Assembly (NCBI GenBank): GCA_038848695.1
Contig: JAWCNL010000008.1
Location: 26,353-90,352 of the forward strand
Direction of reading: 5' to 3'
Source of the DNA: Candidatus Bathyarchaeia archaeon
GTDB taxonomy: Archaea > Thermoproteota > Bathyarchaeia > Bathyarchaeales > Bathycorpusculaceae
Length of the DNA stretch: 64,000 nucleotides
Both the position numbers and the translations under genes were made by a program. Of the stretch, positions 1-64,000 are shown one piece after another. Under the pieces are notes generated by a model. That model was not told the origin of the DNA, did no database searches, and saw only the letters and a program-made list of their open reading frames with translations. The first letter of the stretch is position 1, and each line of letters starts with the position of its first letter.

Positions 1-117
1 GCAGTCTGCTCTGAATGCGGTCAGGAATGTGAAGTTCCATTCAAACCTGACCCGAACAGGCCTGTTTACTGCCGGGAGTGCTGGTCAAAGAAGCGACCGC
101 CAAAAAGACGCTACTAA
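1..117 (+). CDS. C-terminal fragment of a CxxC-x17-CxxC zinc-ribbon protein (5' end outside window)
   Basis: Frame 1 is open from base 1 to TAA at 115-117: AVCSECGQECEVPFKPDPNRPVYCRECWSKKRPPKRRY. There are 17 residues between the CSEC and CREC pairs, followed by a basic tail. Confidence 0.55.
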   Translation, partial: AVCSECGQECEVPFKPDPNRPVYCRECWSKKRPPKRRY

Positions 118-246
118 GCTTTTAACGCTTAAACACGTAACCAGTTTTTATTCCGTATTTTTTCAAGGTATTTGGTTTAACAAGTTTTGTTCTGTGAACA
201 AAAACCTAAATATCAAAGAACTGCTCTATGCATTCAGACTGCATGC

Positions 247-323
247 GGGCCGGTAGTTCAGTTGGTATGAACGCCTGACTTGCACTCAGGAGGTCTGGGG
301 TTCAAATCCCCACCGGTCCACCA
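247..323 (+). tRNA. tRNA-Ala (anticodon UGC), CCA encoded
   Basis: Hand-folded cloverleaf: acceptor gggccgg/ccggtcc with a G3:U70 pair, D stem gttc/gaac, anticodon stem cctga/tcagg with loop cttgcac, T stem tgggg/cccca with ttcaaat loop, discriminator A, then CCA. Confidence 0.9.
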
Positions 324-392
324 CTACGCTGACTTCTACTCAACCAAATTGTTTATATGCGCTGGTAACTATTCTTAATTCGGTGATTTTGG

Positions 393-626
393 TTGGAAGT
401 GGAAATTAAAAGCGTAGATGACCAAGGGAGAATTTTATTACCAAAAACTTGGCGAGATAGGTATCTTAAGGGTAAAAAGGCGATTATTATATCGAGAGGC
501 GAAGTTATTGAGGTACGGCCGTTCGCTAAGCCTGATTTGGCACAGTACTTTGACAAGGTTGAGGTGGACTTGAAGTCGGATCTCTCTGAGTGGCATAAAG
601 TTCGCAAGGAACTACGGAGACTTTAG
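393..626 (+). CDS. vapB: AbrB/SpoVT-fold antitoxin (VapB-like)
   Basis: 77-aa ORF with the typical N-terminal swapped-hairpin motif (DDQGRILLPKTWRD). Its stop lies 2 nt before the PIN gene. Confidence 0.7.
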   Translation: MEVEIKSVDDQGRILLPKTWRDRYLKGKKAIIISRGEVIEVRPFAKPDLAQYFDKVEVDLKSDLSEWHKVRKELRRL

Positions 627-628
627 CG

Positions 629-1054
629 TTGCCTACCGCATTCGTGGATGCAAGCGTATTTGTTTACGCTTTTTTGAAAACGAAGAGAAAGCTGCAGCCT
701 CATGAAGCAAGCATTAAGGAGGCAGCGCAGAAAATCGTCTTGAGAATCAATGAAGGTGAGGAGGCGGCAACTTCGACTGTTCATTTCAGCGAAGTCTGTA
801 ATGTTTTAGACGATCATCTTCCCGTTGAGGAAGCACTTGCAATAGAAAAAAGTTTGCTATTTCTAGACAACATTGTGATTTACAAAGTCTCTAAAGAAGA
901 CTACCTGAAAGCGTTGTCGATTGCGGAGGAGCAGCAAGTCGGCGTCAATGATACGCTGGCATACGTGCTCATGAAAGAGGCAGGACTTAACAGGATTTAC
1001 TCTTTTGATAAAGACTTTGATTTATTCAAAGACATCAAGAGAATCATTGAATAG
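629..1054 (+). CDS. vapC: PIN-domain ribonuclease toxin (VapC-like)
   Basis: 141 aa with an N-terminal FVDASVF acidic motif, internal E/D residues and a C-terminal SFDKDF motif typical of PIN. Tightly coupled to the upstream antitoxin. TTG start. Confidence 0.75.
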   Translation: MPTAFVDASVFVYAFLKTKRKLQPHEASIKEAAQKIVLRINEGEEAATSTVHFSEVCNVLDDHLPVEEALAIEKSLLFLDNIVIYKVSKEDYLKALSIAEEQQVGVNDTLAYVLMKEAGLNRIYSFDKDFDLFKDIKRIIE

Positions 1055-1063
1055 TTTAATGTA

Positions 1064-1135
1064 AACGCCTAACTTGCACTCAGGAGGTCTGGAGTTCGAA
1101 TCCCAGCCGAGCCGCTATCACGCTAACTTCTCAAC
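1064..1135 (+). pseudogene. tRNA-Ala 3'-half remnant (att-like direct repeat)
   Basis: aacgcctaacttgcactcaggaggtctggagttcgaatcccagccgagccgc... aligns with tRNA-Ala positions 270-344, including the anticodon loop cttgcac, the T arm and the trailer. There is no 5' half, so it is not a functional tRNA. Confidence 0.7.
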
Positions 1136-1227
1136 AAGTTCTATAGCATGTCCAAATTTGCAGAAGCCTAACCTCACTGTGTTTCAGTGATAAGCAAAAA
1201 TGCGAAGCATGGAGTAAAACCGCTAGT

Positions 1228-1279
1228 GCCTTCATATTTGCCGCCTATTAGAGATTCATTGCAGAAAGCTATAGAGGGT
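1228..1279 (+). repeat. 52-nt conserved intergenic element, copy 1
   Basis: gccttcatatttgccgcctattagagattcattgcagaaagctatagagggt is 49/52 identical to 39765-39816 in the same orientation. A hairpin (agaggg/ccctct) and a T run follow. Confidence 0.7.
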
Positions 1280-1529
1280 AGGTCTAAGGCCCTCTTTTCA
1301 GAACTATTTAAAGAGCTTGTGCATACGAGACGCTATAAACTGCGCCGAGCATAACAGCATCACGACATTATGCGGCTGAATTATGTGCAAGAGCCTGTTG
1401 AATACGCTGGCTTTTGGTTTTCCAATCAAGTGCTTGTGATAATCAATGCCTTGTTCTCTGGGAAGAACAGGTTGTTCCGTAGAGAGAGTATTAAGCCTCT
1501 TAGCATTTGAAGAGAATCAGGTGATCCAC

Positions 1530-1994
1530 ATGGATAAGCGAGGCAAGGGCCTTTTTGCTGTTACTCTCCTTCTTCTATTAGTAACGGTTTCATGTGCCGC
1601 TTATTCTTTGACGCTTCATCTGGGATTGCTTCAGAAAGACTCGAGAATAGACGAGTTAAGCAGATTAAATACTGAACTTAAGAAGCAGTTAGATGCCCAG
1701 CAGAAACCCTATCTGGTCACATCTCTCGGTGTTTCAGTAGAGCCGAGAAATGTTACTTATCCTCATCCTCACTTCACATTTGAAGGTGTAGTTTTCAATG
1801 TCGGCTGCAGAACCGCGTATAATGCGAGGCTAGAAATCGCTGCATATTACAAAAACGGGCTTTCAGCTTTCAACCTATCAATCCCCTTGGGAAATCTGGA
1901 AAAATGGCAGGTAATACAAGTAAACAGGATAATCGCCACTTCTGACTGGATAGGCAACTACACTATTACTCCAGTCTGGGATGACTTCTCATAG
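1530..1994 (+). CDS. Hypothetical membrane-anchored protein
   Basis: ATG at 1530 gives MDKRGKGLFAVTLLLLLVTVSCAAYSL, an N-terminal TM helix, followed by a short coiled-coil-like stretch. The ORF is open from 1446. No family recognised. Confidence 0.55.
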   Translation: MDKRGKGLFAVTLLLLLVTVSCAAYSLTLHLGLLQKDSRIDELSRLNTELKKQLDAQQKPYLVTSLGVSVEPRNVTYPHPHFTFEGVVFNVGCRTAYNARLEIAAYYKNGLSAFNLSIPLGNLEKWQVIQVNRIIATSDWIGNYTITPVWDDFS

Positions 1995-2075
1995 AAAAAG
2001 CGAAGAAGCACTATAAAACATCTTTAACCGCTGCTGGTGCATTTATAAAAATATCCAATAGGGCAAAATGTGGCT

Positions 2076-2507
2076 TCAGTGAATGTAAGTCAGGTTTTTG
2101 TTCTGGTTCTCCCTGATTTCCTTCAACGCTTCGTACTGCGCTTCCAAAAGAATCTTTAACGCATCAATGTTCTTTTTCACGTCCTCAAGCTCAGCAGTCT
2201 TCTGAAGAACCCCTGACTGCACAAGCTGATTATTGATGTTGTCAACGGCTATCTGCAGCACTTTCGCTTTGAAAGCAAATATCTGAAGAACATAAAGCAA
2301 ACTCAGCTGAGACGACAACCGCTCCAAACGGTCTAATTCAAGCGTCTTCCTCATAAAAGCCTTAATCTTCTGCTCTTCAGTTGCCCCTTCCGTTTTGAGC
2401 AGCGCCTCATAAGCAGCTGCATACTTCTGCGCCGCTTCCTTGCTTTCATCAAGAGCCTTCTGGATTCTCTTGGCGGTTTTATCTAGCATCTCTAAAACTT
2501 CATCCAA
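2076..2507 (-). CDS. Hypothetical all-helical/coiled-coil protein
   Basis: 143-aa ORF with a heptad-like, charged composition. No family recognised. Confidence 0.5.
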   Translation of the reverse strand: MDEVLEMLDKTAKRIQKALDESKEAAQKYAAAYEALLKTEGATEEQKIKAFMRKTLELDRLERLSSQLSLLYVLQIFAFKAKVLQIAVDNINNQLVQSGVLQKTAELEDVKKNIDALKILLEAQYEALKEIRENQNKNLTYIH

Positions 2508-2672
2508 ACCTTAAGCCCTCTTTGTTGCCTCTCTAAATGATTTAAGATGCTTTTCAATTTTTCTCCGTTCCAATGCAAAAACAAGAATGACAACTTCATG
2601 CCATTTTTAATAAATTTTAAAAAAGCAGGTGGTGCTTAAAAGCGATTTGACGCTTTAACGCGTGAAATCTGC

Positions 2673-3095
2673 CTACTTCGAAGGACGATACAGCTCTTTC
2701 ATCGCAGGCAGCAGCTCTGGAACATTAAACGCTATATCCAGATAGGTAAGCATGCCCACGAGTTTGCCGTTTCTGGTTACCGGTAAATGCTTGATTTTCC
2801 ATTCTTTCATCAGCTTGGCTGCTTCTTCCACCGTTGCAGTCTCTTCAATCGTCACCAGCGGGTTAGTGTATATGGCTCTGGCGATAACTACGCTTGGATC
2901 TAACCCTTGAGTTAGCATCCGCACTATAATATCATGCTCTGTTATGATGCCAGTCGGTTGCCCACTCTGCTCCACCATCACATAGTCAACGTCGCAGCTT
3001 GCCATCCTCTTCACAATTTCCAGCACTGTAGACTCGTTCCGGAAAACATTAACCTTCGTAGACATCAAATCCTTCACTAAGATTTTACTTGTCAT
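2673..3095 (-). CDS. CBS-domain pair protein
   Basis: 140 aa containing two CBS repeats (GIITEHDI... and GMLTYLDI...). Confidence 0.8.
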   Translation of the reverse strand: MTSKILVKDLMSTKVNVFRNESTVLEIVKRMASCDVDYVMVEQSGQPTGIITEHDIIVRMLTQGLDPSVVIARAIYTNPLVTIEETATVEEAAKLMKEWKIKHLPVTRNGKLVGMLTYLDIAFNVPELLPAMKELYRPSK

Positions 3096-3318
3096 GCAAT
3101 TTTTCTCCTGGTGCTATGACAAATGCCCTTTGGCATTTATCTATTTTTTGTTTGCGCATCAAACATTTTATTAAGATATTTCTAAGCTGTGAAATTTTTG
3201 CTGCTTCAAAACGCAAAATAAATTTCAGAAGACTAATAGTAAAACTTCTAACAAAATAAAAGGGTACTTAGTGATTTACATCATCCACTTTGGTGTTGCA
3301 CAGGCTTTACTTGAAGGC

Positions 3319-4293
3319 TTAGCCTACGATTTTTTCCCAGCTGGCGAAGAAGTCTAATACTTCTTGGCATCCGTAGGTGCGTAGTCTCTGTCTCAGCTCA
3401 ACCTTGTCCACTACTGCCTTCTGGAAGTCATAGATCTGGCTAGCTTTGTCTGCAAGATACAATATTCCATCGATGCCTGTTCTTCCTGCACGAACTGAAA
3501 GCGTTATCAGCTCGCTTGGCGAAGGCACTTCGCGTGGGTCGTCCCCTGGACCGAAAACGTAAAAGCTAACGTAGACAGGCTTCTTAAGTAGCTTCTTAAA
3601 GGCTCTGCAAAGCATCTCCCAGTACCATGGAGTCGCATAGTTCTTTGAGAACATGACAACGTTGAACGCGTCAGCGTATGGTGCAAGAGCATCGAAATCA
3701 ATGCCGAAGCGCTCGTAAGAGTTCACTGGGTCAGGAAGCAAACCTATTACTAACTCGTTTTTTACGCGTTCTCTGATTTGGGCAATGTAGTCTGTGACTT
3801 CTTTTTTGCGCCACTCAAACCAGCTGAGCCCGCTTTTCTTCCACAGTTCGTTGCAGCGTGGGCAAGTGCAGTGTCCATGATCAGCAAAGTGTATGCTGTT
3901 CAGCCAAACTCCCGGCGAACGCTTGGAAACATCTTCGATGTAGTCAAGCTGTTCCGCTCTGTGTTCTGGCTGTGTGTGGCAGAGAACGTCCCAGCGCAGG
4001 TTAAATTGGTCATTTGTTCTCCAAGCAGGGCCAAGAGGCGACTGCGAAATCCAGTCTGGATGATTTCGTGCAGTGACGTTATCTCCGAAAATTGCAACGT
4101 TGCTGTACATGTCTGGTACAGGCGGTAATCGCCTGCCAACTTCTGGTTTTACACGGAACAAATGGAAGTCAAAGCCTTCAGCCTTCTTTGGCTCAAATAC
4201 GTATGTACCGAATTTCAAATGTTTCCACCTTTTTAGAAATGCAAAATGCTGGGCAATGTAATAAAGTTTTGCATAATCAACCCTCAAATTCAC
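3319..4293 (-). CDS. Hypothetical protein, possibly a TIM-barrel hydrolase-like fold
   Basis: 324-aa ORF with clean coding appearance and an HGHCTCPRC motif. The family is not confidently recognised. Confidence 0.5.
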   Translation of the reverse strand: MNLRVDYAKLYYIAQHFAFLKRWKHLKFGTYVFEPKKAEGFDFHLFRVKPEVGRRLPPVPDMYSNVAIFGDNVTARNHPDWISQSPLGPAWRTNDQFNLRWDVLCHTQPEHRAEQLDYIEDVSKRSPGVWLNSIHFADHGHCTCPRCNELWKKSGLSWFEWRKKEVTDYIAQIRERVKNELVIGLLPDPVNSYERFGIDFDALAPYADAFNVVMFSKNYATPWYWEMLCRAFKKLLKKPVYVSFYVFGPGDDPREVPSPSELITLSVRAGRTGIDGILYLADKASQIYDFQKAVVDKVELRQRLRTYGCQEVLDFFASWEKIVG

Positions 4294-4512
4294 TCAAAAA
4301 CAATCTGCGGCATATAACTTGGTTGAACAGTCGCTTTCCATGCGATTATACAGTTAACTGATTAAAGTTTACTTTGATAGTATGCGCTGTGGCAGTCTTT
4401 TTTAAGTATTCTTGGCGCATCCTACTGCAACATGCGGCTTAAGCGCTTTCAGTCGGAAAATTAATTAAGATAATATATGTGATTACTCCATGCCTAACAA
4501 TGGTGATTATAA

Positions 4513-5532
<1,020 letters not shown>

Positions 5533-5611
5533 GAAGGCTTCAAACGCAACTTAAACTTTAAAAGCCCTCTTCCTATTTTTCTTTTGACCTAAAAAATGAA
5601 AGTGATGTGGT

Positions 5612-6844
5612 ATGGCAAAGTACCTAACTTTAGATGATGTTCAAGTCAAAGACAAAGTCGTTCTCGTCAGAGTAGACTTCAACAGTGAAATTGACCCAGC
5701 CACCAAAAAAGTCACAAGCGACGTACGCATCCGAGCACACGCTGAAACCACACTTAAGGAACTCGCGGAAAAAGGCGCAAAAACCGTTGTCCTCGCCCAT
5801 CAGGGACGAAAAGGCGACCCTGACTACACGCCTCTTAAGGAGCATGCGGAAATTCTCGGGAAAATCTTGAAATGCCCCGTGAAGTACGTGGATGATGTTT
5901 TCGGCGAAAAAGCAAAAAAAGCGATAAAAGCGCTGAAAGGCGGCGAAATTCTCGTTCTCGAAAACGTGCGTAGCTGGGACGGAGAAACCAAAAGCGGCAC
6001 ACCCGAACAGCACGCCAAAACCGAACTAGTGCAGAATCTCGCGCCGCTGGCAGACCTATTCGTTAATGACGCTTTCGCCGCGGCTCACCGTGGCCACGTT
6101 TCCATGGTAGGCTTTACCGCCGTGCTTCCTTCCGTTGCAGGCCGAATAATGGAGCGCGAGTTGAAGTCACTGGCGCGCGCCTTAGAGAAGCCTGAAAAAC
6201 CATGCGTATACGTCATGGGCGGCGCCAAAGCAGACGACTCATTAGAAATCAGCAAATACGTGCTAAGCAACGGCATCGCAGATTACGTAATAGTTGGCGG
6301 CGTAACAGCACAATTATTCCTTGCAGCTAAAGGCGTGGACTTAGGCAAGAAGAACATGGACTTCCTCGCGAAGAAGGAGTTAACCGGCTTGATTCCAGGC
6401 ATCAAAGAGCTCATGCAAAAGTATCCAGACAAAATCATGGTACCTGTTGACGTCGCGCTGGACGTGAATGGTAAAAGGAAAGAAATAGGCGTGGACAAGC
6501 TGCCAACAGAATACTCAATTTTCGACATAGGCGCGAAGACAGTGGAGAACTACGCGAAGCTTATCAGCAAAGCCAAATCTATAGTCGTCAGCGGCCCAAT
6601 GGGCGTATATGAAAACAAAGAATTCAATTATGGCACCAAGAAAGTTTTCGAAGCAATCGCCAACTCGAAAGCTTTCAGCCTAGCAGGCGGCGGAAACACC
6701 ATCGCAGCCATACAAGAATACGGCTTAACAAGCAAAATCAGCTACATCAGCACCGCAGGCGGCGCATTAATCGAGTTCCTTATGGGCAAGAAACTCCCAG
6801 GCGTCGTAGCACTGGAAAACGCCGTTAAAACCAAAAAAATCTAA
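5612..6844 (+). CDS. pgk: Phosphoglycerate kinase (archaeal type)
   Basis: 410 aa with RVDFNS, LAHQGRKG and C-terminal STAGGA(L)IEFL motifs. Confidence 0.9.
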   Translation: MAKYLTLDDVQVKDKVVLVRVDFNSEIDPATKKVTSDVRIRAHAETTLKELAEKGAKTVVLAHQGRKGDPDYTPLKEHAEILGKILKCPVKYVDDVFGEKAKKAIKALKGGEILVLENVRSWDGETKSGTPEQHAKTELVQNLAPLADLFVNDAFAAAHRGHVSMVGFTAVLPSVAGRIMERELKSLARALEKPEKPCVYVMGGAKADDSLEISKYVLSNGIADYVIVGGVTAQLFLAAKGVDLGKKNMDFLAKKELTGLIPGIKELMQKYPDKIMVPVDVALDVNGKRKEIGVDKLPTEYSIFDIGAKTVENYAKLISKAKSIVVSGPMGVYENKEFNYGTKKVFEAIANSKAFSLAGGGNTIAAIQEYGLTSKISYISTAGGALIEFLMGKKLPGVVALENAVKTKKI

Positions 6845-6936
6845 TCTTCTCCTTCCTTTTTATTTTATCCTTCCTTTTATACCCGAAGCATGCATTTTCG
6901 CTATTATTAAATCCTTAAAACACATTCTTTAAACCG

Positions 6937-7770
6937 GTGAAGCAAATGCAAGACACAGCTTCCGGTAGCAAACAGTATCATATTGCATGCGCAAGAGGCG
7001 ACTTAGCTGAGTATCTGCTGGTTCCAGGCGACCCAGATCGCGTTCCAAAAATCGCCCGCTTCTGGGACACCGCAAAAGAAGTTTCCGCCAAACGAGAATT
7101 CCGCAGCTACACAGGCACGTACAAAGGCATTGCCATTTCCGCGCTATCCAGCGGCATAGGCCCCGCATGCATGTCCATCGCTGTAAACGAGGCATCCGCC
7201 ATCGGTGCGCACACGTTCATCAGAGTAGGCAGCACAGGCGCCCTACAGCCCGGCATCAACTGCGGCGACGTCATCATTGCGTCTGCGGCGGTGCGCTTGG
7301 ACTACACAAGCAGCTGCTACATCATGCCAGAATATCCTGCCGCAGCAAACTATGAAGTTCTGCTTGCGCTTATCGAGGCCGCCGAAACTCTCGGCATCGC
7401 GAATTATCATGTTGGCTTAACGGCGACAACAGCAGACTTCTACGCAGGCCAAGGCCGCTCCAGCGCGCTTTGCGAAACATGCGAAATGACCAACTTAATG
7501 CCCAAGCTGCAGAAAGCGCGTGTGCTTAATGTGGAAATGGAAACCGCAACCCTCTACACGCTAGCCAGCCTTTTCGGGCTACGTGCGGGCGCAGTGCTCG
7601 CCGTGTATAACAGCCACTTCACAGGCGAGTTTAAGGCTGGCGCAGGCGAAGAAAACGCCATAAAAATCGCCAATGAAGCCGTGAAAATCCTATCTGAATG
7701 GGACGCGAAGAAAAAGAAAAGTAAGAAGCAATGGCTTTTCCCTTCAATGCTAACTTCAAGTGCGGAATGA
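6937..7770 (+). CDS. udp: Uridine phosphorylase (PNP/UDP-1 family)
   Basis: PGDPDRVPKIA, REF..YTG, SSGIGPACMSIAVNE, RVGSTGALQP and NVEMETATL closely parallel E. coli Udp motifs. Confidence 0.8.
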   Translation: MKQMQDTASGSKQYHIACARGDLAEYLLVPGDPDRVPKIARFWDTAKEVSAKREFRSYTGTYKGIAISALSSGIGPACMSIAVNEASAIGAHTFIRVGSTGALQPGINCGDVIIASAAVRLDYTSSCYIMPEYPAAANYEVLLALIEAAETLGIANYHVGLTATTADFYAGQGRSSALCETCEMTNLMPKLQKARVLNVEMETATLYTLASLFGLRAGAVLAVYNSHFTGEFKAGAGEENAIKIANEAVKILSEWDAKKKKSKKQWLFPSMLTSSAE

Positions 7771-7806
7771 AAACTCTTTTAGATGCGACCGCAATTTTTT
7801 AATTAA

Positions 7807-7928
7807 GCCGGGGTGGCGGAGTGGTTATCGCGCTGGCCTCGAGATCAGTGCAGGCGTACATGGGGCCTAAGACAAGCCAGCCAGTGGGCCTTTGGCTCGC
7901 AGGGGTTCGAATCCCTTCCCCGGCGCCA
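7807..7928 (+). tRNA. tRNA-Ser (anticodon CGA) with an intron of about 31 nt at the canonical 37/38 position, CCA encoded
   Basis: Acceptor gccgggg/ccccggc, D stem gcg/cgc, anticodon stem ctggc(7833-7837)/gccag(7876-7880) with loop c-t-CGA-g-[intron about 7844-7874]-a, long variable arm gggcc-ttt-ggctc, T stem agggg/ccctt, discriminator G. Confidence 0.8.
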
Positions 7929-8343
7929 CCCTTTCGGGTAAAAATCCCTTCCTTCACTTTTTAATTATCAGAAACTTTTCTCTATAAGGAAAAGTGGCTG
8001 CGATATGGATATATGATTACCCGCAGCGGATACAACGCTGCAAACGCTCAATAGTATCGTTCGGCACAAGGGGTGCGCTGGCGCGAGTGAACGAGGCCCG
8101 ATAAGAAGTTAAATGCGTATGCTGGTGCGCTATGCAAGTGTGGTTGTTGCATGCGTGAAGCACGTGGGTCCTCTGAGGTAGCGTGGATTAAGCTAAGGGT
8201 GAGTGGCTTTTGTCAGGGAAGGAGTTTGAGGCTCTATTGTGCGCTGCAAATAATCATGCAATAAGGTTTTGCTGTACGTGCTGTTCGAGGGCGTACTTAG
8301 GGTCGGAAAAGATTAATCTAACAAGACAAGATAGCTAAAAAAG

Positions 8344-8640
8344 CTATGTTCGCGGCTGTAGTCGTGGGAATTTAAGTTGCCCTATGTACTTAATTATCCA
8401 TTGTACAAGCTCGTCATATGCTTCTGATCCAGCCTTAGTTAAAACGACCAAGCCTTTTTCATCAATTACAACGAAGCCCTTCTTTGACATCCAAGCCAAA
8501 TACTTGATCAACTTGTCATAGGCTAGTCCAGTGGAAGTGGCAAGCGCGGTTTTGTTAATGCTCTTTTTTTCCTTGAGAGCCTTTATAATTCGGGCAATGA
8601 CGTATATGTCAGGTTTAAAAATTTGTACTTCTGAGTTCAT
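8344..8640 (-). CDS. Winged-helix DNA-binding protein
   Basis: 98 aa. INKTALATSTGLAYDKLIKYLAWMSKKGFV fits an HTH followed by a wing. Overlaps the upstream membrane-protein gene. Confidence 0.6.
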   Translation of the reverse strand: MNSEVQIFKPDIYVIARIIKALKEKKSINKTALATSTGLAYDKLIKYLAWMSKKGFVVIDEKGLVVLTKAGSEAYDELVQWIIKYIGQLKFPRLQPRT

Positions 8641-9313
8641 GGCTAAATCTCTGCAGCTCCCAATATAGCCTGTCTATCGCTCGGATTTCATTAAAACGTC
8701 TTGAAAGGTCTTTTCTCAAATACAAGAAAGTAATGAGAAGAGCGCAGTGAAACGAAGCATAACCAAGTGCACCTAGTCGATGCAGGGCTATATAGGTAAT
8801 AAAATTAAACACAAAACCTAGTATAAAGAAGGATATGAACCCGTAGGCTGCTCCTTTTACTAGGCCATACATGACATAACCCAATCTGCCTGAAGAAACA
8901 ACATCAAAGGTCTCATCTAAATCTATTTCCGACAAGATTTTTAGTGCTGAAGGAAACCCCTGTGAAAGCTCATCTTTCCACTCGCCAGTCTTGACTGCAT
9001 TTACTTTACTTCTAACAAGAAGAATACCTATTGCGACTCCTACTGCTGGAATAAGTACTATAGGAAATGTCACAAAAAACCGTTGAAATTCATTGAATGT
9101 GATTAAAAAACTCGAATAAGCAACTAAATTGTAAACTACTATGCAAATTATGATAGAGCTAACAACGATCGATGTAAACATTTTTAAATGCCTTGCTAAA
9201 ACCCCGTATTTCTTGATTTTGTCAAGAGTTTCCATTAACTCAGCAACTTTCGCGACGACACTTTCCTCTGTCAGTTTTGAATTATCTTTTTCTTTCATTT
9301 TTCTCACAAACAT
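8615..9313 (-). CDS. Hypothetical integral membrane protein (about 4 TM)
   Basis: 232 aa with several long hydrophobic segments. No family recognised. Confidence 0.55.
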   Translation of the reverse strand: MFVRKMKEKDNSKLTEESVVAKVAELMETLDKIKKYGVLARHLKMFTSIVVSSIIICIVVYNLVAYSSFLITFNEFQRFFVTFPIVLIPAVGVAIGILLVRSKVNAVKTGEWKDELSQGFPSALKILSEIDLDETFDVVSSGRLGYVMYGLVKGAAYGFISFFILGFVFNFITYIALHRLGALGYASFHCALLITFLYLRKDLSRRFNEIRAIDRLYWELQRFSHELRSTNF

Positions 9314-9447
9314 CTTCTGATGATTTAGCTGTTAAAAAACTTTGGTGCGTTTGAAGCTAATTTAAATTTAACTCCCTTCCAATGAGCCAAACTAATTAGC
9401 TTACACGCTAAACAATTAGAAACGTAAAATTAAGGAGAAAAAGAAAA

Positions 9448-11982
9448 ATGAACTTTGGAAAAGACAAAACTAAGGCTATACTCGCTACATTTCTAGTGTT
9501 ATCTTTTGGAGTAACATTGATTGCCTTGCCAATTGCTAACGCACATTCGCCACCGTGGAAAATAACTACGCACGCCTTTCTTACCGTTAACCCCAACCCT
9601 GTGGGTGTGGGTCAACGCGTGGTCATCGTAGCGTGGGCAGGCTTAGTCTTGCCAAGCGCAGTAGTAACTAATGACATACGCTTCCATGACTACAAAGTTA
9701 CTATCACAAGACCTGACGGAGAAACCGAAACAATAACATGGGACGTTGTTTGGGACACGACATCAACAGCATGGGCTGAGTACATACCTACCCAAGTTGG
9801 CACGTACTCTTTCGTGTTTAGCTATCCTGATCAAATATACAATTGGAGCGGCACTTATCAAAATGATATTTTCCTAGGCGCCACAAGCAAAACAATATAC
9901 CTTACCGTACAGGAAGAGCAGTTGCCTAATCCTATAACTAGCTATCCCTTGCCAACAGAATATTGGACACGCCCAATAGAAGGACAGAATACAGATTGGT
10001 ACAAGATTGCATCACATTGGCTGGGTTATACGCACCCTTCAATTTACAGAATGGTTCAACCTGACGGCACAGCGCCTAACAGTGCACATATCATGTGGAC
10101 GAAGCGTATTGACGAGGGAGGCGTCGTCGGAGGAAGCAACACTGGTATAGAAGGCAACATGTTCTATAGCGGATCAGCATACAACCCTAGATTCGCTGCG
10201 CCAATAATAATGAACGGGCTGCTCTTCTACGAGTTGCCACTGATGAATGCAGGCACTGGCGGCGGATGGATGTGTGTTGACCTACGTACTGGCAAAGAAA
10301 TATGGTATAACGACAAAATGGGTGTTGACTCGACTTGGCCAAGCCCTTCATTCGGTTACCTCTATGCATGTGACACCGAGAACCAACACGGCGTCATCCC
10401 CAGAGGCATCTTATTCTCAAGCAACTTTGGTACAGCATATGACCCATGGACAGGACAAAGACTATTCAATGTAACCAATGTCCCTTCAGGCACAGCAGCA
10501 GTCGGACCAAAAGGCGAGATACTGCGCTACCAAATAGACCTAAGAAACGGCTGGCTTGCTCAATGGAACTCTTCTAGACTGTGGACTACATCTGGAGCTG
10601 GTTGGACTCCAGACTGGAACGTAACAAGAGGATGGGTAAACGCGAGCACAGCATCACGCTATGACTGGAACGTAACAATACCAACAACTATACCGACGTC
10701 GACTTCCCCATACTTCGCTATATGCGATGACATACTGCTTGGCAGTAGCAGCTTCGCTGGCCCCTCAGGCATCGGAACTCCAGATCCTTATACCATGTGG
10801 GCTATAAGTCTGAAGCCAGACTCAAGAGGAACACTGTTATGGATCAAGAATTATTCAGCACCACCAGAAAACATCACTCGCTTCTTACAGGTAGTGGACA
10901 AAGTGAATCGCGTCACAATTTTCCTAGACAAAGAAACTTTCCAATTTTCGGGCTATAGCATTGATAACGGAGAAAAACTATGGGAAACAACACCACCCGC
11001 AAATATGTCTGATTTCTCGTACTTTGATGTGACTCATGCAGCAGTATTCACTACAGCCGCCTATGGCCGCCTTTATCATAGCGGTTGGGGCGGGGTACTC
11101 TACTGCTACGACACGAAAAACGGAAATCTACTGTGGACTTACGGTAACGGTGGCGAGGGCAATAGTACATTCGGCGGTCTTCAAACACCTTGGGGTAACT
11201 ATCCCATCTTTATAGCTTCCATCGCAGACGGCAAAGTCTTCTTATTTAGTGGTGAGCACTCTCCCAACACGCCGCTCTACAAAGGTTGGAAAATAAGAGC
11301 TGTTAACGCTACTAATGGTGAAGAATTATGGACTCTACTTGGATCCATGGGTTATCCCCCACGTTCCTACTATCCTGTCGCCGAAGGTTTCATTGTTTAC
11401 CATAATATGTACGACGGACAACTATACTGTATCGGCAAGGGTCCAAGTGCCACGACGGTTACAGCATCACCAAAGATTTCAACACATGGCAACAAAATAC
11501 TGGTAGAAGGAACAGTTATTGACATTTCCCCAGGCACAAAACAGGATGCACAAGCAGCACGTTTCCCGCATGGTATTCCTGCTGTTAGCGACGAGAGCAT
11601 GGCTGAGTGGATGGAGTACGTTTACATGCAGAAGCCTAAGCCAGTGGACGTTAAGGGCGTTGAGGTAGTCATTGAAGTGCTTGACCCGAACGGCAACTAC
11701 TATGAAGTGGCTAGAGCAACAAGCGACTCTAACGGCTTTTACAGCGCCACATTCACGCCGCCAGTCCCAGGCAAATACACCGTCATCGCCCGTTTTGCCG
11801 GCTCGGAGTCTTATTGGCCTTCGCATGCTGAAACTGCCATATACGTTGAGGAAGCGCCGCCAGCAACGCCGGAAGCCACGCCGACGCCTCAGGAGCCCTT
11901 AGGAACGTACTTTGCCCTTTCGACCGTTGCCATAATCGCCGCTATCGTGCTTGTTGGGCTTCTGATGTTTAGGAAGCGATAG
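9448..11982 (+). CDS. Secreted PQQ-like beta-propeller repeat protein with a Pro/Thr linker and C-terminal TM anchor
   Basis: N-terminal signal peptide (LVLSFGVTLIALPIANA). Repeated motifs of the form D..TG/NG..LW (DLRTGKEIWY, SIDNGEKLWET, DTKNGNLLWTY, NATNGEELWT). Many N-x-S/T sequons. The C-terminus is PPATPEATPTPQEP followed by a hydrophobic helix and RKR. Confidence 0.8.
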   Translation: MNFGKDKTKAILATFLVLSFGVTLIALPIANAHSPPWKITTHAFLTVNPNPVGVGQRVVIVAWAGLVLPSAVVTNDIRFHDYKVTITRPDGETETITWDVVWDTTSTAWAEYIPTQVGTYSFVFSYPDQIYNWSGTYQNDIFLGATSKTIYLTVQEEQLPNPITSYPLPTEYWTRPIEGQNTDWYKIASHWLGYTHPSIYRMVQPDGTAPNSAHIMWTKRIDEGGVVGGSNTGIEGNMFYSGSAYNPRFAAPIIMNGLLFYELPLMNAGTGGGWMCVDLRTGKEIWYNDKMGVDSTWPSPSFGYLYACDTENQHGVIPRGILFSSNFGTAYDPWTGQRLFNVTNVPSGTAAVGPKGEILRYQIDLRNGWLAQWNSSRLWTTSGAGWTPDWNVTRGWVNASTASRYDWNVTIPTTIPTSTSPYFAICDDILLGSSSFAGPSGIGTPDPYTMWAISLKPDSRGTLLWIKNYSAPPENITRFLQVVDKVNRVTIFLDKETFQFSGYSIDNGEKLWETTPPANMSDFSYFDVTHAAVFTTAAYGRLYHSGWGGVLYCYDTKNGNLLWTYGNGGEGNSTFGGLQTPWGNYPIFIASIADGKVFLFSGEHSPNTPLYKGWKIRAVNATNGEELWTLLGSMGYPPRSYYPVAEGFIVYHNMYDGQLYCIGKGPSATTVTASPKISTHGNKILVEGTVIDISPGTKQDAQAARFPHGIPAVSDESMAEWMEYVYMQKPKPVDVKGVEVVIEVLDPNGNYYEVARATSDSNGFYSATFTPPVPGKYTVIARFAGSESYWPSHAETAIYVEEAPPATPEATPTPQEPLGTYFALSTVAIIAAIVLVGLLMFRKR

Positions 11983-12014
11983 TCATGCTGGCGCAGAGCA
12001 AAACTCATTCCCCC

Positions 12015-12020
12015 TTTTTT
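12015..12020 (+). terminator. Oligo-T run downstream of the propeller-protein gene
   Basis: cccccTTTTTTgg lies about 35 nt after the stop codon. Archaeal RNA polymerase terminates at oligo-T. Confidence 0.3.
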
Positions 12021-12341
12021 GGATTATCTGGCTGTTCAGGCTTGGAGGGGCTGAGTGGGCTTTGGGCTTAGAAGCGTTTGTAGCCGCAATAAGTTCATTC
12101 TCCTATTCTCCTTTAGTTTGGCGCCCAACGCCCCAGCAAACCTCTTTGTCATGTGATTCTCTCAACTGATGGTGTTGCGCCGCTTTTATTTTATTCGAAG
12201 GAGATCCGCAAACGTTTAGCTACAAGGCTTGTTTAGTAGAGGCTTGTGGTTAATTATTGTTTTCGTCTTTAAACTTGGATAAGCGAAATAGATTAACGGC
12301 TTTATACCCAAAATGAATGGTTAATTTTCCATAAGTTTTCC

Positions 12342-12899
12342 TTATGGTTTTGTTGCTGTCTTTAGGACAAAGACTCCTGTGGTGACTTGGCAGCTTGAGC
12401 TTATTAGGAATAGTGGCTCGAAACCAATTTGGCTGACTATTATTGTTGATGTGACCGCAGCTATGGCTTCAGCGACGTCATAAGCTGACTCGAAAGTGCC
12501 TAAAAGGAATCCACGTTTGTCTTTCTCGCTTGCGTCTATGATGAAAGCCAGAAGCGCTGGTCGCTGGAGTGCATAGGCGATTGCAAAGAATAATTCTACA
12601 AAATACAACTGGAATATGTTCGTTACAACAGTGTAAGCGAGAGTGCATGCGGCGCCAAGCATGAGTCCTGAAAAGAAAATTTTCTCCTTACCGTATAGGT
12701 CAACAAGCTTGCCTGCTGGCGCCTTAACAAGCGCAGCCGTCAAAAGAATAACCGTGTATAATAAGCCTACGTCTATAAGTGATGCGGAGAAACGGTTAAC
12801 AACAAATATGGGGTAAACTGGACCCAGCAGTCCCACTCCTAAAGAACTGAGCGAGCCCACTGTAATTAATGGCAAGAGCCTTTTTTTCTGCATATGCAT
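12342..12899 (-). CDS. Half-length MFS-type transporter (6 TM), possibly truncated
   Basis: 185 aa with MFS N-domain features (G..VDLYGKEK loop between TM2 and TM3). The downstream 340 bp has stops in all frames, so no C-domain remains. Confidence 0.5.
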   Translation of the reverse strand: MHMQKKRLLPLITVGSLSSLGVGLLGPVYPIFVVNRFSASLIDVGLLYTVILLTAALVKAPAGKLVDLYGKEKIFFSGLMLGAACTLAYTVVTNIFQLYFVELFFAIAYALQRPALLAFIIDASEKDKRGFLLGTFESAYDVAEAIAAVTSTIIVSQIGFEPLFLISSSCQVTTGVFVLKTATKP

Positions 12900-13112
12900 T
12901 TCTCCTTTCCGGTAAGCTGCATATGCTTCTTAGACTGCACGGGTCCATTTTCGGGTCAGTTTGCCTCCACAAAATGAATTAGGTAAAAGTAAGAAAGATA
13001 AATTTTTCTCAGCGGCAATCCGAAGTCCTCGCTTAAAGGATAAAAAAGGCATTTTGCGTTGTTTTCTGTTACTCTCTATGATTATCTGATGCTCAGTGTG
13101 TCCGCTGCTGTT

Positions 13113-13424
13113 TTAAAAGCCAAATATTGTTTTCTCTTTCTTTTTTTCGCCATGCTCCTGGTGCTCATTTTCATCTTCTGCGAGTATGTGATGTGCAACA
13201 TGGATGCCTAAGCCCGTGGCTGCGCCTGCTGCAAGACCAAGTAACGTTTCAATTAGCCACTCATACTTGTTAAGCAGCGCCGCTATGACGAGTACATCGA
13301 AGATTATTGCGATGGCGAGGTAGCCGTAGCACCATGTTTTGATGCTTGTTCCTCTTGGCTGTGTTATGCCTATGCCAGCGAGCGCACCGAACATTACTAA
13401 AAATCCTATCAAAGCGTAAATCAA
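13113..13424 (-). CDS. Small membrane protein with a His/Glu-rich tail
   Basis: 103 aa with three hydrophobic helices and the tail AEDENEHQEHGEKKKEK. Confidence 0.5.
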   Translation of the reverse strand: MIYALIGFLVMFGALAGIGITQPRGTSIKTWCYGYLAIAIIFDVLVIAALLNKYEWLIETLLGLAAGAATGLGIHVAHHILAEDENEHQEHGEKKKEKTIFGF

Positions 13425-13562
13425 TTGTTCTCCCTCATGATGTAGGCTAATGTTTTAGTTTCGCGTGCTTAATAGCTTATCTGCTCGCATACCGCTTTTA
13501 AGTTAAAAATGCGCGTAAACCATTAACTTTTTTTACCATTACTGAGGTGATAACCTCTAAGG

Positions 13563-15647
13563 TTGGTTACATCCTTGGTTAAGTTTGATAAAAGGAATTG
13601 CCACAAATGGGCTTTGCTGCTCCGTGAGAGACGAGAAAAACTCGATCAAGCGTTGGCTGCCATAGGCCGCGGAGATTTTGACGGTGCCAGACGCTTGTTT
13701 TCCGAAGTCTTTTACGGCGTTTCAGGAAAGCGCGCTGATCCCGGCATGGCTGGCTCTCTCCTGTATCATATGGCTATGGTCACAAAGATGGAAACGGAAA
13801 CGCGCTTACTTCTAAATGAGCTACGCCTAGCTCCGCCAGACATCGCTGAGGCTTTATCGCGTTTTACCGAAGAGTTCGTTTCTGACATGTATGAGCTTAC
13901 AAAAACAATTGTGCCAATTAATTTTGATTCGCATGCTGTTGCTATTAAAGCAAGTTTAAACAGCGATGAAAAAATTGATTTATTTACCAAATTAAACAAA
14001 AAAGCCAAGGCGTTAGAAGCCATGCTTGCCAACAAGCAAGCTGAAGCAAGTAAGCAGCTTGAGGACTTGTTCTCTGAATGGGCGCAGTATATCGCTGAGA
14101 TGCGTTTGCGGCAAGAATATGAAACCATTAAGGGCTTCCTAATTACCGCTGCTCTTGCAAAGGCTGTGGGCATCCAGCGTCTAAAAGGTGCCATGATAAA
14201 GGTGCAAGAAAGATTCGGCGAAGAAACCGTTCGCATTGCTTTAAATGTGACGCTGAAGGTTGGCATGCGCAGGGAAAAGCTTCAATCCGTCATGCTAAGC
14301 GACCACTACATCAATTATATGATGAGCATGGAGCAGCTGGACGGTCGCATGCAGTTCTTAAACTGCCCAATCTTTGGCAGCCACAAGCGCATCTCCGAGG
14401 AATCAGGTATAAGCAGTGAAGTTGCATCTCTCTTCTGTACCCATTTCTGTTTTGCCCATGCGAAAGCCATGCTAAACACAGTTCTCCCATTCACGTTTGA
14501 GCTGTGGCAGCCTCGGCAAATAGCCGACGACGGAATGTGCGAGTTTTACCTTAAACTTGCCTACTCGCCTGCAGCGGCAGCTACGGCAGAAAAACATGTT
14601 CCGCTTGTTTTGTCTTGGAACTTCACTAGAAAATGCAACTTGAAATGCGCTCATTGCTACATAAACGCCACCGCACAGGAACTCACGGATGAGCTAACCA
14701 CTGAGGAGTCGAAGCGGCTAATAGATCAAATCTGCGAAGTCAGCAGGCCGCTGCTCATCTTAAGCGGGGGTGAACCTCTTTTGCGCCCCGACGTTTACGA
14801 AATCATCAGGTACGGCGCTTCTAAAGGGTTAAAGATGGGCTTAGGCAGCAACGGTAGCCTCATCAACGATGTAGCGGCAAGGCTGCTTAAAGAAGCGGGC
14901 ATAGCAACGGTCTCAATCAGTTTGGATTCGCATATACCAGAGCAGCATGACGAGTTCCGCGGTGTAGCGGGTTCATGGGAGAAAGCCGTCGGCGCCATCA
15001 AAGCCCTGCGCGAAAACGGCGTGCTTGTCCAAGTGAACACGACGGTGACGCAGCAGAATTACAATCAAATCGATGAGATCATGTCGCTTGCGGAATCATT
15101 GGGTGTGGAAAACTTTCACTTGTTCTTTCTGGTGCCCACGGGCAGAGGCGCCAAAATCGCTGACATATCTCCTGCTAAATATGAAAGCATGATTAAGGAG
15201 GCGTTTGCCAAGGCGGCTAGGCATAAACTTAATGTGCGGCCTTCGTGTGCGCCCCAATTCATGCGGATAGCAAAGGACATGGGCTTGGATATGCGACAGT
15301 GGATTAGAGGCTGCATTGCTGGTTTGTACTACTGCCGTGTTTACGCAAATGGCGCTGTTACGCCATGCCCGTATCTTCCAATTAAACTTGGCAATGTCCG
15401 CGAGAAGTCTTTCAAGGAAATATGGTTTGGCTCAGATATGTTCAAGGCTTTGCGGGACTTTAATGCTTTGAAAGGCAAATGCGGCATCTGCGAGTATAAA
15501 GCGCTATGCGGCGGTTGCCGTGCACGTGCATATGGGCTTTCAAGCGATTTCATAGACTACTGCGGCGATCTACATGAACCCGCGGAAGTGAAAGGCAATT
15601 ATCTGGCTGAAGATCCATGGTGTATTTATCAGCCAGAAAAGCACTGA
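13563..15647 (+). CDS. Radical SAM/SPASM-domain enzyme (NirJ/AhbC/AhbD-like core) with an N-terminal extension of about 340 aa
   Basis: CNLKCAHC (CxxxCxxC) cluster motif, SGGEPLL, FFLVPTGRG, and a C-terminal Cys-rich SPASM-like CGICEYKALCGGCRARAY. The N-terminal part is helical with an FCTHFCFAH...CEFY segment. TTG start, so the true start is uncertain. Confidence 0.8.
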   Translation: MVTSLVKFDKRNCHKWALLLRERREKLDQALAAIGRGDFDGARRLFSEVFYGVSGKRADPGMAGSLLYHMAMVTKMETETRLLLNELRLAPPDIAEALSRFTEEFVSDMYELTKTIVPINFDSHAVAIKASLNSDEKIDLFTKLNKKAKALEAMLANKQAEASKQLEDLFSEWAQYIAEMRLRQEYETIKGFLITAALAKAVGIQRLKGAMIKVQERFGEETVRIALNVTLKVGMRREKLQSVMLSDHYINYMMSMEQLDGRMQFLNCPIFGSHKRISEESGISSEVASLFCTHFCFAHAKAMLNTVLPFTFELWQPRQIADDGMCEFYLKLAYSPAAAATAEKHVPLVLSWNFTRKCNLKCAHCYINATAQELTDELTTEESKRLIDQICEVSRPLLILSGGEPLLRPDVYEIIRYGASKGLKMGLGSNGSLINDVAARLLKEAGIATVSISLDSHIPEQHDEFRGVAGSWEKAVGAIKALRENGVLVQVNTTVTQQNYNQIDEIMSLAESLGVENFHLFFLVPTGRGAKIADISPAKYESMIKEAFAKAARHKLNVRPSCAPQFMRIAKDMGLDMRQWIRGCIAGLYYCRVYANGAVTPCPYLPIKLGNVREKSFKEIWFGSDMFKALRDFNALKGKCGICEYKALCGGCRARAYGLSSDFIDYCGDLHEPAEVKGNYLAEDPWCIYQPEKH

Positions 15648-15834
15648 AAAATTGTTTATCTGGCAAAGCGTGTACTTGCATCTCATGCAGAAACTTATTT
15701 AAGCAGTATAATGCACCACAATAAAAGTTTGGGAGTGCACTTTAAAGTGGATCTTGGCAGCCCGCAAGCGCTCGCGTCATCGGCAGGGTGCCTGTGGATG
15801 GCCGAAAAAGAACGCCGAATAGAAGGAGAAAAAG

Positions 15835-16017
15835 ATGAACGGGCATCACATCGCTTACTGCCAATTCGATTTTTCAGAAGCGATAGCGCTCCACAAAGTT
15901 GTAGCACCCGGCCTTAACTCAATCAATTTCTTGTTGCATAATCTTTCCAATTTTCTTGCTATGCGTGTTTTTCTTTCCTTAATTGCATTAGAATTCAGCG
16001 GGAGAACTGAAGCATGA
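15835..16017 (+). CDS. Small hydrophobic protein translationally coupled to the MgtE-like gene
   Basis: An AGGAG Shine-Dalgarno sequence sits about 8 nt upstream of ATG 15835. The stop TGA overlaps ATG 16014 (ATGA). The C-terminal half is hydrophobic. Confidence 0.4.
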   Translation: MNGHHIAYCQFDFSEAIALHKVVAPGLNSINFLLHNLSNFLAMRVFLSLIALEFSGRTEA

Positions 16018-17213
16018 CGCACGCAGGCGCAACAAAAAGTTTCTTGGGAATGTTCAAAGAAACATCTTTAGCTTATTTCTTTGATATAGGCGGAATATTC
16101 GCAGGCTTTATGGTTGCCTCTCAACTGGACATTTTTCAGCTTTCGCCATGGGCTATAGCACTTTATCCAGCGGTTGTCAGCGCGAAAGGCGTCATCGGCG
16201 GCTTGCTTAGCGGCAGGTTAGGCACAGCCTTGCATCTTGGCATAGTTTATCCACGATTTTTTAAGAATACAAAGAACTTTTATGAATTAATTCAAGCTCT
16301 AATCGTTATAACTTTGGTCACAAGCGTCGCAATGAGTTGCATTTCCTTAGTTTTTGGTTACCTATTTTGGGAGATAACATTCGCTGATTTTCCAGCTATT
16401 CTATCAGTTGTTTTGGCAACTATGGCTTTAGGTCTGGTTATTACCTTGCTGACGATTAAGGTGGCTTTTATCTCATTTCAGCGAGGCTTAGACCCTGACA
16501 TCGTGGTTTACCCCGTAATGTCCACCACAGCGGACATTATCATAACACTCTTCTATATTGCAGTGCTTAACATATTCTTCTTCGGTTTTATAGGTCCATG
16601 GATAATTGCCGCGATAGCTTTAGTTCACGTCCTACTTTGCTTCTATATTCTGCCTAAGAACTTACACCAACTTGAGTTTGTAAAAACCATCAGAGAATCT
16701 ATAGCTACCTTGCTATTTGTAGCTTTCATCGTTAACGTAACCGGCACCGTTCTCAAGGATATTAGTAATTTTGTGGAGAACCGCAAAGAGGTCTATACAG
16801 TTTATCCTACTTTGATTGACATGGTTGGTGATGTGGGCTCCGTAGTTGGTTCCACCGCTACAACAAAACTTGCCTTAGGCTTACTTTCACCATCTTTCTC
16901 TTCAATCCGAAACCATGCAAAGAATATTTTCAGCGCTTGGTCAGCTTCAATTATGATGTTCGTTATCTTGACAATTTTGTCTCTGACAATGCTTGGAATG
17001 TTTTCATTAACCTCTTTTCTAAGTCTTCTTTTAATCCTGCTGATTGCCAACGTTATTGCTGTAGCTGCAATTATGATTGTATCTTACGCAGTTTCAATAT
17101 TAACCTTTAGTAAGGGGCTAGATCCAGACAACTTTGTTATTCCCATAGAGAGCTCTCTTGCCGACAGCCTAACCACCGTTGCCTTGCTAATAGCTTTGCT
17201 CATGATAGGCTGA
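16014..17213 (+). CDS. Divalent-cation transporter with a duplicated MgtE-like membrane domain (SLC41/COG1824-like)
   Basis: Two internal repeats each end in the MgtE signature (GLDPDIVVYPVMSTTADII and GLDPDNFVIPIESSLADSL). No cytosolic MgtE N-domain. Confidence 0.7.
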   Translation: MTHAGATKSFLGMFKETSLAYFFDIGGIFAGFMVASQLDIFQLSPWAIALYPAVVSAKGVIGGLLSGRLGTALHLGIVYPRFFKNTKNFYELIQALIVITLVTSVAMSCISLVFGYLFWEITFADFPAILSVVLATMALGLVITLLTIKVAFISFQRGLDPDIVVYPVMSTTADIIITLFYIAVLNIFFFGFIGPWIIAAIALVHVLLCFYILPKNLHQLEFVKTIRESIATLLFVAFIVNVTGTVLKDISNFVENRKEVYTVYPTLIDMVGDVGSVVGSTATTKLALGLLSPSFSSIRNHAKNIFSAWSASIMMFVILTILSLTMLGMFSLTSFLSLLLILLIANVIAVAAIMIVSYAVSILTFSKGLDPDNFVIPIESSLADSLTTVALLIALLMIG

Positions 17214-17273
17214 TAAAAGTATAATTAAAATATTTCATGGATCAATATATAGTGCGGGGCGTCTCTTAAAGGA

Positions 17274-17885
17274 ATGCCAAAATTTGAAAAAATAGAATAC
17301 AAGCCTATCCCTGTCCGCGAGCTTTTACTGGAGATGAAAAATCTCTCCGAGCTTATGATTGATTTGGCTTATTCTGCAGCCTTATTTAACGACCACGATC
17401 TTGCTGAAGACGTTTTGGAGCTAGAGAGCCGCATTGACAATTTGGCTTACCTTCTGGATATAGAAATTATGATTGCAGCCAGAGATGCAAAGGATGCGGA
17501 AAGCCTGATAGGTGTTTCTACAGTAGCCGCTGCCGCAGATAAAATTTCTGATGCTGCTGCTGATATTGCGGCTATAGTAACGCGTAAAATCGGCGTACAC
17601 CCAATTGTTGGCGAGATTTTTGAAAAGGTTGAAGAGCGCTTAATGAAAGCCACGGTTAAAGAAGATTCCGTGATAATTGGAAAGCAGATAGGTGAACTTA
17701 ATTTAGCGCCGAAAATGGGCGTTGACATAATTGCCATCCGCCGCAACAAAGATTGGATAATAAATCCCAGCAAAGCTGAGCGTATATTTCTAGGAGATGT
17801 TCTGATAACACGAGGCGCCCCGCTTGGCATCAGCGAATTCAAGAAGCTAGTTGAGGGGCAATCAAAAGCGGAGGTCTCTATATGA
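17274..17885 (+). CDS. PhoU-like plus TrkA-C (RCK-C) domain regulatory protein
   Basis: N-terminal helical PhoU-like region (ELMIDLAYSA...DAAADIA), followed by a TrkA-C-like segment (GKQIGELNL...GDVLITRG). Confidence 0.65.
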   Translation: MPKFEKIEYKPIPVRELLLEMKNLSELMIDLAYSAALFNDHDLAEDVLELESRIDNLAYLLDIEIMIAARDAKDAESLIGVSTVAAAADKISDAAADIAAIVTRKIGVHPIVGEIFEKVEERLMKATVKEDSVIIGKQIGELNLAPKMGVDIIAIRRNKDWIINPSKAERIFLGDVLITRGAPLGISEFKKLVEGQSKAEVSI

Positions 17886-18475
17886 CTGAGCTGAAGCGAT
17901 TCGAAGAAATTGTGGAACGCTTTGTTGAGCTAAAGAATACCTCGGAGCTCATGATTGATTTAGCTTACTCTTCGCTTATGTTGAACAGTAAAGAATTAGC
18001 AGAGGAAGTGCAGCGTCTCGAGGAATATGTGGATCAGTTGCATACCGATTTTGAACTTTTGACTTTAACAAGCGATTTTAAAAAAGAAGAGGCACCTGGC
18101 TTTTTAGGGCTTATCCGGCTTGGAGTGGCAACTGAAAAAATTGCAGACGCTGCAGCTGAAATAGCTGAGGTTGTCTTAAGAGGTATCGAACCGCATCCTA
18201 TATTAAAATTAACCATACGCGAAGCAGAGGAAACTGTTACCCAAGTCTGTGTTACAGCGGGTTCGCCGCTTGTGAATAGAACTCTAAGAGAGGCACGGGT
18301 GCATGAAGAAACGGGCATGTGGGTCCTCGTTATAAGACGAGGTGAAAAAAGTTTGCGCCCGCGGCCTGATACTGTTATTCAGATAGGCGATATTTTGCTT
18401 GCTTCAGGCTACGCTGAAGGCGTTGAGGACCTCAAAAAGCTTGCTTCGCCAGAGCAAGTCTGCAATCTTGAGTAG
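17882..18475 (+). CDS. PhoU-like plus TrkA-C domain regulatory protein (paralogue of the preceding gene)
   Basis: Same architecture (ELMIDLAYSS..., GDILLASG). The start overlaps the previous stop (ATGA). Confidence 0.65.
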   Translation: MTELKRFEEIVERFVELKNTSELMIDLAYSSLMLNSKELAEEVQRLEEYVDQLHTDFELLTLTSDFKKEEAPGFLGLIRLGVATEKIADAAAEIAEVVLRGIEPHPILKLTIREAEETVTQVCVTAGSPLVNRTLREARVHEETGMWVLVIRRGEKSLRPRPDTVIQIGDILLASGYAEGVEDLKKLASPEQVCNLE

Positions 18476-18532
18476 CTCAGATACTTATCTCAAATTCATT
18501 AATACTATAAGCATGTAGCTTGCAATTTTTCT

Positions 18533-18922
18533 GTGGGAGGGTTAGCTATCTCCAAGCTTGAAGAGAAACCCCGCAGAAGTAGTGCATATACTTGCCCGAA
18601 TGTTTCTTGCGGCAGAGTTTTCACTAAACCTATTAAAGTTTTAAATCTGCAACAAGCCTCCCAAGCGCCATATGATGCATGTCCATTTTGTTTTACTGAA
18701 ATAGCGATTAAAGATGAAATGCCTGTTTTGGTTGATGAAGCCAAAGAAACAGTGGCTGAAGAAAAAATGCCTGCAGAAGGTCACGTTGAAACTTATGAGA
18801 AACCTTCTGGGTGCAGTTACTACTTGGGTTATTTAAGTGAAAGGTCTTCTAAGGACAAGATTCCAGATGAATGCATGATGTGCAGAAATATCGTTGAGTG
18901 TATGTTGAAGAAAGCGAAGTAG
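18533..18922 (+). CDS. Hypothetical zinc-ribbon protein
   Basis: CPNVSC...CPFC ribbon plus a C-terminal C..YYLGYL...IPDECMMCRNIVEC motif. Confidence 0.5.
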   Translation: MGGLAISKLEEKPRRSSAYTCPNVSCGRVFTKPIKVLNLQQASQAPYDACPFCFTEIAIKDEMPVLVDEAKETVAEEKMPAEGHVETYEKPSGCSYYLGYLSERSSKDKIPDECMMCRNIVECMLKKAK

Positions 18923-19000
18923 GTATGTCTCGCCGTGATACACACACTTTCTTTTAAGCAGTTACTCGTTTTTCTAAAGAATAGTTAGGAGACGCTGTTA

Positions 19001-19375
19001 TTGGCAATACCTTCGCAAGAAACAATTCCTGAGGCGGCTGTAACCTCTGCAGAAGCTCAACCAAAAAAATTGAATGCTGAAGTAGTCACGATGCTCTCAA
19101 CTGCTTTTCTTAAGCGGCTAGGACACAAAGGTCACTTGAAGCCAAAACGGGTTGCATTGGAAGGCGAAGTCTACACGGTTGAAGTTGAAACACAGAAGTT
19201 CACCGCTGTCGTCCGCGTTGATGCAGCAGCGCGTGAAATTAAGGAGTATGATGTACAGCCTAAGAGTGAAGAGAATGCTTTTTCGTTCTCGCCAAAACTT
19301 ATTTTAACCGTCCTCGTCGTCTCCGCTTTGGTTAACGCGGTGCTATATTTTGTTTTTAAAGCGCTTGGCATATAG
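19001..19375 (+). CDS. Hypothetical protein with a C-terminal TM helix
   Basis: 124-aa ORF with a TTG start and a hydrophobic C-terminus (LILTVLVVSALVNAVLYFVF). Confidence 0.4.
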   Translation: MAIPSQETIPEAAVTSAEAQPKKLNAEVVTMLSTAFLKRLGHKGHLKPKRVALEGEVYTVEVETQKFTAVVRVDAAAREIKEYDVQPKSEENAFSFSPKLILTVLVVSALVNAVLYFVFKALGI

Positions 19376-19451
19376 CGTGTTTTGCTTAAAAGTTGACGAC
19401 TATAAAAATTAAAAAAACTAATAGAATGGGGTTCTATTGTTAAATTTGGAG

Positions 19452-19778
19452 CTAAGCCTTCTTCTTTTCTTCTGAGGCTTCGGTTGTCTTCGTTTCAGCT
19501 GGTTCTTCTGTCTTCTTCTCTTCCATCTCTGCTGTGATTTCTTCGATGGGCTTCGGTGGTGGCGTCGTGGCCATTGTCCAGCCTATCCAGGCGCCTATGA
19601 GCAGTATCGCAATGAAGGCTATGAATACGGGTATTGCGACTACCCATAATTGTGGAAATTCGTAATCAATTCCGATCCATGACGGCCAGTTTGGAACAAA
19701 CAGCGAAAGCGTGTAGCCTACAGCGACAAGTAAGCAGACAACTAATATTGCTCCACCTATTGCTTGATCTTTACTCAA
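19452..19778 (-). CDS. Hypothetical 2-TM membrane protein with a charged tail
   Basis: 108 aa with two hydrophobic helices and a Glu/Lys/Thr-rich C-terminus. Confidence 0.5.
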   Translation of the reverse strand: MSKDQAIGGAILVVCLLVAVGYTLSLFVPNWPSWIGIDYEFPQLWVVAIPVFIAFIAILLIGAWIGWTMATTPPPKPIEEITAEMEEKKTEEPAETKTTEASEEKKKA

Positions 19779-19853
19779 AGCTTTTCACCACTTATAGGGC
19801 ATGTTATATTCTTAATCCATTTAAAGTTTACCATAAATGCTGATATACTTCTG

Positions 19854-21110
19854 CTATGTGGTTCCCATTTCCCATGTAGCCAAATACTTCCGCTGCTCAG
19901 GCGTGAGTTCGTCGATTTTTATTCCCATAGCTTTCAGCTTCAGTTCCGCAACTGCTTCGTCTATTTCCTTTGGAACAGTGTAAACCTTAGGCGGCATCTT
20001 CGCGGTTTTGGCGATGTGCTCCACGCATAGGGCTTGATTTGCAAAGGACATGTCCATAACCTCAGAGGGATGTCCTTCAGCCGCAGCTAAATTTACCAGT
20101 CTACCCTCGGCTAAAAGGTAAAGTCTTCTACCATTCTTCAGAGTGTATTCTTGCAGATTGGGTCTCACGAGTCGTTTCGCTACCGCTAATTCTTCTAAAT
20201 CTTTCAAGTTGATTTCCACATTGAAGTGTCCGCTGTTCGCGAGTATAGCGCCATCCTTCATTGCCTGCATATGCTCTTTCCTTATCACGCTGATGTCGCC
20301 TGTAGCTGTAACAAATATGTCGCCTATTGCAGCTGCCTCAGCCATCGGCATAACACGTAGCCCATTCATTGCTGCCTCCAAAGCTCTAAGCGGATTAGTT
20401 TCCGTTACCACAACATTTGCACCCATGCCTTGCGCACGCATGGCTATGCCTCTTGAACACCAACCGTAGCCGCAGACCACGAAGGTTTTGCCCGCCAAAA
20501 GCGTGTTTGTGGCTCTTAAAATTCCGTCTATGGTGCTTTGTCCTGTTCCATAGCGATTGTCAAAGAGGTACTTTGTGTAAGCATCGTTTACAGCTATAAT
20601 CGCGTACTTAAGGCTTCCAGCCTTTTCCATTGCCCGCAGCCGCAGCACGCCTGTAGTGGTTTCTTCTGTTCCGCCCTTAACATTAGCCAATTCGCCTGTT
20701 CGCTTGCTGTGTAGCGTACCGACGAGGTCAGCGCCATCATCAAGGGTTATCACTGGTTTAAAATCTAACACTTGGTTGATGCACCAGTAGTATTCTTCCG
20801 TTGTCTGTCCGCGCTGTGCAAAAACGTGGACGCCATTTTCTGCAAGCGCCGCGGCGACGTCGTCCTGTGTGGAAAGCGGATTAGAACCGCACAAGGCAAC
20901 TTTGGCGCCTCCCGCCATTAACGTGTCAACCAAAACTGCGGTTTCCTTCGTTACGTGCAGGCATGCGCCAAGTGTCAAGCCTTTCAGCGGCTGTTCCTTG
21001 CTAAATCGCTTTTTGATCTGGTTGAGCACGGGCATGTGTGCTGAAGCCCACTCTATCTGTAGGTGACCTTGTGGCGCTAACTTTTCGTCTTTAACTTGAA
21101 ATTCCTTCAT
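19854..21110 (-). CDS. ahcY: Adenosylhomocysteinase
   Basis: 418 aa with [27 protein letters not shown] (NAD-binding motif) and SGHFNVEI. Confidence 0.95.
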
Positions 21111-21205
21111 AGCGTAATCCTTCTTTTTCAGAAAAGAATTGCCCTCTAACTATTTAGCTTTGTCTTTGTAGTGAAGCACTGCGGCGTATTTGCTGTTTTT
21201 CTCTT

Positions 21206-21874
21206 GTGCTTTCTTGCTGGAAAAGTTTAATTATGTTTTCACCTCAACTTCTCTTTGAGAGGATGCCATTGAAGGAACCTTTTGCTGAGTTCGTCAAGAA
21301 AGAGTTAGGCTCCAACGTTTTGCTAATCACTTGCGGGTTGCCTGGAACCTGGAAAACCGAAACTTCCGAAGAAATCTCAAAGATCAAGGGATATCCGATT
21401 CTCAGGAGCGATTTGATCCGCTTGGAAGTTCTCAAAAACGAGGATGTGTTTGACCCGAAAGTGGCTGGGAACATGAGCAAGCGCTTGTCCGTGTATGATG
21501 AAATGTTCCGGAGAGCAGAAGACCTAGCAGGCAAAAGCAAGCAGGGCTTAATTTTGGATGCTACTTTTGTTACGCAGGATCTGCGGAGACGCGCCGCTGA
21601 AATTGCCGCTAAACATGGCATGACCTTTGTTATTCTTGAAACTCACTGTTCCGAGGAAGCGTCTATTGCGCGGATTCTTAGGCGAACAAAGGAGAATTAT
21701 GAATCAAACGCTCTAACCAAGGAAGCTTATTACAATAACAAGAGCAAGTTTGAACCTGTTGATGTAGATGACTTGAAGAAGCGTTTCCCGCAGCTTAGCA
21801 TTATGCATCTGACAGTGGACACGGAGCATGACGCCCCAGAGGACTGGCACATCATCGGCGTGGAGAAACGGTAG
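21206..21874 (+). CDS. P-loop kinase-like ATP-binding protein (AAA_33-like)
   Basis: Walker A-like GLPGTWKT and Walker B-like LILDATF. The true start is probably an internal Met (21233 or 21263). Confidence 0.6.
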   Translation: MLSCWKSLIMFSPQLLFERMPLKEPFAEFVKKELGSNVLLITCGLPGTWKTETSEEISKIKGYPILRSDLIRLEVLKNEDVFDPKVAGNMSKRLSVYDEMFRRAEDLAGKSKQGLILDATFVTQDLRRRAAEIAAKHGMTFVILETHCSEEASIARILRRTKENYESNALTKEAYYNNKSKFEPVDVDDLKKRFPQLSIMHLTVDTEHDAPEDWHIIGVEKR

Positions 21875-21886
21875 CCAGGCAGCTCC

Positions 21887-22753
21887 ATGATCATAGATTT
21901 GCATATTCATTCAAAGCAATCTGACGGCGCCTTAACTGTCGAAGAAATCTTCAAGGAGGCTAAATGCCGAAACATTGGCTTCATGTCCATTACAGACCAC
22001 GATTCCATCGACTGTCAGCCAGCCGCCATCGAAGCCGCTGCAAAAGCCGGAATTCGCTATGTTTCAGGCGTTGAATTAAACGTAACCTTTTCTCACCAAA
22101 GGTACCACCAGGGTAAGTCAATATCGCTGGATTTTCTAGGCTACCAATTTGACGTAGAAGACAAGGCGTTAAAGACTAAGCTTGGGCAGATGGCGCGTTA
22201 CCGCGAGGAAAGAGCCGCCAAAATCCTCAGCAACCTTAACGCAGAATTCGAAAAAGAATGTATTCCGCCGCTAACGAAGCGTGATTTCGACGAAATCCAA
22301 GCATCTGTTGACGGAACCCTTGGCAGGCCACACATCGCGGATTACCTTGTGCGGAAGGGCATTGTTCGGAATAGGCAGGAGGCTTTTGACCGCTACCTCG
22401 TGAAATGCGACGTGCCCAAGTATCCGCTTTACCTCGAGGAGGCATCGCGGCTTGTGAGAAACGCTGGCGGAAAAATAGTGCTGGCGCATCCCAACGACCC
22501 TCATGGGACATCTCTTGTGACGCTTACCCGGTCGCTGGGTGAGCAGACGCAAATAATCGAGGAGGCAATGCTGGCGTATATCGATGGCGTGGAATGCTGG
22601 CACTCCAGAAATGACGATCAAACAACTGCGCATTACATACGATTTGCAAAAGAGCATGAGCTAATCATGACTGGCGGAAGCGACTGCCACCAGAAGCCCA
22701 TAGTCATGGGAACAGTAAAAATCCCAGAATACGTTGCGGAGCAATTTAGGTAA
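21887..22753 (+). CDS. PHP-domain metal-dependent phosphoesterase
   Basis: N-terminal IDLHIHSKQSDG, ITDHD, and a C-terminal GGSDCH motif. Confidence 0.8.
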   Translation: MIIDLHIHSKQSDGALTVEEIFKEAKCRNIGFMSITDHDSIDCQPAAIEAAAKAGIRYVSGVELNVTFSHQRYHQGKSISLDFLGYQFDVEDKALKTKLGQMARYREERAAKILSNLNAEFEKECIPPLTKRDFDEIQASVDGTLGRPHIADYLVRKGIVRNRQEAFDRYLVKCDVPKYPLYLEEASRLVRNAGGKIVLAHPNDPHGTSLVTLTRSLGEQTQIIEEAMLAYIDGVECWHSRNDDQTTAHYIRFAKEHELIMTGGSDCHQKPIVMGTVKIPEYVAEQFR

Positions 22754-22759
22754 TTGTGG

Positions 22760-23767
22760 CTAAAGGTTCTTCGCGTAAGCAGTGCCTATTTTGAAATAGG
22801 CGGATGCTTCCTTTTTTGCGGCGTCTTTTTCTTCACTACGTACATTTGGGTCGTTTAGTTTGAAGCTGACAACTTTCCCGCGAACGTAAGCTCGGTAGCA
22901 CTTGTAGAATGGCAGAACAGCCATCAATTCTCTGTCAGCAGAGTATTCCACGTATTTTTCAATAAATACTTCAGAAAGGTCTGCGCGTCCTCTGAAGTCT
23001 AGGTCCATGGCGAGAAACGCAACATCCGCCGCAACGTCAGAATACCGGAATCTGTCATTGAATTCTATGGCGTCGAATATGTAGATGCCGTTTGTTATGA
23101 AGATATTGCCCGAATGTATGTCTCCGTGGCAATCTCTGACCTTGCCAGTTGCGACACGCTCTGCAAAAACCGCTGCGTTTCGCTTCATGAAATTATTGAC
23201 TTTGCTGCGGATTAGCTCAAAGTCTTCCTTGGATACTGTTTTGCCGATGAACTCCACAGTTTGATCGAAATTTTCTCTCCAGTTTGCCTCTATTATCGGT
23301 AGGGCGCCGAACTTACTTATCTGCTGGTTTGTCTCCGCTTTAGCATGGAATTCCGCGATTCGCTTAGCTATCATTTCCACAAGTCTCGCGTCCACCTTGT
23401 TCTCTTCGAGGAGTCTGCTCATTATCTTCTCCTGCGGCAGTCGCCTCATTTTCACTGCGTACTCAACAGTTTCGCCGGCACCTTTGATCTTGATGGCGTC
23501 TGCCTTGTTGATGGGCACGACTTCAAGATACATGTCGCCGCACAGCCGCCTGTTCAGCTCCAGCTCTTTCTCGCAGAAGAATCGCCTCTTCTCTAGCGTT
23601 GTGAAGTCCAGGAAGCCGAAGTTCACGGCCTTCTTCACCTTGTAGACAAAGCGTTCAGTTAGGAAAATGTAGGAAATGTGCGTCTGCTCAAGCTTAACTT
23701 TGCCCACGTCTTCATCGTAGGCTTCAGGCTTCATTAAAGCGTCCACAATTTGCTTTTGAGCCAGCAT
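22760..23767 (-). CDS. APH/choline-kinase-like phosphotransferase family protein
   Basis: ETHISYIFL...YKVKKAVNFGFLDFTTLEKRR N-terminus, HGDIHSGNIF catalytic loop, and FDAIEFNDRFRYSDVAADVAFL. Confidence 0.75.
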   Translation of the reverse strand: MLAQKQIVDALMKPEAYDEDVGKVKLEQTHISYIFLTERFVYKVKKAVNFGFLDFTTLEKRRFFCEKELELNRRLCGDMYLEVVPINKADAIKIKGAGETVEYAVKMRRLPQEKIMSRLLEENKVDARLVEMIAKRIAEFHAKAETNQQISKFGALPIIEANWRENFDQTVEFIGKTVSKEDFELIRSKVNNFMKRNAAVFAERVATGKVRDCHGDIHSGNIFITNGIYIFDAIEFNDRFRYSDVAADVAFLAMDLDFRGRADLSEVFIEKYVEYSADRELMAVLPFYKCYRAYVRGKVVSFKLNDPNVRSEEKDAAKKEASAYFKIGTAYAKNL

Positions 23768-23980
23768 TTGTCTCCTCCAAACTTGTTAATATATTGCCTT
23801 ATTCTGTAAAAACTTCTTGTGATTATATAGGAATATTCCATGGCAAATAACAAACCTTGATTAAGCAATGTAGGATTCAACAGCCAATAAGCCCAATTTG
23901 AGGCACCTATGCGCATTTCTTGACATATTACGATTTCGGAATACAAAGATAAATACTGATTCAAAACACCTTTTTTCTGG

Positions 23981-24085
23981 GTGCTGCTGTTGGATATTGA
24001 AACCGCAGATGACCTGCAGAGAGCCCTCAAAGATGCAGGTTACTCTGATAATGCGATAGCAGAGATTATGAAGTGGTATACTTAG
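23981..24085 (+). CDS. Candidate small ORF (34 aa), below the ORF-track cutoff
   Basis: GTG 23981 to TAG 24083-24085: VLLLDIETADDLQRALKDAGYSDNAIAEIMKWYT, with an amphipathic helical look. A TATA-like ataaatac lies about 27 nt upstream of the GTG, which suggests a leaderless transcript. Confidence 0.3.
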   Translation: MLLLDIETADDLQRALKDAGYSDNAIAEIMKWYT

Positions 24086-24262
24086 GGGCGTCTCCAACTC
24101 AATTTTGCGGTAACTTTGTAGCTTCGCTTTTAGCTTTCTAACCGATTTTGATGAAATAAGATTCCTTTCTACAGACCGTGTCTTCGGCTAGGGCGGCATG
24201 TCAAATCTAAAACGGCAATCTTAATAGCGCGATGCTTGAACTTAGCTTATAGGGGATGAGTT

Positions 24263-25510
24263 ATGGCTCAGCAGACAGCGTTAACTATTGCCTTGGAACA
24301 GCTGAGGTTGGCTGCTGAGAAGCTGGAGCTTGATGATGGAATTCACGAGCTGCTTAAGAAGCCTAAGAGGACCATCATAGTCTCGGTTACCATAAAGATG
24401 GATGATTGCAGCATCGGCGTCTTCAATGGTTGCCGCGTGCAGCATTGGGATGTTAGAGGGCCCTTCAAGGGCGGTATTCGGTATCATCCTGACTTGACTA
24501 TTGATGATGTAACTGCGCTTGCAATGTGGATGACTTGGAAATGCGCCATTGTTGATCTTCCTTATGGCGGCGCAAAAGGTGGAATCGCTTGTGATCCTAA
24601 AAAGATGTCTCAGGGGGAGCTGGAGAGGCTGACGCGGCGTTATGTAAGCTTAATTTTTGATTATCTTGGGCCGCATCGGGATATACCTGCGCCTGATGTC
24701 TACACTAACGAGCAGACTATGGCGTGGGTAATGGACACGTATAGTCAGCTTAAGGGTTATAGCGTTCCAGAAAGTGTTACTGGAAAACCCTTAGAGGTCG
24801 GTGGCTCCGAGGGCAGAGTGTGCGCTGCATCATTGGGCTTGGCTTTCTGCATCAGGGAAGCTGCTAAACTTTTAAAATTGAACCTTAAGAACGCTAAAGT
24901 AGCGGTGCAAGGCTTCGGTAATGTGGGCTACAACGCTGCAAGCATAATGCATAGCTTAGGCTGCAAAATCGTTGCGGTAAGTGACTCATCTGGCGGAATT
25001 TACTGCGAGGATGGTATAAACCCCTCTGATGTGCAGGTGCACAAGAAGAAAACGGGTTCTGTAATAAACTACAAGAACTGCCGGAACATAACAAATGAGG
25101 AGTTAATGCAGACTGAATGCGACATTCTAATTCCCGCAGCACTGCAGAACCAGATCACCGGGGCCAATGTGGATAAGATCCGCGCGAAGATAGTGGCGGA
25201 AGGCGCGAATGGTCCTACAACACCTGAAGCGGACAAGGCGCTTTATGAGAAGGGCGTGTGCCTCATCCCTGATATCCTCGCGAATTCCGGAGGCGTTATA
25301 GTAAGCTATTTCGAGTGGGTTCAGAATTTGACGCGGGAGCATTGGCCGTTAGCTGAAGTTAATGCTAAGCTGGAAAACAAAATAGTTAAGGCGTTCTATG
25401 AAGTTCAGAAGTTATCGCGGAAGGAAGAGAGTGACATGCGAACAGCCGCGCTGATGCTTGGCGTAGGCCGCGTCGCGCAAGCGATTAAGACGCTGGGTTT
25501 ATGGCCATAG
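24263..25510 (+). CDS. gdhA: Glutamate dehydrogenase
   Basis: 415 aa with GPFKGGIRYHP, LPYGGAKGG, VQGFGNVG and EGANGPTTPEA. Confidence 0.95.
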   Translation: MAQQTALTIALEQLRLAAEKLELDDGIHELLKKPKRTIIVSVTIKMDDCSIGVFNGCRVQHWDVRGPFKGGIRYHPDLTIDDVTALAMWMTWKCAIVDLPYGGAKGGIACDPKKMSQGELERLTRRYVSLIFDYLGPHRDIPAPDVYTNEQTMAWVMDTYSQLKGYSVPESVTGKPLEVGGSEGRVCAASLGLAFCIREAAKLLKLNLKNAKVAVQGFGNVGYNAASIMHSLGCKIVAVSDSSGGIYCEDGINPSDVQVHKKKTGSVINYKNCRNITNEELMQTECDILIPAALQNQITGANVDKIRAKIVAEGANGPTTPEADKALYEKGVCLIPDILANSGGVIVSYFEWVQNLTREHWPLAEVNAKLENKIVKAFYEVQKLSRKEESDMRTAALMLGVGRVAQAIKTLGLWP

Positions 25511-25603
25511 TAAGTAGTGTTGCCGCTTTTCTCTAAAATCCCAAATTATTTAATCTAAACATTTAAACTGCTCATCTTATATTCTGCTTCGCCGCATAAG
25601 TAT

Positions 25604-26200
25604 GTGCCGAAGGGGGAAAGAGCCGTGCCATTACTCGTTAAGGATCTGGATTTTTGCTTCGAAAACTTACCTGTAAAAATAATCGCTGACCGAAACTACC
25701 CTGAAATTCAGCTTGCAGGGCTATCCATAGGCCCATTGGAGGAAGGAAACGAATACGAGGTTTATTACTGGGTGGCGCAGGAACTGGTTAAGGCGGGAAT
25801 TGCCCATTTCCGCGAAGACGACTGCTTGGACGCGACCAAGCTTTACAAGATTCAATGGAAAGAGCGCGTTCAAGCGGCGGGGCAAATCTCCGAGCTATCA
25901 GAGGATTTCTATCCGAAGCTTCGTCGTTACTTGGCAAATATAAAAGGCGAAATAGCTAAGCACCCTGAGAAAGTGCAGGAGTACGAGAAGGCGAAGCATT
26001 CCGCGTGGGACATAGTGAATTCTCGATTAAAGAAAATTGTCACGTTATCTTCTGGTCCTCCACAACCTGACCACATTCAAAAGAAATTTACATGCGAGGA
26101 GCGTTTTATTTACGTTCAACTCAGCAAAATAATCAATGAGTGGAAGGCTCAGATTCTAAATTTTGAAGGAGAGCGTGAAGCAGGATGGCCAGAGAATTAG
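25604..26200 (+). CDS. GINS complex subunit (Gins23-type domain order)
   Basis: 198 aa with a beta-rich N-terminal part followed by a helical C-terminal part. It overlaps the mcm start by 16 nt. A gins23-mcm operon is known in Sulfolobus. Confidence 0.55.
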   Translation: MPKGERAVPLLVKDLDFCFENLPVKIIADRNYPEIQLAGLSIGPLEEGNEYEVYYWVAQELVKAGIAHFREDDCLDATKLYKIQWKERVQAAGQISELSEDFYPKLRRYLANIKGEIAKHPEKVQEYEKAKHSAWDIVNSRLKKIVTLSSGPPQPDHIQKKFTCEERFIYVQLSKIINEWKAQILNFEGEREAGWPEN

Positions 26201-28221
26201 AGACGGTAGATCCGCAGAAGAGCTTTCTTGAGTTCTTCAAAAAAGAGAAGTATCGCCAGAGAATCTCGCAGATGGCCATAGCCGGGCGTGAATCTGTTAC
26301 TATCGATTTTGAAGACCTCTTCGCGTTTGACCAGAGCTTAGCTGAGAAACTCATGGAGAAACCAGATGTTTTCTTACAGTATGCCAGCAACGCTGCGCAT
26401 GAGCAGCTTCAAATAGAAGACGCAGAGTACGCGCAGAAAATCGGCAAAATCACCATACGAGTCGTACAACTACTTGGTAAGGAACCACTGCGCAAGCTTG
26501 GTTCCAAAAATCTTGGCAAACTAGTTATGATTGAAGCCATCGTGGTCAGGGCCACATCGGTGCGTCCAATGGTGATGAACGCCGCGTTCAAATGCAAACG
26601 CTGTGGCACTTTAACACACGTGGAGCAAACGGGCCCATTCTTAAAAGCGCCGTTCGAGTGCAGCGATCCTACCTGTATGCAAAAAGGGCCTTTCGAGTTC
26701 ATGCAAGACGAATCCACATTCGTGGACTCACAAGACCTCCGCTTGCAAGAGCGGCCTGAAGACTTGCCGCCTGGTCAACTGCCGCGTACAGTGAATGTTA
26801 AGCTCGTTGGCAGCGACATTGTTGACGTTGCCCGACCAGGCGATCACGTTTCAATTGTTGGTATCGTTCGTGCAGTTGCGCCCTCCAAGCCTGGAATAGG
26901 TAAACTGCGCACTTTTGTTTTGCATATAGATGCTAACTCAATAACAGTGTTGGGTAAAGAACCAGAGGCTTCTCCGCCTACGCCTGAGGAAGAAGAGAAA
27001 ATTCTCGCGCTTGCAAGGGATCCGTTAGTTCACAAGAAAATAATGAATTCGATAGCGCCTTCAATCTACGGTTACGAGCACATTAAAGAAGCCATAATGT
27101 ATCTCCTCTTCGGCGGTGTATCCAAAAGCCTTCCCGACATCACTGTGCGTGGAGAAATAAACACGCTCCTAATCGGTGACCCAGGCACTGCCAAGTCCCA
27201 GCTTTTGCAGTATGTAGCTCGAATTGCTCCACGTGGTCTATACACTTCTGGTCGTGGAACAACTGCTGCTGGCTTAACTGCAGCCGTAATCCGCGAAAAA
27301 GGCGGAAGCATGAGCCTTGAAGCGGGCGCTTTGGTGCTGGCTGACAAAGGCATAGCATGTATCGACGAGATGGATAAGATGCGCCCTGAAGACCGCGTTG
27401 CCATACACGAAGCCATGGAGCAGCACACGGTTTCAGTCGCCAAAGGCGGCATAGTCGCCACATTAAACGCGCGGACGGCAATACTTGCAGCAGCTAACCC
27501 CTCATTGGGCAGGTATGAACCGCATCGGACTGTAGCTGAGAACATCTCGTTGCCCGTGACAATTCTGTCCAGGTTTGACTTAATTTTCGTGTTGCGCGAT
27601 ATCCCGAATAAAGACTCGGATGCAAAAATGTTGGAGCACATCCTTGAGATTCACAAAAGAGGCGCAAGCCCTCTGGAGGCGCAGATAGAGCCTGATCTGC
27701 TGCGAAAATATATAAGCTATGCCAAAACCATTAAGCCCGTGTTAACCAGTGCCGCTACGAAACGCCTAGGCGAGTTCTATTTGGCTATGCGTTCTGCAAG
27801 CGAGACTGAGGGGTCGCCTGTAGCGATTACAGCGCGGCAGCTGGAGTCGCTTGTTCGCATTGCTGAGGCAAGAGCGCGTGTAGCCTTGAGGAAGGAAGTT
27901 ACAGCTGAGGATGCGGAGGCGGCGATAGCTATCATGAAAAGGTCGCTGGAAGAGGTTGGAATAGATGTGTCCTCTGCTAAGATGGACATTGACCTTATAA
28001 TGACTGGGAAACCTAAAAGCGTCAGAGACAAGCTGCAAGTTGTGCTCTCCGTGCTAGTTGAGATGGAGAAGGAAATAGGCATGGTGGAGAAGGCTGCGCT
28101 TGTAAGCGAATTGGAGTCGAAACATCAGATTCCAAAGGCTGAAACAGAACGCATGCTTAGCCAGCTGCTACGTGAAGGCACCATTTACGAGCCAAGAGAA
28201 GGATATCTAAAGAAGACTTGA
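26185..28221 (+). CDS. mcm: MCM replicative helicase
   Basis: 678 aa with Zn motif CKRCG...C..C, Walker A GDPGTAKS, Walker B CIDEMDKM, arginine finger SRFDLIF, and a C-terminal wHTH. Confidence 0.97.
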   Translation: MARELETVDPQKSFLEFFKKEKYRQRISQMAIAGRESVTIDFEDLFAFDQSLAEKLMEKPDVFLQYASNAAHEQLQIEDAEYAQKIGKITIRVVQLLGKEPLRKLGSKNLGKLVMIEAIVVRATSVRPMVMNAAFKCKRCGTLTHVEQTGPFLKAPFECSDPTCMQKGPFEFMQDESTFVDSQDLRLQERPEDLPPGQLPRTVNVKLVGSDIVDVARPGDHVSIVGIVRAVAPSKPGIGKLRTFVLHIDANSITVLGKEPEASPPTPEEEEKILALARDPLVHKKIMNSIAPSIYGYEHIKEAIMYLLFGGVSKSLPDITVRGEINTLLIGDPGTAKSQLLQYVARIAPRGLYTSGRGTTAAGLTAAVIREKGGSMSLEAGALVLADKGIACIDEMDKMRPEDRVAIHEAMEQHTVSVAKGGIVATLNARTAILAAANPSLGRYEPHRTVAENISLPVTILSRFDLIFVLRDIPNKDSDAKMLEHILEIHKRGASPLEAQIEPDLLRKYISYAKTIKPVLTSAATKRLGEFYLAMRSASETEGSPVAITARQLESLVRIAEARARVALRKEVTAEDAEAAIAIMKRSLEEVGIDVSSAKMDIDLIMTGKPKSVRDKLQVVLSVLVEMEKEIGMVEKAALVSELESKHQIPKAETERMLSQLLREGTIYEPREGYLKKT

Positions 28222-28234
28222 GAGACGTAGAATC

Positions 28235-29323
28235 ATGAAGACAGTGATGGTTGTCGCGGGCACGAGACCTGAAATAATAAAGATGGCGCCTCTCATACGG
28301 GCTCTGCAAAGAAACAAAATTCCCTTCACTTTTGTCCACTGTGGTCAGCATTATGATTATAACATGTCGCAGCAGTTCATTGAAGAGCTGGCGCTTCCAC
28401 AACCCGACATCGCTTTCAAAATCAAGATTGCCTCGACTGCTGCGCAAACAGCGCGGATAATGCTGAACATGGCTGAGTTGCTAAAGAAAACGGCGCCAGT
28501 TTTGGTTCTGGTTGAGGGCGACACTAACAGTGTAGTAGCAGCAGCCCTTGCAGCGAACAAGCATGGAATCTCCGTGGGGCATGTTGAAGCTGGTTTAAGA
28601 AGTTTTGACCTACGCATGCCCGAAGAACATAACAGGCGCTTAACTGACCATCTGTCAGAGCATTTATTCGCTCCGACCTCACGGGCAGAAGCCAATTTGA
28701 AAAACGAGAATGTTTGGGGCAAAATCTACGTAACTGGAAACACCGTTATCGACGCTGTGCATCAACATCTGCCCATAGCGGAAAAGAAATCCCGAATACT
28801 TGAAGAAATACGTTTTGAAAGGTTCGCGTTGGCAACAGCACATAGAGCTGAAAACGTGGATAATCTACCCGTACTAAAGAATTTCATGGGAGCCTTCGCG
28901 GAATCGCCGCTGCCTATCGTCTACCCAATGCATCCGCGCACCAAAAAGCAATTACGCAAGAGCGGATTATACTCAAAAGTCAAAAATATCAGAAACATTC
29001 AGATTTTGCCGCCTGTTGGCTATTTGGACTTTCTTGTACTAATGAAAAAATGCGAATTAATCATCACCGACTCAGGCGGCATACAAGAAGAAGCTACCGC
29101 GCCATGCATAAAGAAGCCCATAATAGTGATTAGGTTATCGACAGAGAGACCTGAAGCAGTAGAAGCTGGCTTCGCCACGGTTGCTGGAACCGAAAAAAAT
29201 GAGATATTATCCGCCATAGACGCGGCCTTAACGAGCAGAAAACAGCTCCCAAATGCATCTCCTTTTGGTGATGGAAAAGCAGCTGAAAAAATCGCGGGAA
29301 TCATCAAACCCTTCTTACCATAA
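28235..29323 (+). CDS. wecB: UDP-N-acetylglucosamine 2-epimerase (non-hydrolysing)
   Basis: GTRPEIIKMAP, GDTNS, HVEAGLRSFD..MPEEHNR and DSGGIQEE. Confidence 0.9.
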   Translation: MKTVMVVAGTRPEIIKMAPLIRALQRNKIPFTFVHCGQHYDYNMSQQFIEELALPQPDIAFKIKIASTAAQTARIMLNMAELLKKTAPVLVLVEGDTNSVVAAALAANKHGISVGHVEAGLRSFDLRMPEEHNRRLTDHLSEHLFAPTSRAEANLKNENVWGKIYVTGNTVIDAVHQHLPIAEKKSRILEEIRFERFALATAHRAENVDNLPVLKNFMGAFAESPLPIVYPMHPRTKKQLRKSGLYSKVKNIRNIQILPPVGYLDFLVLMKKCELIITDSGGIQEEATAPCIKKPIIVIRLSTERPEAVEAGFATVAGTEKNEILSAIDAALTSRKQLPNASPFGDGKAAEKIAGIIKPFLP

Positions 29324-29427
29324 ACGGAAGTTGCATGCAGAAGACCGCTGCATTTTCACAGTTCGCGCTGCTTAGGCATTTAAGGTGAAAACTATTTATG
29401 CCTCACATCTAAGCATTTGTGTAAAGG

Positions 29428-29583
29428 ATGCGGTTATCAGTGCCTACCTTTCAATGTAAAAAGTGCGGCCGGAAAATCATTGGCGACTATGAAGTATGCC
29501 ACTGCACTCATGAACATAATTGTCACGAACAAAAGAACCCTACATGCTGCGGTCAGCCCATGCTCGAGATAATAGATGACTAG
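29428..29583 (+). CDS. Small desulforedoxin-like metal-binding protein (51 aa) with a Cys/His-rich insert
   Basis: ATG 29428 (preceded by aaagg) to TAG 29581-29583: MRLSVPTFQCKKCGRKIIGDYEVCHCTHEHNCHEQKNPTCCGQPMLEIIDD. The CxxCG...CCGxxM pattern matches desulforedoxin. Below the ORF-track cutoff. Confidence 0.55.
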   Translation: MRLSVPTFQCKKCGRKIIGDYEVCHCTHEHNCHEQKNPTCCGQPMLEIIDD

Positions 29584-29869
29584 CACCCACAAGGATACGC
29601 CTCGTTCTACTCTTTAAGCATCGGGGACTGATTAATTAGCAGTGCTGAAAGCACAGTGCATCTTGGAATTCTTTACCAAATCACCCTTGACAAGTGTTAA
29701 ACACGACAAAAGCATCTCCTGCACAAGCCTCTGCGCTATTTTCCGCGCCCCTATGAAAGGGGGTATAAGCTTGTGCAGAGCACAAAACTTTGCAAAAGAA
29801 ACACAAACCACAATGGTAACGTTTATTACTCTAGTTTATTATTGCTAAAAGACGCGAAGCGGGAATACA

Positions 29870-30883
29870 ATGGGTCACAGAAAAACTCATGCGCCAAAAC
29901 ACGGTTCACTTGCTTACCTGCCTAGGAAACGCGCCAAACGGCCAGTTGCAAGAATACGATACTGGCCAAAAATCAGCGTGGACGCTCCTAGACTTTTAGG
30001 TTTTGCAGGTTACAAGGCAGGAATGACCTATGTCTTCACCATAGAAGACCGAAAACGCAGCCCAAACTTCGGAAAAGAGGTGATGCGCGCTGCCACTGTA
30101 ATAGAAACGCCGCCCATGCTTATATGCGGCATTCGCGCTTACACGAAAACGCCCTATGGGCTTAAGAACCTCACTGAGGTTTGGATGAAAGATCCGCCAG
30201 CCGAGCTTGACCGCGCTTTAGTGTTGCCTGAAAATTTTGACGCTGAAGCGATGCTTCAAAAACTCGAGCAGAACCTGCCGAGCACTGCTGTCATCCGGGT
30301 TATCGCGGCGACACAGCCTAAGGAAGCAAGCCTCTCGAAGAAAAAACCCGAGATAATGGAAATTGAAATCGGCGGCGGTACCATAGCCAAACAATTTGAA
30401 TATGCAAAATCGCTTTTAGGTAAAACAGTAACTGCTGAGGAAGTCTTCAAAGACGGTCAATACATCGATGTCGCAGCCATCACCACTGGTAAGGGTTTCC
30501 AAGGCCCAGTTAAACGCTGGGGTGTCACCATTCTTCAGCACAAAGGCAGGAAAACCAAGCGCGGCATAGCCACGCTGGGTCCATGGAACCCTCACCATAT
30601 TATGTACACGGTTCCACGCGCAGGCCAAATGGGGTATCATCAAAGAACAGAGTACAACAAGCGCATACTTAAAATCGGCAAGGACGGCAAAGAAGTTACC
30701 GTTAAAGGCGGCTATATACGCTATGGCTTAATCAAAGGACCTTACATGCTCATAGAGGGCAGCATTCCGGGCCCGGAAAAGCGTCTTATACGTCTACGTT
30801 ATCCAGCGCGGCCGCCAAAAGAAATGCCTGAAACTCCACCGCAAATCACCTATATATCGCTTGATTCACCTCAAGGGAAATAA
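29870..30883 (+). CDS. rpl3: 50S ribosomal protein uL3
   Basis: MGHRKTHAPKHGSLAYLPRKRA N-terminus and FQGPVKRWG. Confidence 0.97.
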   Translation: MGHRKTHAPKHGSLAYLPRKRAKRPVARIRYWPKISVDAPRLLGFAGYKAGMTYVFTIEDRKRSPNFGKEVMRAATVIETPPMLICGIRAYTKTPYGLKNLTEVWMKDPPAELDRALVLPENFDAEAMLQKLEQNLPSTAVIRVIAATQPKEASLSKKKPEIMEIEIGGGTIAKQFEYAKSLLGKTVTAEEVFKDGQYIDVAAITTGKGFQGPVKRWGVTILQHKGRKTKRGIATLGPWNPHHIMYTVPRAGQMGYHQRTEYNKRILKIGKDGKEVTVKGGYIRYGLIKGPYMLIEGSIPGPEKRLIRLRYPARPPKEMPETPPQITYISLDSPQGK

Positions 30884-30897
30884 CGGAGACTAAAGAT

Positions 30898-31695
30898 ATG
30901 CCTGCTAAAAAAACCGCGAAAATCTTTGACCTGCAAGGAAAACCCGTAGACAAAGTAACGCTTCCAGAGGTTTTTGAGACGCCAATAAGGCCTGACGTGA
31001 TAAAACGCGCCGTCCTCGCAGTTCAATCCCGCAGGCTTCAACCTCAAGGACGCGACCCAATGGCGGGGAAACGAACAAGCGCTGAATCTCGCGGAACGGG
31101 CATGGGAATAGCGCGTGTACCACGCGTGAAAGGTGGAGGCGGCAGAGCAGCTTTTGCTCCAAGCACGGTGGGCGGGCGGCAACCTCATCCGCCGAAGGCT
31201 GAGAAACATATTGTGCGGCGTATCCCTAAAAAGGAAGCGCGGCTTGCATTGTTTTCAGCTATAGCCGCTACTGCTTCTAAGGATGCTGTAGCTACGAGAG
31301 GGCATCGAGTGGATGATATTCCTGAAATTCCCTTAGTAGTTGCCGACTCGATTGAGGCGCTGACTAAAACAAGTGAATTGGAAATGGCGCTTACAAATTT
31401 AGGTGTGTTATCTGATGTTTGCCGCGTGAAAGAAAGCCGAAAGATTCGCGCTGGAAAAGGCAAACGTAGAGGTAGAAAAATGAAGCAGGCTGTAGGCCCG
31501 CTTATTGTTGTGGCTGAAGATAAGGGCGTCCGCTCTGCGGCAGATAACTTGCCAGGAGTAGACGTTGTTACAGTCAATGGTCTCAATGTGGAGTTGCTGG
31601 CGCCCGGTGCACAGCCTGGAAGATTAACGCTGTGGTCCAGCAGCGCAATTGCACAGTTAGCTAAGCTTTACGGTGGAGGCGAGAGTGAACAATGA
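30898..31695 (+). CDS. rpl4: 50S ribosomal protein uL4
   Basis: Archaeal L4 motifs (GRDPMAGKRTSAES.GTG.G.ARVPR) and position after uL3. Confidence 0.95.
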   Translation: MPAKKTAKIFDLQGKPVDKVTLPEVFETPIRPDVIKRAVLAVQSRRLQPQGRDPMAGKRTSAESRGTGMGIARVPRVKGGGGRAAFAPSTVGGRQPHPPKAEKHIVRRIPKKEARLALFSAIAATASKDAVATRGHRVDDIPEIPLVVADSIEALTKTSELEMALTNLGVLSDVCRVKESRKIRAGKGKRRGRKMKQAVGPLIVVAEDKGVRSAADNLPGVDVVTVNGLNVELLAPGAQPGRLTLWSSSAIAQLAKLYGGGESEQ

Positions 31696-31952
31696 ACATT
31701 GATGAGGTTATACTTCATCCATTGATGACGGAGTCCGCTAGCCTCATGGTGGAGCGGGATAACAAGCTAATCTTCATAGTTAACCTTAATGCCACCAAGG
31801 CTGATGTTAAAAGGGCTGTTGAAGCGCTCTATGAAGTAAAGGTTGCCAAAGTTACTGTCCAGATAACGCCGCAGGGCGAGAAAAAAGCTTTCGTTAAGCT
31901 TAAGCCAGAGTATAAAGCGTCAGATGTCGCTATCAAACTGGGTGTCCTGTAA
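31692..31952 (+). CDS. rpl23: 50S ribosomal protein uL23
   Basis: 86 aa with LMTE...FIV...ATK.D.K.AVE motifs. Overlaps the uL4 stop. Confidence 0.9.
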   Translation: MNIDEVILHPLMTESASLMVERDNKLIFIVNLNATKADVKRAVEALYEVKVAKVTVQITPQGEKKAFVKLKPEYKASDVAIKLGVL

Positions 31953-31974
31953 AATTAATGTGGAGGCATGATTA

Positions 31975-32718
31975 GTGGGTAAGAGGATTCGTGTTCAAAG
32001 ACGGGGTCGCGGAGGCTCGCCGTTTAGAGCTGCAACTCATAAGCGTGTTGCTCCTGCAAAGTATCCTGTTGAAATATCTTCCAAGGATTATTTTGAGTCT
32101 TCAATCAACGGTGTGATTGAGTCTTTTGTGCATGATGCTGGCCGCGGTGCTCCTTTGGCGTTTATCCGTTTCGAGAATGGCGAAGAATGCTACATTGTGG
32201 CTCCTGAGGGTGTTTCTGTAGGGCAACAAATTAGCCTAGGCGGAAAGGCTCCTTCCGAAATAGGCAATATTCTGCCTCTAGGGAAAATTCCTGAAGGAAC
32301 TTTGGTTTGCAATCTCGAGCTTAAACCAGGCGACGGTGGCAAGTTAGCCAAGTCCTCAGGCGCCTATGCTACAGTTGTTGCGCATACACCGCAAGGCACA
32401 ATGATTCGGTTGCCTTCTGGCCGTACACGTTACGTTAATGATTATTGCATGGCTACTATTGGCGTGGTTTCCGGAGGCGGCAGAACTGAAAAGCCGTTCC
32501 TTAAGGCGGGAGAAAAGTTCCATTTGATGCGTGCAAGGGGACGCAAGTATCCCAGGACCAGAGGAAGAGCTATGGTGGCTGCTGTTCACCCCTATGGCAG
32601 TAGCAAGCGTAGTGCTCGCAAGGTTACTACAACTTCGCATGGTGCACCGCCAGGACAGAAGGTCGGGTTAATTGCTGCGAGAGGTGCCGGGCAAAAGCGT
32701 AAACGGAAAACAGCATGA
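31975..32718 (+). CDS. rpl2: 50S ribosomal protein uL2
   Basis: GRGAPLA, SSGAYA.V.AH, GGGR.EKP..KAG and HP.GSS motifs. GTG start. Confidence 0.95.
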   Translation: MGKRIRVQRRGRGGSPFRAATHKRVAPAKYPVEISSKDYFESSINGVIESFVHDAGRGAPLAFIRFENGEECYIVAPEGVSVGQQISLGGKAPSEIGNILPLGKIPEGTLVCNLELKPGDGGKLAKSSGAYATVVAHTPQGTMIRLPSGRTRYVNDYCMATIGVVSGGGRTEKPFLKAGEKFHLMRARGRKYPRTRGRAMVAAVHPYGSSKRSARKVTTTSHGAPPGQKVGLIAARGAGQKRKRKTA

Positions 32719-32766
32719 GATAAGGTTTATAGCATTAAGTGCATGTAAAATTAGGGTTGAGGAAAG

Positions 32767-33171
32767 ATGCCGAGAGAATTCATGTATCGTGGTCATACGC
32801 TGAATAGTTTGCAAGCTATGTCTATGGATGAGTTCATTAATCTGCTTCCCTCAAGGCAGAGGCGAAGTCTTCAACGTGGCTTAACACCTGAGCAGCGAAT
32901 ACTTCTGGAAAAGATACGTGAGGCACAAGAAGCCGCTAAGAGGGGCGAAAGTGTTACAATAAAGACTCATGTGCGCGATTTAGTTATCCTGCCCGAAATG
33001 ATAGGCGTCAAGATTCATGTGCACAACGGCAAAGAATTCTTGCCTGTGGAAATAAAGCCTGAGATGATTGGGCACTACCTAGGCGAGTTCGCCATAACAA
33101 ACAAGCCTGTTAAACATGGAACTCCAGGTATTGGCGCTTCACGGTCTTCAATGTATGTACCGCTGAAGTAA
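32767..33171 (+). CDS. rps19: 30S ribosomal protein uS19
   Basis: 134 aa with H.RD..ILPEM.G..I.VHNGK.F..V.I...MIGHYLGEF motifs. Confidence 0.95.
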
Positions 33172-33186
33172 GCCGTTCAGCTCCCC

Positions 33187-33191
33187 TTTTT
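33187..33191 (+). terminator. Oligo-T run after uS19
   Basis: ccccTTTTTc lies 16 nt after the uS19 stop. The next gene is convergent. Confidence 0.3.
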
Positions 33192-33345
33192 CACTCTTTG
33201 GCGATGCAGTAGTTCTTTCACAGAAAAAGTTTTACTGATTAACTAACGTTTTTTAATTAAAACAAGATAAATCCCTTACATCTGTGCAAGTAACAGTACT
33301 GCATTTTTGGTTTTGTGGATTTTGAGAATAAAAGAAGAAAGGGTG

Positions 33346-34530
33346 TTAAGCTTTGATTTTTGCGGCTATTTGCTGCCCGAGTTCAAAGCACTTCTTTAGG
33401 TCCGCTTGGTCGGGAACGTACTTCACTTCGATGCTGGACTCGTGAATTTGGAAGCCTGCTTTCTGCGCCATTTCCGTCATGCCCTTTACTGCGCCGCCTC
33501 CCCAGCCGTAGGAGCCGAAGAAACTCCACAGTTTGCCTTTAGGCTTCAATCCCGCCGCGTAGGTTAGGAAAGAGCTTATGGTGGGGAACATGCCGTTGTT
33601 AAGCGTCGGTGAACCCACAACCACGGCTTTGGCGTCCAAGATTTCCGTCATGGCTTCCGTGAGGTCTGCAGCTCGAAGCTTCAGCACTTTTACTTCTACG
33701 CCTTGGCTTGCGGCGCCTTCCGCTATGGCACGCGCCATCTTGTCAGTGCTGCCCCACATTGTATCATAAACAACGACTAACTTGTTCTTCGCGGCGCCGG
33801 CGCTCCAGTCCACATAAGCCTTAACTATCCTCGCTGGGTTGGCGCGCCAAATTACGCCATGGCTTGGCGCAATCATAGCGATTGGGATGCCCATCTGGGT
33901 GACTTCCTCAAGCTTGCGTGTTATCAGCGGCGCCAGCGGCATCAAAATGTTCGCATAATACGTTTTGGCTTCCTCCATCAGCACGTGCTCGTCAACTTCG
34001 TCGTCGAAGCGCGCTGACGTGGCAAGATGCTGCCCAAAAGCGTCGTTTGGCATTAGGATTTTGTCCTCAACCACGTAGGTAAACATACTGTCAGGCCAAT
34101 GCAGCATAGGCGCCTCTATAAAGCGCAGCGTTCTCTTACCCAGCTTAAGCTCATCGCCTGTTTTGACGACTTGTATGCGGAACTCTGAGCCGTAATGCTC
34201 GATTATCGCGTCTTTTCCGCGTGCAGAAGCAATTAGGGTCGCGTTTTTCGCGTACTTCGCAATTATAGGCAGGCTACTTGAGTGATCCATCTCCACATGG
34301 TTGACTATTATGTAATCGATTTTCTCTGGGTCTACAAGCTCGCAGATTTTTTGGATAAGCTCATTGGCAAAAGTGTGCTTTACCGTGTCCACAAGCACCG
34401 TTTTCTCGTCTTGAATTAGGTAAGCGTTGTACGTGGTGCCTCTACGGGTGACATATCCGTGAAAGTCGCGTATGTTCCAGTCAACCACACCAACCCAGTT
34501 TATGCCCTCAGCTAAAACCACCCGACTCAT
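33346..34530 (-). CDS. fprA: Flavodiiron protein (FprA family O2/NO reductase)
   Basis: Metallo-beta-lactamase-like diiron motif NHVEMDHSS plus a C-terminal flavodoxin domain (VVYDTMWGSTDKMA). Confidence 0.9.
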   Translation of the reverse strand: MSRVVLAEGINWVGVVDWNIRDFHGYVTRRGTTYNAYLIQDEKTVLVDTVKHTFANELIQKICELVDPEKIDYIIVNHVEMDHSSSLPIIAKYAKNATLIASARGKDAIIEHYGSEFRIQVVKTGDELKLGKRTLRFIEAPMLHWPDSMFTYVVEDKILMPNDAFGQHLATSARFDDEVDEHVLMEEAKTYYANILMPLAPLITRKLEEVTQMGIPIAMIAPSHGVIWRANPARIVKAYVDWSAGAAKNKLVVVYDTMWGSTDKMARAIAEGAASQGVEVKVLKLRAADLTEAMTEILDAKAVVVGSPTLNNGMFPTISSFLTYAAGLKPKGKLWSFFGSYGWGGGAVKGMTEMAQKAGFQIHESSIEVKYVPDQADLKKCFELGQQIAAKIKA

Positions 34531-35003
34531 ACTTCTTCCACTTCTCCATTCTCCTTTTGCGCCCTTAGCTTGTAGGTTATTTGCACCCCAGCCTTTTCAA
34601 ATAGGATGCCCACAGGACAGTTTTTCAGTGTTACTTCATGTAGCCGCTGCAGCCTATCCTTCGGCGCGTCAAGCTTGAAGAGTACGTCAAATTTTTCCTC
34701 AATTATGGTGCCTGCTTCCTCGCTTTTTACCGCTTCAATCTTGACTTCGCAGCCCTTGAGTGGAAGCCGCATCTTCCGCGCCGTAATCGCCGCGATGGTA
34801 GCGTAGCAGCCTGCGTGGCTCATCACGCAGAGCTCCAGCGGTGTAGGTCCAAGCCCAGGAAACGTTGGGGTAGGTTGATCTGCTATGGTGCAGTGTGATC
34901 TGCCGTTGTCCATGGCTATTTCGTAGCCTTGGATGATTCTGGCTCTTGCATAAAGTTTACCAGCCAAGTTTTCATCTCCCTTTCTCCATCTTTTTTCAGC
35001 CAA
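34527..35003 (-). CDS. OsmC/Ohr-family peroxiredoxin-like protein
   Basis: 158 aa with GP.PLELCVMSHAGC and LKNCPV motifs. The stop overlaps the fprA start (ATGA). Confidence 0.7.
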   Translation of the reverse strand: MAEKRWRKGDENLAGKLYARARIIQGYEIAMDNGRSHCTIADQPTPTFPGLGPTPLELCVMSHAGCYATIAAITARKMRLPLKGCEVKIEAVKSEEAGTIIEEKFDVLFKLDAPKDRLQRLHEVTLKNCPVGILFEKAGVQITYKLRAQKENGEVEEV

Positions 35004-35167
35004 AATTAACAGGAAATTTCAACGCGTGCATCGTTTATATTGATTTCGTCTCTCCGCGGTTCCATGGCGAATTTGCCGTAGGCGACCAGCAAAGATAATA
35101 TGCATGGATGCCGAGTTTATCATTTAAATGTGCATGTGGCTTATGGTTGCTTGTTGGAGGATAACGT

Positions 35168-35812
35168 TTGAGTCTTATACCTGATGATAAGAAGGATTTT
35201 CTTCGCCGTGAGTTAAAGGAGAAACTGGTTAACCCGGTGAAAATCTTGGTGTTCACTCAAGAGGTCGAGTGCGACTTTTGTGCCAACACGCGGCAACTTG
35301 CGCTGGAGCTTGCAGCTCTAAGTGATAAAATAGCGGTTGAGGTTTATGATTTTGTGGCTGATGCCGCTAAAGCCAAAGAATATGGCATCGACAAGATCCC
35401 TGCGTTAGCAATTGTCGGCGTGAAGGACTACGGCGTACGCATCTACGGGATACCCTACGGCTATGAATTTCAAACTTTGGTGGAAGCCGTCATCAACGTT
35501 TCAAGGGGCAAAACAGACTTATCAGAAAAGACGAAGGCTATTCTGAGCGAAGTCAAAGCGCCAGTACACATCCAAGTATTCGTCAGTTTAACTTGCCCGC
35601 ACTGCCCTGTAGCGGCAACGGTTGCGCATAAGCTGGCCATCGAAAGCGACCTAATACGCGCTGACGTTATAGACGGCGGCGAGTTTCCACATTTAGTACA
35701 GAAGTACGCGGTTGTCGGTGTTCCCAAAGTAGTTATCAACGAGAAAATCGAGTTCGTCGGAGCCTTCAGCGAAGATCTATTCGCTGAGCATGTGCTTCTC
35801 GGCGCATTTTAG
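35168..35812 (+). CDS. Protein disulfide oxidoreductase (two thioredoxin-fold units, glutaredoxin-like)
   Basis: 214 aa with two CxxC sites (CDFC and CPHC) and GVPKVVIN, as in thermophile PDOs. TTG start. Confidence 0.8.
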   Translation: MSLIPDDKKDFLRRELKEKLVNPVKILVFTQEVECDFCANTRQLALELAALSDKIAVEVYDFVADAAKAKEYGIDKIPALAIVGVKDYGVRIYGIPYGYEFQTLVEAVINVSRGKTDLSEKTKAILSEVKAPVHIQVFVSLTCPHCPVAATVAHKLAIESDLIRADVIDGGEFPHLVQKYAVVGVPKVVINEKIEFVGAFSEDLFAEHVLLGAF

Positions 35813-35823
35813 GAGCTGAGCGC

Positions 35824-36651
35824 ATGAGTCAAGCGAGTAAAGAGGGCATTTCATTAGTCTTCGTCTACAGTAAGGACTTCATGGAGCGCGTGATACGTAA
35901 CCTCATAAATGACCCGTGCTTTTGCCAGTCTTGTGGACTTTATTGCGAGTCATGCAAATACAATGCTTACAGCTTCGTGCGCAACATCCGCGCCGCCATA
36001 GAACTGCCGAATCCCGCTGAGCTGCCCGCTTTCATTGACAATCCTGAAGATTATATGCCCAAGAAGCTGCCGCAAGCCGACATATGCTTATCCTCTGGGC
36101 TCCATAAGGACTTGCTGCTTGAGCTGCCGCATCACGTTAGCAAGGCCGGCATCAAAGCATTAATTGTTCCAATCGAGGATTGGCAAGAAATTCCTTCAGG
36201 CGTAAGAAAACAAGTGGAAGAGAAATGCAGGGAGCTCGGGCTTGAATGCGCGTTCCCTAAGCCCTTCTGCACACTGGAGCCAGAAAAGGGCAAGTCCATC
36301 ATCGCACGGTTCATTGAAGAAACACGGGTTGGGCGTCCGCTGCTGGAGATTTCCACCACAAAAATTGGCAATGACGAGGTTATTGAATATGCTGCTGTAC
36401 TCCGTAGTGCTCCATGTGGCTCCACATGGTACATAGCGCGGAAACTTGCAGGCGTTTCCACCAGAAAAGACGTGTTATACGATGCTATCGCCAAGGCGCA
36501 TCACAGCTATCCATGTACCGCCACCATGGTTACCGACCCCGAGACAAAGGAGCCTATACTGCACATTGGCGGGTTCACTATACGCGAAGAAGTTGAAAAA
36601 GCCTTGGAAAAAGATAAAGCGCGAAAACTGAAGGAGAAAAAAGCTGCTTAG
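35824..36651 (+). CDS. Cys-rich conserved archaeal protein (DUF166-like), function unknown
   Basis: 275 aa with an N-terminal CFCQSCGLYCESC cluster. Forms an operon with the PDO gene. Family assignment is tentative. Confidence 0.5.
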   Translation: MSQASKEGISLVFVYSKDFMERVIRNLINDPCFCQSCGLYCESCKYNAYSFVRNIRAAIELPNPAELPAFIDNPEDYMPKKLPQADICLSSGLHKDLLLELPHHVSKAGIKALIVPIEDWQEIPSGVRKQVEEKCRELGLECAFPKPFCTLEPEKGKSIIARFIEETRVGRPLLEISTTKIGNDEVIEYAAVLRSAPCGSTWYIARKLAGVSTRKDVLYDAIAKAHHSYPCTATMVTDPETKEPILHIGGFTIREEVEKALEKDKARKLKEKKAA

Positions 36652-36679
36652 TAAGCGGCACCGGCGTCATACGTAATCT

Positions 36680-36838
36680 TTAACGTTTAACTGGGCTTTT
36701 TAGGTACTTTTCCGGGTTTTCTTCGAACATTTTTTTGCAGCCTGGCGCGCAGAAGTAGTATGTTTTGCCCTTGTAGACGGTTTTGTACTTCGCGGTTTTC
36801 TCATCCACATCCATTCCGCAGACAAGATCCTTCGCCAC
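36680..36838 (-). CDS. Small YHS/TRASH-domain metal-binding protein (52 aa)
   Basis: GTG 36838 to TAA 36682-36680: VAKDLVCGMDVDEKTAKYKTVYKGKTYYFCAPGCKKMFEENPEKYLKSPVKR. The C-x22-C-x3-C spacing matches TRASH. A GGAGGTGA Shine-Dalgarno sequence overlaps the copA stop. Below the ORF-track cutoff. Confidence 0.75.
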   Translation of the reverse strand: MAKDLVCGMDVDEKTAKYKTVYKGKTYYFCAPGCKKMFEENPEKYLKSPVKR

Positions 36839-36842
36839 AATT

Positions 36843-39329
36843 TCACCTCCCTTTATTTTGATAATAAGGCTGTATGTTCACGCGACGCAGAAGATTCGCG
36901 TTTGTAACTACCGTTACAGAACTGAACGCCATCGCCGCTTCGGCTATAACAGGATGTGCAAGGCCTAACATTGCGAATGGAATCATGACGGCGTTGTAAA
37001 AGAACGCCCAGAACAGATTCTGTTTTATCTTGCGGAAAATAGCCCGAGAAAGCTTCACTGTTTTAACAACATCAGACAGGTTGCCTTTCACGATTACTAT
37101 GTCGCCCGCCTCGATGGCTATGTCTGTTCCCGTGCCAATTGCGATGCCCACATTAGCCTGCGTAAGCGCTGGGGCATCGTTTATACCGTCACCGACCATT
37201 GCCACAAGTCCTGCTTTCTCCTGAAGCCTGCGGATTTCCGCCACTTTCCTATCAGGAAGCACTTCCGCGAGCACTCTGGATATGCCGACTTTCCGCGCGA
37301 TGGCTTCCGCAGTCCGCCTGTTATCGCCTGTCAGCATAACCGTCTCAAGCCCAAGCTTTTCCAGCTCCGCAATTGCCTGAGCCGCATCCTCCTTGGGCGT
37401 GTCCGCCTCCGCGATTATGCCCACACATTTGCCATCCTTGGCCACGAGCACAACGGTTTTCGCTTCCGCCTCTAAACGCTGAAGCACCGTTTCCAAGCTG
37501 CTATAGTCTATTTTCTCCTCAGCCATGAAGGTTCTGCTGCCAACTAGCACCGTGCTTTTCCCTTCAAGTTGCGCCTTTATTCCTCTGCCCGTTACCGCTT
37601 CGAACTGCACAAGCGCATAAAGCTCAAGTCCTTCCTCTGCTGCTTTGCGGAGAATCGCTTCGGCAAGCGGGTGCTCCGAGCCCTTCTCAACGCTAGCGGC
37701 AAGCCGCAGCACCTCTTTCGCGCTGAATCCTGCCGCTGCAATTACATCCGTCACTTCAGGCTGCCCCTTCGTTACAGTGCCCGTCTTGTCGAAAACCATC
37801 ACTTTAACGTCCTTCAGCGTCTGTATAGCTTCGCCGCGTCTTATCAAGACGCCGTTTTCAGCGCCCATGCCGCTTCCAACCATAAGCACTGTAGGCGTTG
37901 CCAACCCAAGAGCGCATGGGCACGCGATTATCAGCGTTGCCACTGTGGCGAATATGGCCAGCGATACCACGCTTAAGTTTGGGTTAACCCATGGCAGAAA
38001 ACTGCTTGCCCAGTGGCTAACAGTGCCGATGGCTGCGGGCGTCATGAGCCACAGCGTCAGCGTCAGAAGCGCTAAAAGCAGAACAGCTGGGACAAAGTAG
38101 CTGGTTACGCGGTCTGCGAATTCTTGGATGGGCACCTTAGAGCCCTGTGCTTCCTCTACCATCCGTATAACTTGCGCGAGGAAGGTGTCTTCGCCTACCC
38201 GTGTCGCCTTTACTTTGAGGAGTCCACGCTGGTTAATCGTGGCGCCTATCACAGCGTCACCTCGTTTCTTCAGCACTGGCATGGATTCGCCTGTAGCCAT
38301 GGATTCATCAACGCTGCTTTCACCCTCCACGACAACACCGTCGGTGGGAATCTTCTCGCCGGGGCGAACTATCATCAAATCTCCCACTTCCACCTCGTCT
38401 ATGGAAACCTCAACTTCCGCTCCGTTTCTGATGACGCGCGCAGTTTTAGCCTCAAGCTCCAAAAGGCGCCTTATGGCTTGTGAAGCTCTGCCCTTAGCTT
38501 TGGCTTCTACATATCTACCAGTTAAATGGAAAGCCATTATCATGGCACTTACGCCGGCGTAATTGGCTATGGCTGTAAAAAACGAGGCGGGACCAGTTAG
38601 GAAAGACACTAGCGTGCCCAGCATAATTAGCACGTCCATGTTGGCATTGCGGTGCCAGAGGGCATTGGCAGCCGACTTGTATGTTGCAAATCCGGCGATG
38701 AAAAGCACTGGTGCGGCAAGCACAATCATGCCCATGTTGAAAACCTCTTGGCTTGGCCATGCGAAGCCAAGGAACATGTCTGGAATCATCCAGAGCACGA
38801 TGGGTATGGTCAGCGCCCATGCGATGAATACTCTCCTTTTCGCCGCCGCCAGCGCTTGCTGCTCTCTGGCTTCTTCTTCCTCGAACCTTGCTTTCTTTTC
38901 CTCTCTTCCGAGGACCTGATAGCCTGCGCCCTCTATGGCCATTTTGATTTTTGCGTAGCTTGTCTTCGTAGGGTCAAAGCTTACTGTTGCCTTCTCGGTG
39001 GCCAAGTTAACATTCGCATCCTTAACGCCCTCCATTTTTCTCAGTTCTCTTGTGATAGTCTGCGCGCAGGAAGCGCATGTCATCCCCCCAATGCGCAAGG
39101 TGATGGTCTGAGCCTCTTCAACCACGCCGTAACCTGTGCTTCTAATGATTTCCTTCAGTTTTTCATCGTCAATGTATGCGTCATCATATTCGATGTAAGC
39201 GGTTTCTGTTGTCAAGTTCACATTTGCCTTCTCCACACCTTTTGTCTTCAAAAGCGCCTTCTCTATTGTCTGCGCGCAAGCAGCGCAGTGCATCCCACTA
39301 ACTCTAATTTGAATTCTTTGTTTAGCCAT
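36843..39329 (-). CDS. copA: Copper-exporting P1B-type ATPase
   Basis: Two N-terminal HMA domains (GMHCAACA and GMTCASCA), a CPC membrane motif, DKTGT, and GDGINDAP. Confidence 0.97.
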
Positions 39330-39423
39330 TTACCCAGTCCTTCAATTACAAGTCGCCTTTATCAAAACCGATTATCTTCACTTCTATTTTTTGTTAAACG
39401 CCCGATATAAACGTGAAAGGCGG

Positions 39424-39699
39424 CTACTCTAACCGTTTGATGATGTGGTAGCCAAACTGTGTTTTCACAATGCCTGATATTTCGCCTTTTTTAAGCGCAA
39501 AAGCCGCATTCTCAAACTCCTTAACCATCTTGCCCCGCGTGAACGTGCCAAGATCTCCGCCTCGCTTCTTGGACGGACAAAGCGAAACCTGCTGGGCAAT
39601 GGCGCTGAATTTCTCACCCTTCTTCAAGCGCTCTAAAACTGCTTTGGCTTCGCTCTCGGTTTTAACAAGAATATGCGCGCAGTGAACTTTGTCAGGCAT
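39424..39699 (-). CDS. Parvulin-type peptidyl-prolyl cis-trans isomerase
   Basis: 91 aa with the single-domain parvulin motifs HILV, GGDLG.F..G.MV.EFE and FGYHII. Confidence 0.85.
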   Translation of the reverse strand: MPDKVHCAHILVKTESEAKAVLERLKKGEKFSAIAQQVSLCPSKKRGGDLGTFTRGKMVKEFENAAFALKKGEISGIVKTQFGYHIIKRLE

Positions 39700-39764
39700 A
39701 AACTACAATAAACGCATTTTCAATTAATAACTCTTACCAGCGCTGCGTTTAAAGCAACCGAGCC

Positions 39765-39816
39765 GCCTTCATATTTGGCGCATATTAGAGATTCATTGCA
39801 GAAACCTATAGAGGGT
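39765..39816 (+). repeat. 52-nt conserved intergenic element, copy 2
   Basis: gccttcatatttggcgcatattagagattcattgcagaaacctatagagggt is 49/52 identical to 1228-1279. A hairpin gggtctatc/gatagac(tg)ccc follows. Confidence 0.7.
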
Positions 39817-39916
39817 CTATCCGCGCAGATAGACTGCCCATAGCAAGTTTAGCTCATAAAAGAGTTATTAAAGGCACGTGTTAACGCGTTTCTGTCTATA
39901 ATTCCAGGAAAGGTTT

Positions 39917-40624
39917 ATGAAACATCCAATTAAAACAACACAACGCAAAAGAGAGCAACTGAACATGGTTGAAATTAAACTTAAAGCAAAAGGTATATTC
40001 TTCGATTTAGACGGCACAATCGTCGATTCAAGAGACGCCTATCTTGAAGCCGCAAAAATCGCCTTCCAAGAAATGGGTCTCAAGCCGCCCACGTTGGCAG
40101 CTGCGCTGGAGATCCCCCGAAGACTTGAACAGAACCAGTCAATCAGCGACATAATAAAAAACGTAGAGCCGCTGAAGTTTCTGCCCATATATTTGAGTAC
40201 CTATTATGCTGTTAGCGCAGAGAAAACTCGACTCATACCCGGCGTAGCAGATATGCTGGAAGCACTTTCTCAAAAGGTTAAGCTTGCGCTTATAACGATG
40301 CGCAATGTTCCCCGAAGTGCTGTAGCCGCTGAACTTGAAAACTTCGGCATAGCCAAATACTTCACTTACATCATCACGGCGCAGGACATTCACAAGCCCA
40401 AGCCCTCGCCTGAAGCGCTGATTAAAATTGTAAGGGAGCTGGATGTTCAGATGTGTGACTGCGTCATCGTCGGCGACTCCGTCAACGACATTAGGGCAGG
40501 GAAAGCCGCGGGCACAAAAACCGTAGCAGTCTTATCCGGGCTCTTCACATGTGAAGAGCTTGCTAGGGAAAAGCCTGATTTAATTCTTGAAGACGCCACG
40601 AAGCTCACTGGTTACCTCATGTAA
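39917..40624 (+). CDS. HAD-superfamily phosphatase (phosphoglycolate phosphatase-like)
   Basis: FFDLDGTIVDS motif I, TMRN (motif II region), and GDSVNDIRAGKAAG. The likely start is ATG 39965. Confidence 0.8.
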   Translation: MKHPIKTTQRKREQLNMVEIKLKAKGIFFDLDGTIVDSRDAYLEAAKIAFQEMGLKPPTLAAALEIPRRLEQNQSISDIIKNVEPLKFLPIYLSTYYAVSAEKTRLIPGVADMLEALSQKVKLALITMRNVPRSAVAAELENFGIAKYFTYIITAQDIHKPKPSPEALIKIVRELDVQMCDCVIVGDSVNDIRAGKAAGTKTVAVLSGLFTCEELAREKPDLILEDATKLTGYLM

Positions 40625-40761
40625 ACGCTTTCGTGAACTATTTCTGTAGACGAAATATTGCAAAAAACCGCCTAAACCAGTTATATACCCTCGCGAAAAT
40701 AAAGTTTAATATAAACCTCCAACTTAAATCACTGTGGAGAGGGCTTCAGAGCGGAGAATAA

Positions 40762-41376
40762 ATGAACTTCCTAGAAATAATGTTGGCTGAAAAGCTTAAG
40801 GACGCAAACCCTGCGCTTGACATAACAGGCTCCGACCGCAAAGTTCTACAAGTAGCAACTCAAGACTTCACAAACTACCTCAAATTTTATTGGCAGCTAA
40901 TTGGGCGAGAAGCAAGCCAGTGCGAGCTTGTTGAAAAGCTTGAGAGACTCTTTAAGGAAACGCCGGCTGAGCTAGAGGAGTTCTTGACTGTGTGGACAGG
41001 TATATGGCTTAAGAAGTGGAAAGAGCGAGTTAAACTCCTCATAGGTGAGCAAAACGCAAACAAATGGAGTCAAGCCTCAAAGACTCTCGCAAGAGCTGAG
41101 CCTCTTTGGAACCAGATTGAAAATAAGCAGGAGCTTCAAGAAATAGTAGCAGCTACCTTAATAAAGAACGGCGAAATCTGCGGCACAGAGATACTTTCTG
41201 AGAACCTGCTAAAAATGGAACTCGGAGAAAAGCGCATCCAAGATCTCAAGGACAGTGAACGAATCCTCACCATCGTAAACAGCGCCATAAGAAAAGCGCG
41301 AGGAATGGCTCAAAGCAAGGGGCCACTTATCTTCGTTAAAATTGACAAAGGTTACTACGGCACAACAAATCAATAA
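40762..41376 (+). CDS. Hypothetical protein
   Basis: 204-aa helical ORF. No family recognised. Confidence 0.5.
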   Translation: MNFLEIMLAEKLKDANPALDITGSDRKVLQVATQDFTNYLKFYWQLIGREASQCELVEKLERLFKETPAELEEFLTVWTGIWLKKWKERVKLLIGEQNANKWSQASKTLARAEPLWNQIENKQELQEIVAATLIKNGEICGTEILSENLLKMELGEKRIQDLKDSERILTIVNSAIRKARGMAQSKGPLIFVKIDKGYYGTTNQ

Positions 41377-41431
41377 ACGGTTAGCATCACTACTTTTTAC
41401 TAAGCTACTTTTACTGCAAAAGGAAACCGTG

Positions 41432-41620
41432 TTAGACTACTCTTTGGCGCTGAAGAGTCTTCCTTTGCCATGCATATTCTCTTATAACGGTTGTTTCTCC
41501 ATAGCCACAGGCTGCACATCGCTTTTTGCGCACGTGATAAGCACGTCTGCCGCATCGTCTGCAACGTATATGCACAACTTTGCCTGTGCGTTTCCCCATT
41601 GATGGCGTGCCTTTACCCAA
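41432..41620 (-). CDS. rpl37e: 50S ribosomal protein L37e
   Basis: MGKGTPSMGKR...CRRCGRRAYHVRKKRCAACGYG zinc ribbon. Confidence 0.95.
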   Translation of the reverse strand: MGKGTPSMGKRTGKVVHIRCRRCGRRAYHVRKKRCAACGYGETTVIREYAWQRKTLQRQRVV

Positions 41621-41626
41621 GAGCTG

Positions 41627-41854
41627 TCACCTAGGTGGCGGAGAGATAAGAACCACGTTATCGCCGCGGACAATTATAAGCCCAAGTTTCCGAGTATTCT
41701 CCGCGTTTGTAGTGTCATCTGTCTCTTCCAAAACAAGATTTAAATGCTGATCGAACCCCTTTAGTCGACCACGCAGGCTTTTCCCGCCCTTCAAGCGTAC
41801 GAGCACTATCTTGCCCAGATTCTGTTCAAGGATTTCAGTTGTCATTTCGCTCAT
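41627..41854 (-). CDS. Sm-like (LSm/SmAP) RNA-binding protein
   Basis: 75 aa with Sm1 (VLVRLKGGKSLRGRLKGFDQHLNLVL) and Sm2 (IIVRGDNVVLI) motifs. Forms the conserved archaeal Sm-L37e pair. Confidence 0.9.
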   Translation of the reverse strand: MSEMTTEILEQNLGKIVLVRLKGGKSLRGRLKGFDQHLNLVLEETDDTTNAENTRKLGLIIVRGDNVVLISPPPR

Positions 41855-42059
41855 TTTCGCATCTCCATATGCCTTTACGCATCTACTACTTGAACTTTTA
41901 ACATTTAAACCTATCTAAGCAAGCGACAAAATTGTTGAAAGCAATTTACCCAAGCTCCCAATTTTAACGGCGAGTTAAGCTTTAACCTTCACAGTTAGTT
42001 TGTTAAGAAACTGCTGAATCGGTAACTAACTATTTAAACTCGAAGGGACTCTATTCTAT

Positions 42060-43592
42060 ATGAGGACCGCTTTGGAATCAAAAGACAGTACTCTAATAGC
42101 CTACAATATTCTTGAGAAAAAAATTATAAACAATGGTTTTTGTACTTTGTGCGGCGCGTGCGAAGCAGCATGTCCAACTAGCGCGCTGCACATAATGGGC
42201 GAGAAAGTTAATCGTTTGTATGACTGCTCAAAAGACATAGACTTGTGCCCAATATGCTACGAGATCTGCCCTCATTCCGAAGCCCTCCTGTTGAGAAGCT
42301 TAAAATTCGTCTCAGACGCGCCAATCAAGCACGAGGCTATAGGGTATTACAGAAAAATGGTTCTTGCGCAAGCAGTTGATCCGAAATTACGCCAACAAAG
42401 CCGCGGCGGCGCCGTTGTCACTGCACTACTAAATTATGGCATTGAAAGTAAAATCTTTGATAGCGCCATAGTTTCTCAGAGTGAACCTGAGAATCCATCT
42501 AAACCGAAACCGTCAGTGGCATTAGTGCCCGATGATATACTTTCAGCGGTGGGTAGCAAGTTTTTTCCTTCCTCGGTTGCGAAGGCCTATGGAAGCGCGG
42601 TGTACAGTCATGGAAAAACCTCCATAGCCTTCGTTGGAGTACCCTGCCATGTGCTTGCGCTTCGCAAAATGGAGGCATGGCAGCACAAAATTATTGATAA
42701 TTTGAAAATAACAATTGGCCTTTTCTGCTTCGGAACCTTTTCATTCAGTTCCATGCTGGACTATATCGAAAGAACTTACAAGATACGTTCCTCCGACATA
42801 AAGCAGATGCATTTATCCTCAAAATTTGTCATCCAGACTGAAACGGGTGAAATACGTATTCCTTTATCTGAAATTGAAAAGCACATCATGCCCAGCTGCC
42901 GCACCTGTATGGATTTCACCTCCGAACTCGCAGACATATCTGTTGGCGGCGCATATCCTCTGAAGGACTGGTCAACCGTTATAATTAGAACTAAAGCGGG
43001 CGAAGACTTCTTCTACAACGTCGTTGAAAACGGAATCATCAGCACATGGGTCATAGAGCAAGAGCCCAAAGTCTTTGAGCGCGTAATGCTGGCGGCAATG
43101 CAAAAGCGGACAGAGGCCCTCAAAAAGGCTATGGAAATGGAGGAAGCTTATGGTTATCTTCCTACGTTGCTGCTTAGAGAAACAGCTGATTTAGCCAAGT
43201 TTAAGGTTGAGGAGATAATGACCAAGAACATCCAGGTAGTGCAACAGGATGTGTCTGTCAGTCAATTCTTGGATTACGTAGCTAAACATCATCACATTGG
43301 TTACCCAGTTGCAAACGAAAAAGGTGAACTTGTCGGCTGGGTTACTATTGAAGAGGCGGCACATGTCGCGAAAAAGAAGCGAGATGAAACCTCTGTCGGC
43401 CAAATAGCACGAAAAAACGTGGTTGTTGCCTATCCCGATGAAACCGCGTTGGATGTTTTCAAAAAGATGAGTGAGCATGAAACCGGGCGCGTTATTGTCC
43501 TTGATAGAGCGGACGCGAAAAAGTTGCTTGGCATAGTAACTAAAGCAGACTTAATGCATGCGCTGGCAAAGCAGCCTGAGAAGCACATTTAG
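42060..43592 (+). CDS. FrhB/FdhB/FpoF-family flavoprotein with an N-terminal ferredoxin-like domain and a C-terminal CBS pair
   Basis: CTLCGACEAACP and CPICYEICP clusters, RGGAVVTALL, FVGVPCHVLALRK, CRTCMDFTSELADISVGG, followed by two CBS repeats (residues from about 385 to 505). Confidence 0.75.
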   Translation: MRTALESKDSTLIAYNILEKKIINNGFCTLCGACEAACPTSALHIMGEKVNRLYDCSKDIDLCPICYEICPHSEALLLRSLKFVSDAPIKHEAIGYYRKMVLAQAVDPKLRQQSRGGAVVTALLNYGIESKIFDSAIVSQSEPENPSKPKPSVALVPDDILSAVGSKFFPSSVAKAYGSAVYSHGKTSIAFVGVPCHVLALRKMEAWQHKIIDNLKITIGLFCFGTFSFSSMLDYIERTYKIRSSDIKQMHLSSKFVIQTETGEIRIPLSEIEKHIMPSCRTCMDFTSELADISVGGAYPLKDWSTVIIRTKAGEDFFYNVVENGIISTWVIEQEPKVFERVMLAAMQKRTEALKKAMEMEEAYGYLPTLLLRETADLAKFKVEEIMTKNIQVVQQDVSVSQFLDYVAKHHHIGYPVANEKGELVGWVTIEEAAHVAKKKRDETSVGQIARKNVVVAYPDETALDVFKKMSEHETGRVIVLDRADAKKLLGIVTKADLMHALAKQPEKHI

Positions 43593-43707
43593 CAAAAAAG
43601 GCCTATTGCAGCAAGCCTCTTAATGCATTACACAGTGATGTAGCATTGAAACAATAAAATTATTAAGTTAATCGGTTTGATATATTTACTGAATTCGGTA
43701 GGTTGTT

Positions 43708-44181
43708 TTGTGCATGGCTGAGTGCAGTGTGGAAACAAAGAAAGAGGGCATCAGCACACTAACTGCTGTAATACTAACCATAGTCGTCGCTCTATCCATT
43801 ATAGCTGCCGTTTTAACTCCGATAAGCAAAGAATTTATGCCAGGTATTGAAGCAATAGTTGACACGTTGCTTAACATAACAACCAACATGATCTACCTGA
43901 TCGGCGGCGGCGTTATAATTTTCGGCGCGGTGCTTGTTACAATACGGTTCGTGCAGTGCAAATTGAAGGATCCTTATAAGCCGACTTGCGTAACCCGTTT
44001 CTTATCGGGCTATTTGACGCTTAGCCTAGAATTTTTTATTGGCGCTGAAATCATAAGAACCGTAGTTACACGAACATATGAGGAATTCTCACTGCTTATT
44101 CTCGTCATATTCAGCAGAGGCCTATTCAGTCTAATCTTGTATTTAGAACGTAGATGGCACGGCACCGTGGAAACAGAATAA
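43708..44181 (+). CDS. DUF1622-like membrane protein
   Basis: LSLEFFIGAEIIRTV motif and several TM helices. The likely start is ATG 43714. Confidence 0.55.
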   Translation: MCMAECSVETKKEGISTLTAVILTIVVALSIIAAVLTPISKEFMPGIEAIVDTLLNITTNMIYLIGGGVIIFGAVLVTIRFVQCKLKDPYKPTCVTRFLSGYLTLSLEFFIGAEIIRTVVTRTYEEFSLLILVIFSRGLFSLILYLERRWHGTVETE

Positions 44182-44215
44182 ACTTGAACTTCCACTGGCG
44201 GGCTTTGCTTTTTTT
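44167..44215 (+). terminator. Hairpin plus T7 run at the end of the DUF1622 gene
   Basis: The gtggaa(44167-44172)/ttccac(44190-44195) inverted repeat spans the stop codon and is followed by TTTTTTT at 44209-44215. Confidence 0.35.
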
Positions 44216-44555
44216 AACGGCTATTTTATGCCGTAACTTCATGGATTATGTAGGGCTTTCTATTGGTCAAACTTTAAATGCTTGGAGTTCCATTCTAAAA
44301 GACTAGCTCTGAGGCCTATGGCTATTACAAATATGGATAAAACTCCTTGCGTTGATAGCGATGGCACGCACTTTCTTTTAGACAAATTTATGCTAATTTC
44401 AGATTATTGCAAACATATGAATCGATTATTAAGCTTTATATATGCGTATGTCGATGAAAACTTGCTTGTAAGTAGCATATGCACAATTAAAGCAAGCATC
44501 ACAAACATAAATGAAAAAGCGCTTGAGGCAAAACAAATGATTTGCTACGCAACCT

Positions 44556-44903
44556 GTGAAGGAGGCAAAGGATACGTTCACTGAATCTATTATTGCCTTT
44601 CTCTTAATTTTAGCGGTTAGCTCGCTTATCTATTTCCTTGGTCGCCGCGCTTCACCTAAATCCGCCCCAACCGACAATGAGCAATCGGAATATGCGTGTG
44701 GAGAAAAAGCGCCTGTTCAGAGGCTTCGAATAAATGTAACGCTGTACAAGTTTCTCATATACTTCGCAATTTTTGACTCTTCAATTTTACTTCTAGCTTT
44801 CGCAGCACTTCTACAAGGAGCAAACGTGCTGCTTCTGATTCTTTACCTCTTTATAACATTTGCAGCGAGCCTAATTCTTCTCGAAGGAGCCAAAGAGCAA
44901 TGA
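44556..44903 (+). CDS. nuoA: NuoA/ND3-like membrane subunit
   Basis: 115 aa with three TM helices and an EYACGEKAP loop (YECG-like). GTG start. First gene of the operon. Confidence 0.7.
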   Translation: MKEAKDTFTESIIAFLLILAVSSLIYFLGRRASPKSAPTDNEQSEYACGEKAPVQRLRINVTLYKFLIYFAIFDSSILLLAFAALLQGANVLLLILYLFITFAASLILLEGAKEQ

Positions 44904-45343
44904 GTAAACTAGCGACTTGGGCACGGCTGAAATCTCCTTGGGTTCTTCACTTCAACTCTGGCGCATGCAATGGCTGCGACATCGAGGTTGTTGCCCTCTT
45001 AACGCCTAGGTATGATGTTGAACGCTTTGGCATTAAACTTGAGCCTTCACCGCGGCATGCTGACGTTTTATTAACCACAGGCGCCGTTACAACCCAGTGT
45101 GCAGAAAGGCTAAAGCGCATCTACGAGCAAATGCCCGCGCCAAAATTCGTTGTAGCAATCGGCGCTTGTGCATGCTCCGGCGGCGTATTTAAGGGAAACT
45201 ACTCTGTAATCGGCGGCGTAGACAAGGTAATTCCTGTAAACGCTTATATCCCTGGGTGCCCGCCGAAACCAGAAGCAATAATCGACGGGGTAGTAAAACT
45301 GCTTAACTCATTGAAAGAGGCGAAGCCAAACGGCAAAAAATAA
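44900..45343 (+). CDS. nuoB: NuoB-like / group 4 [NiFe]-hydrogenase small subunit
   Basis: GACNGCDIEV is the hydrogenase-type CxxC, rather than the CCxxE of complex I. IGACACSGG and PGCPP provide the four Cys for one [4Fe-4S] cluster. Confidence 0.9.
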   Translation: MSKLATWARLKSPWVLHFNSGACNGCDIEVVALLTPRYDVERFGIKLEPSPRHADVLLTTGAVTTQCAERLKRIYEQMPAPKFVVAIGACACSGGVFKGNYSVIGGVDKVIPVNAYIPGCPPKPEAIIDGVVKLLNSLKEAKPNGKK

Positions 45344-45374
45344 GCAAGATCCTCTAACCGTCATTCAAGATAGA

Positions 45375-46916
45375 ATGGGCGAGAGTCTTCAAATTCAGCA
45401 AGGGCAGCTGGGAAAGGCGCTAATCCAAGTTAAAGCAGAGTCTATCCGAGAAATTGTTGGCGCCCTACTGGAAGCCGACGCTGCCGCTTGCATTTCTGCT
45501 CTCACCGGCGTGGATTTGGGCGAAAAAATAGGTTTAATGTATCATCTTCGCACTAGCGATGGTATTGTTACTATTCGAACTGAAGTTTCCAAGGAGCAGC
45601 CGAAACTTGGCACCGTAACTGACCTTATACCGGGAGCAAGTTTCCACGAAAGAGAAGTAGCTGACCTCTTCGGCGTAACCTTTGAGGGCCATCCAAACCC
45701 TGCAAGGCTGGTTCTCCCTGAAAATTGGCCTGAGGGACTTTATCCACTTAGAAAAGACGCTAAAATTGACGAAATTTTAGCTAAAAAGCAGCCCCTTCGG
45801 AATCAACCAGATCCAACGCATGTCCAAAGCGATGGAGAACTTGTTAACATAATTGTGGGTCCTCAGCATCCCGCGCTTTTGGAGCCAGAAAAGTTTTCTA
45901 TTCGCGTAGATGGCGAAATCGTGAAGCAAGTTGAGCCACGCATCGGCTACGTCCATAGAGGCGTGGAAAAAGCCGCTGAGCAGCGAACCTACCTGCAGGA
46001 TGTTTACTTGGTGGAAAGAATTTGCGGTATATGCAACTCTTGCCATGCCGCCTGCTTCGTTGAAGCAGTGGAAAAAATACTTCGCGTTGAAGTGCCGCTT
46101 AGAGCTAAGTATCTGCGCACCATAATTTTGGAGCTTAACAGGCTTCACAGCCATCTACTTGTGTTGGGACATGCGGGGCTTGAAATTGGGTATGAAACGC
46201 TTTTCCAGTATATGTGGCGTGACCGCGAGCCAATAATGGATCTAACTGAGCTGCTTACAGGCAACCGCGTTATCTCTTCAGCAATGACGATAGGCGGCGT
46301 ACGTCGAGACTTGAAAGAAACAGATATTCCTAAGATCAAAGCGGAGTTGGCTGCGCTGAAGAAGAAAATGGACTTTTATAGGCAAATTTTTGAAAATGAA
46401 CCGACGCTGAAGATGCGCACTCAAAAAGTCGGTGTGCTTTCCAAGGAAGATGCGTTGAAACTTTGTGTAGTTGGACCTGTAGCTAGAGCCTCTGGCGTAG
46501 CTACAGATGTGCGGAAAGATGAGCCCTACGAGGCTTACGGAGAAATACCTTTTAATTTAATCACGCGTAAAGAGGGAGACTCATGGGCGCGCCTTATGGT
46601 TCGCGTAGACGAGATAATCGAGAGCATTAACATAATCGAGTACGCGCTGGATCACATGCCCTCAGGGCCTTTCCGAGTCAAAGTGCCGAGAGTTGTGCCT
46701 GCAGGCGAAGCAGTCAACCGCGTGGAAGCGCCCAGAGGCGAACTGTTTTACTACGTTAAAAGTAACGGTTCAGCCTATCCGGAGCGAGTGAAAGTGCGCA
46801 CTCCCACATTCGCTAATATCCCCTCGTTCGTCAAAATTGCGGAAGGCGGCAATATAGCGGATGTACCTGCTAGTTTCGTGAGTTTAGACCCGTGCTTCTC
46901 ATGTACTGACAGGTAG
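45375..46916 (+). CDS. Fused NuoC-NuoD-like protein = group 4 [NiFe]-hydrogenase large subunit
   Basis: N-terminal NuoC-like region of about 130 aa (FHEREVADLFG). L1 motif RICGICNSCH (Cys codons at 46023 and 46032). C-terminal L2 motif DPCFSCTDR (Cys codons at 46893 and 46902). The protein ends at the R, with no cleavable extension. Confidence 0.9.
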   Translation: MGESLQIQQGQLGKALIQVKAESIREIVGALLEADAAACISALTGVDLGEKIGLMYHLRTSDGIVTIRTEVSKEQPKLGTVTDLIPGASFHEREVADLFGVTFEGHPNPARLVLPENWPEGLYPLRKDAKIDEILAKKQPLRNQPDPTHVQSDGELVNIIVGPQHPALLEPEKFSIRVDGEIVKQVEPRIGYVHRGVEKAAEQRTYLQDVYLVERICGICNSCHAACFVEAVEKILRVEVPLRAKYLRTIILELNRLHSHLLVLGHAGLEIGYETLFQYMWRDREPIMDLTELLTGNRVISSAMTIGGVRRDLKETDIPKIKAELAALKKKMDFYRQIFENEPTLKMRTQKVGVLSKEDALKLCVVGPVARASGVATDVRKDEPYEAYGEIPFNLITRKEGDSWARLMVRVDEIIESINIIEYALDHMPSGPFRVKVPRVVPAGEAVNRVEAPRGELFYYVKSNGSAYPERVKVRTPTFANIPSFVKIAEGGNIADVPASFVSLDPCFSCTDR

Positions 46917-46924
46917 GATGAAGA

Positions 46925-47917
46925 ATGGTTTTAGACTGGTGGTTTATTTTCCGCGTGCTTGTCTTCCCCGGCTTCACATTCATAATGCTGGTTACGCTTT
47001 TCTGCGATTGGATCGAAAGAAAGATCGAGGCGCGCATGCAGAATCGCGTTGGACCAGCATTTGCTGGACCAGCTGGTATCCTTCAGCCTTTAGCGGACAT
47101 CATCAAGCTGCTTACAAAAGAGGACATAGTTCCGCGCGGAGCGAAAAAAACTGCCTTTAGACTAGCGCCGATTCTTTCTTTTTCCATCATAGTTTTCGCG
47201 CTATCATTTCTGCCCATCGATGGCGCAGCTGCGATACCTGATTCAAGTTTCGCTGGAGACTTAATCTTTGTTATGGCGCTAATTACCGTAGCCAACTTTT
47301 TCCTTTTCCTTTCAGGCTGGGCTTCCGCAAATCCCTACGGCGACATAGGTGCAACACGTGTTCTGACTCAATTTATCGGCTATGATATTCCACTGTTTCT
47401 TCTTGCACTGGCACCAGCGTTTCTGGCGGGAAGCCTTAGCATTTCCACAATAGCGGCAACTCAGGCCTTGCCATTCGCGCTTTTGGCGCCTTGGGCTTTC
47501 ATATTATTCATAGTCACTCTCCAAGCAGAGCTAGAGAAGGATCCATTCGATATTCCTCACGCTGAAAGCGAAGTGGTAGGCGGAGTAGAAACCGAGTTCT
47601 GCGGAGGCAAACTCGCCTTTCTGCATCTCACCCGCGATGTGCAAATTGTTTTTGGAGCAGCGCTTGTTGTCGAGCTTTTTCTCGGCGGGCCTTACGGGCC
47701 AGTCTTTTTCGGGCCGCCTGCACTTTGGTATACATTATGGTTTATGCTTAAACTGTTGGCAGTCGTGGTAATCACGGAGTACATTACATGCCTATTTGCG
47801 AGGCTGCGTATTGACCAGGTATTAACTGCTAATTGGCGGGTGCTGGTGCCTCTGTCAGTGCTTTCGCTTATCCTAACCATCGCTTTGGCAGCTTGGGTTT
47901 ATCCTATGGTGATGTGA
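46925..47917 (+). CDS. nuoH: NuoH/ND1-like membrane subunit
   Basis: 330 aa, polytopic, with R..AR.Q.R.GP and E.E..GG..TE motifs. Confidence 0.85.
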   Translation: MVLDWWFIFRVLVFPGFTFIMLVTLFCDWIERKIEARMQNRVGPAFAGPAGILQPLADIIKLLTKEDIVPRGAKKTAFRLAPILSFSIIVFALSFLPIDGAAAIPDSSFAGDLIFVMALITVANFFLFLSGWASANPYGDIGATRVLTQFIGYDIPLFLLALAPAFLAGSLSISTIAATQALPFALLAPWAFILFIVTLQAELEKDPFDIPHAESEVVGGVETEFCGGKLAFLHLTRDVQIVFGAALVVELFLGGPYGPVFFGPPALWYTLWFMLKLLAVVVITEYITCLFARLRIDQVLTANWRVLVPLSVLSLILTIALAAWVYPMVM

Positions 47918-47920
47918 GTT

Positions 47921-48310
47921 ATGGTGAAGAAATCCGCTGTGCCACCTATGATGAAGGAACTGTGGGTGCATCTCTTCAAGAAACCCGCCACAAGCAAGTA
48001 TCCGCTTGTGAAAGCTGAAGTTCCCGAAGGCTTCCGCGGCAAGCAAGTGTACGACATTAACCTCTGCATTAGTTGCGGCTTATGCGCCAGAGACTGCCCT
48101 GCAAAAGCCATCGAAATGGTTGAGTTTGAGGGGAAACGGCGACCTCTGTTCCATCTTGACCTTTGTATATTCTGTTATCAATGCGCTGAAAGTTGCCCCA
48201 GAAATGCGATAAAGAGCTCAAGGTTTTTCGAGTTAGCCACAACAGACAAATCTGCCTTAGTAATAAAACCTGCAGAAAGCCCTCAAAGGAGAGAAGGTGA
48301 ACAGCAATGA
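47921..48310 (+). CDS. nuoI: NuoI-like 2x[4Fe-4S] ferredoxin subunit
   Basis: CISCGLCARDCP and CIFCYQCAESCP. Confidence 0.9.
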   Translation: MVKKSAVPPMMKELWVHLFKKPATSKYPLVKAEVPEGFRGKQVYDINLCISCGLCARDCPAKAIEMVEFEGKRRPLFHLDLCIFCYQCAESCPRNAIKSSRFFELATTDKSALVIKPAESPQRREGEQQ

Positions 48311-48765
48311 TTTTGGAGATTATATCAGTTGGACTTGTAATATCCGCCTGCTTAGCAATTTTTCTCGATGAAGCAGTCTACTCCGTTTTCGCCTTAACAG
48401 GCACATTCATGTTAACAGCACTGTTATACGCGATAAGCGGTGCGCTTTACGCAGCAGTTTTCCAGTTCGCGATGGGTGTTGGAACATTGGCTATTCTATT
48501 CCTCTCAGGAGAAATGCTGAGTAAAAAGCCGCCCAAGATTCCAAAGAAAAGCTTGTTCTCGCTGATAATCGCAGGCTTGCTCTTATCATTGCCTATGCTC
48601 TTCCTATCAGTTTCCGCTCCAATAAGTCATTCTTCCGTATTCTCTTTTGAAGAGGCCTTATGGAGTTTAAGGGCAGGTGATGTGGTTCTGCAAGGCTTAG
48701 TCGTGTTGACTGTGACTGTAGGCATAGCCATTTTTCTGCATGAAAAGAAGAAAGGTGAAAAATGA
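48307..48765 (+). CDS. nuoJ: NuoJ/ND6-like membrane subunit
   Basis: 152 aa, hydrophobic, positioned between nuoI and nuoK. The start overlaps the nuoI stop. Confidence 0.7.
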   Translation: MILEIISVGLVISACLAIFLDEAVYSVFALTGTFMLTALLYAISGALYAAVFQFAMGVGTLAILFLSGEMLSKKPPKIPKKSLFSLIIAGLLLSLPMLFLSVSAPISHSSVFSFEEALWSLRAGDVVLQGLVVLTVTVGIAIFLHEKKKGEK

Positions 48766-49080
48766 ATGGACTTTGTTATCTTGTCATTAATCATGCTTGC
48801 TGTGAGCATTTACGGCTTGCTTACAAAACGTGACTTGCTAAAAGTGTTCGTATCAGTGGAGCTAATCGCCACGGCGGCAACACTAAATTTTGTGATGCTA
48901 ACGCCCTCAAGCAGCAGCTTAGGCCAAGCATTTCTGGTTTTAGCTTTCGCCACAGACACCGCCGTAGGCGCACTAGTATTAGCTTTACTTCTAATCGCCA
49001 GGAAGAAATATGGCACAAGCGACATTAGCGAAATAATGCGCATAGAACAAAACAAAAAGGAAGGAGAGCGTGAAGCGTAA
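48766..49080 (+). CDS. nuoK: NuoK/ND4L-like membrane subunit
   Basis: 104 aa with three TM helices and a conserved membrane Glu (SVELIATAA). Confidence 0.75.
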   Translation: MDFVILSLIMLAVSIYGLLTKRDLLKVFVSVELIATAATLNFVMLTPSSSSLGQAFLVLAFATDTAVGALVLALLLIARKKYGTSDISEIMRIEQNKKEGEREA

Positions 49081-51036
49081 TTGCTGCAGGATACTTCTTC
49101 GTGGCTTGTTTGGCTGCTTCCCCTGATTTCCAGCCTATTTGTGCCCTTAACCGCACGCTTAGGTGAAAAAGCGAGAAACTACTTCGTAGTTTTAATAAGC
49201 TTGGTTACTGCCGCATTAGCCTTCTCGCTGGTTCCATCCGTCTATTTTGGCGACGCTGAACCCTTAGGCTCATCCACAGCTTGGATTCCCTCTTCAGGCA
49301 TAGCCGCCGGCGTTTTCATCGACCCGCTGAGCGTGCTGTTCGCGGTTCTAGTCGCCTTCTTCGGAGTGATAATCGCTGTCTACTCCTTGGGCTACATGAA
49401 AGGCGAAGAAGGACTAACACGCTACTACTTCTTCCTCCTGCTCTTCATAGGCTCAATGATTGGCCTCGTGGTCTCCGACAATTTCCTCCAAATGTTCATC
49501 TTCTGGGAGATGGTGGGTCTCTGCTCCTACTCACTGATCTCCTTTTGGTATAAGCGCCCAGAATCTGTCCGCGCAGGCGCCAAAGTTTTCCTCATGACAC
49601 GTATAGGCGACGTAAGCTTACTAGGCGCTATTGGGCTTCTTTACGGAAGCTTGGGCTCATTTTCCTTCAGATACGCCATCGCCAACATAGGAACAATACC
49701 AACGCCTACCCTAACCGCAATAGCGTTTCTAACACTTGGCGGCGCCATCGCCAAATCTGCGCAGCTTCCGCTGCATACATGGCTATACAGCGCCATGGAA
49801 GCGCCTACATCCGTTAGCGCGTTGCTGCATGCCGCAACCATGGTTAAGGCAGGCATCTATTTAATCGCAAGATTAATCCTCATTTTTGGGCCATTAGCTT
49901 TTTCCATCCCCATGTGGCTGCCCACGGTCGCTTGGGTCGGCGTCTTAACCGCTTTTATCGGCGCAACACTGGCTTTATACACTCCCGACATCAAAGGCGT
50001 GTTAGCCTACTCAACCATCAGCCAATTAGGTTTCATGATGGCAGCGCTGGGCACAGTCTCTTCGCACTCAGAGCTGGGCTTGTTCGCCAGCCTATTCCAC
50101 ATGATGAGCCACGCTTTCTTCGAGGGCTTAGGCTTCCTATTGGCAGGAGGCATAATCCACGCGCTTGGAACACGTGATATGAGGCTGATGGGCGGTTTGA
50201 GAAAAGCCATGCCGATAACTTTTGGGTTGAGCCTAATAATGGTTTTAACAACCAGCGGACTGCCGCCTTTCGCTGCCTTCTTCAGCAAAGGGCTCATCAT
50301 AACAAGCTTGACAGAAGCCGGCAACATCTGGCAGGTTATTTTAATCTACGCCACCACAGCTCTCACGTTTACTTACAGTCTAAGGTTCATGACGCTTGTC
50401 TTCATGGGCAAGGAGTCCGAACACTTGAAGACTCTTCATGTGCATGAAGCGCCGAAAATAATGCTGTTTCCCGCGGCTGTGCTTGCTGTTCTATGTGTTG
50501 TTTGGGGCTTCTTTGAGCCTTGGCTGACAAGCTTTATGCACGTGGAAGCTGAAGCGAGTCTGCTGGGTGCCTTTCTCAGTTTGGAAACCCCAATTTTCTT
50601 CGCCATTCTCGCTCCCGCTGGCTTAATTATATATCTAACTTACTACAAGAATTCAGAGATTATGAGTAAATTCCGAAGCAGCTCAAATCCTCTAAAATCT
50701 GTCCTGAACCATGGCTACTTCTTCGACGACCTTTACGAGAAGATTACCGCTAAAGCTATTGTACGCTTCTCAAGCGGCGTACATTACGTCGAAACATTCA
50801 TTTTCAACAAATTACCGCAGATAGTTGCGTGGTCAGTTATTGTTTTGGCGAATGCGGTTCATCGGTACCTTGATGTTTTGGTGGATAACTTGCTTACACT
50901 TATTGCGCTTCGTACATTGCGTGGTGCCGAGCACATGAGGAAGGTGCCTGCGTCGTCTCTGCAGCATTATATCGCTGCTGCGTTGCTTGGTTTTATATTA
51001 ATTATAATATTGATAATAGCTACCATAGGAGTATAG
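49081..51036 (+). CDS. nuoL: NuoL/ND5-like antiporter-type subunit
   Basis: 651 aa with WEMVGLCSY, SAQLPLHTWL and a long C-terminal extension. TTG start. Confidence 0.9.
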   Translation: MLQDTSSWLVWLLPLISSLFVPLTARLGEKARNYFVVLISLVTAALAFSLVPSVYFGDAEPLGSSTAWIPSSGIAAGVFIDPLSVLFAVLVAFFGVIIAVYSLGYMKGEEGLTRYYFFLLLFIGSMIGLVVSDNFLQMFIFWEMVGLCSYSLISFWYKRPESVRAGAKVFLMTRIGDVSLLGAIGLLYGSLGSFSFRYAIANIGTIPTPTLTAIAFLTLGGAIAKSAQLPLHTWLYSAMEAPTSVSALLHAATMVKAGIYLIARLILIFGPLAFSIPMWLPTVAWVGVLTAFIGATLALYTPDIKGVLAYSTISQLGFMMAALGTVSSHSELGLFASLFHMMSHAFFEGLGFLLAGGIIHALGTRDMRLMGGLRKAMPITFGLSLIMVLTTSGLPPFAAFFSKGLIITSLTEAGNIWQVILIYATTALTFTYSLRFMTLVFMGKESEHLKTLHVHEAPKIMLFPAAVLAVLCVVWGFFEPWLTSFMHVEAEASLLGAFLSLETPIFFAILAPAGLIIYLTYYKNSEIMSKFRSSSNPLKSVLNHGYFFDDLYEKITAKAIVRFSSGVHYVETFIFNKLPQIVAWSVIVLANAVHRYLDVLVDNLLTLIALRTLRGAEHMRKVPASSLQHYIAAALLGFILIIILIIATIGV

Positions 51037-51040
51037 AAAA

Positions 51041-52552
51041 ATGCCATACACGCTGTTATCAGTTTTCCTTATACCAACTTTGAGTGTTCCTTTTGTTTAT
51101 TTGAGCGGCAAGAAGTCTCCACGTTTAGCCGCAGTGCTTGTTGCCCTGATAGCACTCGCCAACATCGTCTTGATTCTATCTACTGTTCCCACCGTGCTTG
51201 ATAGTCCAAATCACGAGTACATCGAATCCTATTATTGGATTCCAGTGTTAGAGTCCGAATTCACCCTTTTCGTTGACGGCATCAGCATATCCTTAGCAGT
51301 TATCACGTTGGTTCTCATAATAGCCGCCGCGCTTTTCTCTATAAACTATATGGAAGGAAAAAAGAACTTAGCGGTTTATTACGCGCTTTTGACGCTACTT
51401 TCTGTCGGCCTTGTAGGCGTCTTCATAACTTCTAATCTTCTGCTTTTCTATTTCTGCTGGGAACTAATGCTGGTTCCGGCGTATTTCATAATTGGCGGCT
51501 GGGGCTACAGAGACCCATATCAAGCTGCATTCAAATTCTTCGTGTTCACACATGCAGGTGCAGTCTTTGTCGTACTAGGCATAGGCGCCATCTACATGAT
51601 AACAGGCGCCACGGACATGTTCCAAGCGCAGGCCGCGCTAATGGCGGCTAGTCCTGACCTTGTGCGGTGGATACTGCTTGCTTTAACTGCCGGTTTTGCA
51701 GTTAAAATGGCCGTTGTCCCAGTGCACATGTGGCTGCCCGATGCCCACTCTGAGGCGCCGTCGCCTATGTCGGCGCTTCTAAGCGGTGTTATAATCAGCG
51801 CGGGTGCCTACGCTATTCTGCGTTTGTCGTTGGCAACTGTCTTCCCAGCGGTTATGGGCACCACCTTCGGCAGCGATTTCCTGCATGGCTTGGCAATTTT
51901 CGGCGTGGTTTCGGCCTTTTTCGGCTCGCTTATCGCCTTGGTTGAAACCGACATAAAACGGATAATTGCTTACTCAAGCATTGCGCACATGGGCTACGTG
52001 CTGTTTGGACTTTCGCTCTTTCCTTCCTCTTCCACCGCTGGAACAGTGGCAATCACAACGGCTATAACTGGAACAGTGCTACACCTTGTAAATCACGCAG
52101 TAAGCAAAGGGCTGCTCTTCCTTTCCGCCGGCGCCATCATGCATCAAACAGAAACAAGAGACATACGTGAAATGGGCGGGCTTGCAGGCAAAATGCCCTT
52201 CACCGCCACCGCTTCAACCACTGCCGCGTTAAGCATTGCTGGAACGCCTCCATTCGCATGCTTCATAAGCGAATTTCTAATGTTCGTAGGCGCCTTTGAA
52301 GTGATAAACGCTGATGGCTTCTATCTTCTGCCAACAGCCTTCATGCTCATAGCCACAGTCATTTCACTTGCTTACTCGCTAAGGTATCTGTCCCATGTCT
52401 TCCTCGGACAAACAAAAAATGAAGCCAAAAAGATTCTAGATGTTCCCGGCTACATGAAGCTGGCAATGGCTATTCTGGTGATTCTTGTGATTGCTCTCGG
52501 CATTTGGCCCACATTCTTCATAAACCTGATTAACACCGTGCAATTCGTTTGA
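51041..52552 (+). CDS. nuoM: NuoM/ND4-like antiporter-type subunit
   Basis: 503 aa with FYFCWELMLVP, VPVHMWLPDAHSEAP and YSSIAHMGY. Confidence 0.9.
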   Translation: MPYTLLSVFLIPTLSVPFVYLSGKKSPRLAAVLVALIALANIVLILSTVPTVLDSPNHEYIESYYWIPVLESEFTLFVDGISISLAVITLVLIIAAALFSINYMEGKKNLAVYYALLTLLSVGLVGVFITSNLLLFYFCWELMLVPAYFIIGGWGYRDPYQAAFKFFVFTHAGAVFVVLGIGAIYMITGATDMFQAQAALMAASPDLVRWILLALTAGFAVKMAVVPVHMWLPDAHSEAPSPMSALLSGVIISAGAYAILRLSLATVFPAVMGTTFGSDFLHGLAIFGVVSAFFGSLIALVETDIKRIIAYSSIAHMGYVLFGLSLFPSSSTAGTVAITTAITGTVLHLVNHAVSKGLLFLSAGAIMHQTETRDIREMGGLAGKMPFTATASTTAALSIAGTPPFACFISEFLMFVGAFEVINADGFYLLPTAFMLIATVISLAYSLRYLSHVFLGQTKNEAKKILDVPGYMKLAMAILVILVIALGIWPTFFINLINTVQFV

Positions 52553-54057
52553 GGCGTACCTTTATGGTTGAGCTGTATGATGTTGTTTTGCCAATAATCA
52601 GCTTGATTACTTTCGCGTTACTCACAATCCCAGTTTTCAAGATTATCCGTAAAAGTGCGCACAAAACTGCTTGGATTCTAGCTTGGTTCTCAACCGCCTT
52701 CATCTTCTCAGGGGTTGCTGTGGCTAATTTAACAGCCAAATATTACAGTCTACCCTCGCCACAACCCTTCCTCAACATCACGCTAACAGACACGCCGTTG
52801 GCTGTGCTCTCAAGCGCATTCATGATAGATGCCATATCAGTTTACATGGCAATAATATTTACCTCCGTCAGCGCCATTATCATGCTCTACAGCATCTTCT
52901 ACCTAAACTCAGACGAGCGCCCAGCTGAAAGATACTATGCAATTATGCTAATGCTTACTGCTGCTTTAATAGGCACAGCGTTTTCCGGCGACCTCCTAAC
53001 ACTCTTCATCTTCTGGGAAGCCGCTGCCGCAGGCTCAGGTTTCCTAATGATTTATAGAAAAACGCCTGAATCCATGAATTCCACACTAAAATATCTCGTA
53101 ATGATAATCATCGCTTCAGCATTCATCGTTTTCGGGCTTTCGCTTGTTTACAGTTTAACAGGCACATTGAATTTCTGGGCTGTCCGCGAAGCGCTAATCG
53201 CTTTAAGCGACAAGCACCTGCTTGTGCTTGCCTTCATTTTTATAGCAACAGGCTACGCTATTGAATCCGCGATTGTGCCTTTCCACTTTTGGCTGCCCGA
53301 CGCTTATGCATCAGCCCCGTCATCGTCAGCGGCTTTCCTTTCAGCTTTAATCGATCAAGGCAGCTACTATGTTCTGATACGTGTTCTCGTGTTCATTCTA
53401 ACCCCGCCAGAAGTGCTCAATTGGACGTTTATGCTGGCCGTGATGGCTGCGTTAACCATGGTTGTAGGCAATTTGTTCGCGCTAATTCAGAACGACGTAA
53501 AACGCTTGATAGCCAACATCTGCGTGGCCGATGTCGGCTACAACTTAATAGGCATAACCAGCGTAACAGCGCTCGGCTTGACAGGCAACCTCTATTTCTT
53601 TCTAATTGGCGGAATCACTACAGCGTTATCTTTCATGGTAGTAGGCATAGCTAACCATTACGGTTTCAAAACACTAGAAGATTTTTCTGGCTTAGGCAGA
53701 AAAATGCCTCTTCTAAGCTTAGCCCTGCTAATAGCTTGCCTCTCTTTCGCAGGAGTCCCGCCTTTCGGCGGCTTCATGGCTAAATATTTAGTTTTCACCG
53801 CCGCAATAGAAGCGAACCTGAGCTGGTTAGCAGTCATAGGCGTCTTAACAAGCGTTCTCCAAGTAGCATACTTACTGCGACTCGTGAATTACATGTACGC
53901 GAGAAATCCCAAAGACGAACGCATAATCAAAGAACCAAAAAAGCTACTTATTCCCATCTTCGTTCTTGCAGCTGCCATAATACTCCTCGGACTATATCCA
54001 CAAGTAGTCTTCAACTTCATCGATCCCGTGATAAACCAGCTCCAGTTCATACGTTGA
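52549..54057 (+). CDS. nuoN: NuoN/ND2-like antiporter-type subunit
   Basis: 502 aa with FIFWEAAAA and VPFHFWLPDAYASAP. Last gene of the operon. Confidence 0.85.
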   Translation: MRRTFMVELYDVVLPIISLITFALLTIPVFKIIRKSAHKTAWILAWFSTAFIFSGVAVANLTAKYYSLPSPQPFLNITLTDTPLAVLSSAFMIDAISVYMAIIFTSVSAIIMLYSIFYLNSDERPAERYYAIMLMLTAALIGTAFSGDLLTLFIFWEAAAAGSGFLMIYRKTPESMNSTLKYLVMIIIASAFIVFGLSLVYSLTGTLNFWAVREALIALSDKHLLVLAFIFIATGYAIESAIVPFHFWLPDAYASAPSSSAAFLSALIDQGSYYVLIRVLVFILTPPEVLNWTFMLAVMAALTMVVGNLFALIQNDVKRLIANICVADVGYNLIGITSVTALGLTGNLYFFLIGGITTALSFMVVGIANHYGFKTLEDFSGLGRKMPLLSLALLIACLSFAGVPPFGGFMAKYLVFTAAIEANLSWLAVIGVLTSVLQVAYLLRLVNYMYARNPKDERIIKEPKKLLIPIFVLAAAIILLGLYPQVVFNFIDPVINQLQFIR

Positions 54058-54130
54058 CCCTTAAAATCATGAAGACACCCTGCAGAAAAGTATATTTTAT
54101 CAGCGATATTGGCGCCGGCAGTGTGCACCG

Positions 54131-54157
54131 CCCTTTTGGGTGTAAATCCCTTCCTCC
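54131..54157 (+). repeat. 27-nt copy of the tRNA-Ser trailer sequence
   Basis: cccttttgggtgtaaatcccttcctcc matches 7929-7955 (ccctttcgggtaaaaatcccttccttc) at 23/27 ungapped positions. Both contain aatcccttcc, which is also the tRNA-Ser T-arm 3' strand. Confidence 0.55.
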
Positions 54158-54435
54158 GCCTCATCTAAACCAAACTTGGAGACGGAGTCCATAACAACCA
54201 CGAGCATTAACTAAGCACGGTCATTAGCTAAAAAGTTTGTGGATCAACAAGAATACAGGGCGGAAGTTCAACAGTATTCTTAAGCTATGGGGTCGTGCAT
54301 GTTAATCTTTAGGCGTCATTAGTTTCGCTTCTGATATAGTCGCAAATCTTTGTTTTGGCAAATCTTAAATGCACAAATAATTGCTATGTTTTTGTCAGCG
54401 CTTAAGTAACATCCCATTTAACGGGAGTTGAGCTA

Positions 54436-55236
54436 GTGCCTGTTGAGATTGGTTTAGAGATGTATGCGGAGAAGCCTGTGGTTTTGCCGTTGTTTACAGG
54501 ATATGTGGCGCGTGGCTTGTTGTTGCATGCTGTTAGGCGGATAGATCCTGCCACGTCTGAGCTGCTGCATGAGTTGAATGTGCGTAAACCTTACAGTGTA
54601 ACGCCTATGCGGTTCAAGAGTAAGCAACGTGCTGAAAACGGTTATGAGTTGGATCCGCACGCCCCTTGCTTTGTGAGTTTTAGGTTTTTGCGGGATGAAT
54701 ATAGCATGTTTATTCTTAATTACTTTCAGAAAGAGAGTAGTGTGTTGGTTTTTGACACGGTTTTTCGGGTTGCTTCTTTAAGCGTAAATTGTAAGAGTTA
54801 CGTGGATTTGGAGAATGAAGCGCAAGCGGCTGACAGGTTTAGGCTGGTGTTTAGGACGCCTACTTACTTTGCGAGTTTGGGAAGCAGTTTTCGTTGGATG
54901 TTTCCTGATGCTGTTAAGGTGTTTGCGGGTTTAATGCGTGTTTGGAACCTGTTCAGTGACAGTAGACGATTTGGCAAAGAAGAGTACTTAGCCTATAAAG
55001 AATGGCTGGAGAAGAATGTGGGCGTGTGCGAGTATGATTTGCATACGCGGTTAGCCGTTATGAGAAAAAAGAAAGCCACAGGATTTGTTGGGTGGGTCAC
55101 GTATGAAATGAAAGATACAGAAAGCGAATGGAATAGGATAACGTGTATGTTGGCACGATATGCGGAGTACTCGAATGTGGGTGGGAACCGCACATGCGGA
55201 TTTGGCATAGTGCGTATGTTACCTTACAAAACGTGA
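54436..55236 (+). CDS. cas6: Cas6 CRISPR RNA endoribonuclease
   Basis: 266 aa with a C-terminal glycine-rich loop (GGNRTCGFGIV) and an N-terminal ferredoxin-like fold pattern. First gene of the cas cluster. GTG start. Confidence 0.8.
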   Translation: MPVEIGLEMYAEKPVVLPLFTGYVARGLLLHAVRRIDPATSELLHELNVRKPYSVTPMRFKSKQRAENGYELDPHAPCFVSFRFLRDEYSMFILNYFQKESSVLVFDTVFRVASLSVNCKSYVDLENEAQAADRFRLVFRTPTYFASLGSSFRWMFPDAVKVFAGLMRVWNLFSDSRRFGKEEYLAYKEWLEKNVGVCEYDLHTRLAVMRKKKATGFVGWVTYEMKDTESEWNRITCMLARYAEYSNVGGNRTCGFGIVRMLPYKT

Positions 55237-55400
55237 AAAGCAATTGCTGATGTTGGTGTATAGGTTTTCTCTATTTATACGGTAAATTTACAGTTAGCTG
55301 AGCTCTTTAATGATAGTGGAAACCGTATCGAAGAACCTGAAAAGTGATAATAAGAATTAAAAACAGTAGTCGCAAATAACCAAAGAGTAGGGATTGGTGA

Positions 55401-57650
55401 TTGAATAGATTTGCTGATAGTTTCTCGGTAGAAGAAATATTTAAGGTAGCACTGGAAGGAGGACAACCGTATCCGCATCAATTAGAAACTGTAAAAAGCA
55501 TCGCTGATGGAAAATCGGTTGTTTTGCGTGCTCCTTGTGGTTCAGGAAAAACAGAAGCTTGCTATATATCTTTGTTAGCCATGAGCAAAGCAGAGGATTT
55601 TCCATTTAGACTGATCTACTCATTGCCTACAAGGGCTTTAGTTGAAGACGTATGTTATCGTATCAACAGAGGCATCAAGAAGTTGGGCTCTCCTTTGACA
55701 GTTTCACCTCAACATGGTGCAAATTCCATGGATCCTTTTTTAAGAAGCGAAATTGTTGTGGCAACAATAGATCAAACAGTGGGCGCGTATTGTTGCACTC
55801 CGCTGAGTCTTCCAGTTCACCAAGGGAATATTCCTGCGGGCGCTGTGGTTTCTTCATTTTTGTGCTTTGATGAGGTTCATGTTTACGATCACCGTTTAGG
55901 TTTGCAAAGTGCCATCGTTCTAATTGAGCATGTAGTGAATTTAGGCTTACCTTTCATTGTTATGTCCGCTACGTTGCCTGATTCCTTTATTGACTGGTTT
56001 GAAAATAACGAAAAATTTGCTGATAAAGTAAAGATCGTCAAGGCAAGCGACGATGATGTGCCAAAACGTCATAATCGACAAGTCACATTGCATTGGCGAA
56101 GCAAGATTCTTGAGGCAAAAGACATTATAAATTCTGCCAAATCGTTTAATCGAATAATAGTGGCGTGCAATACTGTTGATCGCGCACAAGCGCTTTTCCA
56201 ATGCATCAAAAAAGAATTAAGTTTGGCGCATTTTAAAGTTTTTTTGCTGCATTCCCGATTTCTGGAAGACGATAGAGCACGTATAGAACAAATGATGAAA
56301 GCTTCTATAGAAAAGCAAGGTGAAAAAACATGTGTTGTCACAACGCAAGTATGTGAAGTTGGGTTGGACATTTCATGTGATTTGTTGTTGACGGAATTGG
56401 CGCCTCCGGATGCGCTTGTTCAAAGAATTGGGAGATGTGCCCGTAAAGGTGGTCAAGGCAGAGTTGAAGTATTTGATGTTGAATGCTCCGCACCTTATGA
56501 AGAAGGCGAACTAAAAAATTGCAGAGATTACATATGCAGCAACTTAGATGGGAAAAAAATCGGTTGGAATGAGGAAATTGCCTTTGTTAATGAACTTTTG
56601 AGTAATGAATTTGAAAAAATTTTGCAAGATGAAAATTTAAGACGTAATTTGCGGTTTGCTCTCGGAAACTCTGCTTTCAAAGGTGATAGACGCGCAGTAG
56701 AACAGACTGTACGGGAAGTGTTTAGTGCAAATTTGACAATACATGAAGATCCATCTAAATTATCTTATAAAGAAATGTTGAATATGCCTTGGATTAATGT
56801 TCATGTGGGCGTTCTTAAGAAATTTTTGCCAAAAATATGGCATATTGAATTTGAGCATAACGAGTATGGAAAGTATGAATTACATGTAAAAAAGGCTAAT
56901 AAATTATATCCTTATGAATTCTACGTTATACACCCAGAGTGTGCGGAATACTCTCCTGAATTAGGTCTTATCCTCGGTTCAAAAGGTGAAAATCTCAAAA
57001 CCCAAACTCACGACCCTCTTCAAAACATGACATATGAATATCCTCAGGAATCCTGGGAGCAGCACGTAGAAAATTGTTTGAAAGCCTTTGATAAAATAAA
57101 AAGAGATGAGTTGCACTCTTTAAGGTTACTAGCGAAAGTGCTTAACAATGATTTGCGTAAAACTGAAGGATTAATTGCTCTGTGTCTAGCAATTCATGAT
57201 CTTGGTAAATTGAATATTGAATGGCAGCGAGAAATAGGAGTATATGGAAAAGATTCTGTCCCACTAGCACATATTCCTGAAAAGCCAAAAACGATACCTC
57301 ACGCCGCCGTTGCTGCCTATGCTGTACGGAAACTCTTTTATGAACTGATAGGAAACCAGCACTTTACCACTGCATTTGAACTTGCCGTAGCTCATCATCA
57401 TCACACTCGCGCTAGCGAAGTCCCAAGATATAACTTAGGATGGAAAAGCATCTATGAAAGAGTTTTGCTAAAAGTAATTAAGAAATATGACCTTCCGACA
57501 GAAATTTCTAAAAACATTATCACTGAAATTCCGTATGAAACTAAGCTTGATATACCTTTCCCTGATATTGAACGCAAAAAGCAATATGCAATATACTGTA
57601 TCGCATCTAGACTTACGAGAATGTGTGACCGGGCGTCTTTTGCTGTTTGA
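55401..57650 (+). CDS. cas3: Cas3 with an N-terminal SF2 helicase and a C-terminal HD nuclease (fused Cas3'-Cas3'' order)
   Basis: Walker A APCGSGKTEA, DExH-like FDEVH, motif VI QRIGRCARKG, then HD-domain motifs QHVENC, AIHDLGK, PHAAVAA and AVAHHHH in the last 190 aa or so. TTG start. Confidence 0.9.
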   Translation: MNRFADSFSVEEIFKVALEGGQPYPHQLETVKSIADGKSVVLRAPCGSGKTEACYISLLAMSKAEDFPFRLIYSLPTRALVEDVCYRINRGIKKLGSPLTVSPQHGANSMDPFLRSEIVVATIDQTVGAYCCTPLSLPVHQGNIPAGAVVSSFLCFDEVHVYDHRLGLQSAIVLIEHVVNLGLPFIVMSATLPDSFIDWFENNEKFADKVKIVKASDDDVPKRHNRQVTLHWRSKILEAKDIINSAKSFNRIIVACNTVDRAQALFQCIKKELSLAHFKVFLLHSRFLEDDRARIEQMMKASIEKQGEKTCVVTTQVCEVGLDISCDLLLTELAPPDALVQRIGRCARKGGQGRVEVFDVECSAPYEEGELKNCRDYICSNLDGKKIGWNEEIAFVNELLSNEFEKILQDENLRRNLRFALGNSAFKGDRRAVEQTVREVFSANLTIHEDPSKLSYKEMLNMPWINVHVGVLKKFLPKIWHIEFEHNEYGKYELHVKKANKLYPYEFYVIHPECAEYSPELGLILGSKGENLKTQTHDPLQNMTYEYPQESWEQHVENCLKAFDKIKRDELHSLRLLAKVLNNDLRKTEGLIALCLAIHDLGKLNIEWQREIGVYGKDSVPLAHIPEKPKTIPHAAVAAYAVRKLFYELIGNQHFTTAFELAVAHHHHTRASEVPRYNLGWKSIYERVLLKVIKKYDLPTEISKNIITEIPYETKLDIPFPDIERKKQYAIYCIASRLTRMCDRASFAV

Positions 57651-57696
57651 TCCACAGCACAAATTTTATAAAAAAAGTAGTATAACTAATGGTTGT

Positions 57697-58740
57697 ATGT
57701 GTATAACGAAATTCATTGTAAACAAGTCTTCTTTTGAAATGCTCGATACTTTTAGGGCTTACGGTCTGGCGTTTCTTGTTAGCGGGTTAAGTGAAGAAGA
57801 CACGGAGGTAACAATTAAAGATCAAGGATATGCGTATTTTATAGAAGTAAATGGATCCATACCAAATGAACCTGACCCATCATTATTTGTGGATAGAAAA
57901 GAATGGAACTTGATCTTTAGGACATACAAAGAACGAAAGGATTCTAAGAAAGACCCGCCAAAAAAAGAGGTAGAAAAAATTGTTACTGAAAAGTTTCCCC
58001 AGATTTTATCAATTCACCAAGATCCAACTTTTATGCCTGAGATTAGTGGAGACATAAAAGATGGCAAAACACTCTACCAAACCTTAGATATAGCATGTGC
58101 AAAAGGTTATCGTGAATCAAAAAGAGATGTCTATCATGATGGAACGCAGCTTGAGATGGATCGTTATTCATGGGCAGTTACGTGCATTGGAGCAGCTTGG
58201 GCAAGCGTTTGGAAAGAAACAGAATCGTTTATTCTTTTTATGACTCCTAATCCGTCGAGCATTCTTTTAGGTTCTCATAGGGCTATTCAAAAAGATTTAG
58301 ATGAAAGAATATGCCCGCTGTCGCCTAACACTGCACTTGTTCATTATGCCATAAAAATTGCTTTACTTATAGCTAAAAAGCGACTATCTCATACCATCCG
58401 ATATGACAGCGTAATTTTTAATATCATGCAGAAAACAGGACAGCAACCTAAACCTGCCGGTGGGGGAAGATACGGACTCGATATACTCGAAAAACTTGCG
58501 AGCACTCCTGCTGGGATAGCCGCTTTGAGTCGTATTGAAAAAATGTTTCCTCTGTCGTCTAAGGTTAATGGAGTAAAGCAGTCTGTTACGTTCGCCTTAA
58601 CAAATTTCTTGCTGCGCCCAACTTTAACGAATTTTCGAACTTTTGAAAGCTTATATATTCGTGGTCAAGTTAAAGGAGAATTATACCCTTGGGACAAGAA
58701 TCAATTAGGGGAGCTGTTAAAGTATGTCGAAGCTGCATGA
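57697..58740 (+). CDS. Putative Cascade large subunit (Cas8a-like), highly divergent
   Basis: Called only from its position between cas3 and a small-subunit-like gene and from its size (about 347 aa from ATG 57697; the ORF is open from 57487, overlapping cas3). No recognisable motifs. Confidence 0.45.
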   Translation: MCITKFIVNKSSFEMLDTFRAYGLAFLVSGLSEEDTEVTIKDQGYAYFIEVNGSIPNEPDPSLFVDRKEWNLIFRTYKERKDSKKDPPKKEVEKIVTEKFPQILSIHQDPTFMPEISGDIKDGKTLYQTLDIACAKGYRESKRDVYHDGTQLEMDRYSWAVTCIGAAWASVWKETESFILFMTPNPSSILLGSHRAIQKDLDERICPLSPNTALVHYAIKIALLIAKKRLSHTIRYDSVIFNIMQKTGQQPKPAGGGRYGLDILEKLASTPAGIAALSRIEKMFPLSSKVNGVKQSVTFALTNFLLRPTLTNFRTFESLYIRGQVKGELYPWDKNQLGELLKYVEAA

Positions 58741-59083
58741 GCTATATACAAATTCGGCAATAGAGCGCTTTGGAACGGCTTTAAGAATAGCTATCGGAAA
58801 AAGAGATTATGGCGGATGTGAGGATTATGCATCACTTGTCGAGCTGGATTATGTAGAAAAAGAAGAACAGTTCGTTATCGTTTTAAAGAAGTTCTTAAGA
58901 CGATTTGATGCATGCGCTCGAAGATGGGAACGGGAACATCCGGGAAGAAGTTCCTTTAAACCAAGCGAAAAAGATTTGGACGAAGTTATAAAATTAGCGC
59001 AAGAATACGGCGTCCGAGTTGTTTGTGCCGCGATAATGTCTCACGCTCTTGTTTATTCAGAAAAAGGAGAAAAAGGACAATGA
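58724..59083 (+). CDS. Putative Cascade small subunit (Cas11/Csa5-like)
   Basis: 119 aa, all-helical, overlapping both neighbours (ATGA junction with cas7). The position matches a small subunit. Confidence 0.4.
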   Translation: MSKLHELYTNSAIERFGTALRIAIGKRDYGGCEDYASLVELDYVEKEEQFVIVLKKFLRRFDACARRWEREHPGRSSFKPSEKDLDEVIKLAQEYGVRVVCAAIMSHALVYSEKGEKGQ

Positions 59084-59985
59084 ATGAAACAATCTACGAA
59101 ATAAGTTTAGTTGGCAGAATTCGAATAGATGCGCATTCTTTGAACAACGAAGGCACAGTAGGCAACGTCACGGAACCACGAACAATAATCTTAGCTAATG
59201 GCGAGAAAACCGACGGCATAAGCGGAGAAATGCTAAAGCACATACACGCGGAAGCCTTATGGCAAATTGCAAAGGAAAATAAAGTGTCCCTTTGTCCAGC
59301 ATGCCAAATTCTTAGTCCAATGAAGGCAGATGGGAATGAAGCAGTCACAAAGATAAAAGAGGCCAAACCTGCTCTAAACGAGGCTTTAAAATGTGCGATA
59401 TGTGACTTGCATGGTTTCTTGGTGCAAAAACCAACTCTCAGTCGTAAATCCACGGTAGAATTCGGCTGGGCTATTGCTTTACCAACTCAGTTCTACCGAG
59501 ATATTCATGTGCATACTAGGGTTGCTGCTGGCGAGAAAGAACGAGAAGAAGGTACTGAAGCAGGAGTCAGTGAGCAGATGATCTACAATAGACCCACAAG
59601 GTCAGGGATCTACGCATTTGTGTCTGTTTTTCAGCCATGGCGCATCGGCTTAAACGAAATTGACTATACATACTCCATTGATGATAACGCTCGAAAAAAC
59701 CGCTACGAACTCGTGCTGGAAGCTTACAAAGCAATGATCGCACGTCTCGAAGGCGCCATGACAACAACACGCTTGCCACATTTCGGAGAATTCCAAGGTG
59801 CAATAGCGATAAAAAAGAACGCCGCGCCGGTTCCAGTCATAAGCCCCTTGGCAGATGGATATATCCAACAGATGAAAACAATAATAGGGCAACAAAACGT
59901 GCAAGAATTTTCCAGTTTAGCCTCATTCATGCAAGAAATCGATAATCTCAAAAGTGCACTGCCATACAAACTTGGGGCACCATAA
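59080..59985 (+). CDS. cas7: Cas7 (Csa2/DevR family)
   Basis: MNETIYEISLVGRIRIDAHSLNNEGTVGN...GISGEMLKHIHAEAL parallels the Csa2 N-terminal signature (SLN..E..GN; ISGE.L.H). ATG 59080 overlaps the upstream stop. Confidence 0.8.
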   Translation: MNETIYEISLVGRIRIDAHSLNNEGTVGNVTEPRTIILANGEKTDGISGEMLKHIHAEALWQIAKENKVSLCPACQILSPMKADGNEAVTKIKEAKPALNEALKCAICDLHGFLVQKPTLSRKSTVEFGWAIALPTQFYRDIHVHTRVAAGEKEREEGTEAGVSEQMIYNRPTRSGIYAFVSVFQPWRIGLNEIDYTYSIDDNARKNRYELVLEAYKAMIARLEGAMTTTRLPHFGEFQGAIAIKKNAAPVPVISPLADGYIQQMKTIIGQQNVQEFSSLASFMQEIDNLKSALPYKLGAP

Positions 59986-59988
59986 CCA

Positions 59989-60699
59989 ATGGTGTGGCTA
60001 GGCGCCAAATACCTATTCGCAAGCGCATTCTCCTATAGAATACCCTATTTTTCATCTAGCTATGCTCTCTGTGCCCCTGCACCAAGCCCTTCCACAATAA
60101 AACTCGCGATTGTAGCTACAGCAATAAATCGAACTGGCAACATTGAAAAAGGCAAAAAACTATTCGAGCAACTAAAATCAGCAAATATCACCACAGAATT
60201 GCCTGAAAAAATAGTTTTCTTCAAAGCTTTCATGAAACGCCTCAAACAAAAAAGAAAAGGGAAAGAAGGAAAAATCCAAACACCATGGGGAACGCTTACA
60301 GAAAGCTTTGAATCAACATTTGGCATACGCGAATACATACTCTACAGTGGCCCCATTACAATATATATTGAAATACCTCAAGTAACTGCAGAAGAAGTGC
60401 GTGCTATTTTAAGAAACATACAATACTTTGGAACATCTGACTCTATCTGCACTTGTTTAGAAAGTAACTTTGCCGAGCCAAATATATCCCGCTGTGCTAA
60501 TCCAGTAAAAGAACAGGCAAAACCTACAAACGGAATAGTCTTCTTGCTATCTGACTTTACCGAAAAAGCAACATTCGAGTCAGTAAATCCGTTTTCAGAG
60601 CAAAAACTAAAAAAAGGCGAAATAACCTTGAAACCCTACATTTTTCCGATAGAGATAGAGAAAAAAGACAAGAACTGCACAATATATCGTCGGTTGTAG
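59989..60699 (+). CDS. cas5: Cas5 (type I-A-like)
   Basis: 236 aa with the N-terminal FSYRIPYFSS...PAPSPSTIKLAIVATAI pattern typical of Cas5. Follows cas7. Confidence 0.65.
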   Translation: MVWLGAKYLFASAFSYRIPYFSSSYALCAPAPSPSTIKLAIVATAINRTGNIEKGKKLFEQLKSANITTELPEKIVFFKAFMKRLKQKRKGKEGKIQTPWGTLTESFESTFGIREYILYSGPITIYIEIPQVTAEEVRAILRNIQYFGTSDSICTCLESNFAEPNISRCANPVKEQAKPTNGIVFLLSDFTEKATFESVNPFSEQKLKKGEITLKPYIFPIEIEKKDKNCTIYRRL

Positions 60700-60704
60700 A
60701 ATGC

Positions 60705-61412
60705 TTATTGTTGTTGGCATGTTTGTTTGTGGCCACATCCTCCTTGGCATTTGTGTTTGCCAACGCGAATGGGCGGTAGCTTTTCATCCCGTATTATCCG
60801 TTTAATGTGTCCCAAAATTCGCTTAACATAACTCTTCATGGATGGTGTAATCTCAACCCTCAAGATTAATTCTTCCGCAATATAATTCACAAAACCTCGC
60901 TTAACCACCGTGCCAAAGCACTCCTCAATAAGCAATGCATAAGCCACAAGCTGATACCTATGATCCATGCGTACTCTGCCCCTGTCAGAACTCATATTTT
61001 TATACTCCACAGGAATGTACTCGCCCTTTGCAGTCTTAATTATGCAATCCACGTTTCCCTGCAATCCAAGCTTAGGCGAATTGAGCGAAACAAACAGTAG
61101 CTTCTCCGCGCCAATAAAATCAGGCGAATAGTAAACTGCGTCCTTACGCCGGAGCTCTCGCCGCACATAGTCCTCATGCTGCTCCTTGCCTTCTTCCTGC
61201 TGCGAACCAAAAATAGGCTGCGCATGCAAAACACGGTCAAAATACACCAAACGCGGACAATAAACATAATGTTTAATATCAGTAACAGAAACAAACTCTT
61301 CCGCAACATCAGATAGGGGCAGCTTCTGCTTCACCCAGCCGTCCTTATACTTACTCAATCCTAAACCTTCTCTAAAATCGCCATAATCTGCGCATACGTC
61401 TCCACGCTGCAT
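60705..61412 (-). CDS. cas4: Cas4 RecB-like exonuclease with Fe-S cysteines
   Basis: N-terminal YVYCPR, a D...EYK nuclease motif (DCIIKTAKGEYIPVEYK), and C-terminal CQGGCGHKQTC. ATG 61412 overlaps the PIN gene by 52 nt. The alternative TTG 61358 starts right after the PIN stop. Confidence 0.85.
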   Translation of the reverse strand: MQRGDVCADYGDFREGLGLSKYKDGWVKQKLPLSDVAEEFVSVTDIKHYVYCPRLVYFDRVLHAQPIFGSQQEEGKEQHEDYVRRELRRKDAVYYSPDFIGAEKLLFVSLNSPKLGLQGNVDCIIKTAKGEYIPVEYKNMSSDRGRVRMDHRYQLVAYALLIEECFGTVVKRGFVNYIAEELILRVEITPSMKSYVKRILGHIKRIIRDEKLPPIRVGKHKCQGGCGHKQTCQQQ

Positions 61413-61873
61413 CGCCAGCCAGCAAAGACCATCTCATTCACCGCCCGTTTAGCCCTTTCTTTGCTCATAATCCCCTCGCAAACCGCCCTCACTAAAACAT
61501 ATGGTGTGCTCGCATACGCGATTCCATAAATCTTTGCAGTCTTCCTCGCTACTTCATCATCCACTACAGCCAAACCATCCAACTCTCGAGCAAGAGCCAA
61601 AACCTCCGCATCAGTCACGTGAAGCCCTCTTGTGCGCAACAACCTCGACAAAAACTCCTTGTCCTCAGGCTCAACAACACGAAACACGTTACTGCTGAAG
61701 AGTTTCTCTAAGACAACCGCGTCAGGGACGCCCTTGCTCTTTCCCTCATCCACAACTTCCCGCTTAACCTCAGGCGATGTCACCTTTTCATCTGGCAAAT
61801 CTCCCAGAACCTTGCTCAATCCAACTTTAGCCAAGTAAATCAGTGGCGTGGAATTGAAGACAAGCAGCTTCAC
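61361..61873 (-). CDS. PIN-like toxin (DUF3368/COG2405-like)
   Basis: 170 aa with an N-terminal VFNSTPLIYL motif and an internal VTDAEVLALA motif. The GTG start overlaps the antitoxin stop (GTGA). Confidence 0.65.
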   Translation of the reverse strand: MKLLVFNSTPLIYLAKVGLSKVLGDLPDEKVTSPEVKREVVDEGKSKGVPDAVVLEKLFSSNVFRVVEPEDKEFLSRLLRTRGLHVTDAEVLALARELDGLAVVDDEVARKTAKIYGIAYASTPYVLVRAVCEGIMSKERAKRAVNEMVFAGWRCSVETYAQIMAILEKV

Positions 61874-62208
61874 TGGTGCTTCGCCGCCGACGCAGCATTA
61901 AACTCATTCTCGACTTCTTCAGGCGTAAATCTAACCCATTCCACATTATGCTGCTTTACCAGATCAGCAAACTCCCACAGCGAAAGTTTGGCCACTTCAG
62001 CAGCTTTGGCAAACGTCACCTTCCCCTCTCGCAGTAATTCCAGAGCCGTCTGCTTCCGCCACTCTGCAATTCCTAACTCGAGAAGGTTCCTAACAACCGT
62101 GGCCTTGTCCAACTTTGCACGCTCGACCACTTCGAGGATTTCCTTCTCGATTTCCTCAGGTATTCTTACTGCTAAAGGTTTAAGCGTCAACACGTTCACC
62201 GTATACAA
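61870..62208 (-). CDS. RHH plus UPF0175 (COG2886-like) antitoxin
   Basis: VRIPEEIEKEILEVVE...ATVVRNLLELGI (ribbon-helix-helix), followed by LLREGKVTFAKAAEVAKLSLWEFADLVKQHNVE (UPF0175 signature). Confidence 0.7.
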   Translation of the reverse strand: MYTVNVLTLKPLAVRIPEEIEKEILEVVERAKLDKATVVRNLLELGIAEWRKQTALELLREGKVTFAKAAEVAKLSLWEFADLVKQHNVEWVRFTPEEVENEFNAASAAKHQ

Positions 62209-62242
62209 AAGATGTCAAATGCATACATAAACCTTCTGCGAC

Positions 62243-62533
62243 TCAGAAATACACTATCTTATCTTTCTCTTCCTTCAACTCGTACCTTTTCGGTTTACCT
62301 ACCTCTTTCCGCCCTTTAAAACACGTGTCGCAAACAGGGTACAACTGCACGTTCTCCATCAAATCCTTAATCAGATTCTTCAAATCCACAAGTAAACTAT
62401 TCAACTCATCCCTACGCAGACTACCAATAAATGCACTATACTGGATACGCTGTAAACCATAATCTTTCAAAGTTTCAGCAACTAAAGCTCGCAGATTATC
62501 GTCCGTAATATCGTAGATAACGATATACCGCAC
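62243..62533 (-). CDS. cas2: Cas2
   Basis: 96 aa. MRYIVIYDITDD...LKDYGLQRIQYSAF is the ferredoxin-fold Cas2 signature. Confidence 0.85.
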   Translation of the reverse strand: MRYIVIYDITDDNLRALVAETLKDYGLQRIQYSAFIGSLRRDELNSLLVDLKNLIKDLMENVQLYPVCDTCFKGRKEVGKPKRYELKEEKDKIVYF

Positions 62534-62539
62534 ATGCCT

Positions 62540-63574
62540 TCACCATCCCAAGCAGAAAGGCACATAATCAGATTCTCTCAAAAGAAAGCGAGCTACACAG
62601 CGCGCTTGAGAATAAATAAAACTTTTCAAAGAACCTTTCTGGCCATTAAACATCACTTCAGAATCCAAGCGCTCCTGAAAGCTCTCTAACAAAATCTTAA
62701 TCACATCCTTGCTTAAAACCCGTCCTTCTTCAACAGCATCAGTAGCCAAAATCTCATTAGGCTTTATAACATTCTTTGTAATCAGCCCCACTAACGTCCT
62801 GTCTACAAGCTGTTGACGAAACTCCTCCATCAAATCCAAAACAAGAGAAGGTTTCCCAGGCCTGTCAGCATGCAGGTACCCAGCGTAGAAATCCAAGCCC
62901 GCGTAGCTGACTGCCTTCCAAACTTCAGGAAAAAGAATAGTCTGATAACCAAAATTCAACATAGCATTAAAAGGGTCACGTGCGCCGCGAGTCTCTCTTC
63001 CAATGAAGCCTAACTCTGGAGGCAAAATCTGTCTAATTGAATCCCAATATAACCTTGCACCTTCAGCCTCCAAATTCATCAGCTGCTGGCGCTTCTCATC
63101 AATTCGCGACCCCTGCTCTCTGCTTATTCGCTCGTTCACTTCATCAATCAGCTTACCTGCCTCGTATAACCTCTCAGCCAATTTTGGGTCAGTCTGCCGT
63201 CTATTCTTCGCCATCAGCTTCAGAAAATTAGCTTGATTACCAAGTTTTCCCGCAATGAATTTTTTAGCCAAAACTAAGCTTCGCACATCATTGTAGGCAA
63301 TGAACTGCTCTCTGCGGGCTCTAACAGAACCAGTCATAGAAGCAGGCATCAAAACAGCATAAGGCCAACCACTATACCGTGCAAAGACAACCTGAATATT
63401 ATTCTCCACAGCCAAGTCTAAAGCGCTTGAAGAAAAAGCAACCCCTGAAGAACAGCAAATAATCGAATCCACATCATCTGCCACAATCTCTTTGGATTCA
63501 CCTGCTTTTTTCAAGATAAACCGATTTCTTTTTCGCCCCAAGAAAATGCCGAAATCATCCAGAAAAATCTTCAT
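62540..63574 (-). CDS. cas1: Cas1 integrase
   Basis: EAEGARLYW, DPFNAMLNFGY, GYLHADRPGKPSLVLDLMEEFR. The likely start is ATG 63574 (MKIFLDDFG). The ORF is open to 63628. Confidence 0.9.
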   Translation of the reverse strand: MKIFLDDFGIFLGRKRNRFILKKAGESKEIVADDVDSIICCSSGVAFSSSALDLAVENNIQVVFARYSGWPYAVLMPASMTGSVRARREQFIAYNDVRSLVLAKKFIAGKLGNQANFLKLMAKNRRQTDPKLAERLYEAGKLIDEVNERISREQGSRIDEKRQQLMNLEAEGARLYWDSIRQILPPELGFIGRETRGARDPFNAMLNFGYQTILFPEVWKAVSYAGLDFYAGYLHADRPGKPSLVLDLMEEFRQQLVDRTLVGLITKNVIKPNEILATDAVEEGRVLSKDVIKILLESFQERLDSEVMFNGQKGSLKSFIYSQARCVARFLLRESDYVPFCLGW

Positions 63575-63597
63575 CAAAATCGCCCCTGCAGAGGCGC

Positions 63598-64000
63598 CTA
63601 CCCATAACAGACGCCATAGAACTGACAATACTCTTTACACTGTGAACGTTCAGGTTTCCCTGGATCTTTTCTTTCAGCCACAATCTCTAACTTCTTGTCT
63701 CGTTCTTCGATCCACCACTGCCTCAGCTCGTCATTCGCAAAAAACATGTCTTTCTGGATACTTATCTTATCGCCCTCGACGTTTAGGTAGACAGTGCAGC
63801 AGATGTCAACTGGCACTTCATGAACACTTTCAAACACCAAAGCGTAACCAACAGAATAAAGCCTATGCCATTCTTCTTTCACACTTGTTACTTTCAAATC
63901 AAAAATTATTGCTCTAAGATAATCATAGCAGTCCACGCTGAGAACATCGCTTAATCCGAGTAGCTCCCCCGAGATTCTGTGCTCAACAAGAAAGGGCACA
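63598..64000 (-). CDS. Csa1/Cas4-like RecB-fold protein, partial (N-terminus beyond the window edge)
   Basis: The ORF runs off the window end. It has an FDLK nuclease-like motif and C-terminal CKEYCQFYGVC cysteines, and lies directly upstream of cas1 as in type I-A csa1-cas1-cas2-cas4 modules. Confidence 0.6.
   Translation of the reverse strand, partial: VPFLVEHRISGELLGLSDVLSVDCYDYLRAIIFDLKVTSVKEEWHRLYSVGYALVFESVHEVPVDICCTVYLNVEGDKISIQKDMFFANDELRQWWIEERDKKLEIVAERKDPGKPERSQCKEYCQFYGVCYG

Follow-up and report, generated by a model that had tools for sequence, protein, structure and literature searches.

The stretch of Bathyarchaeia DNA analysed here (the window, 64,000 nt) contains, at positions 44556-54057 of the plus strand, ten closely spaced genes encoding the 11 core subunits of complex I in the order A-B-CD(fused)-H-I-J-K-L-M-N. 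Neighbouring ORFs, all on the plus strand, overlap or are separated by at most 31 nt. The first gene, hfoA (44556..44903), encodes a NuoA/FpoA homologue of 115 aa with three TM helices predicted by hydropathy (PF00507, 28.9 bits versus a cutoff of 23.3). It is followed by hfoB (44900..45343; NuoB or hydrogenase small subunit, 147 aa; PF01058, 121 bits), hfoCD (45375..46916; fused NuoC-NuoD or [NiFe] large subunit, 513 aa), hfoH (46925..47917; NuoH/ND1 homologue, 330 aa; PF00146, 288 bits), hfoI (47921..48310; NuoI-type 2x[4Fe-4S] ferredoxin-like subunit, 129 aa; Fer4 families, with NuoI- and HycF-like NCBIfam matches), hfoJ (48307..48765; NuoJ homologue, 152 aa; PF00499, 35.9 bits versus a cutoff of 33.2) and hfoK (48766..49080; NuoK homologue, 104 aa; PF00420, 51.9 bits). 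Three genes for antiporter-like subunits complete the operon: hfoL (49081..51036; NuoL/FpoL type, 651 aa; NCBIfam NuoL, 458 bits), hfoM (51041..52552; NuoM type, 503 aa; TIGR01972, 345 bits) and hfoN (52549..54057; NuoN type, 502 aa; NCBIfam NuoN, 245 bits). The CD protein fuses PF00329 and PF00346 and also matches PF00374 (NiFeSe_Hases) at residues 195-262. These Pfam matches pass the gathering thresholds, as do those of HfoI and of the three Proton_antipo_M proteins, for which NuoL, NuoM and NuoN rank first in NCBIfam. The gene order is colinear in all 56 loci of sufficient length, with hfoA first in each and hfoJ in place in every complete locus, and the same cluster occurs in at least 75 GTDB species. 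ORF positions and family matches bear out the first-pass annotation, which had described a nuo-type order with fused C-D, NuoA, NuoJ and three antiporter-like subunits.

Upstream of hfoA, conserved blocks in 54 aligned spacers mark the probable operon promoter and translation start (44273..44320, plus strand): a TATA-like TTTAAAT at 44273-44279, AGCTC(G/T)GRG with an SD-like GAGG at 44305-44314 and an ATG at 44318. From this position runs a leader ORF of 88 codons (44318..44584, plus strand), which overlaps the start of hfoA by 29 nt and is left unannotated in the NCBI record. Its frame is free of stops in 36 of 45 loci, compared with 0 and 1 of 45 in the two alternative frames and 0.7% of shuffles. 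The frame is conserved, the peptide is not: substitutions are spread evenly over the codon positions (740:760:724), versus 478:121:2613 in hfoB, where the third-position excess indicates that the real genes of the cluster are under purifying selection. No mention of an open leader frame of ~80 codons without peptide conservation was found in the literature searched on Hfo.

Judged from its sequences, the membrane arm is of the complex I type. The best PDB matches of HfoH are NuoH (167 bits) and Nqo8 (148 bits), with MbhM at 94 bits, and the motif HAESEVVGGVETEF in its TM5-6 loop is conserved. Alignment to NdhF and MrpA, together with hydropathy, shows that the C-terminus of HfoL consists of a lateral stretch of ~100 residues followed by a final TM helix. 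The assignment relies on these features and on the presence of NuoA and NuoJ. HfoK carries the membrane-embedded residues Glu32 and Asp64. The key residues of HfoL (E143, K225, H250, K256, the non-canonical E348 and K403) are conserved in 57-58 of 58 orthologues, and Glu occupies the TM11 position where NdhF and MrpA have Lys. HfoM, aligned to E. coli NuoM and examined for conservation in orthologues, displays E141, K222, S253 (replacing K265 of E. coli NuoM), H352, K356 and E411. In HfoN, aligned to MbhH, MbsH and M. smegmatis NuoN, the corresponding set is E157, E239 (replacing the TM7 Lys), D269 (replacing the TM8 Lys) and K412, with E239 and D269 kept in 54 of 54 orthologues. Since canonical lysines are missing in HfoM and HfoN and HfoL has a Glu, pumping stoichiometry or ion specificity may differ from that of complex I. 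The literature searched on Hfo yielded no mention of these strictly conserved non-canonical residues.

This full arm, which includes NuoA, NuoJ, the lateral helix of NuoL and a NuoH of the complex I type, also speaks for a respiratory Fpo-like or Nuo-like complex, in which ferredoxin would be oxidised, a membrane carrier or heterodisulfide reduced, and the cysteines of the CD protein would be an ancestral relic without hydrogenase activity. Such a reading, used in several metagenome papers and in the NCBI annotation, agrees with the best NCBIfam match of the CD protein, NuoD (376.6 bits, just above the cutoff of 360). Qi et al. 2021 name the clusters of hot-spring Bathyarchaeia ‘fpo-like complexes’, and the NCBI name is NADH-quinone oxidoreductase subunit C; both names count against a hydrogenase.

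The catalytic head argues otherwise. The L1 motif of HfoCD is RICGICNSCH (R215-H224, with Cys217 and Cys220) and its L2 motif is DPCFSCTDR (D505-R513, with Cys507 and Cys510), the stop codon following directly after R513. Column for column, they match DRVCGICGFAH and DPCYSCTDR of E. coli HycE (7z0s_E) and ERMCGICSFSH and DPCLSCTDR of P. furiosus MbhL (6cfw_L), whereas T. thermophilus Nqo4 has PRMDYLHSFAH and DPVMGDVDR, without Cys. Bit scores of HfoCD decrease from HycE (311) to MbhL (278) and Nqo4 (247). The 50%-cluster representatives closest to it are hydrogenase-type proteins that retain the Cys, and the first with neither ligand motif appears at rank 17, with 39% identity. Homologues of HfoCD in GTDB species genomes, at 60-94% identity, keep RxCGxCxxxH in 80 of 80 cases, and every one of the 75 whose 3′ end is complete has DPCFSCTDR followed by a stop. 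A relic would decay; four ligand Cys within an L1/L2 that is wholly invariant in 75-80 homologues, down to 60% identity, therefore disfavour this explanation. Aligned to the HfoCD stretch GPQHPALLEPEKF are GPIHPGLEEPEKF in MbhL and GPQHPSTHGVLRL in Nqo4, the latter of which we take to carry the quinone-site His38 of the complex I literature. Beside the first L1 Cys, HfoCD has Gly where Nqo4 has Tyr, presumably Tyr87. Thus, the presumed quinone-site His and Tyr columns of Nqo4 are Leu and Gly in HfoCD, contrary to a respiratory function.

The small subunit provides further evidence of this kind. HfoB has a hydrogenase-type CxxC in CNGCDIE (residues 23-29), where complex I and NDH-1 have a tandem CC (‘AC--C’ in NdhK). 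Its best PDB match is MbhJ (6cfw_J, 179 bits), nsg(a/s)CNGCDIE is common to both, and the motifs are kept in orthologues. Candidate [4Fe-4S] ligands are Cys23, Cys26, Cys90 or Cys92, and Cys120; in HfoI, the motif CxxCxxCxxxCP occurs twice (residues 49 and 82). Moreover, no genes for methanophenazine biosynthesis were found in Hfo-bearing Bathy-6 MAGs (Loh et al., PMC7886697). Collectively, the motifs indicate a hydrogenase-type catalytic head, and the respiratory alternative appears highly improbable. The first-pass annotation had proposed both Ni-Fe ligand pairs in the NuoD homologue, the CNGCDIE motif and a large subunit ending at the final R without a C-terminal extension; the alignment, run as a check, places the Cys in the L1/L2 ligand columns, and its view that a hydrogenase head sits on a full membrane arm of the complex I type is supported by HfoCD, HfoB, the HfoH scores, HfoL, NuoA and NuoJ. 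It was also correct that hyp maturation genes are missing from the window: Pfam scans of the larger ORFs found none in these 64 kb, a point against a hydrogenase.

Two upstream neighbours recur beside the operon; no mention of them in this position was found in the literature searched on Hfo. A DUF1622 membrane protein (43714..44181, plus strand; 155 aa; PF07784) is encoded directly upstream on the same strand in 53 of 69 loci, and its homologues with a named source all come from Bathyarchaeia/Bathyarchaeota. The T-run after its stop suggests that the gene and the operon are probably separate transcripts. Farther upstream, an FrhB/FpoF-like iron-sulfur flavoprotein of 510 aa (42060..43592, plus strand; PF04422, PF04432, Fer4 and CBS) consists of an N-terminal 2x[4Fe-4S] domain, an FrhB core and a C-terminal CBS pair. 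Encoded two genes upstream, this protein might dock as FpoF does on Fpo, or work beside Hfo; H2 and ferredoxin would then be joined to the F420 pool, with F420H2 for methylene-H4MPT reductase. The FpoF-like layout (the NCBIfam FpoF alignment spans residues 21-324) is consistent with this, but the scores (FrhB, 199 and 173 bits; FpoF, 107 and 101 bits) are far below the curated cutoffs. Of 66 loci, 23 have the gene close to the operon, in three arrangements (19 on the same strand ≤4.5 kb upstream of hfoCD, three on the opposite strand upstream and one, L018, directly after hfoN), but it is missing from the neighbourhood in about two-thirds of loci. Other upstream neighbours (HAD, orf204) are, by contrast, retained in the closest relatives only. 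In the window, DUF1622, the T-run and a promoter-like AT-rich spacer separate the two; electron transfer from H2 to F420 needs no energy coupling (Frh), which also counts against the link, and docking is conjecture. An F420-linked variant is thus unlikely, even if Loh et al. (PMC7886697) describe the origin of F420H2 as unclear and report an orphan FrhB in the TB2 MAGs.

The product of the operon is very probably an energy-converting [NiFe]-hydrogenase of the Hfo type (HydDB group 4g). This is a known enzyme type, described in 2021, and not a discovery. Loh, Hervé & Brune 2021 reported in Bathyarchaeia an 11-subunit, Fpo-ordered, CD-fused complex retaining L1/L2, named it Hfo, assigned it to HydDB group 4g next to subgroup 4g-6 and drew the same evolutionary inference on hydrogenases and complex I (PMC7886697). 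Hfo was also recorded later in the cultivated Bathyarchaeum tardum (PMC10477458); according to PMC7886697, none of the group 4g enzymes had been characterised biochemically. The view in the first-pass annotation that all group 4 hydrogenases described so far differ in subunit set and order was therefore wrong, and its claim of novelty falls with Hfo, which has the same synteny and retained ligands. By published description, Hfo shares with the window operon the organism class, the eleven subunits, their order, the ‘hfoCD’ fusion (Supplementary Table S2), L1/L2 and a cluster without NuoEFG or FpoFO genes (PMC7886697). Nothing essential differs, the termite-gut proteins being compared by description, except the lineage: among species genomes, JZ-2 and Kamchatka MAGs come closest (93-94% CD identity), and the source is probably a geothermal or sediment Bathyarchaeia lineage rather than termite-gut Bathy-6.

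Other systems share parts of this architecture. Fpo of Methanosarcina and the Fpo-like 11-subunit complexes of Methanomassiliicoccales and Methanothrix have the same gene order and subunit set, and their clusters likewise contain no input module for F420 or NADH. In FpoD, however, L1/L2 are no longer conserved, and these complexes reduce methanophenazine or an unknown acceptor (Loh et al., PMC7886697); the window operon keeps all four Cys and a CxxC-type B subunit. Mbh of Pyrococcus furiosus (group 4d, PDB 6CFW) has a homologous catalytic module, with matching L1/L2, and is ferredoxin-dependent and ion-translocating, as the window operon would be. By published description, its one antiporter-like subunit is MbhH, it also carries an Mrp-type Na+ module (MbhA-C, F), and its genes are ordered differently, whereas the window operon has three antiporter-like subunits, NuoA, NuoJ and a complex-I-type NuoH, without Mrp-type small subunits. 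Hyc/Hyf (E. coli formate hydrogenlyase, groups 4a and 4b, PDB 7Z0S) has a fused NuoC-NuoD-type large subunit, as in HfoCD, of which HycE is the best PDB match; HycE has a C-terminal extension, running past the aligned R549 to residue 581, that HfoCD lacks. Formate hydrogenlyase, which is not known to have NuoA or NuoJ, binds formate dehydrogenase and differs in gene order. With respiratory complex I (Nuo/Nqo), the window operon has in common the core order A-B-C-D-H-I-J-K-L-M-N, a charged axis in L, M and N, the TM5-6 loop of NuoH and the lateral helix of NuoL, but it lacks NuoEFG, has a Ni-Fe site in place of the quinone site and CxxC rather than CC in B, and other residues take the place of several canonical lysines in M and N.

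For Hfo, we infer a ferredoxin partner, ion pumping, direction and stoichiometry. Electrons from reduced ferredoxin would pass through the two [4Fe-4S] clusters of HfoI to the single [4Fe-4S] cluster of HfoB, and H2 would be formed from protons at the Ni-Fe site held by Cys217, Cys220, Cys507 and Cys510 of HfoCD, or the reverse reaction would take place. The redox step would be coupled to ion translocation through the full complex-I-type arm, by way of HfoH, HfoA, HfoJ and HfoK as equivalents of the complex I ‘E-channel’, to HfoL, HfoM and HfoN, bound together by the lateral helix of HfoL. Two points weigh against this scheme: on thermodynamic grounds, the driving force from ferredoxin to protons would be far smaller than that from NADH to quinone, yet there are three antiporter-like subunits; and S253 of HfoM, E239/D269 of HfoN and the Glu of HfoL stand in for canonical lysines. 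Physiology would set the direction of Hfo. It may evolve H2 and build up an ion gradient in fermentation, or, as proposed by Loh et al. (PMC7886697), the gradient may drive H2-dependent ferredoxin reduction that feeds the archaeal Wood-Ljungdahl pathway.

Positions 44556-54057 contain ten ORFs, all on the + strand and either overlapping or separated by gaps of at most 31 nt; they are designated hfoA to hfoN. Their Pfam assignments all exceed gathering thresholds: hfoA encodes a NuoA protein (PF00507), hfoB a NuoB protein (PF01058), hfoCD (45375-46916) a 513-residue NuoC-NuoD fusion (PF00329 and PF00346) with a further match to the N-terminal portion of PF00374 (NiFeSe_Hases), hfoH a NuoH protein (PF00146), hfoI a NuoI-type two-cluster ferredoxin with two CxxCxxCxxxCP motifs, hfoJ a NuoJ protein (PF00499) and hfoK a NuoK protein (PF00420). 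The last three genes, hfoL, hfoM and hfoN (49081-54057), each encode a Proton_antipo_M protein, with NuoL (458 bits), NuoM (345 bits) and NuoN (245 bits) as the respective top NCBIfam families. No NuoEFG genes accompany the cluster. The complex I order A-B-CD-H-I-J-K-L-M-N, proposed in the first-pass annotation, is borne out by ORFs, Pfam and NCBIfam, and the motif positions given there are exact (RICGICNSCH at residues 215-224 and DPCFSCTDR at residues 505-513 of HfoCD; CNGCDIE at residues 23-29 of HfoB). A stop codon directly follows DPCFSCTDR, and the large subunit ends, as claimed, at the final R.

The catalytic head was compared with known enzymes at the positions of the two Ni-Fe ligand motifs, L1 (Cys217/220) and L2 (Cys507/510), using the consensus C[GS][ILV]C[AGNS]xxH for L1 and [DE][PL]Cx[AGST]Cx[DE][RL] near the C-terminus for L2. 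HfoCD carries both group 4 [NiFe]-hydrogenase motifs, in the alignment columns of known enzymes. In a search of PDB sequences, the best scores are those of HycE from the Escherichia coli FHL complex (7z0s_E, 311 bits) and MbhL from Pyrococcus furiosus (6cfw_L, 278 bits), with complex I matches ranking lower (Aquifex NuoCD2, 258 bits; Nqo4, 247 bits). At L1, ERICGICNSCH of HfoCD aligns over DRVCGICGFAH of HycE and ERMCGICSFSH of MbhL; at L2, DPCFSCTDR aligns over DPCYSCTDR and DPCLSCTDR. Nqo4 differs, with PRMDYLHSFAH and DPVMGDVDR in these columns. The suggested alignment with HycE and MbhL, both of solved structure, therefore already suffices to place the putative ligands of HfoCD.

The alternative of a respiratory complex I or Fpo-type enzyme bears on the quinone site. 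There, GPQHPALLEPEKF of HfoCD aligns to GPIHPGLEEPEKF of MbhL, and the Nqo4 counterpart is GPQHPSTHGVLRL, a stretch that carries the quinone-site His38; THG of Nqo4 lies over LLE of HfoCD. The residue beside the first L1 cysteine is Gly in HfoCD and Tyr (Tyr87) in Nqo4. The quinone-site residues of complex I and Fpo are thus missing from HfoCD, which has Ni-Fe ligand motifs instead. In the small subunit, HfoB, the top score is obtained with MbhJ (179 bits), and the stretch nsg(a/s)CNGCDIE is common to both; NDH-1 and complex I homologues such as NdhK read ‘AC--C’ and are two residues shorter. In HfoB, the first ligand pair for the proximal [4Fe-4S] cluster is accordingly of the CxxC type, in contrast to the tandem CC of complex I; this agrees with the hydrogenase-type motif first noticed in the NuoB homologue. 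Because of the L1/L2 columns, the quinone-site columns, the CxxC of HfoB and the ranking of matches, the HfoCD/HfoB head is hydrogenase-type by every sequence criterion tested. Pfam scans of the larger ORFs detected no hyp maturation genes within the 64 kb window, as had been stated.

The membrane arm is, as judged from its sequences, of the complex I type. HfoH scores 167 bits against NuoH and 148 bits against Nqo8, far above the 94 bits reached with MbhM, and retains the acidic loop between TM5 and TM6 (HAESEVVGGVETEF, versus PEAEQELVGGYHTEY in Nqo8). In HfoL (651 residues), a non-membrane stretch of ∼100 residues follows the last core helices and precedes a terminal TM helix (624-651), a predicted layout that is that of the NuoL lateral helix. 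The helices of HfoK carry Glu32 and Asp64. The earlier proposal, in which a complete membrane arm of the complex I type bears a hydrogenase head, thus holds, on the strength of the HfoH scores, the HfoL layout and the motifs of HfoCD and HfoB.

The best-supported reading is that Hfo would be a ferredoxin-linked, ion-translocating hydrogenase, whose partner, direction and stoichiometry we infer. Electrons would pass from HfoI, with its two CxxCxxCxxxCP motifs, to the HfoB cluster and on to the Ni-Fe site, and coupling to the membrane arm would proceed via HfoH, HfoA, HfoJ and HfoK. From standard potentials, ferredoxin-to-proton transfer should release much less energy than NADH-to-quinone transfer, despite the presence of three antiporter-like subunits. 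This combination of a small driving force with three such subunits gives weight to residue changes in HfoL, HfoM and HfoN that are conserved in 54-58 of 54-58 orthologues. In HfoL, Glu348 replaces the TM11 Lys of NdhF and MrpA (‘HAyFKa’ and ‘HAtFKg’). In HfoM, Ser253 occupies the position of Lys265 of E. coli NuoM, and an extra Lys356 is found in TM11. In HfoN, Glu239 replaces the TM7 Lys of MbhH and of Mycobacterium smegmatis NuoN, and Asp269 aligns to the TM8 Lys of the same two proteins. A Glu (E219) likewise stands at the Glu239 position in MbsH (PMC8165549). When MbsH is aligned, its TM8 Lys is shifted to the next column, opposite Gln270 of HfoN, which therefore has no Lys there either. 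Strict replacement of canonical charged-axis lysines is thereby observed in all three antiporter-like subunits. As a hypothesis only, these substitutions may adjust the ion-to-electron ratio or alter ion specificity. An arm with Glu and Asp in HfoN, no central Lys in HfoM and Glu in HfoL may translocate fewer ions per electron, or another ion; either would match the small driving force from ferredoxin to H+.

This architecture has been described before. The paper by Loh, Hervé & Brune (2021; PMC7886697) names the enzyme Hfo, lists hfoA, hfoB, hfoCD, hfoH, hfoI and others (hfoCD appears in Supplementary Table S2), and reports near-identical clusters in Ca. Methanomethylicus and Pyrodictium delaneyi. 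It also argues that Hfo links energy-converting hydrogenases to complex I more closely than Mbh does, and states that no group 4g enzyme is biochemically characterised. The window shares with Hfo its eleven subunits, the A-B-CD-H-I-J-K-L-M-N order, the C-D fusion and the occurrence in Bathyarchaeia. Mbh-type enzymes (group 4d) have an Mrp-type Na+ module (MbhA-C, F and G) and a single antiporter-like subunit; the window has neither, since Pfam and NCBIfam assign no gene within or next to the cluster to an Mrp small-subunit family, and three antiporter-like subunits are found instead. By synteny, fusion and predicted ligands, the operon therefore belongs to the published Hfo type, putatively in HydDB group 4g, the placement of HfoCD resting on ranked similarity and the published tree. 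Khomyakova et al. (2023) describe this cluster, L1 and L2 included, in cultivated Bathyarchaeum tardum, and hot-spring Bathyarchaeia clusters are listed as ‘fpo-like complexes’ by Qi et al. (2021). Since a literature-defined subgroup with equal synteny and retained ligands exists (PMC7886697), the novelty suspected in the first-pass annotation has to be given up. Full-text literature searches turned up no subsequent biochemical or structural studies of Hfo.

With each GTDB species represented by one genome, a scan yielded 111 relatives, from which 80 loci were retained, 78 of them in Bathyarchaeia or Bathyarchaeota MAGs. The closest CD homologues come from Bathyarchaeia MAGs, with identities up to 92-94%. 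The canonical arrangement is found in 75/80 loci, and the ten genes are colinear in all 56 loci with enough DNA. L1 is kept in 80/80 loci and DPCFSCTDR followed by a stop in 75/75 with a complete end. The Hfo cluster is strongly constrained and widespread, being present in no fewer than 75 species genomes of Bathyarchaeia, and the value of the present locus is confirmatory. The window also encodes archaeal MCM, ribosomal proteins and glycolytic enzymes.

Five loci (L036, L061, L067, L072 and L073) have a second, rearranged paralogous group 4 cluster, consisting of B-CD-I, then oppositely oriented H and A, then K with antiporter-like genes; its CD proteins are 60-65% identical to HfoCD and have L1 and L2. 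Among representatives of 50%-identity clusters, the nearest (P0241, 59% identity) has an identical ten-gene order and a 30-residue C-terminal extension; arrangements differ from hfo in representatives at 43-46% identity. The nearest representatives keep the cysteines, and one without a match to either ligand motif first appears at rank 17 (39% identity). Both forms adjoin in locus L086 (CP094288.1, 9580-21629), from a complete genome of 1.83 Mb: a Cys-retaining B-CD-I-H-x-K-L-M hydrogenase cluster is directly followed by a distinct nuoA-B-C-D-H-I-J cluster, and the D subunit of the latter gives no Pfam match to NiFeSe_Hases.

Two genes upstream of the operon lies a + strand gene for an FrhB/FpoF-like iron-sulfur flavoprotein (42060-43592), with an N-terminal 2×[4Fe-4S] domain, a C-terminal CBS pair and NCBIfam scores under the family cutoffs. 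It is followed by a gene for a DUF1622 membrane protein (43714-44181, + strand), directly upstream of the operon with a T-run between. DUF1622 is the direct same-strand upstream neighbour in 53/69 loci; an FrhB-like gene is near the operon in 23/66, in three arrangements, and directly follows hfoN in one related locus (L018, start near position 13929). Genes further upstream are common to the closest relatives only. The accessible parts of PMC7886697 and of Qi et al. (2021) describe fpoF as absent and make no mention of an FrhB-like neighbour. Close DUF1622 homologues retrieved by similarity search are all from Bathyarchaeia where named, and the search gave no clue to function. An identical DUF1622 protein, labelled Candidatus Bathyarchaeia by NCBI, assigns the window to contig JAVZCA010000012.1 of GCA_038874615.1. 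The DUF1622 protein could be an accessory Hfo subunit and, together with the CBS-regulated flavoprotein, may form accessory modules tying the hydrogenase to the F420 pool.

The spacer between DUF1622 and hfoA (∼370 nt; 44182-44584 region) is AT-rich and conserved in length. On the + strand it comprises, in order, the T-run after the DUF1622 stop, a TATA-like TTTAAAT box (44273-44279), an SD-like AGCTC(G/T)GRG element ∼25 nt later and an ATG at 44318; box and SD-like element are conserved among related loci. From this ATG, an 88-codon frame (44318-44584), without annotation in the NCBI record, continues into hfoA, with an overlap of 29 nt at the start of that gene. Of 45 loci with both motif and ATG, 36 show no stop in this frame before hfoA; for the remaining two frames the numbers are 0 and 1 (mean stops per frame: 0.36 versus 4.9 and 7.4), and 0.7% of shuffled sequences are free of stops. 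An ordinary small protein gene was considered and rejected: between related pairs, substitutions are even across codon positions (740:760:724), unlike those in the neighbouring genes hfoB (478:121:2613) and DUF1622 (88:25:328). The leader frame is thus kept open with an unconserved peptide, and it appears to be translation itself that is conserved. In the sole conserved block, CTTAAATATGTTCAT, third positions are conserved too, and DNA or RNA is therefore the probable level of constraint. Most simply, though this is as yet unproven, the frame would be a translated leader delivering ribosomes to hfoA; the ∼80-codon leader may act solely via its translation and not via its peptide, gating hfoA by translational coupling. 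Rfam in E-value mode (43590-44600) gave no match in the conserved spacer. A scan for bacterial promoters and terminators gave counts near shuffle expectation and is uninformative, as the models are bacterial and the host is an archaeon.

Other features of the window deserve mention. Immediately downstream of hfoN, type I CRISPR-Cas genes extend over 54436-63628: cas6 (54436-55236), cas3 (55401-57650), cas7/Csa2 (59023-59985) and, on the - strand, cas4 (60705-61412) and cas1 (62540-63628). Two ORFs amid them (57487-58740 and 59989-60699) have no family match. Rfam at gathering thresholds finds only two tRNAs in the whole window. One match, at 7807-7925, is 119 nt long and not called by ARAGORN, and therefore presumably represents an intron-containing archaeal tRNA, which points to an archaeal origin of the window. 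In a 694-residue radical-SAM/SPASM protein (13563-15647), the radical-SAM domain does not begin until residue 353, and the N-terminal half is without a Pfam match.

Taken jointly, it seems rather unlikely that accessory modules, a re-tuned arm and a leader are further conserved parts of the Hfo locus that alter the function or expression of the enzyme. No other known energy-converting hydrogenase comes as close to complex I in gene order as Hfo does, a point already made in 2021; the enzyme class is still uncharacterised and commonly mis-annotated as NADH-quinone oxidoreductase or ‘fpo-like’. The non-canonical residues of HfoL, HfoM and HfoN, the FpoF-like and DUF1622 neighbours and the leader frame provide concrete hypotheses, testable in the now-cultivable Bathyarchaeum.
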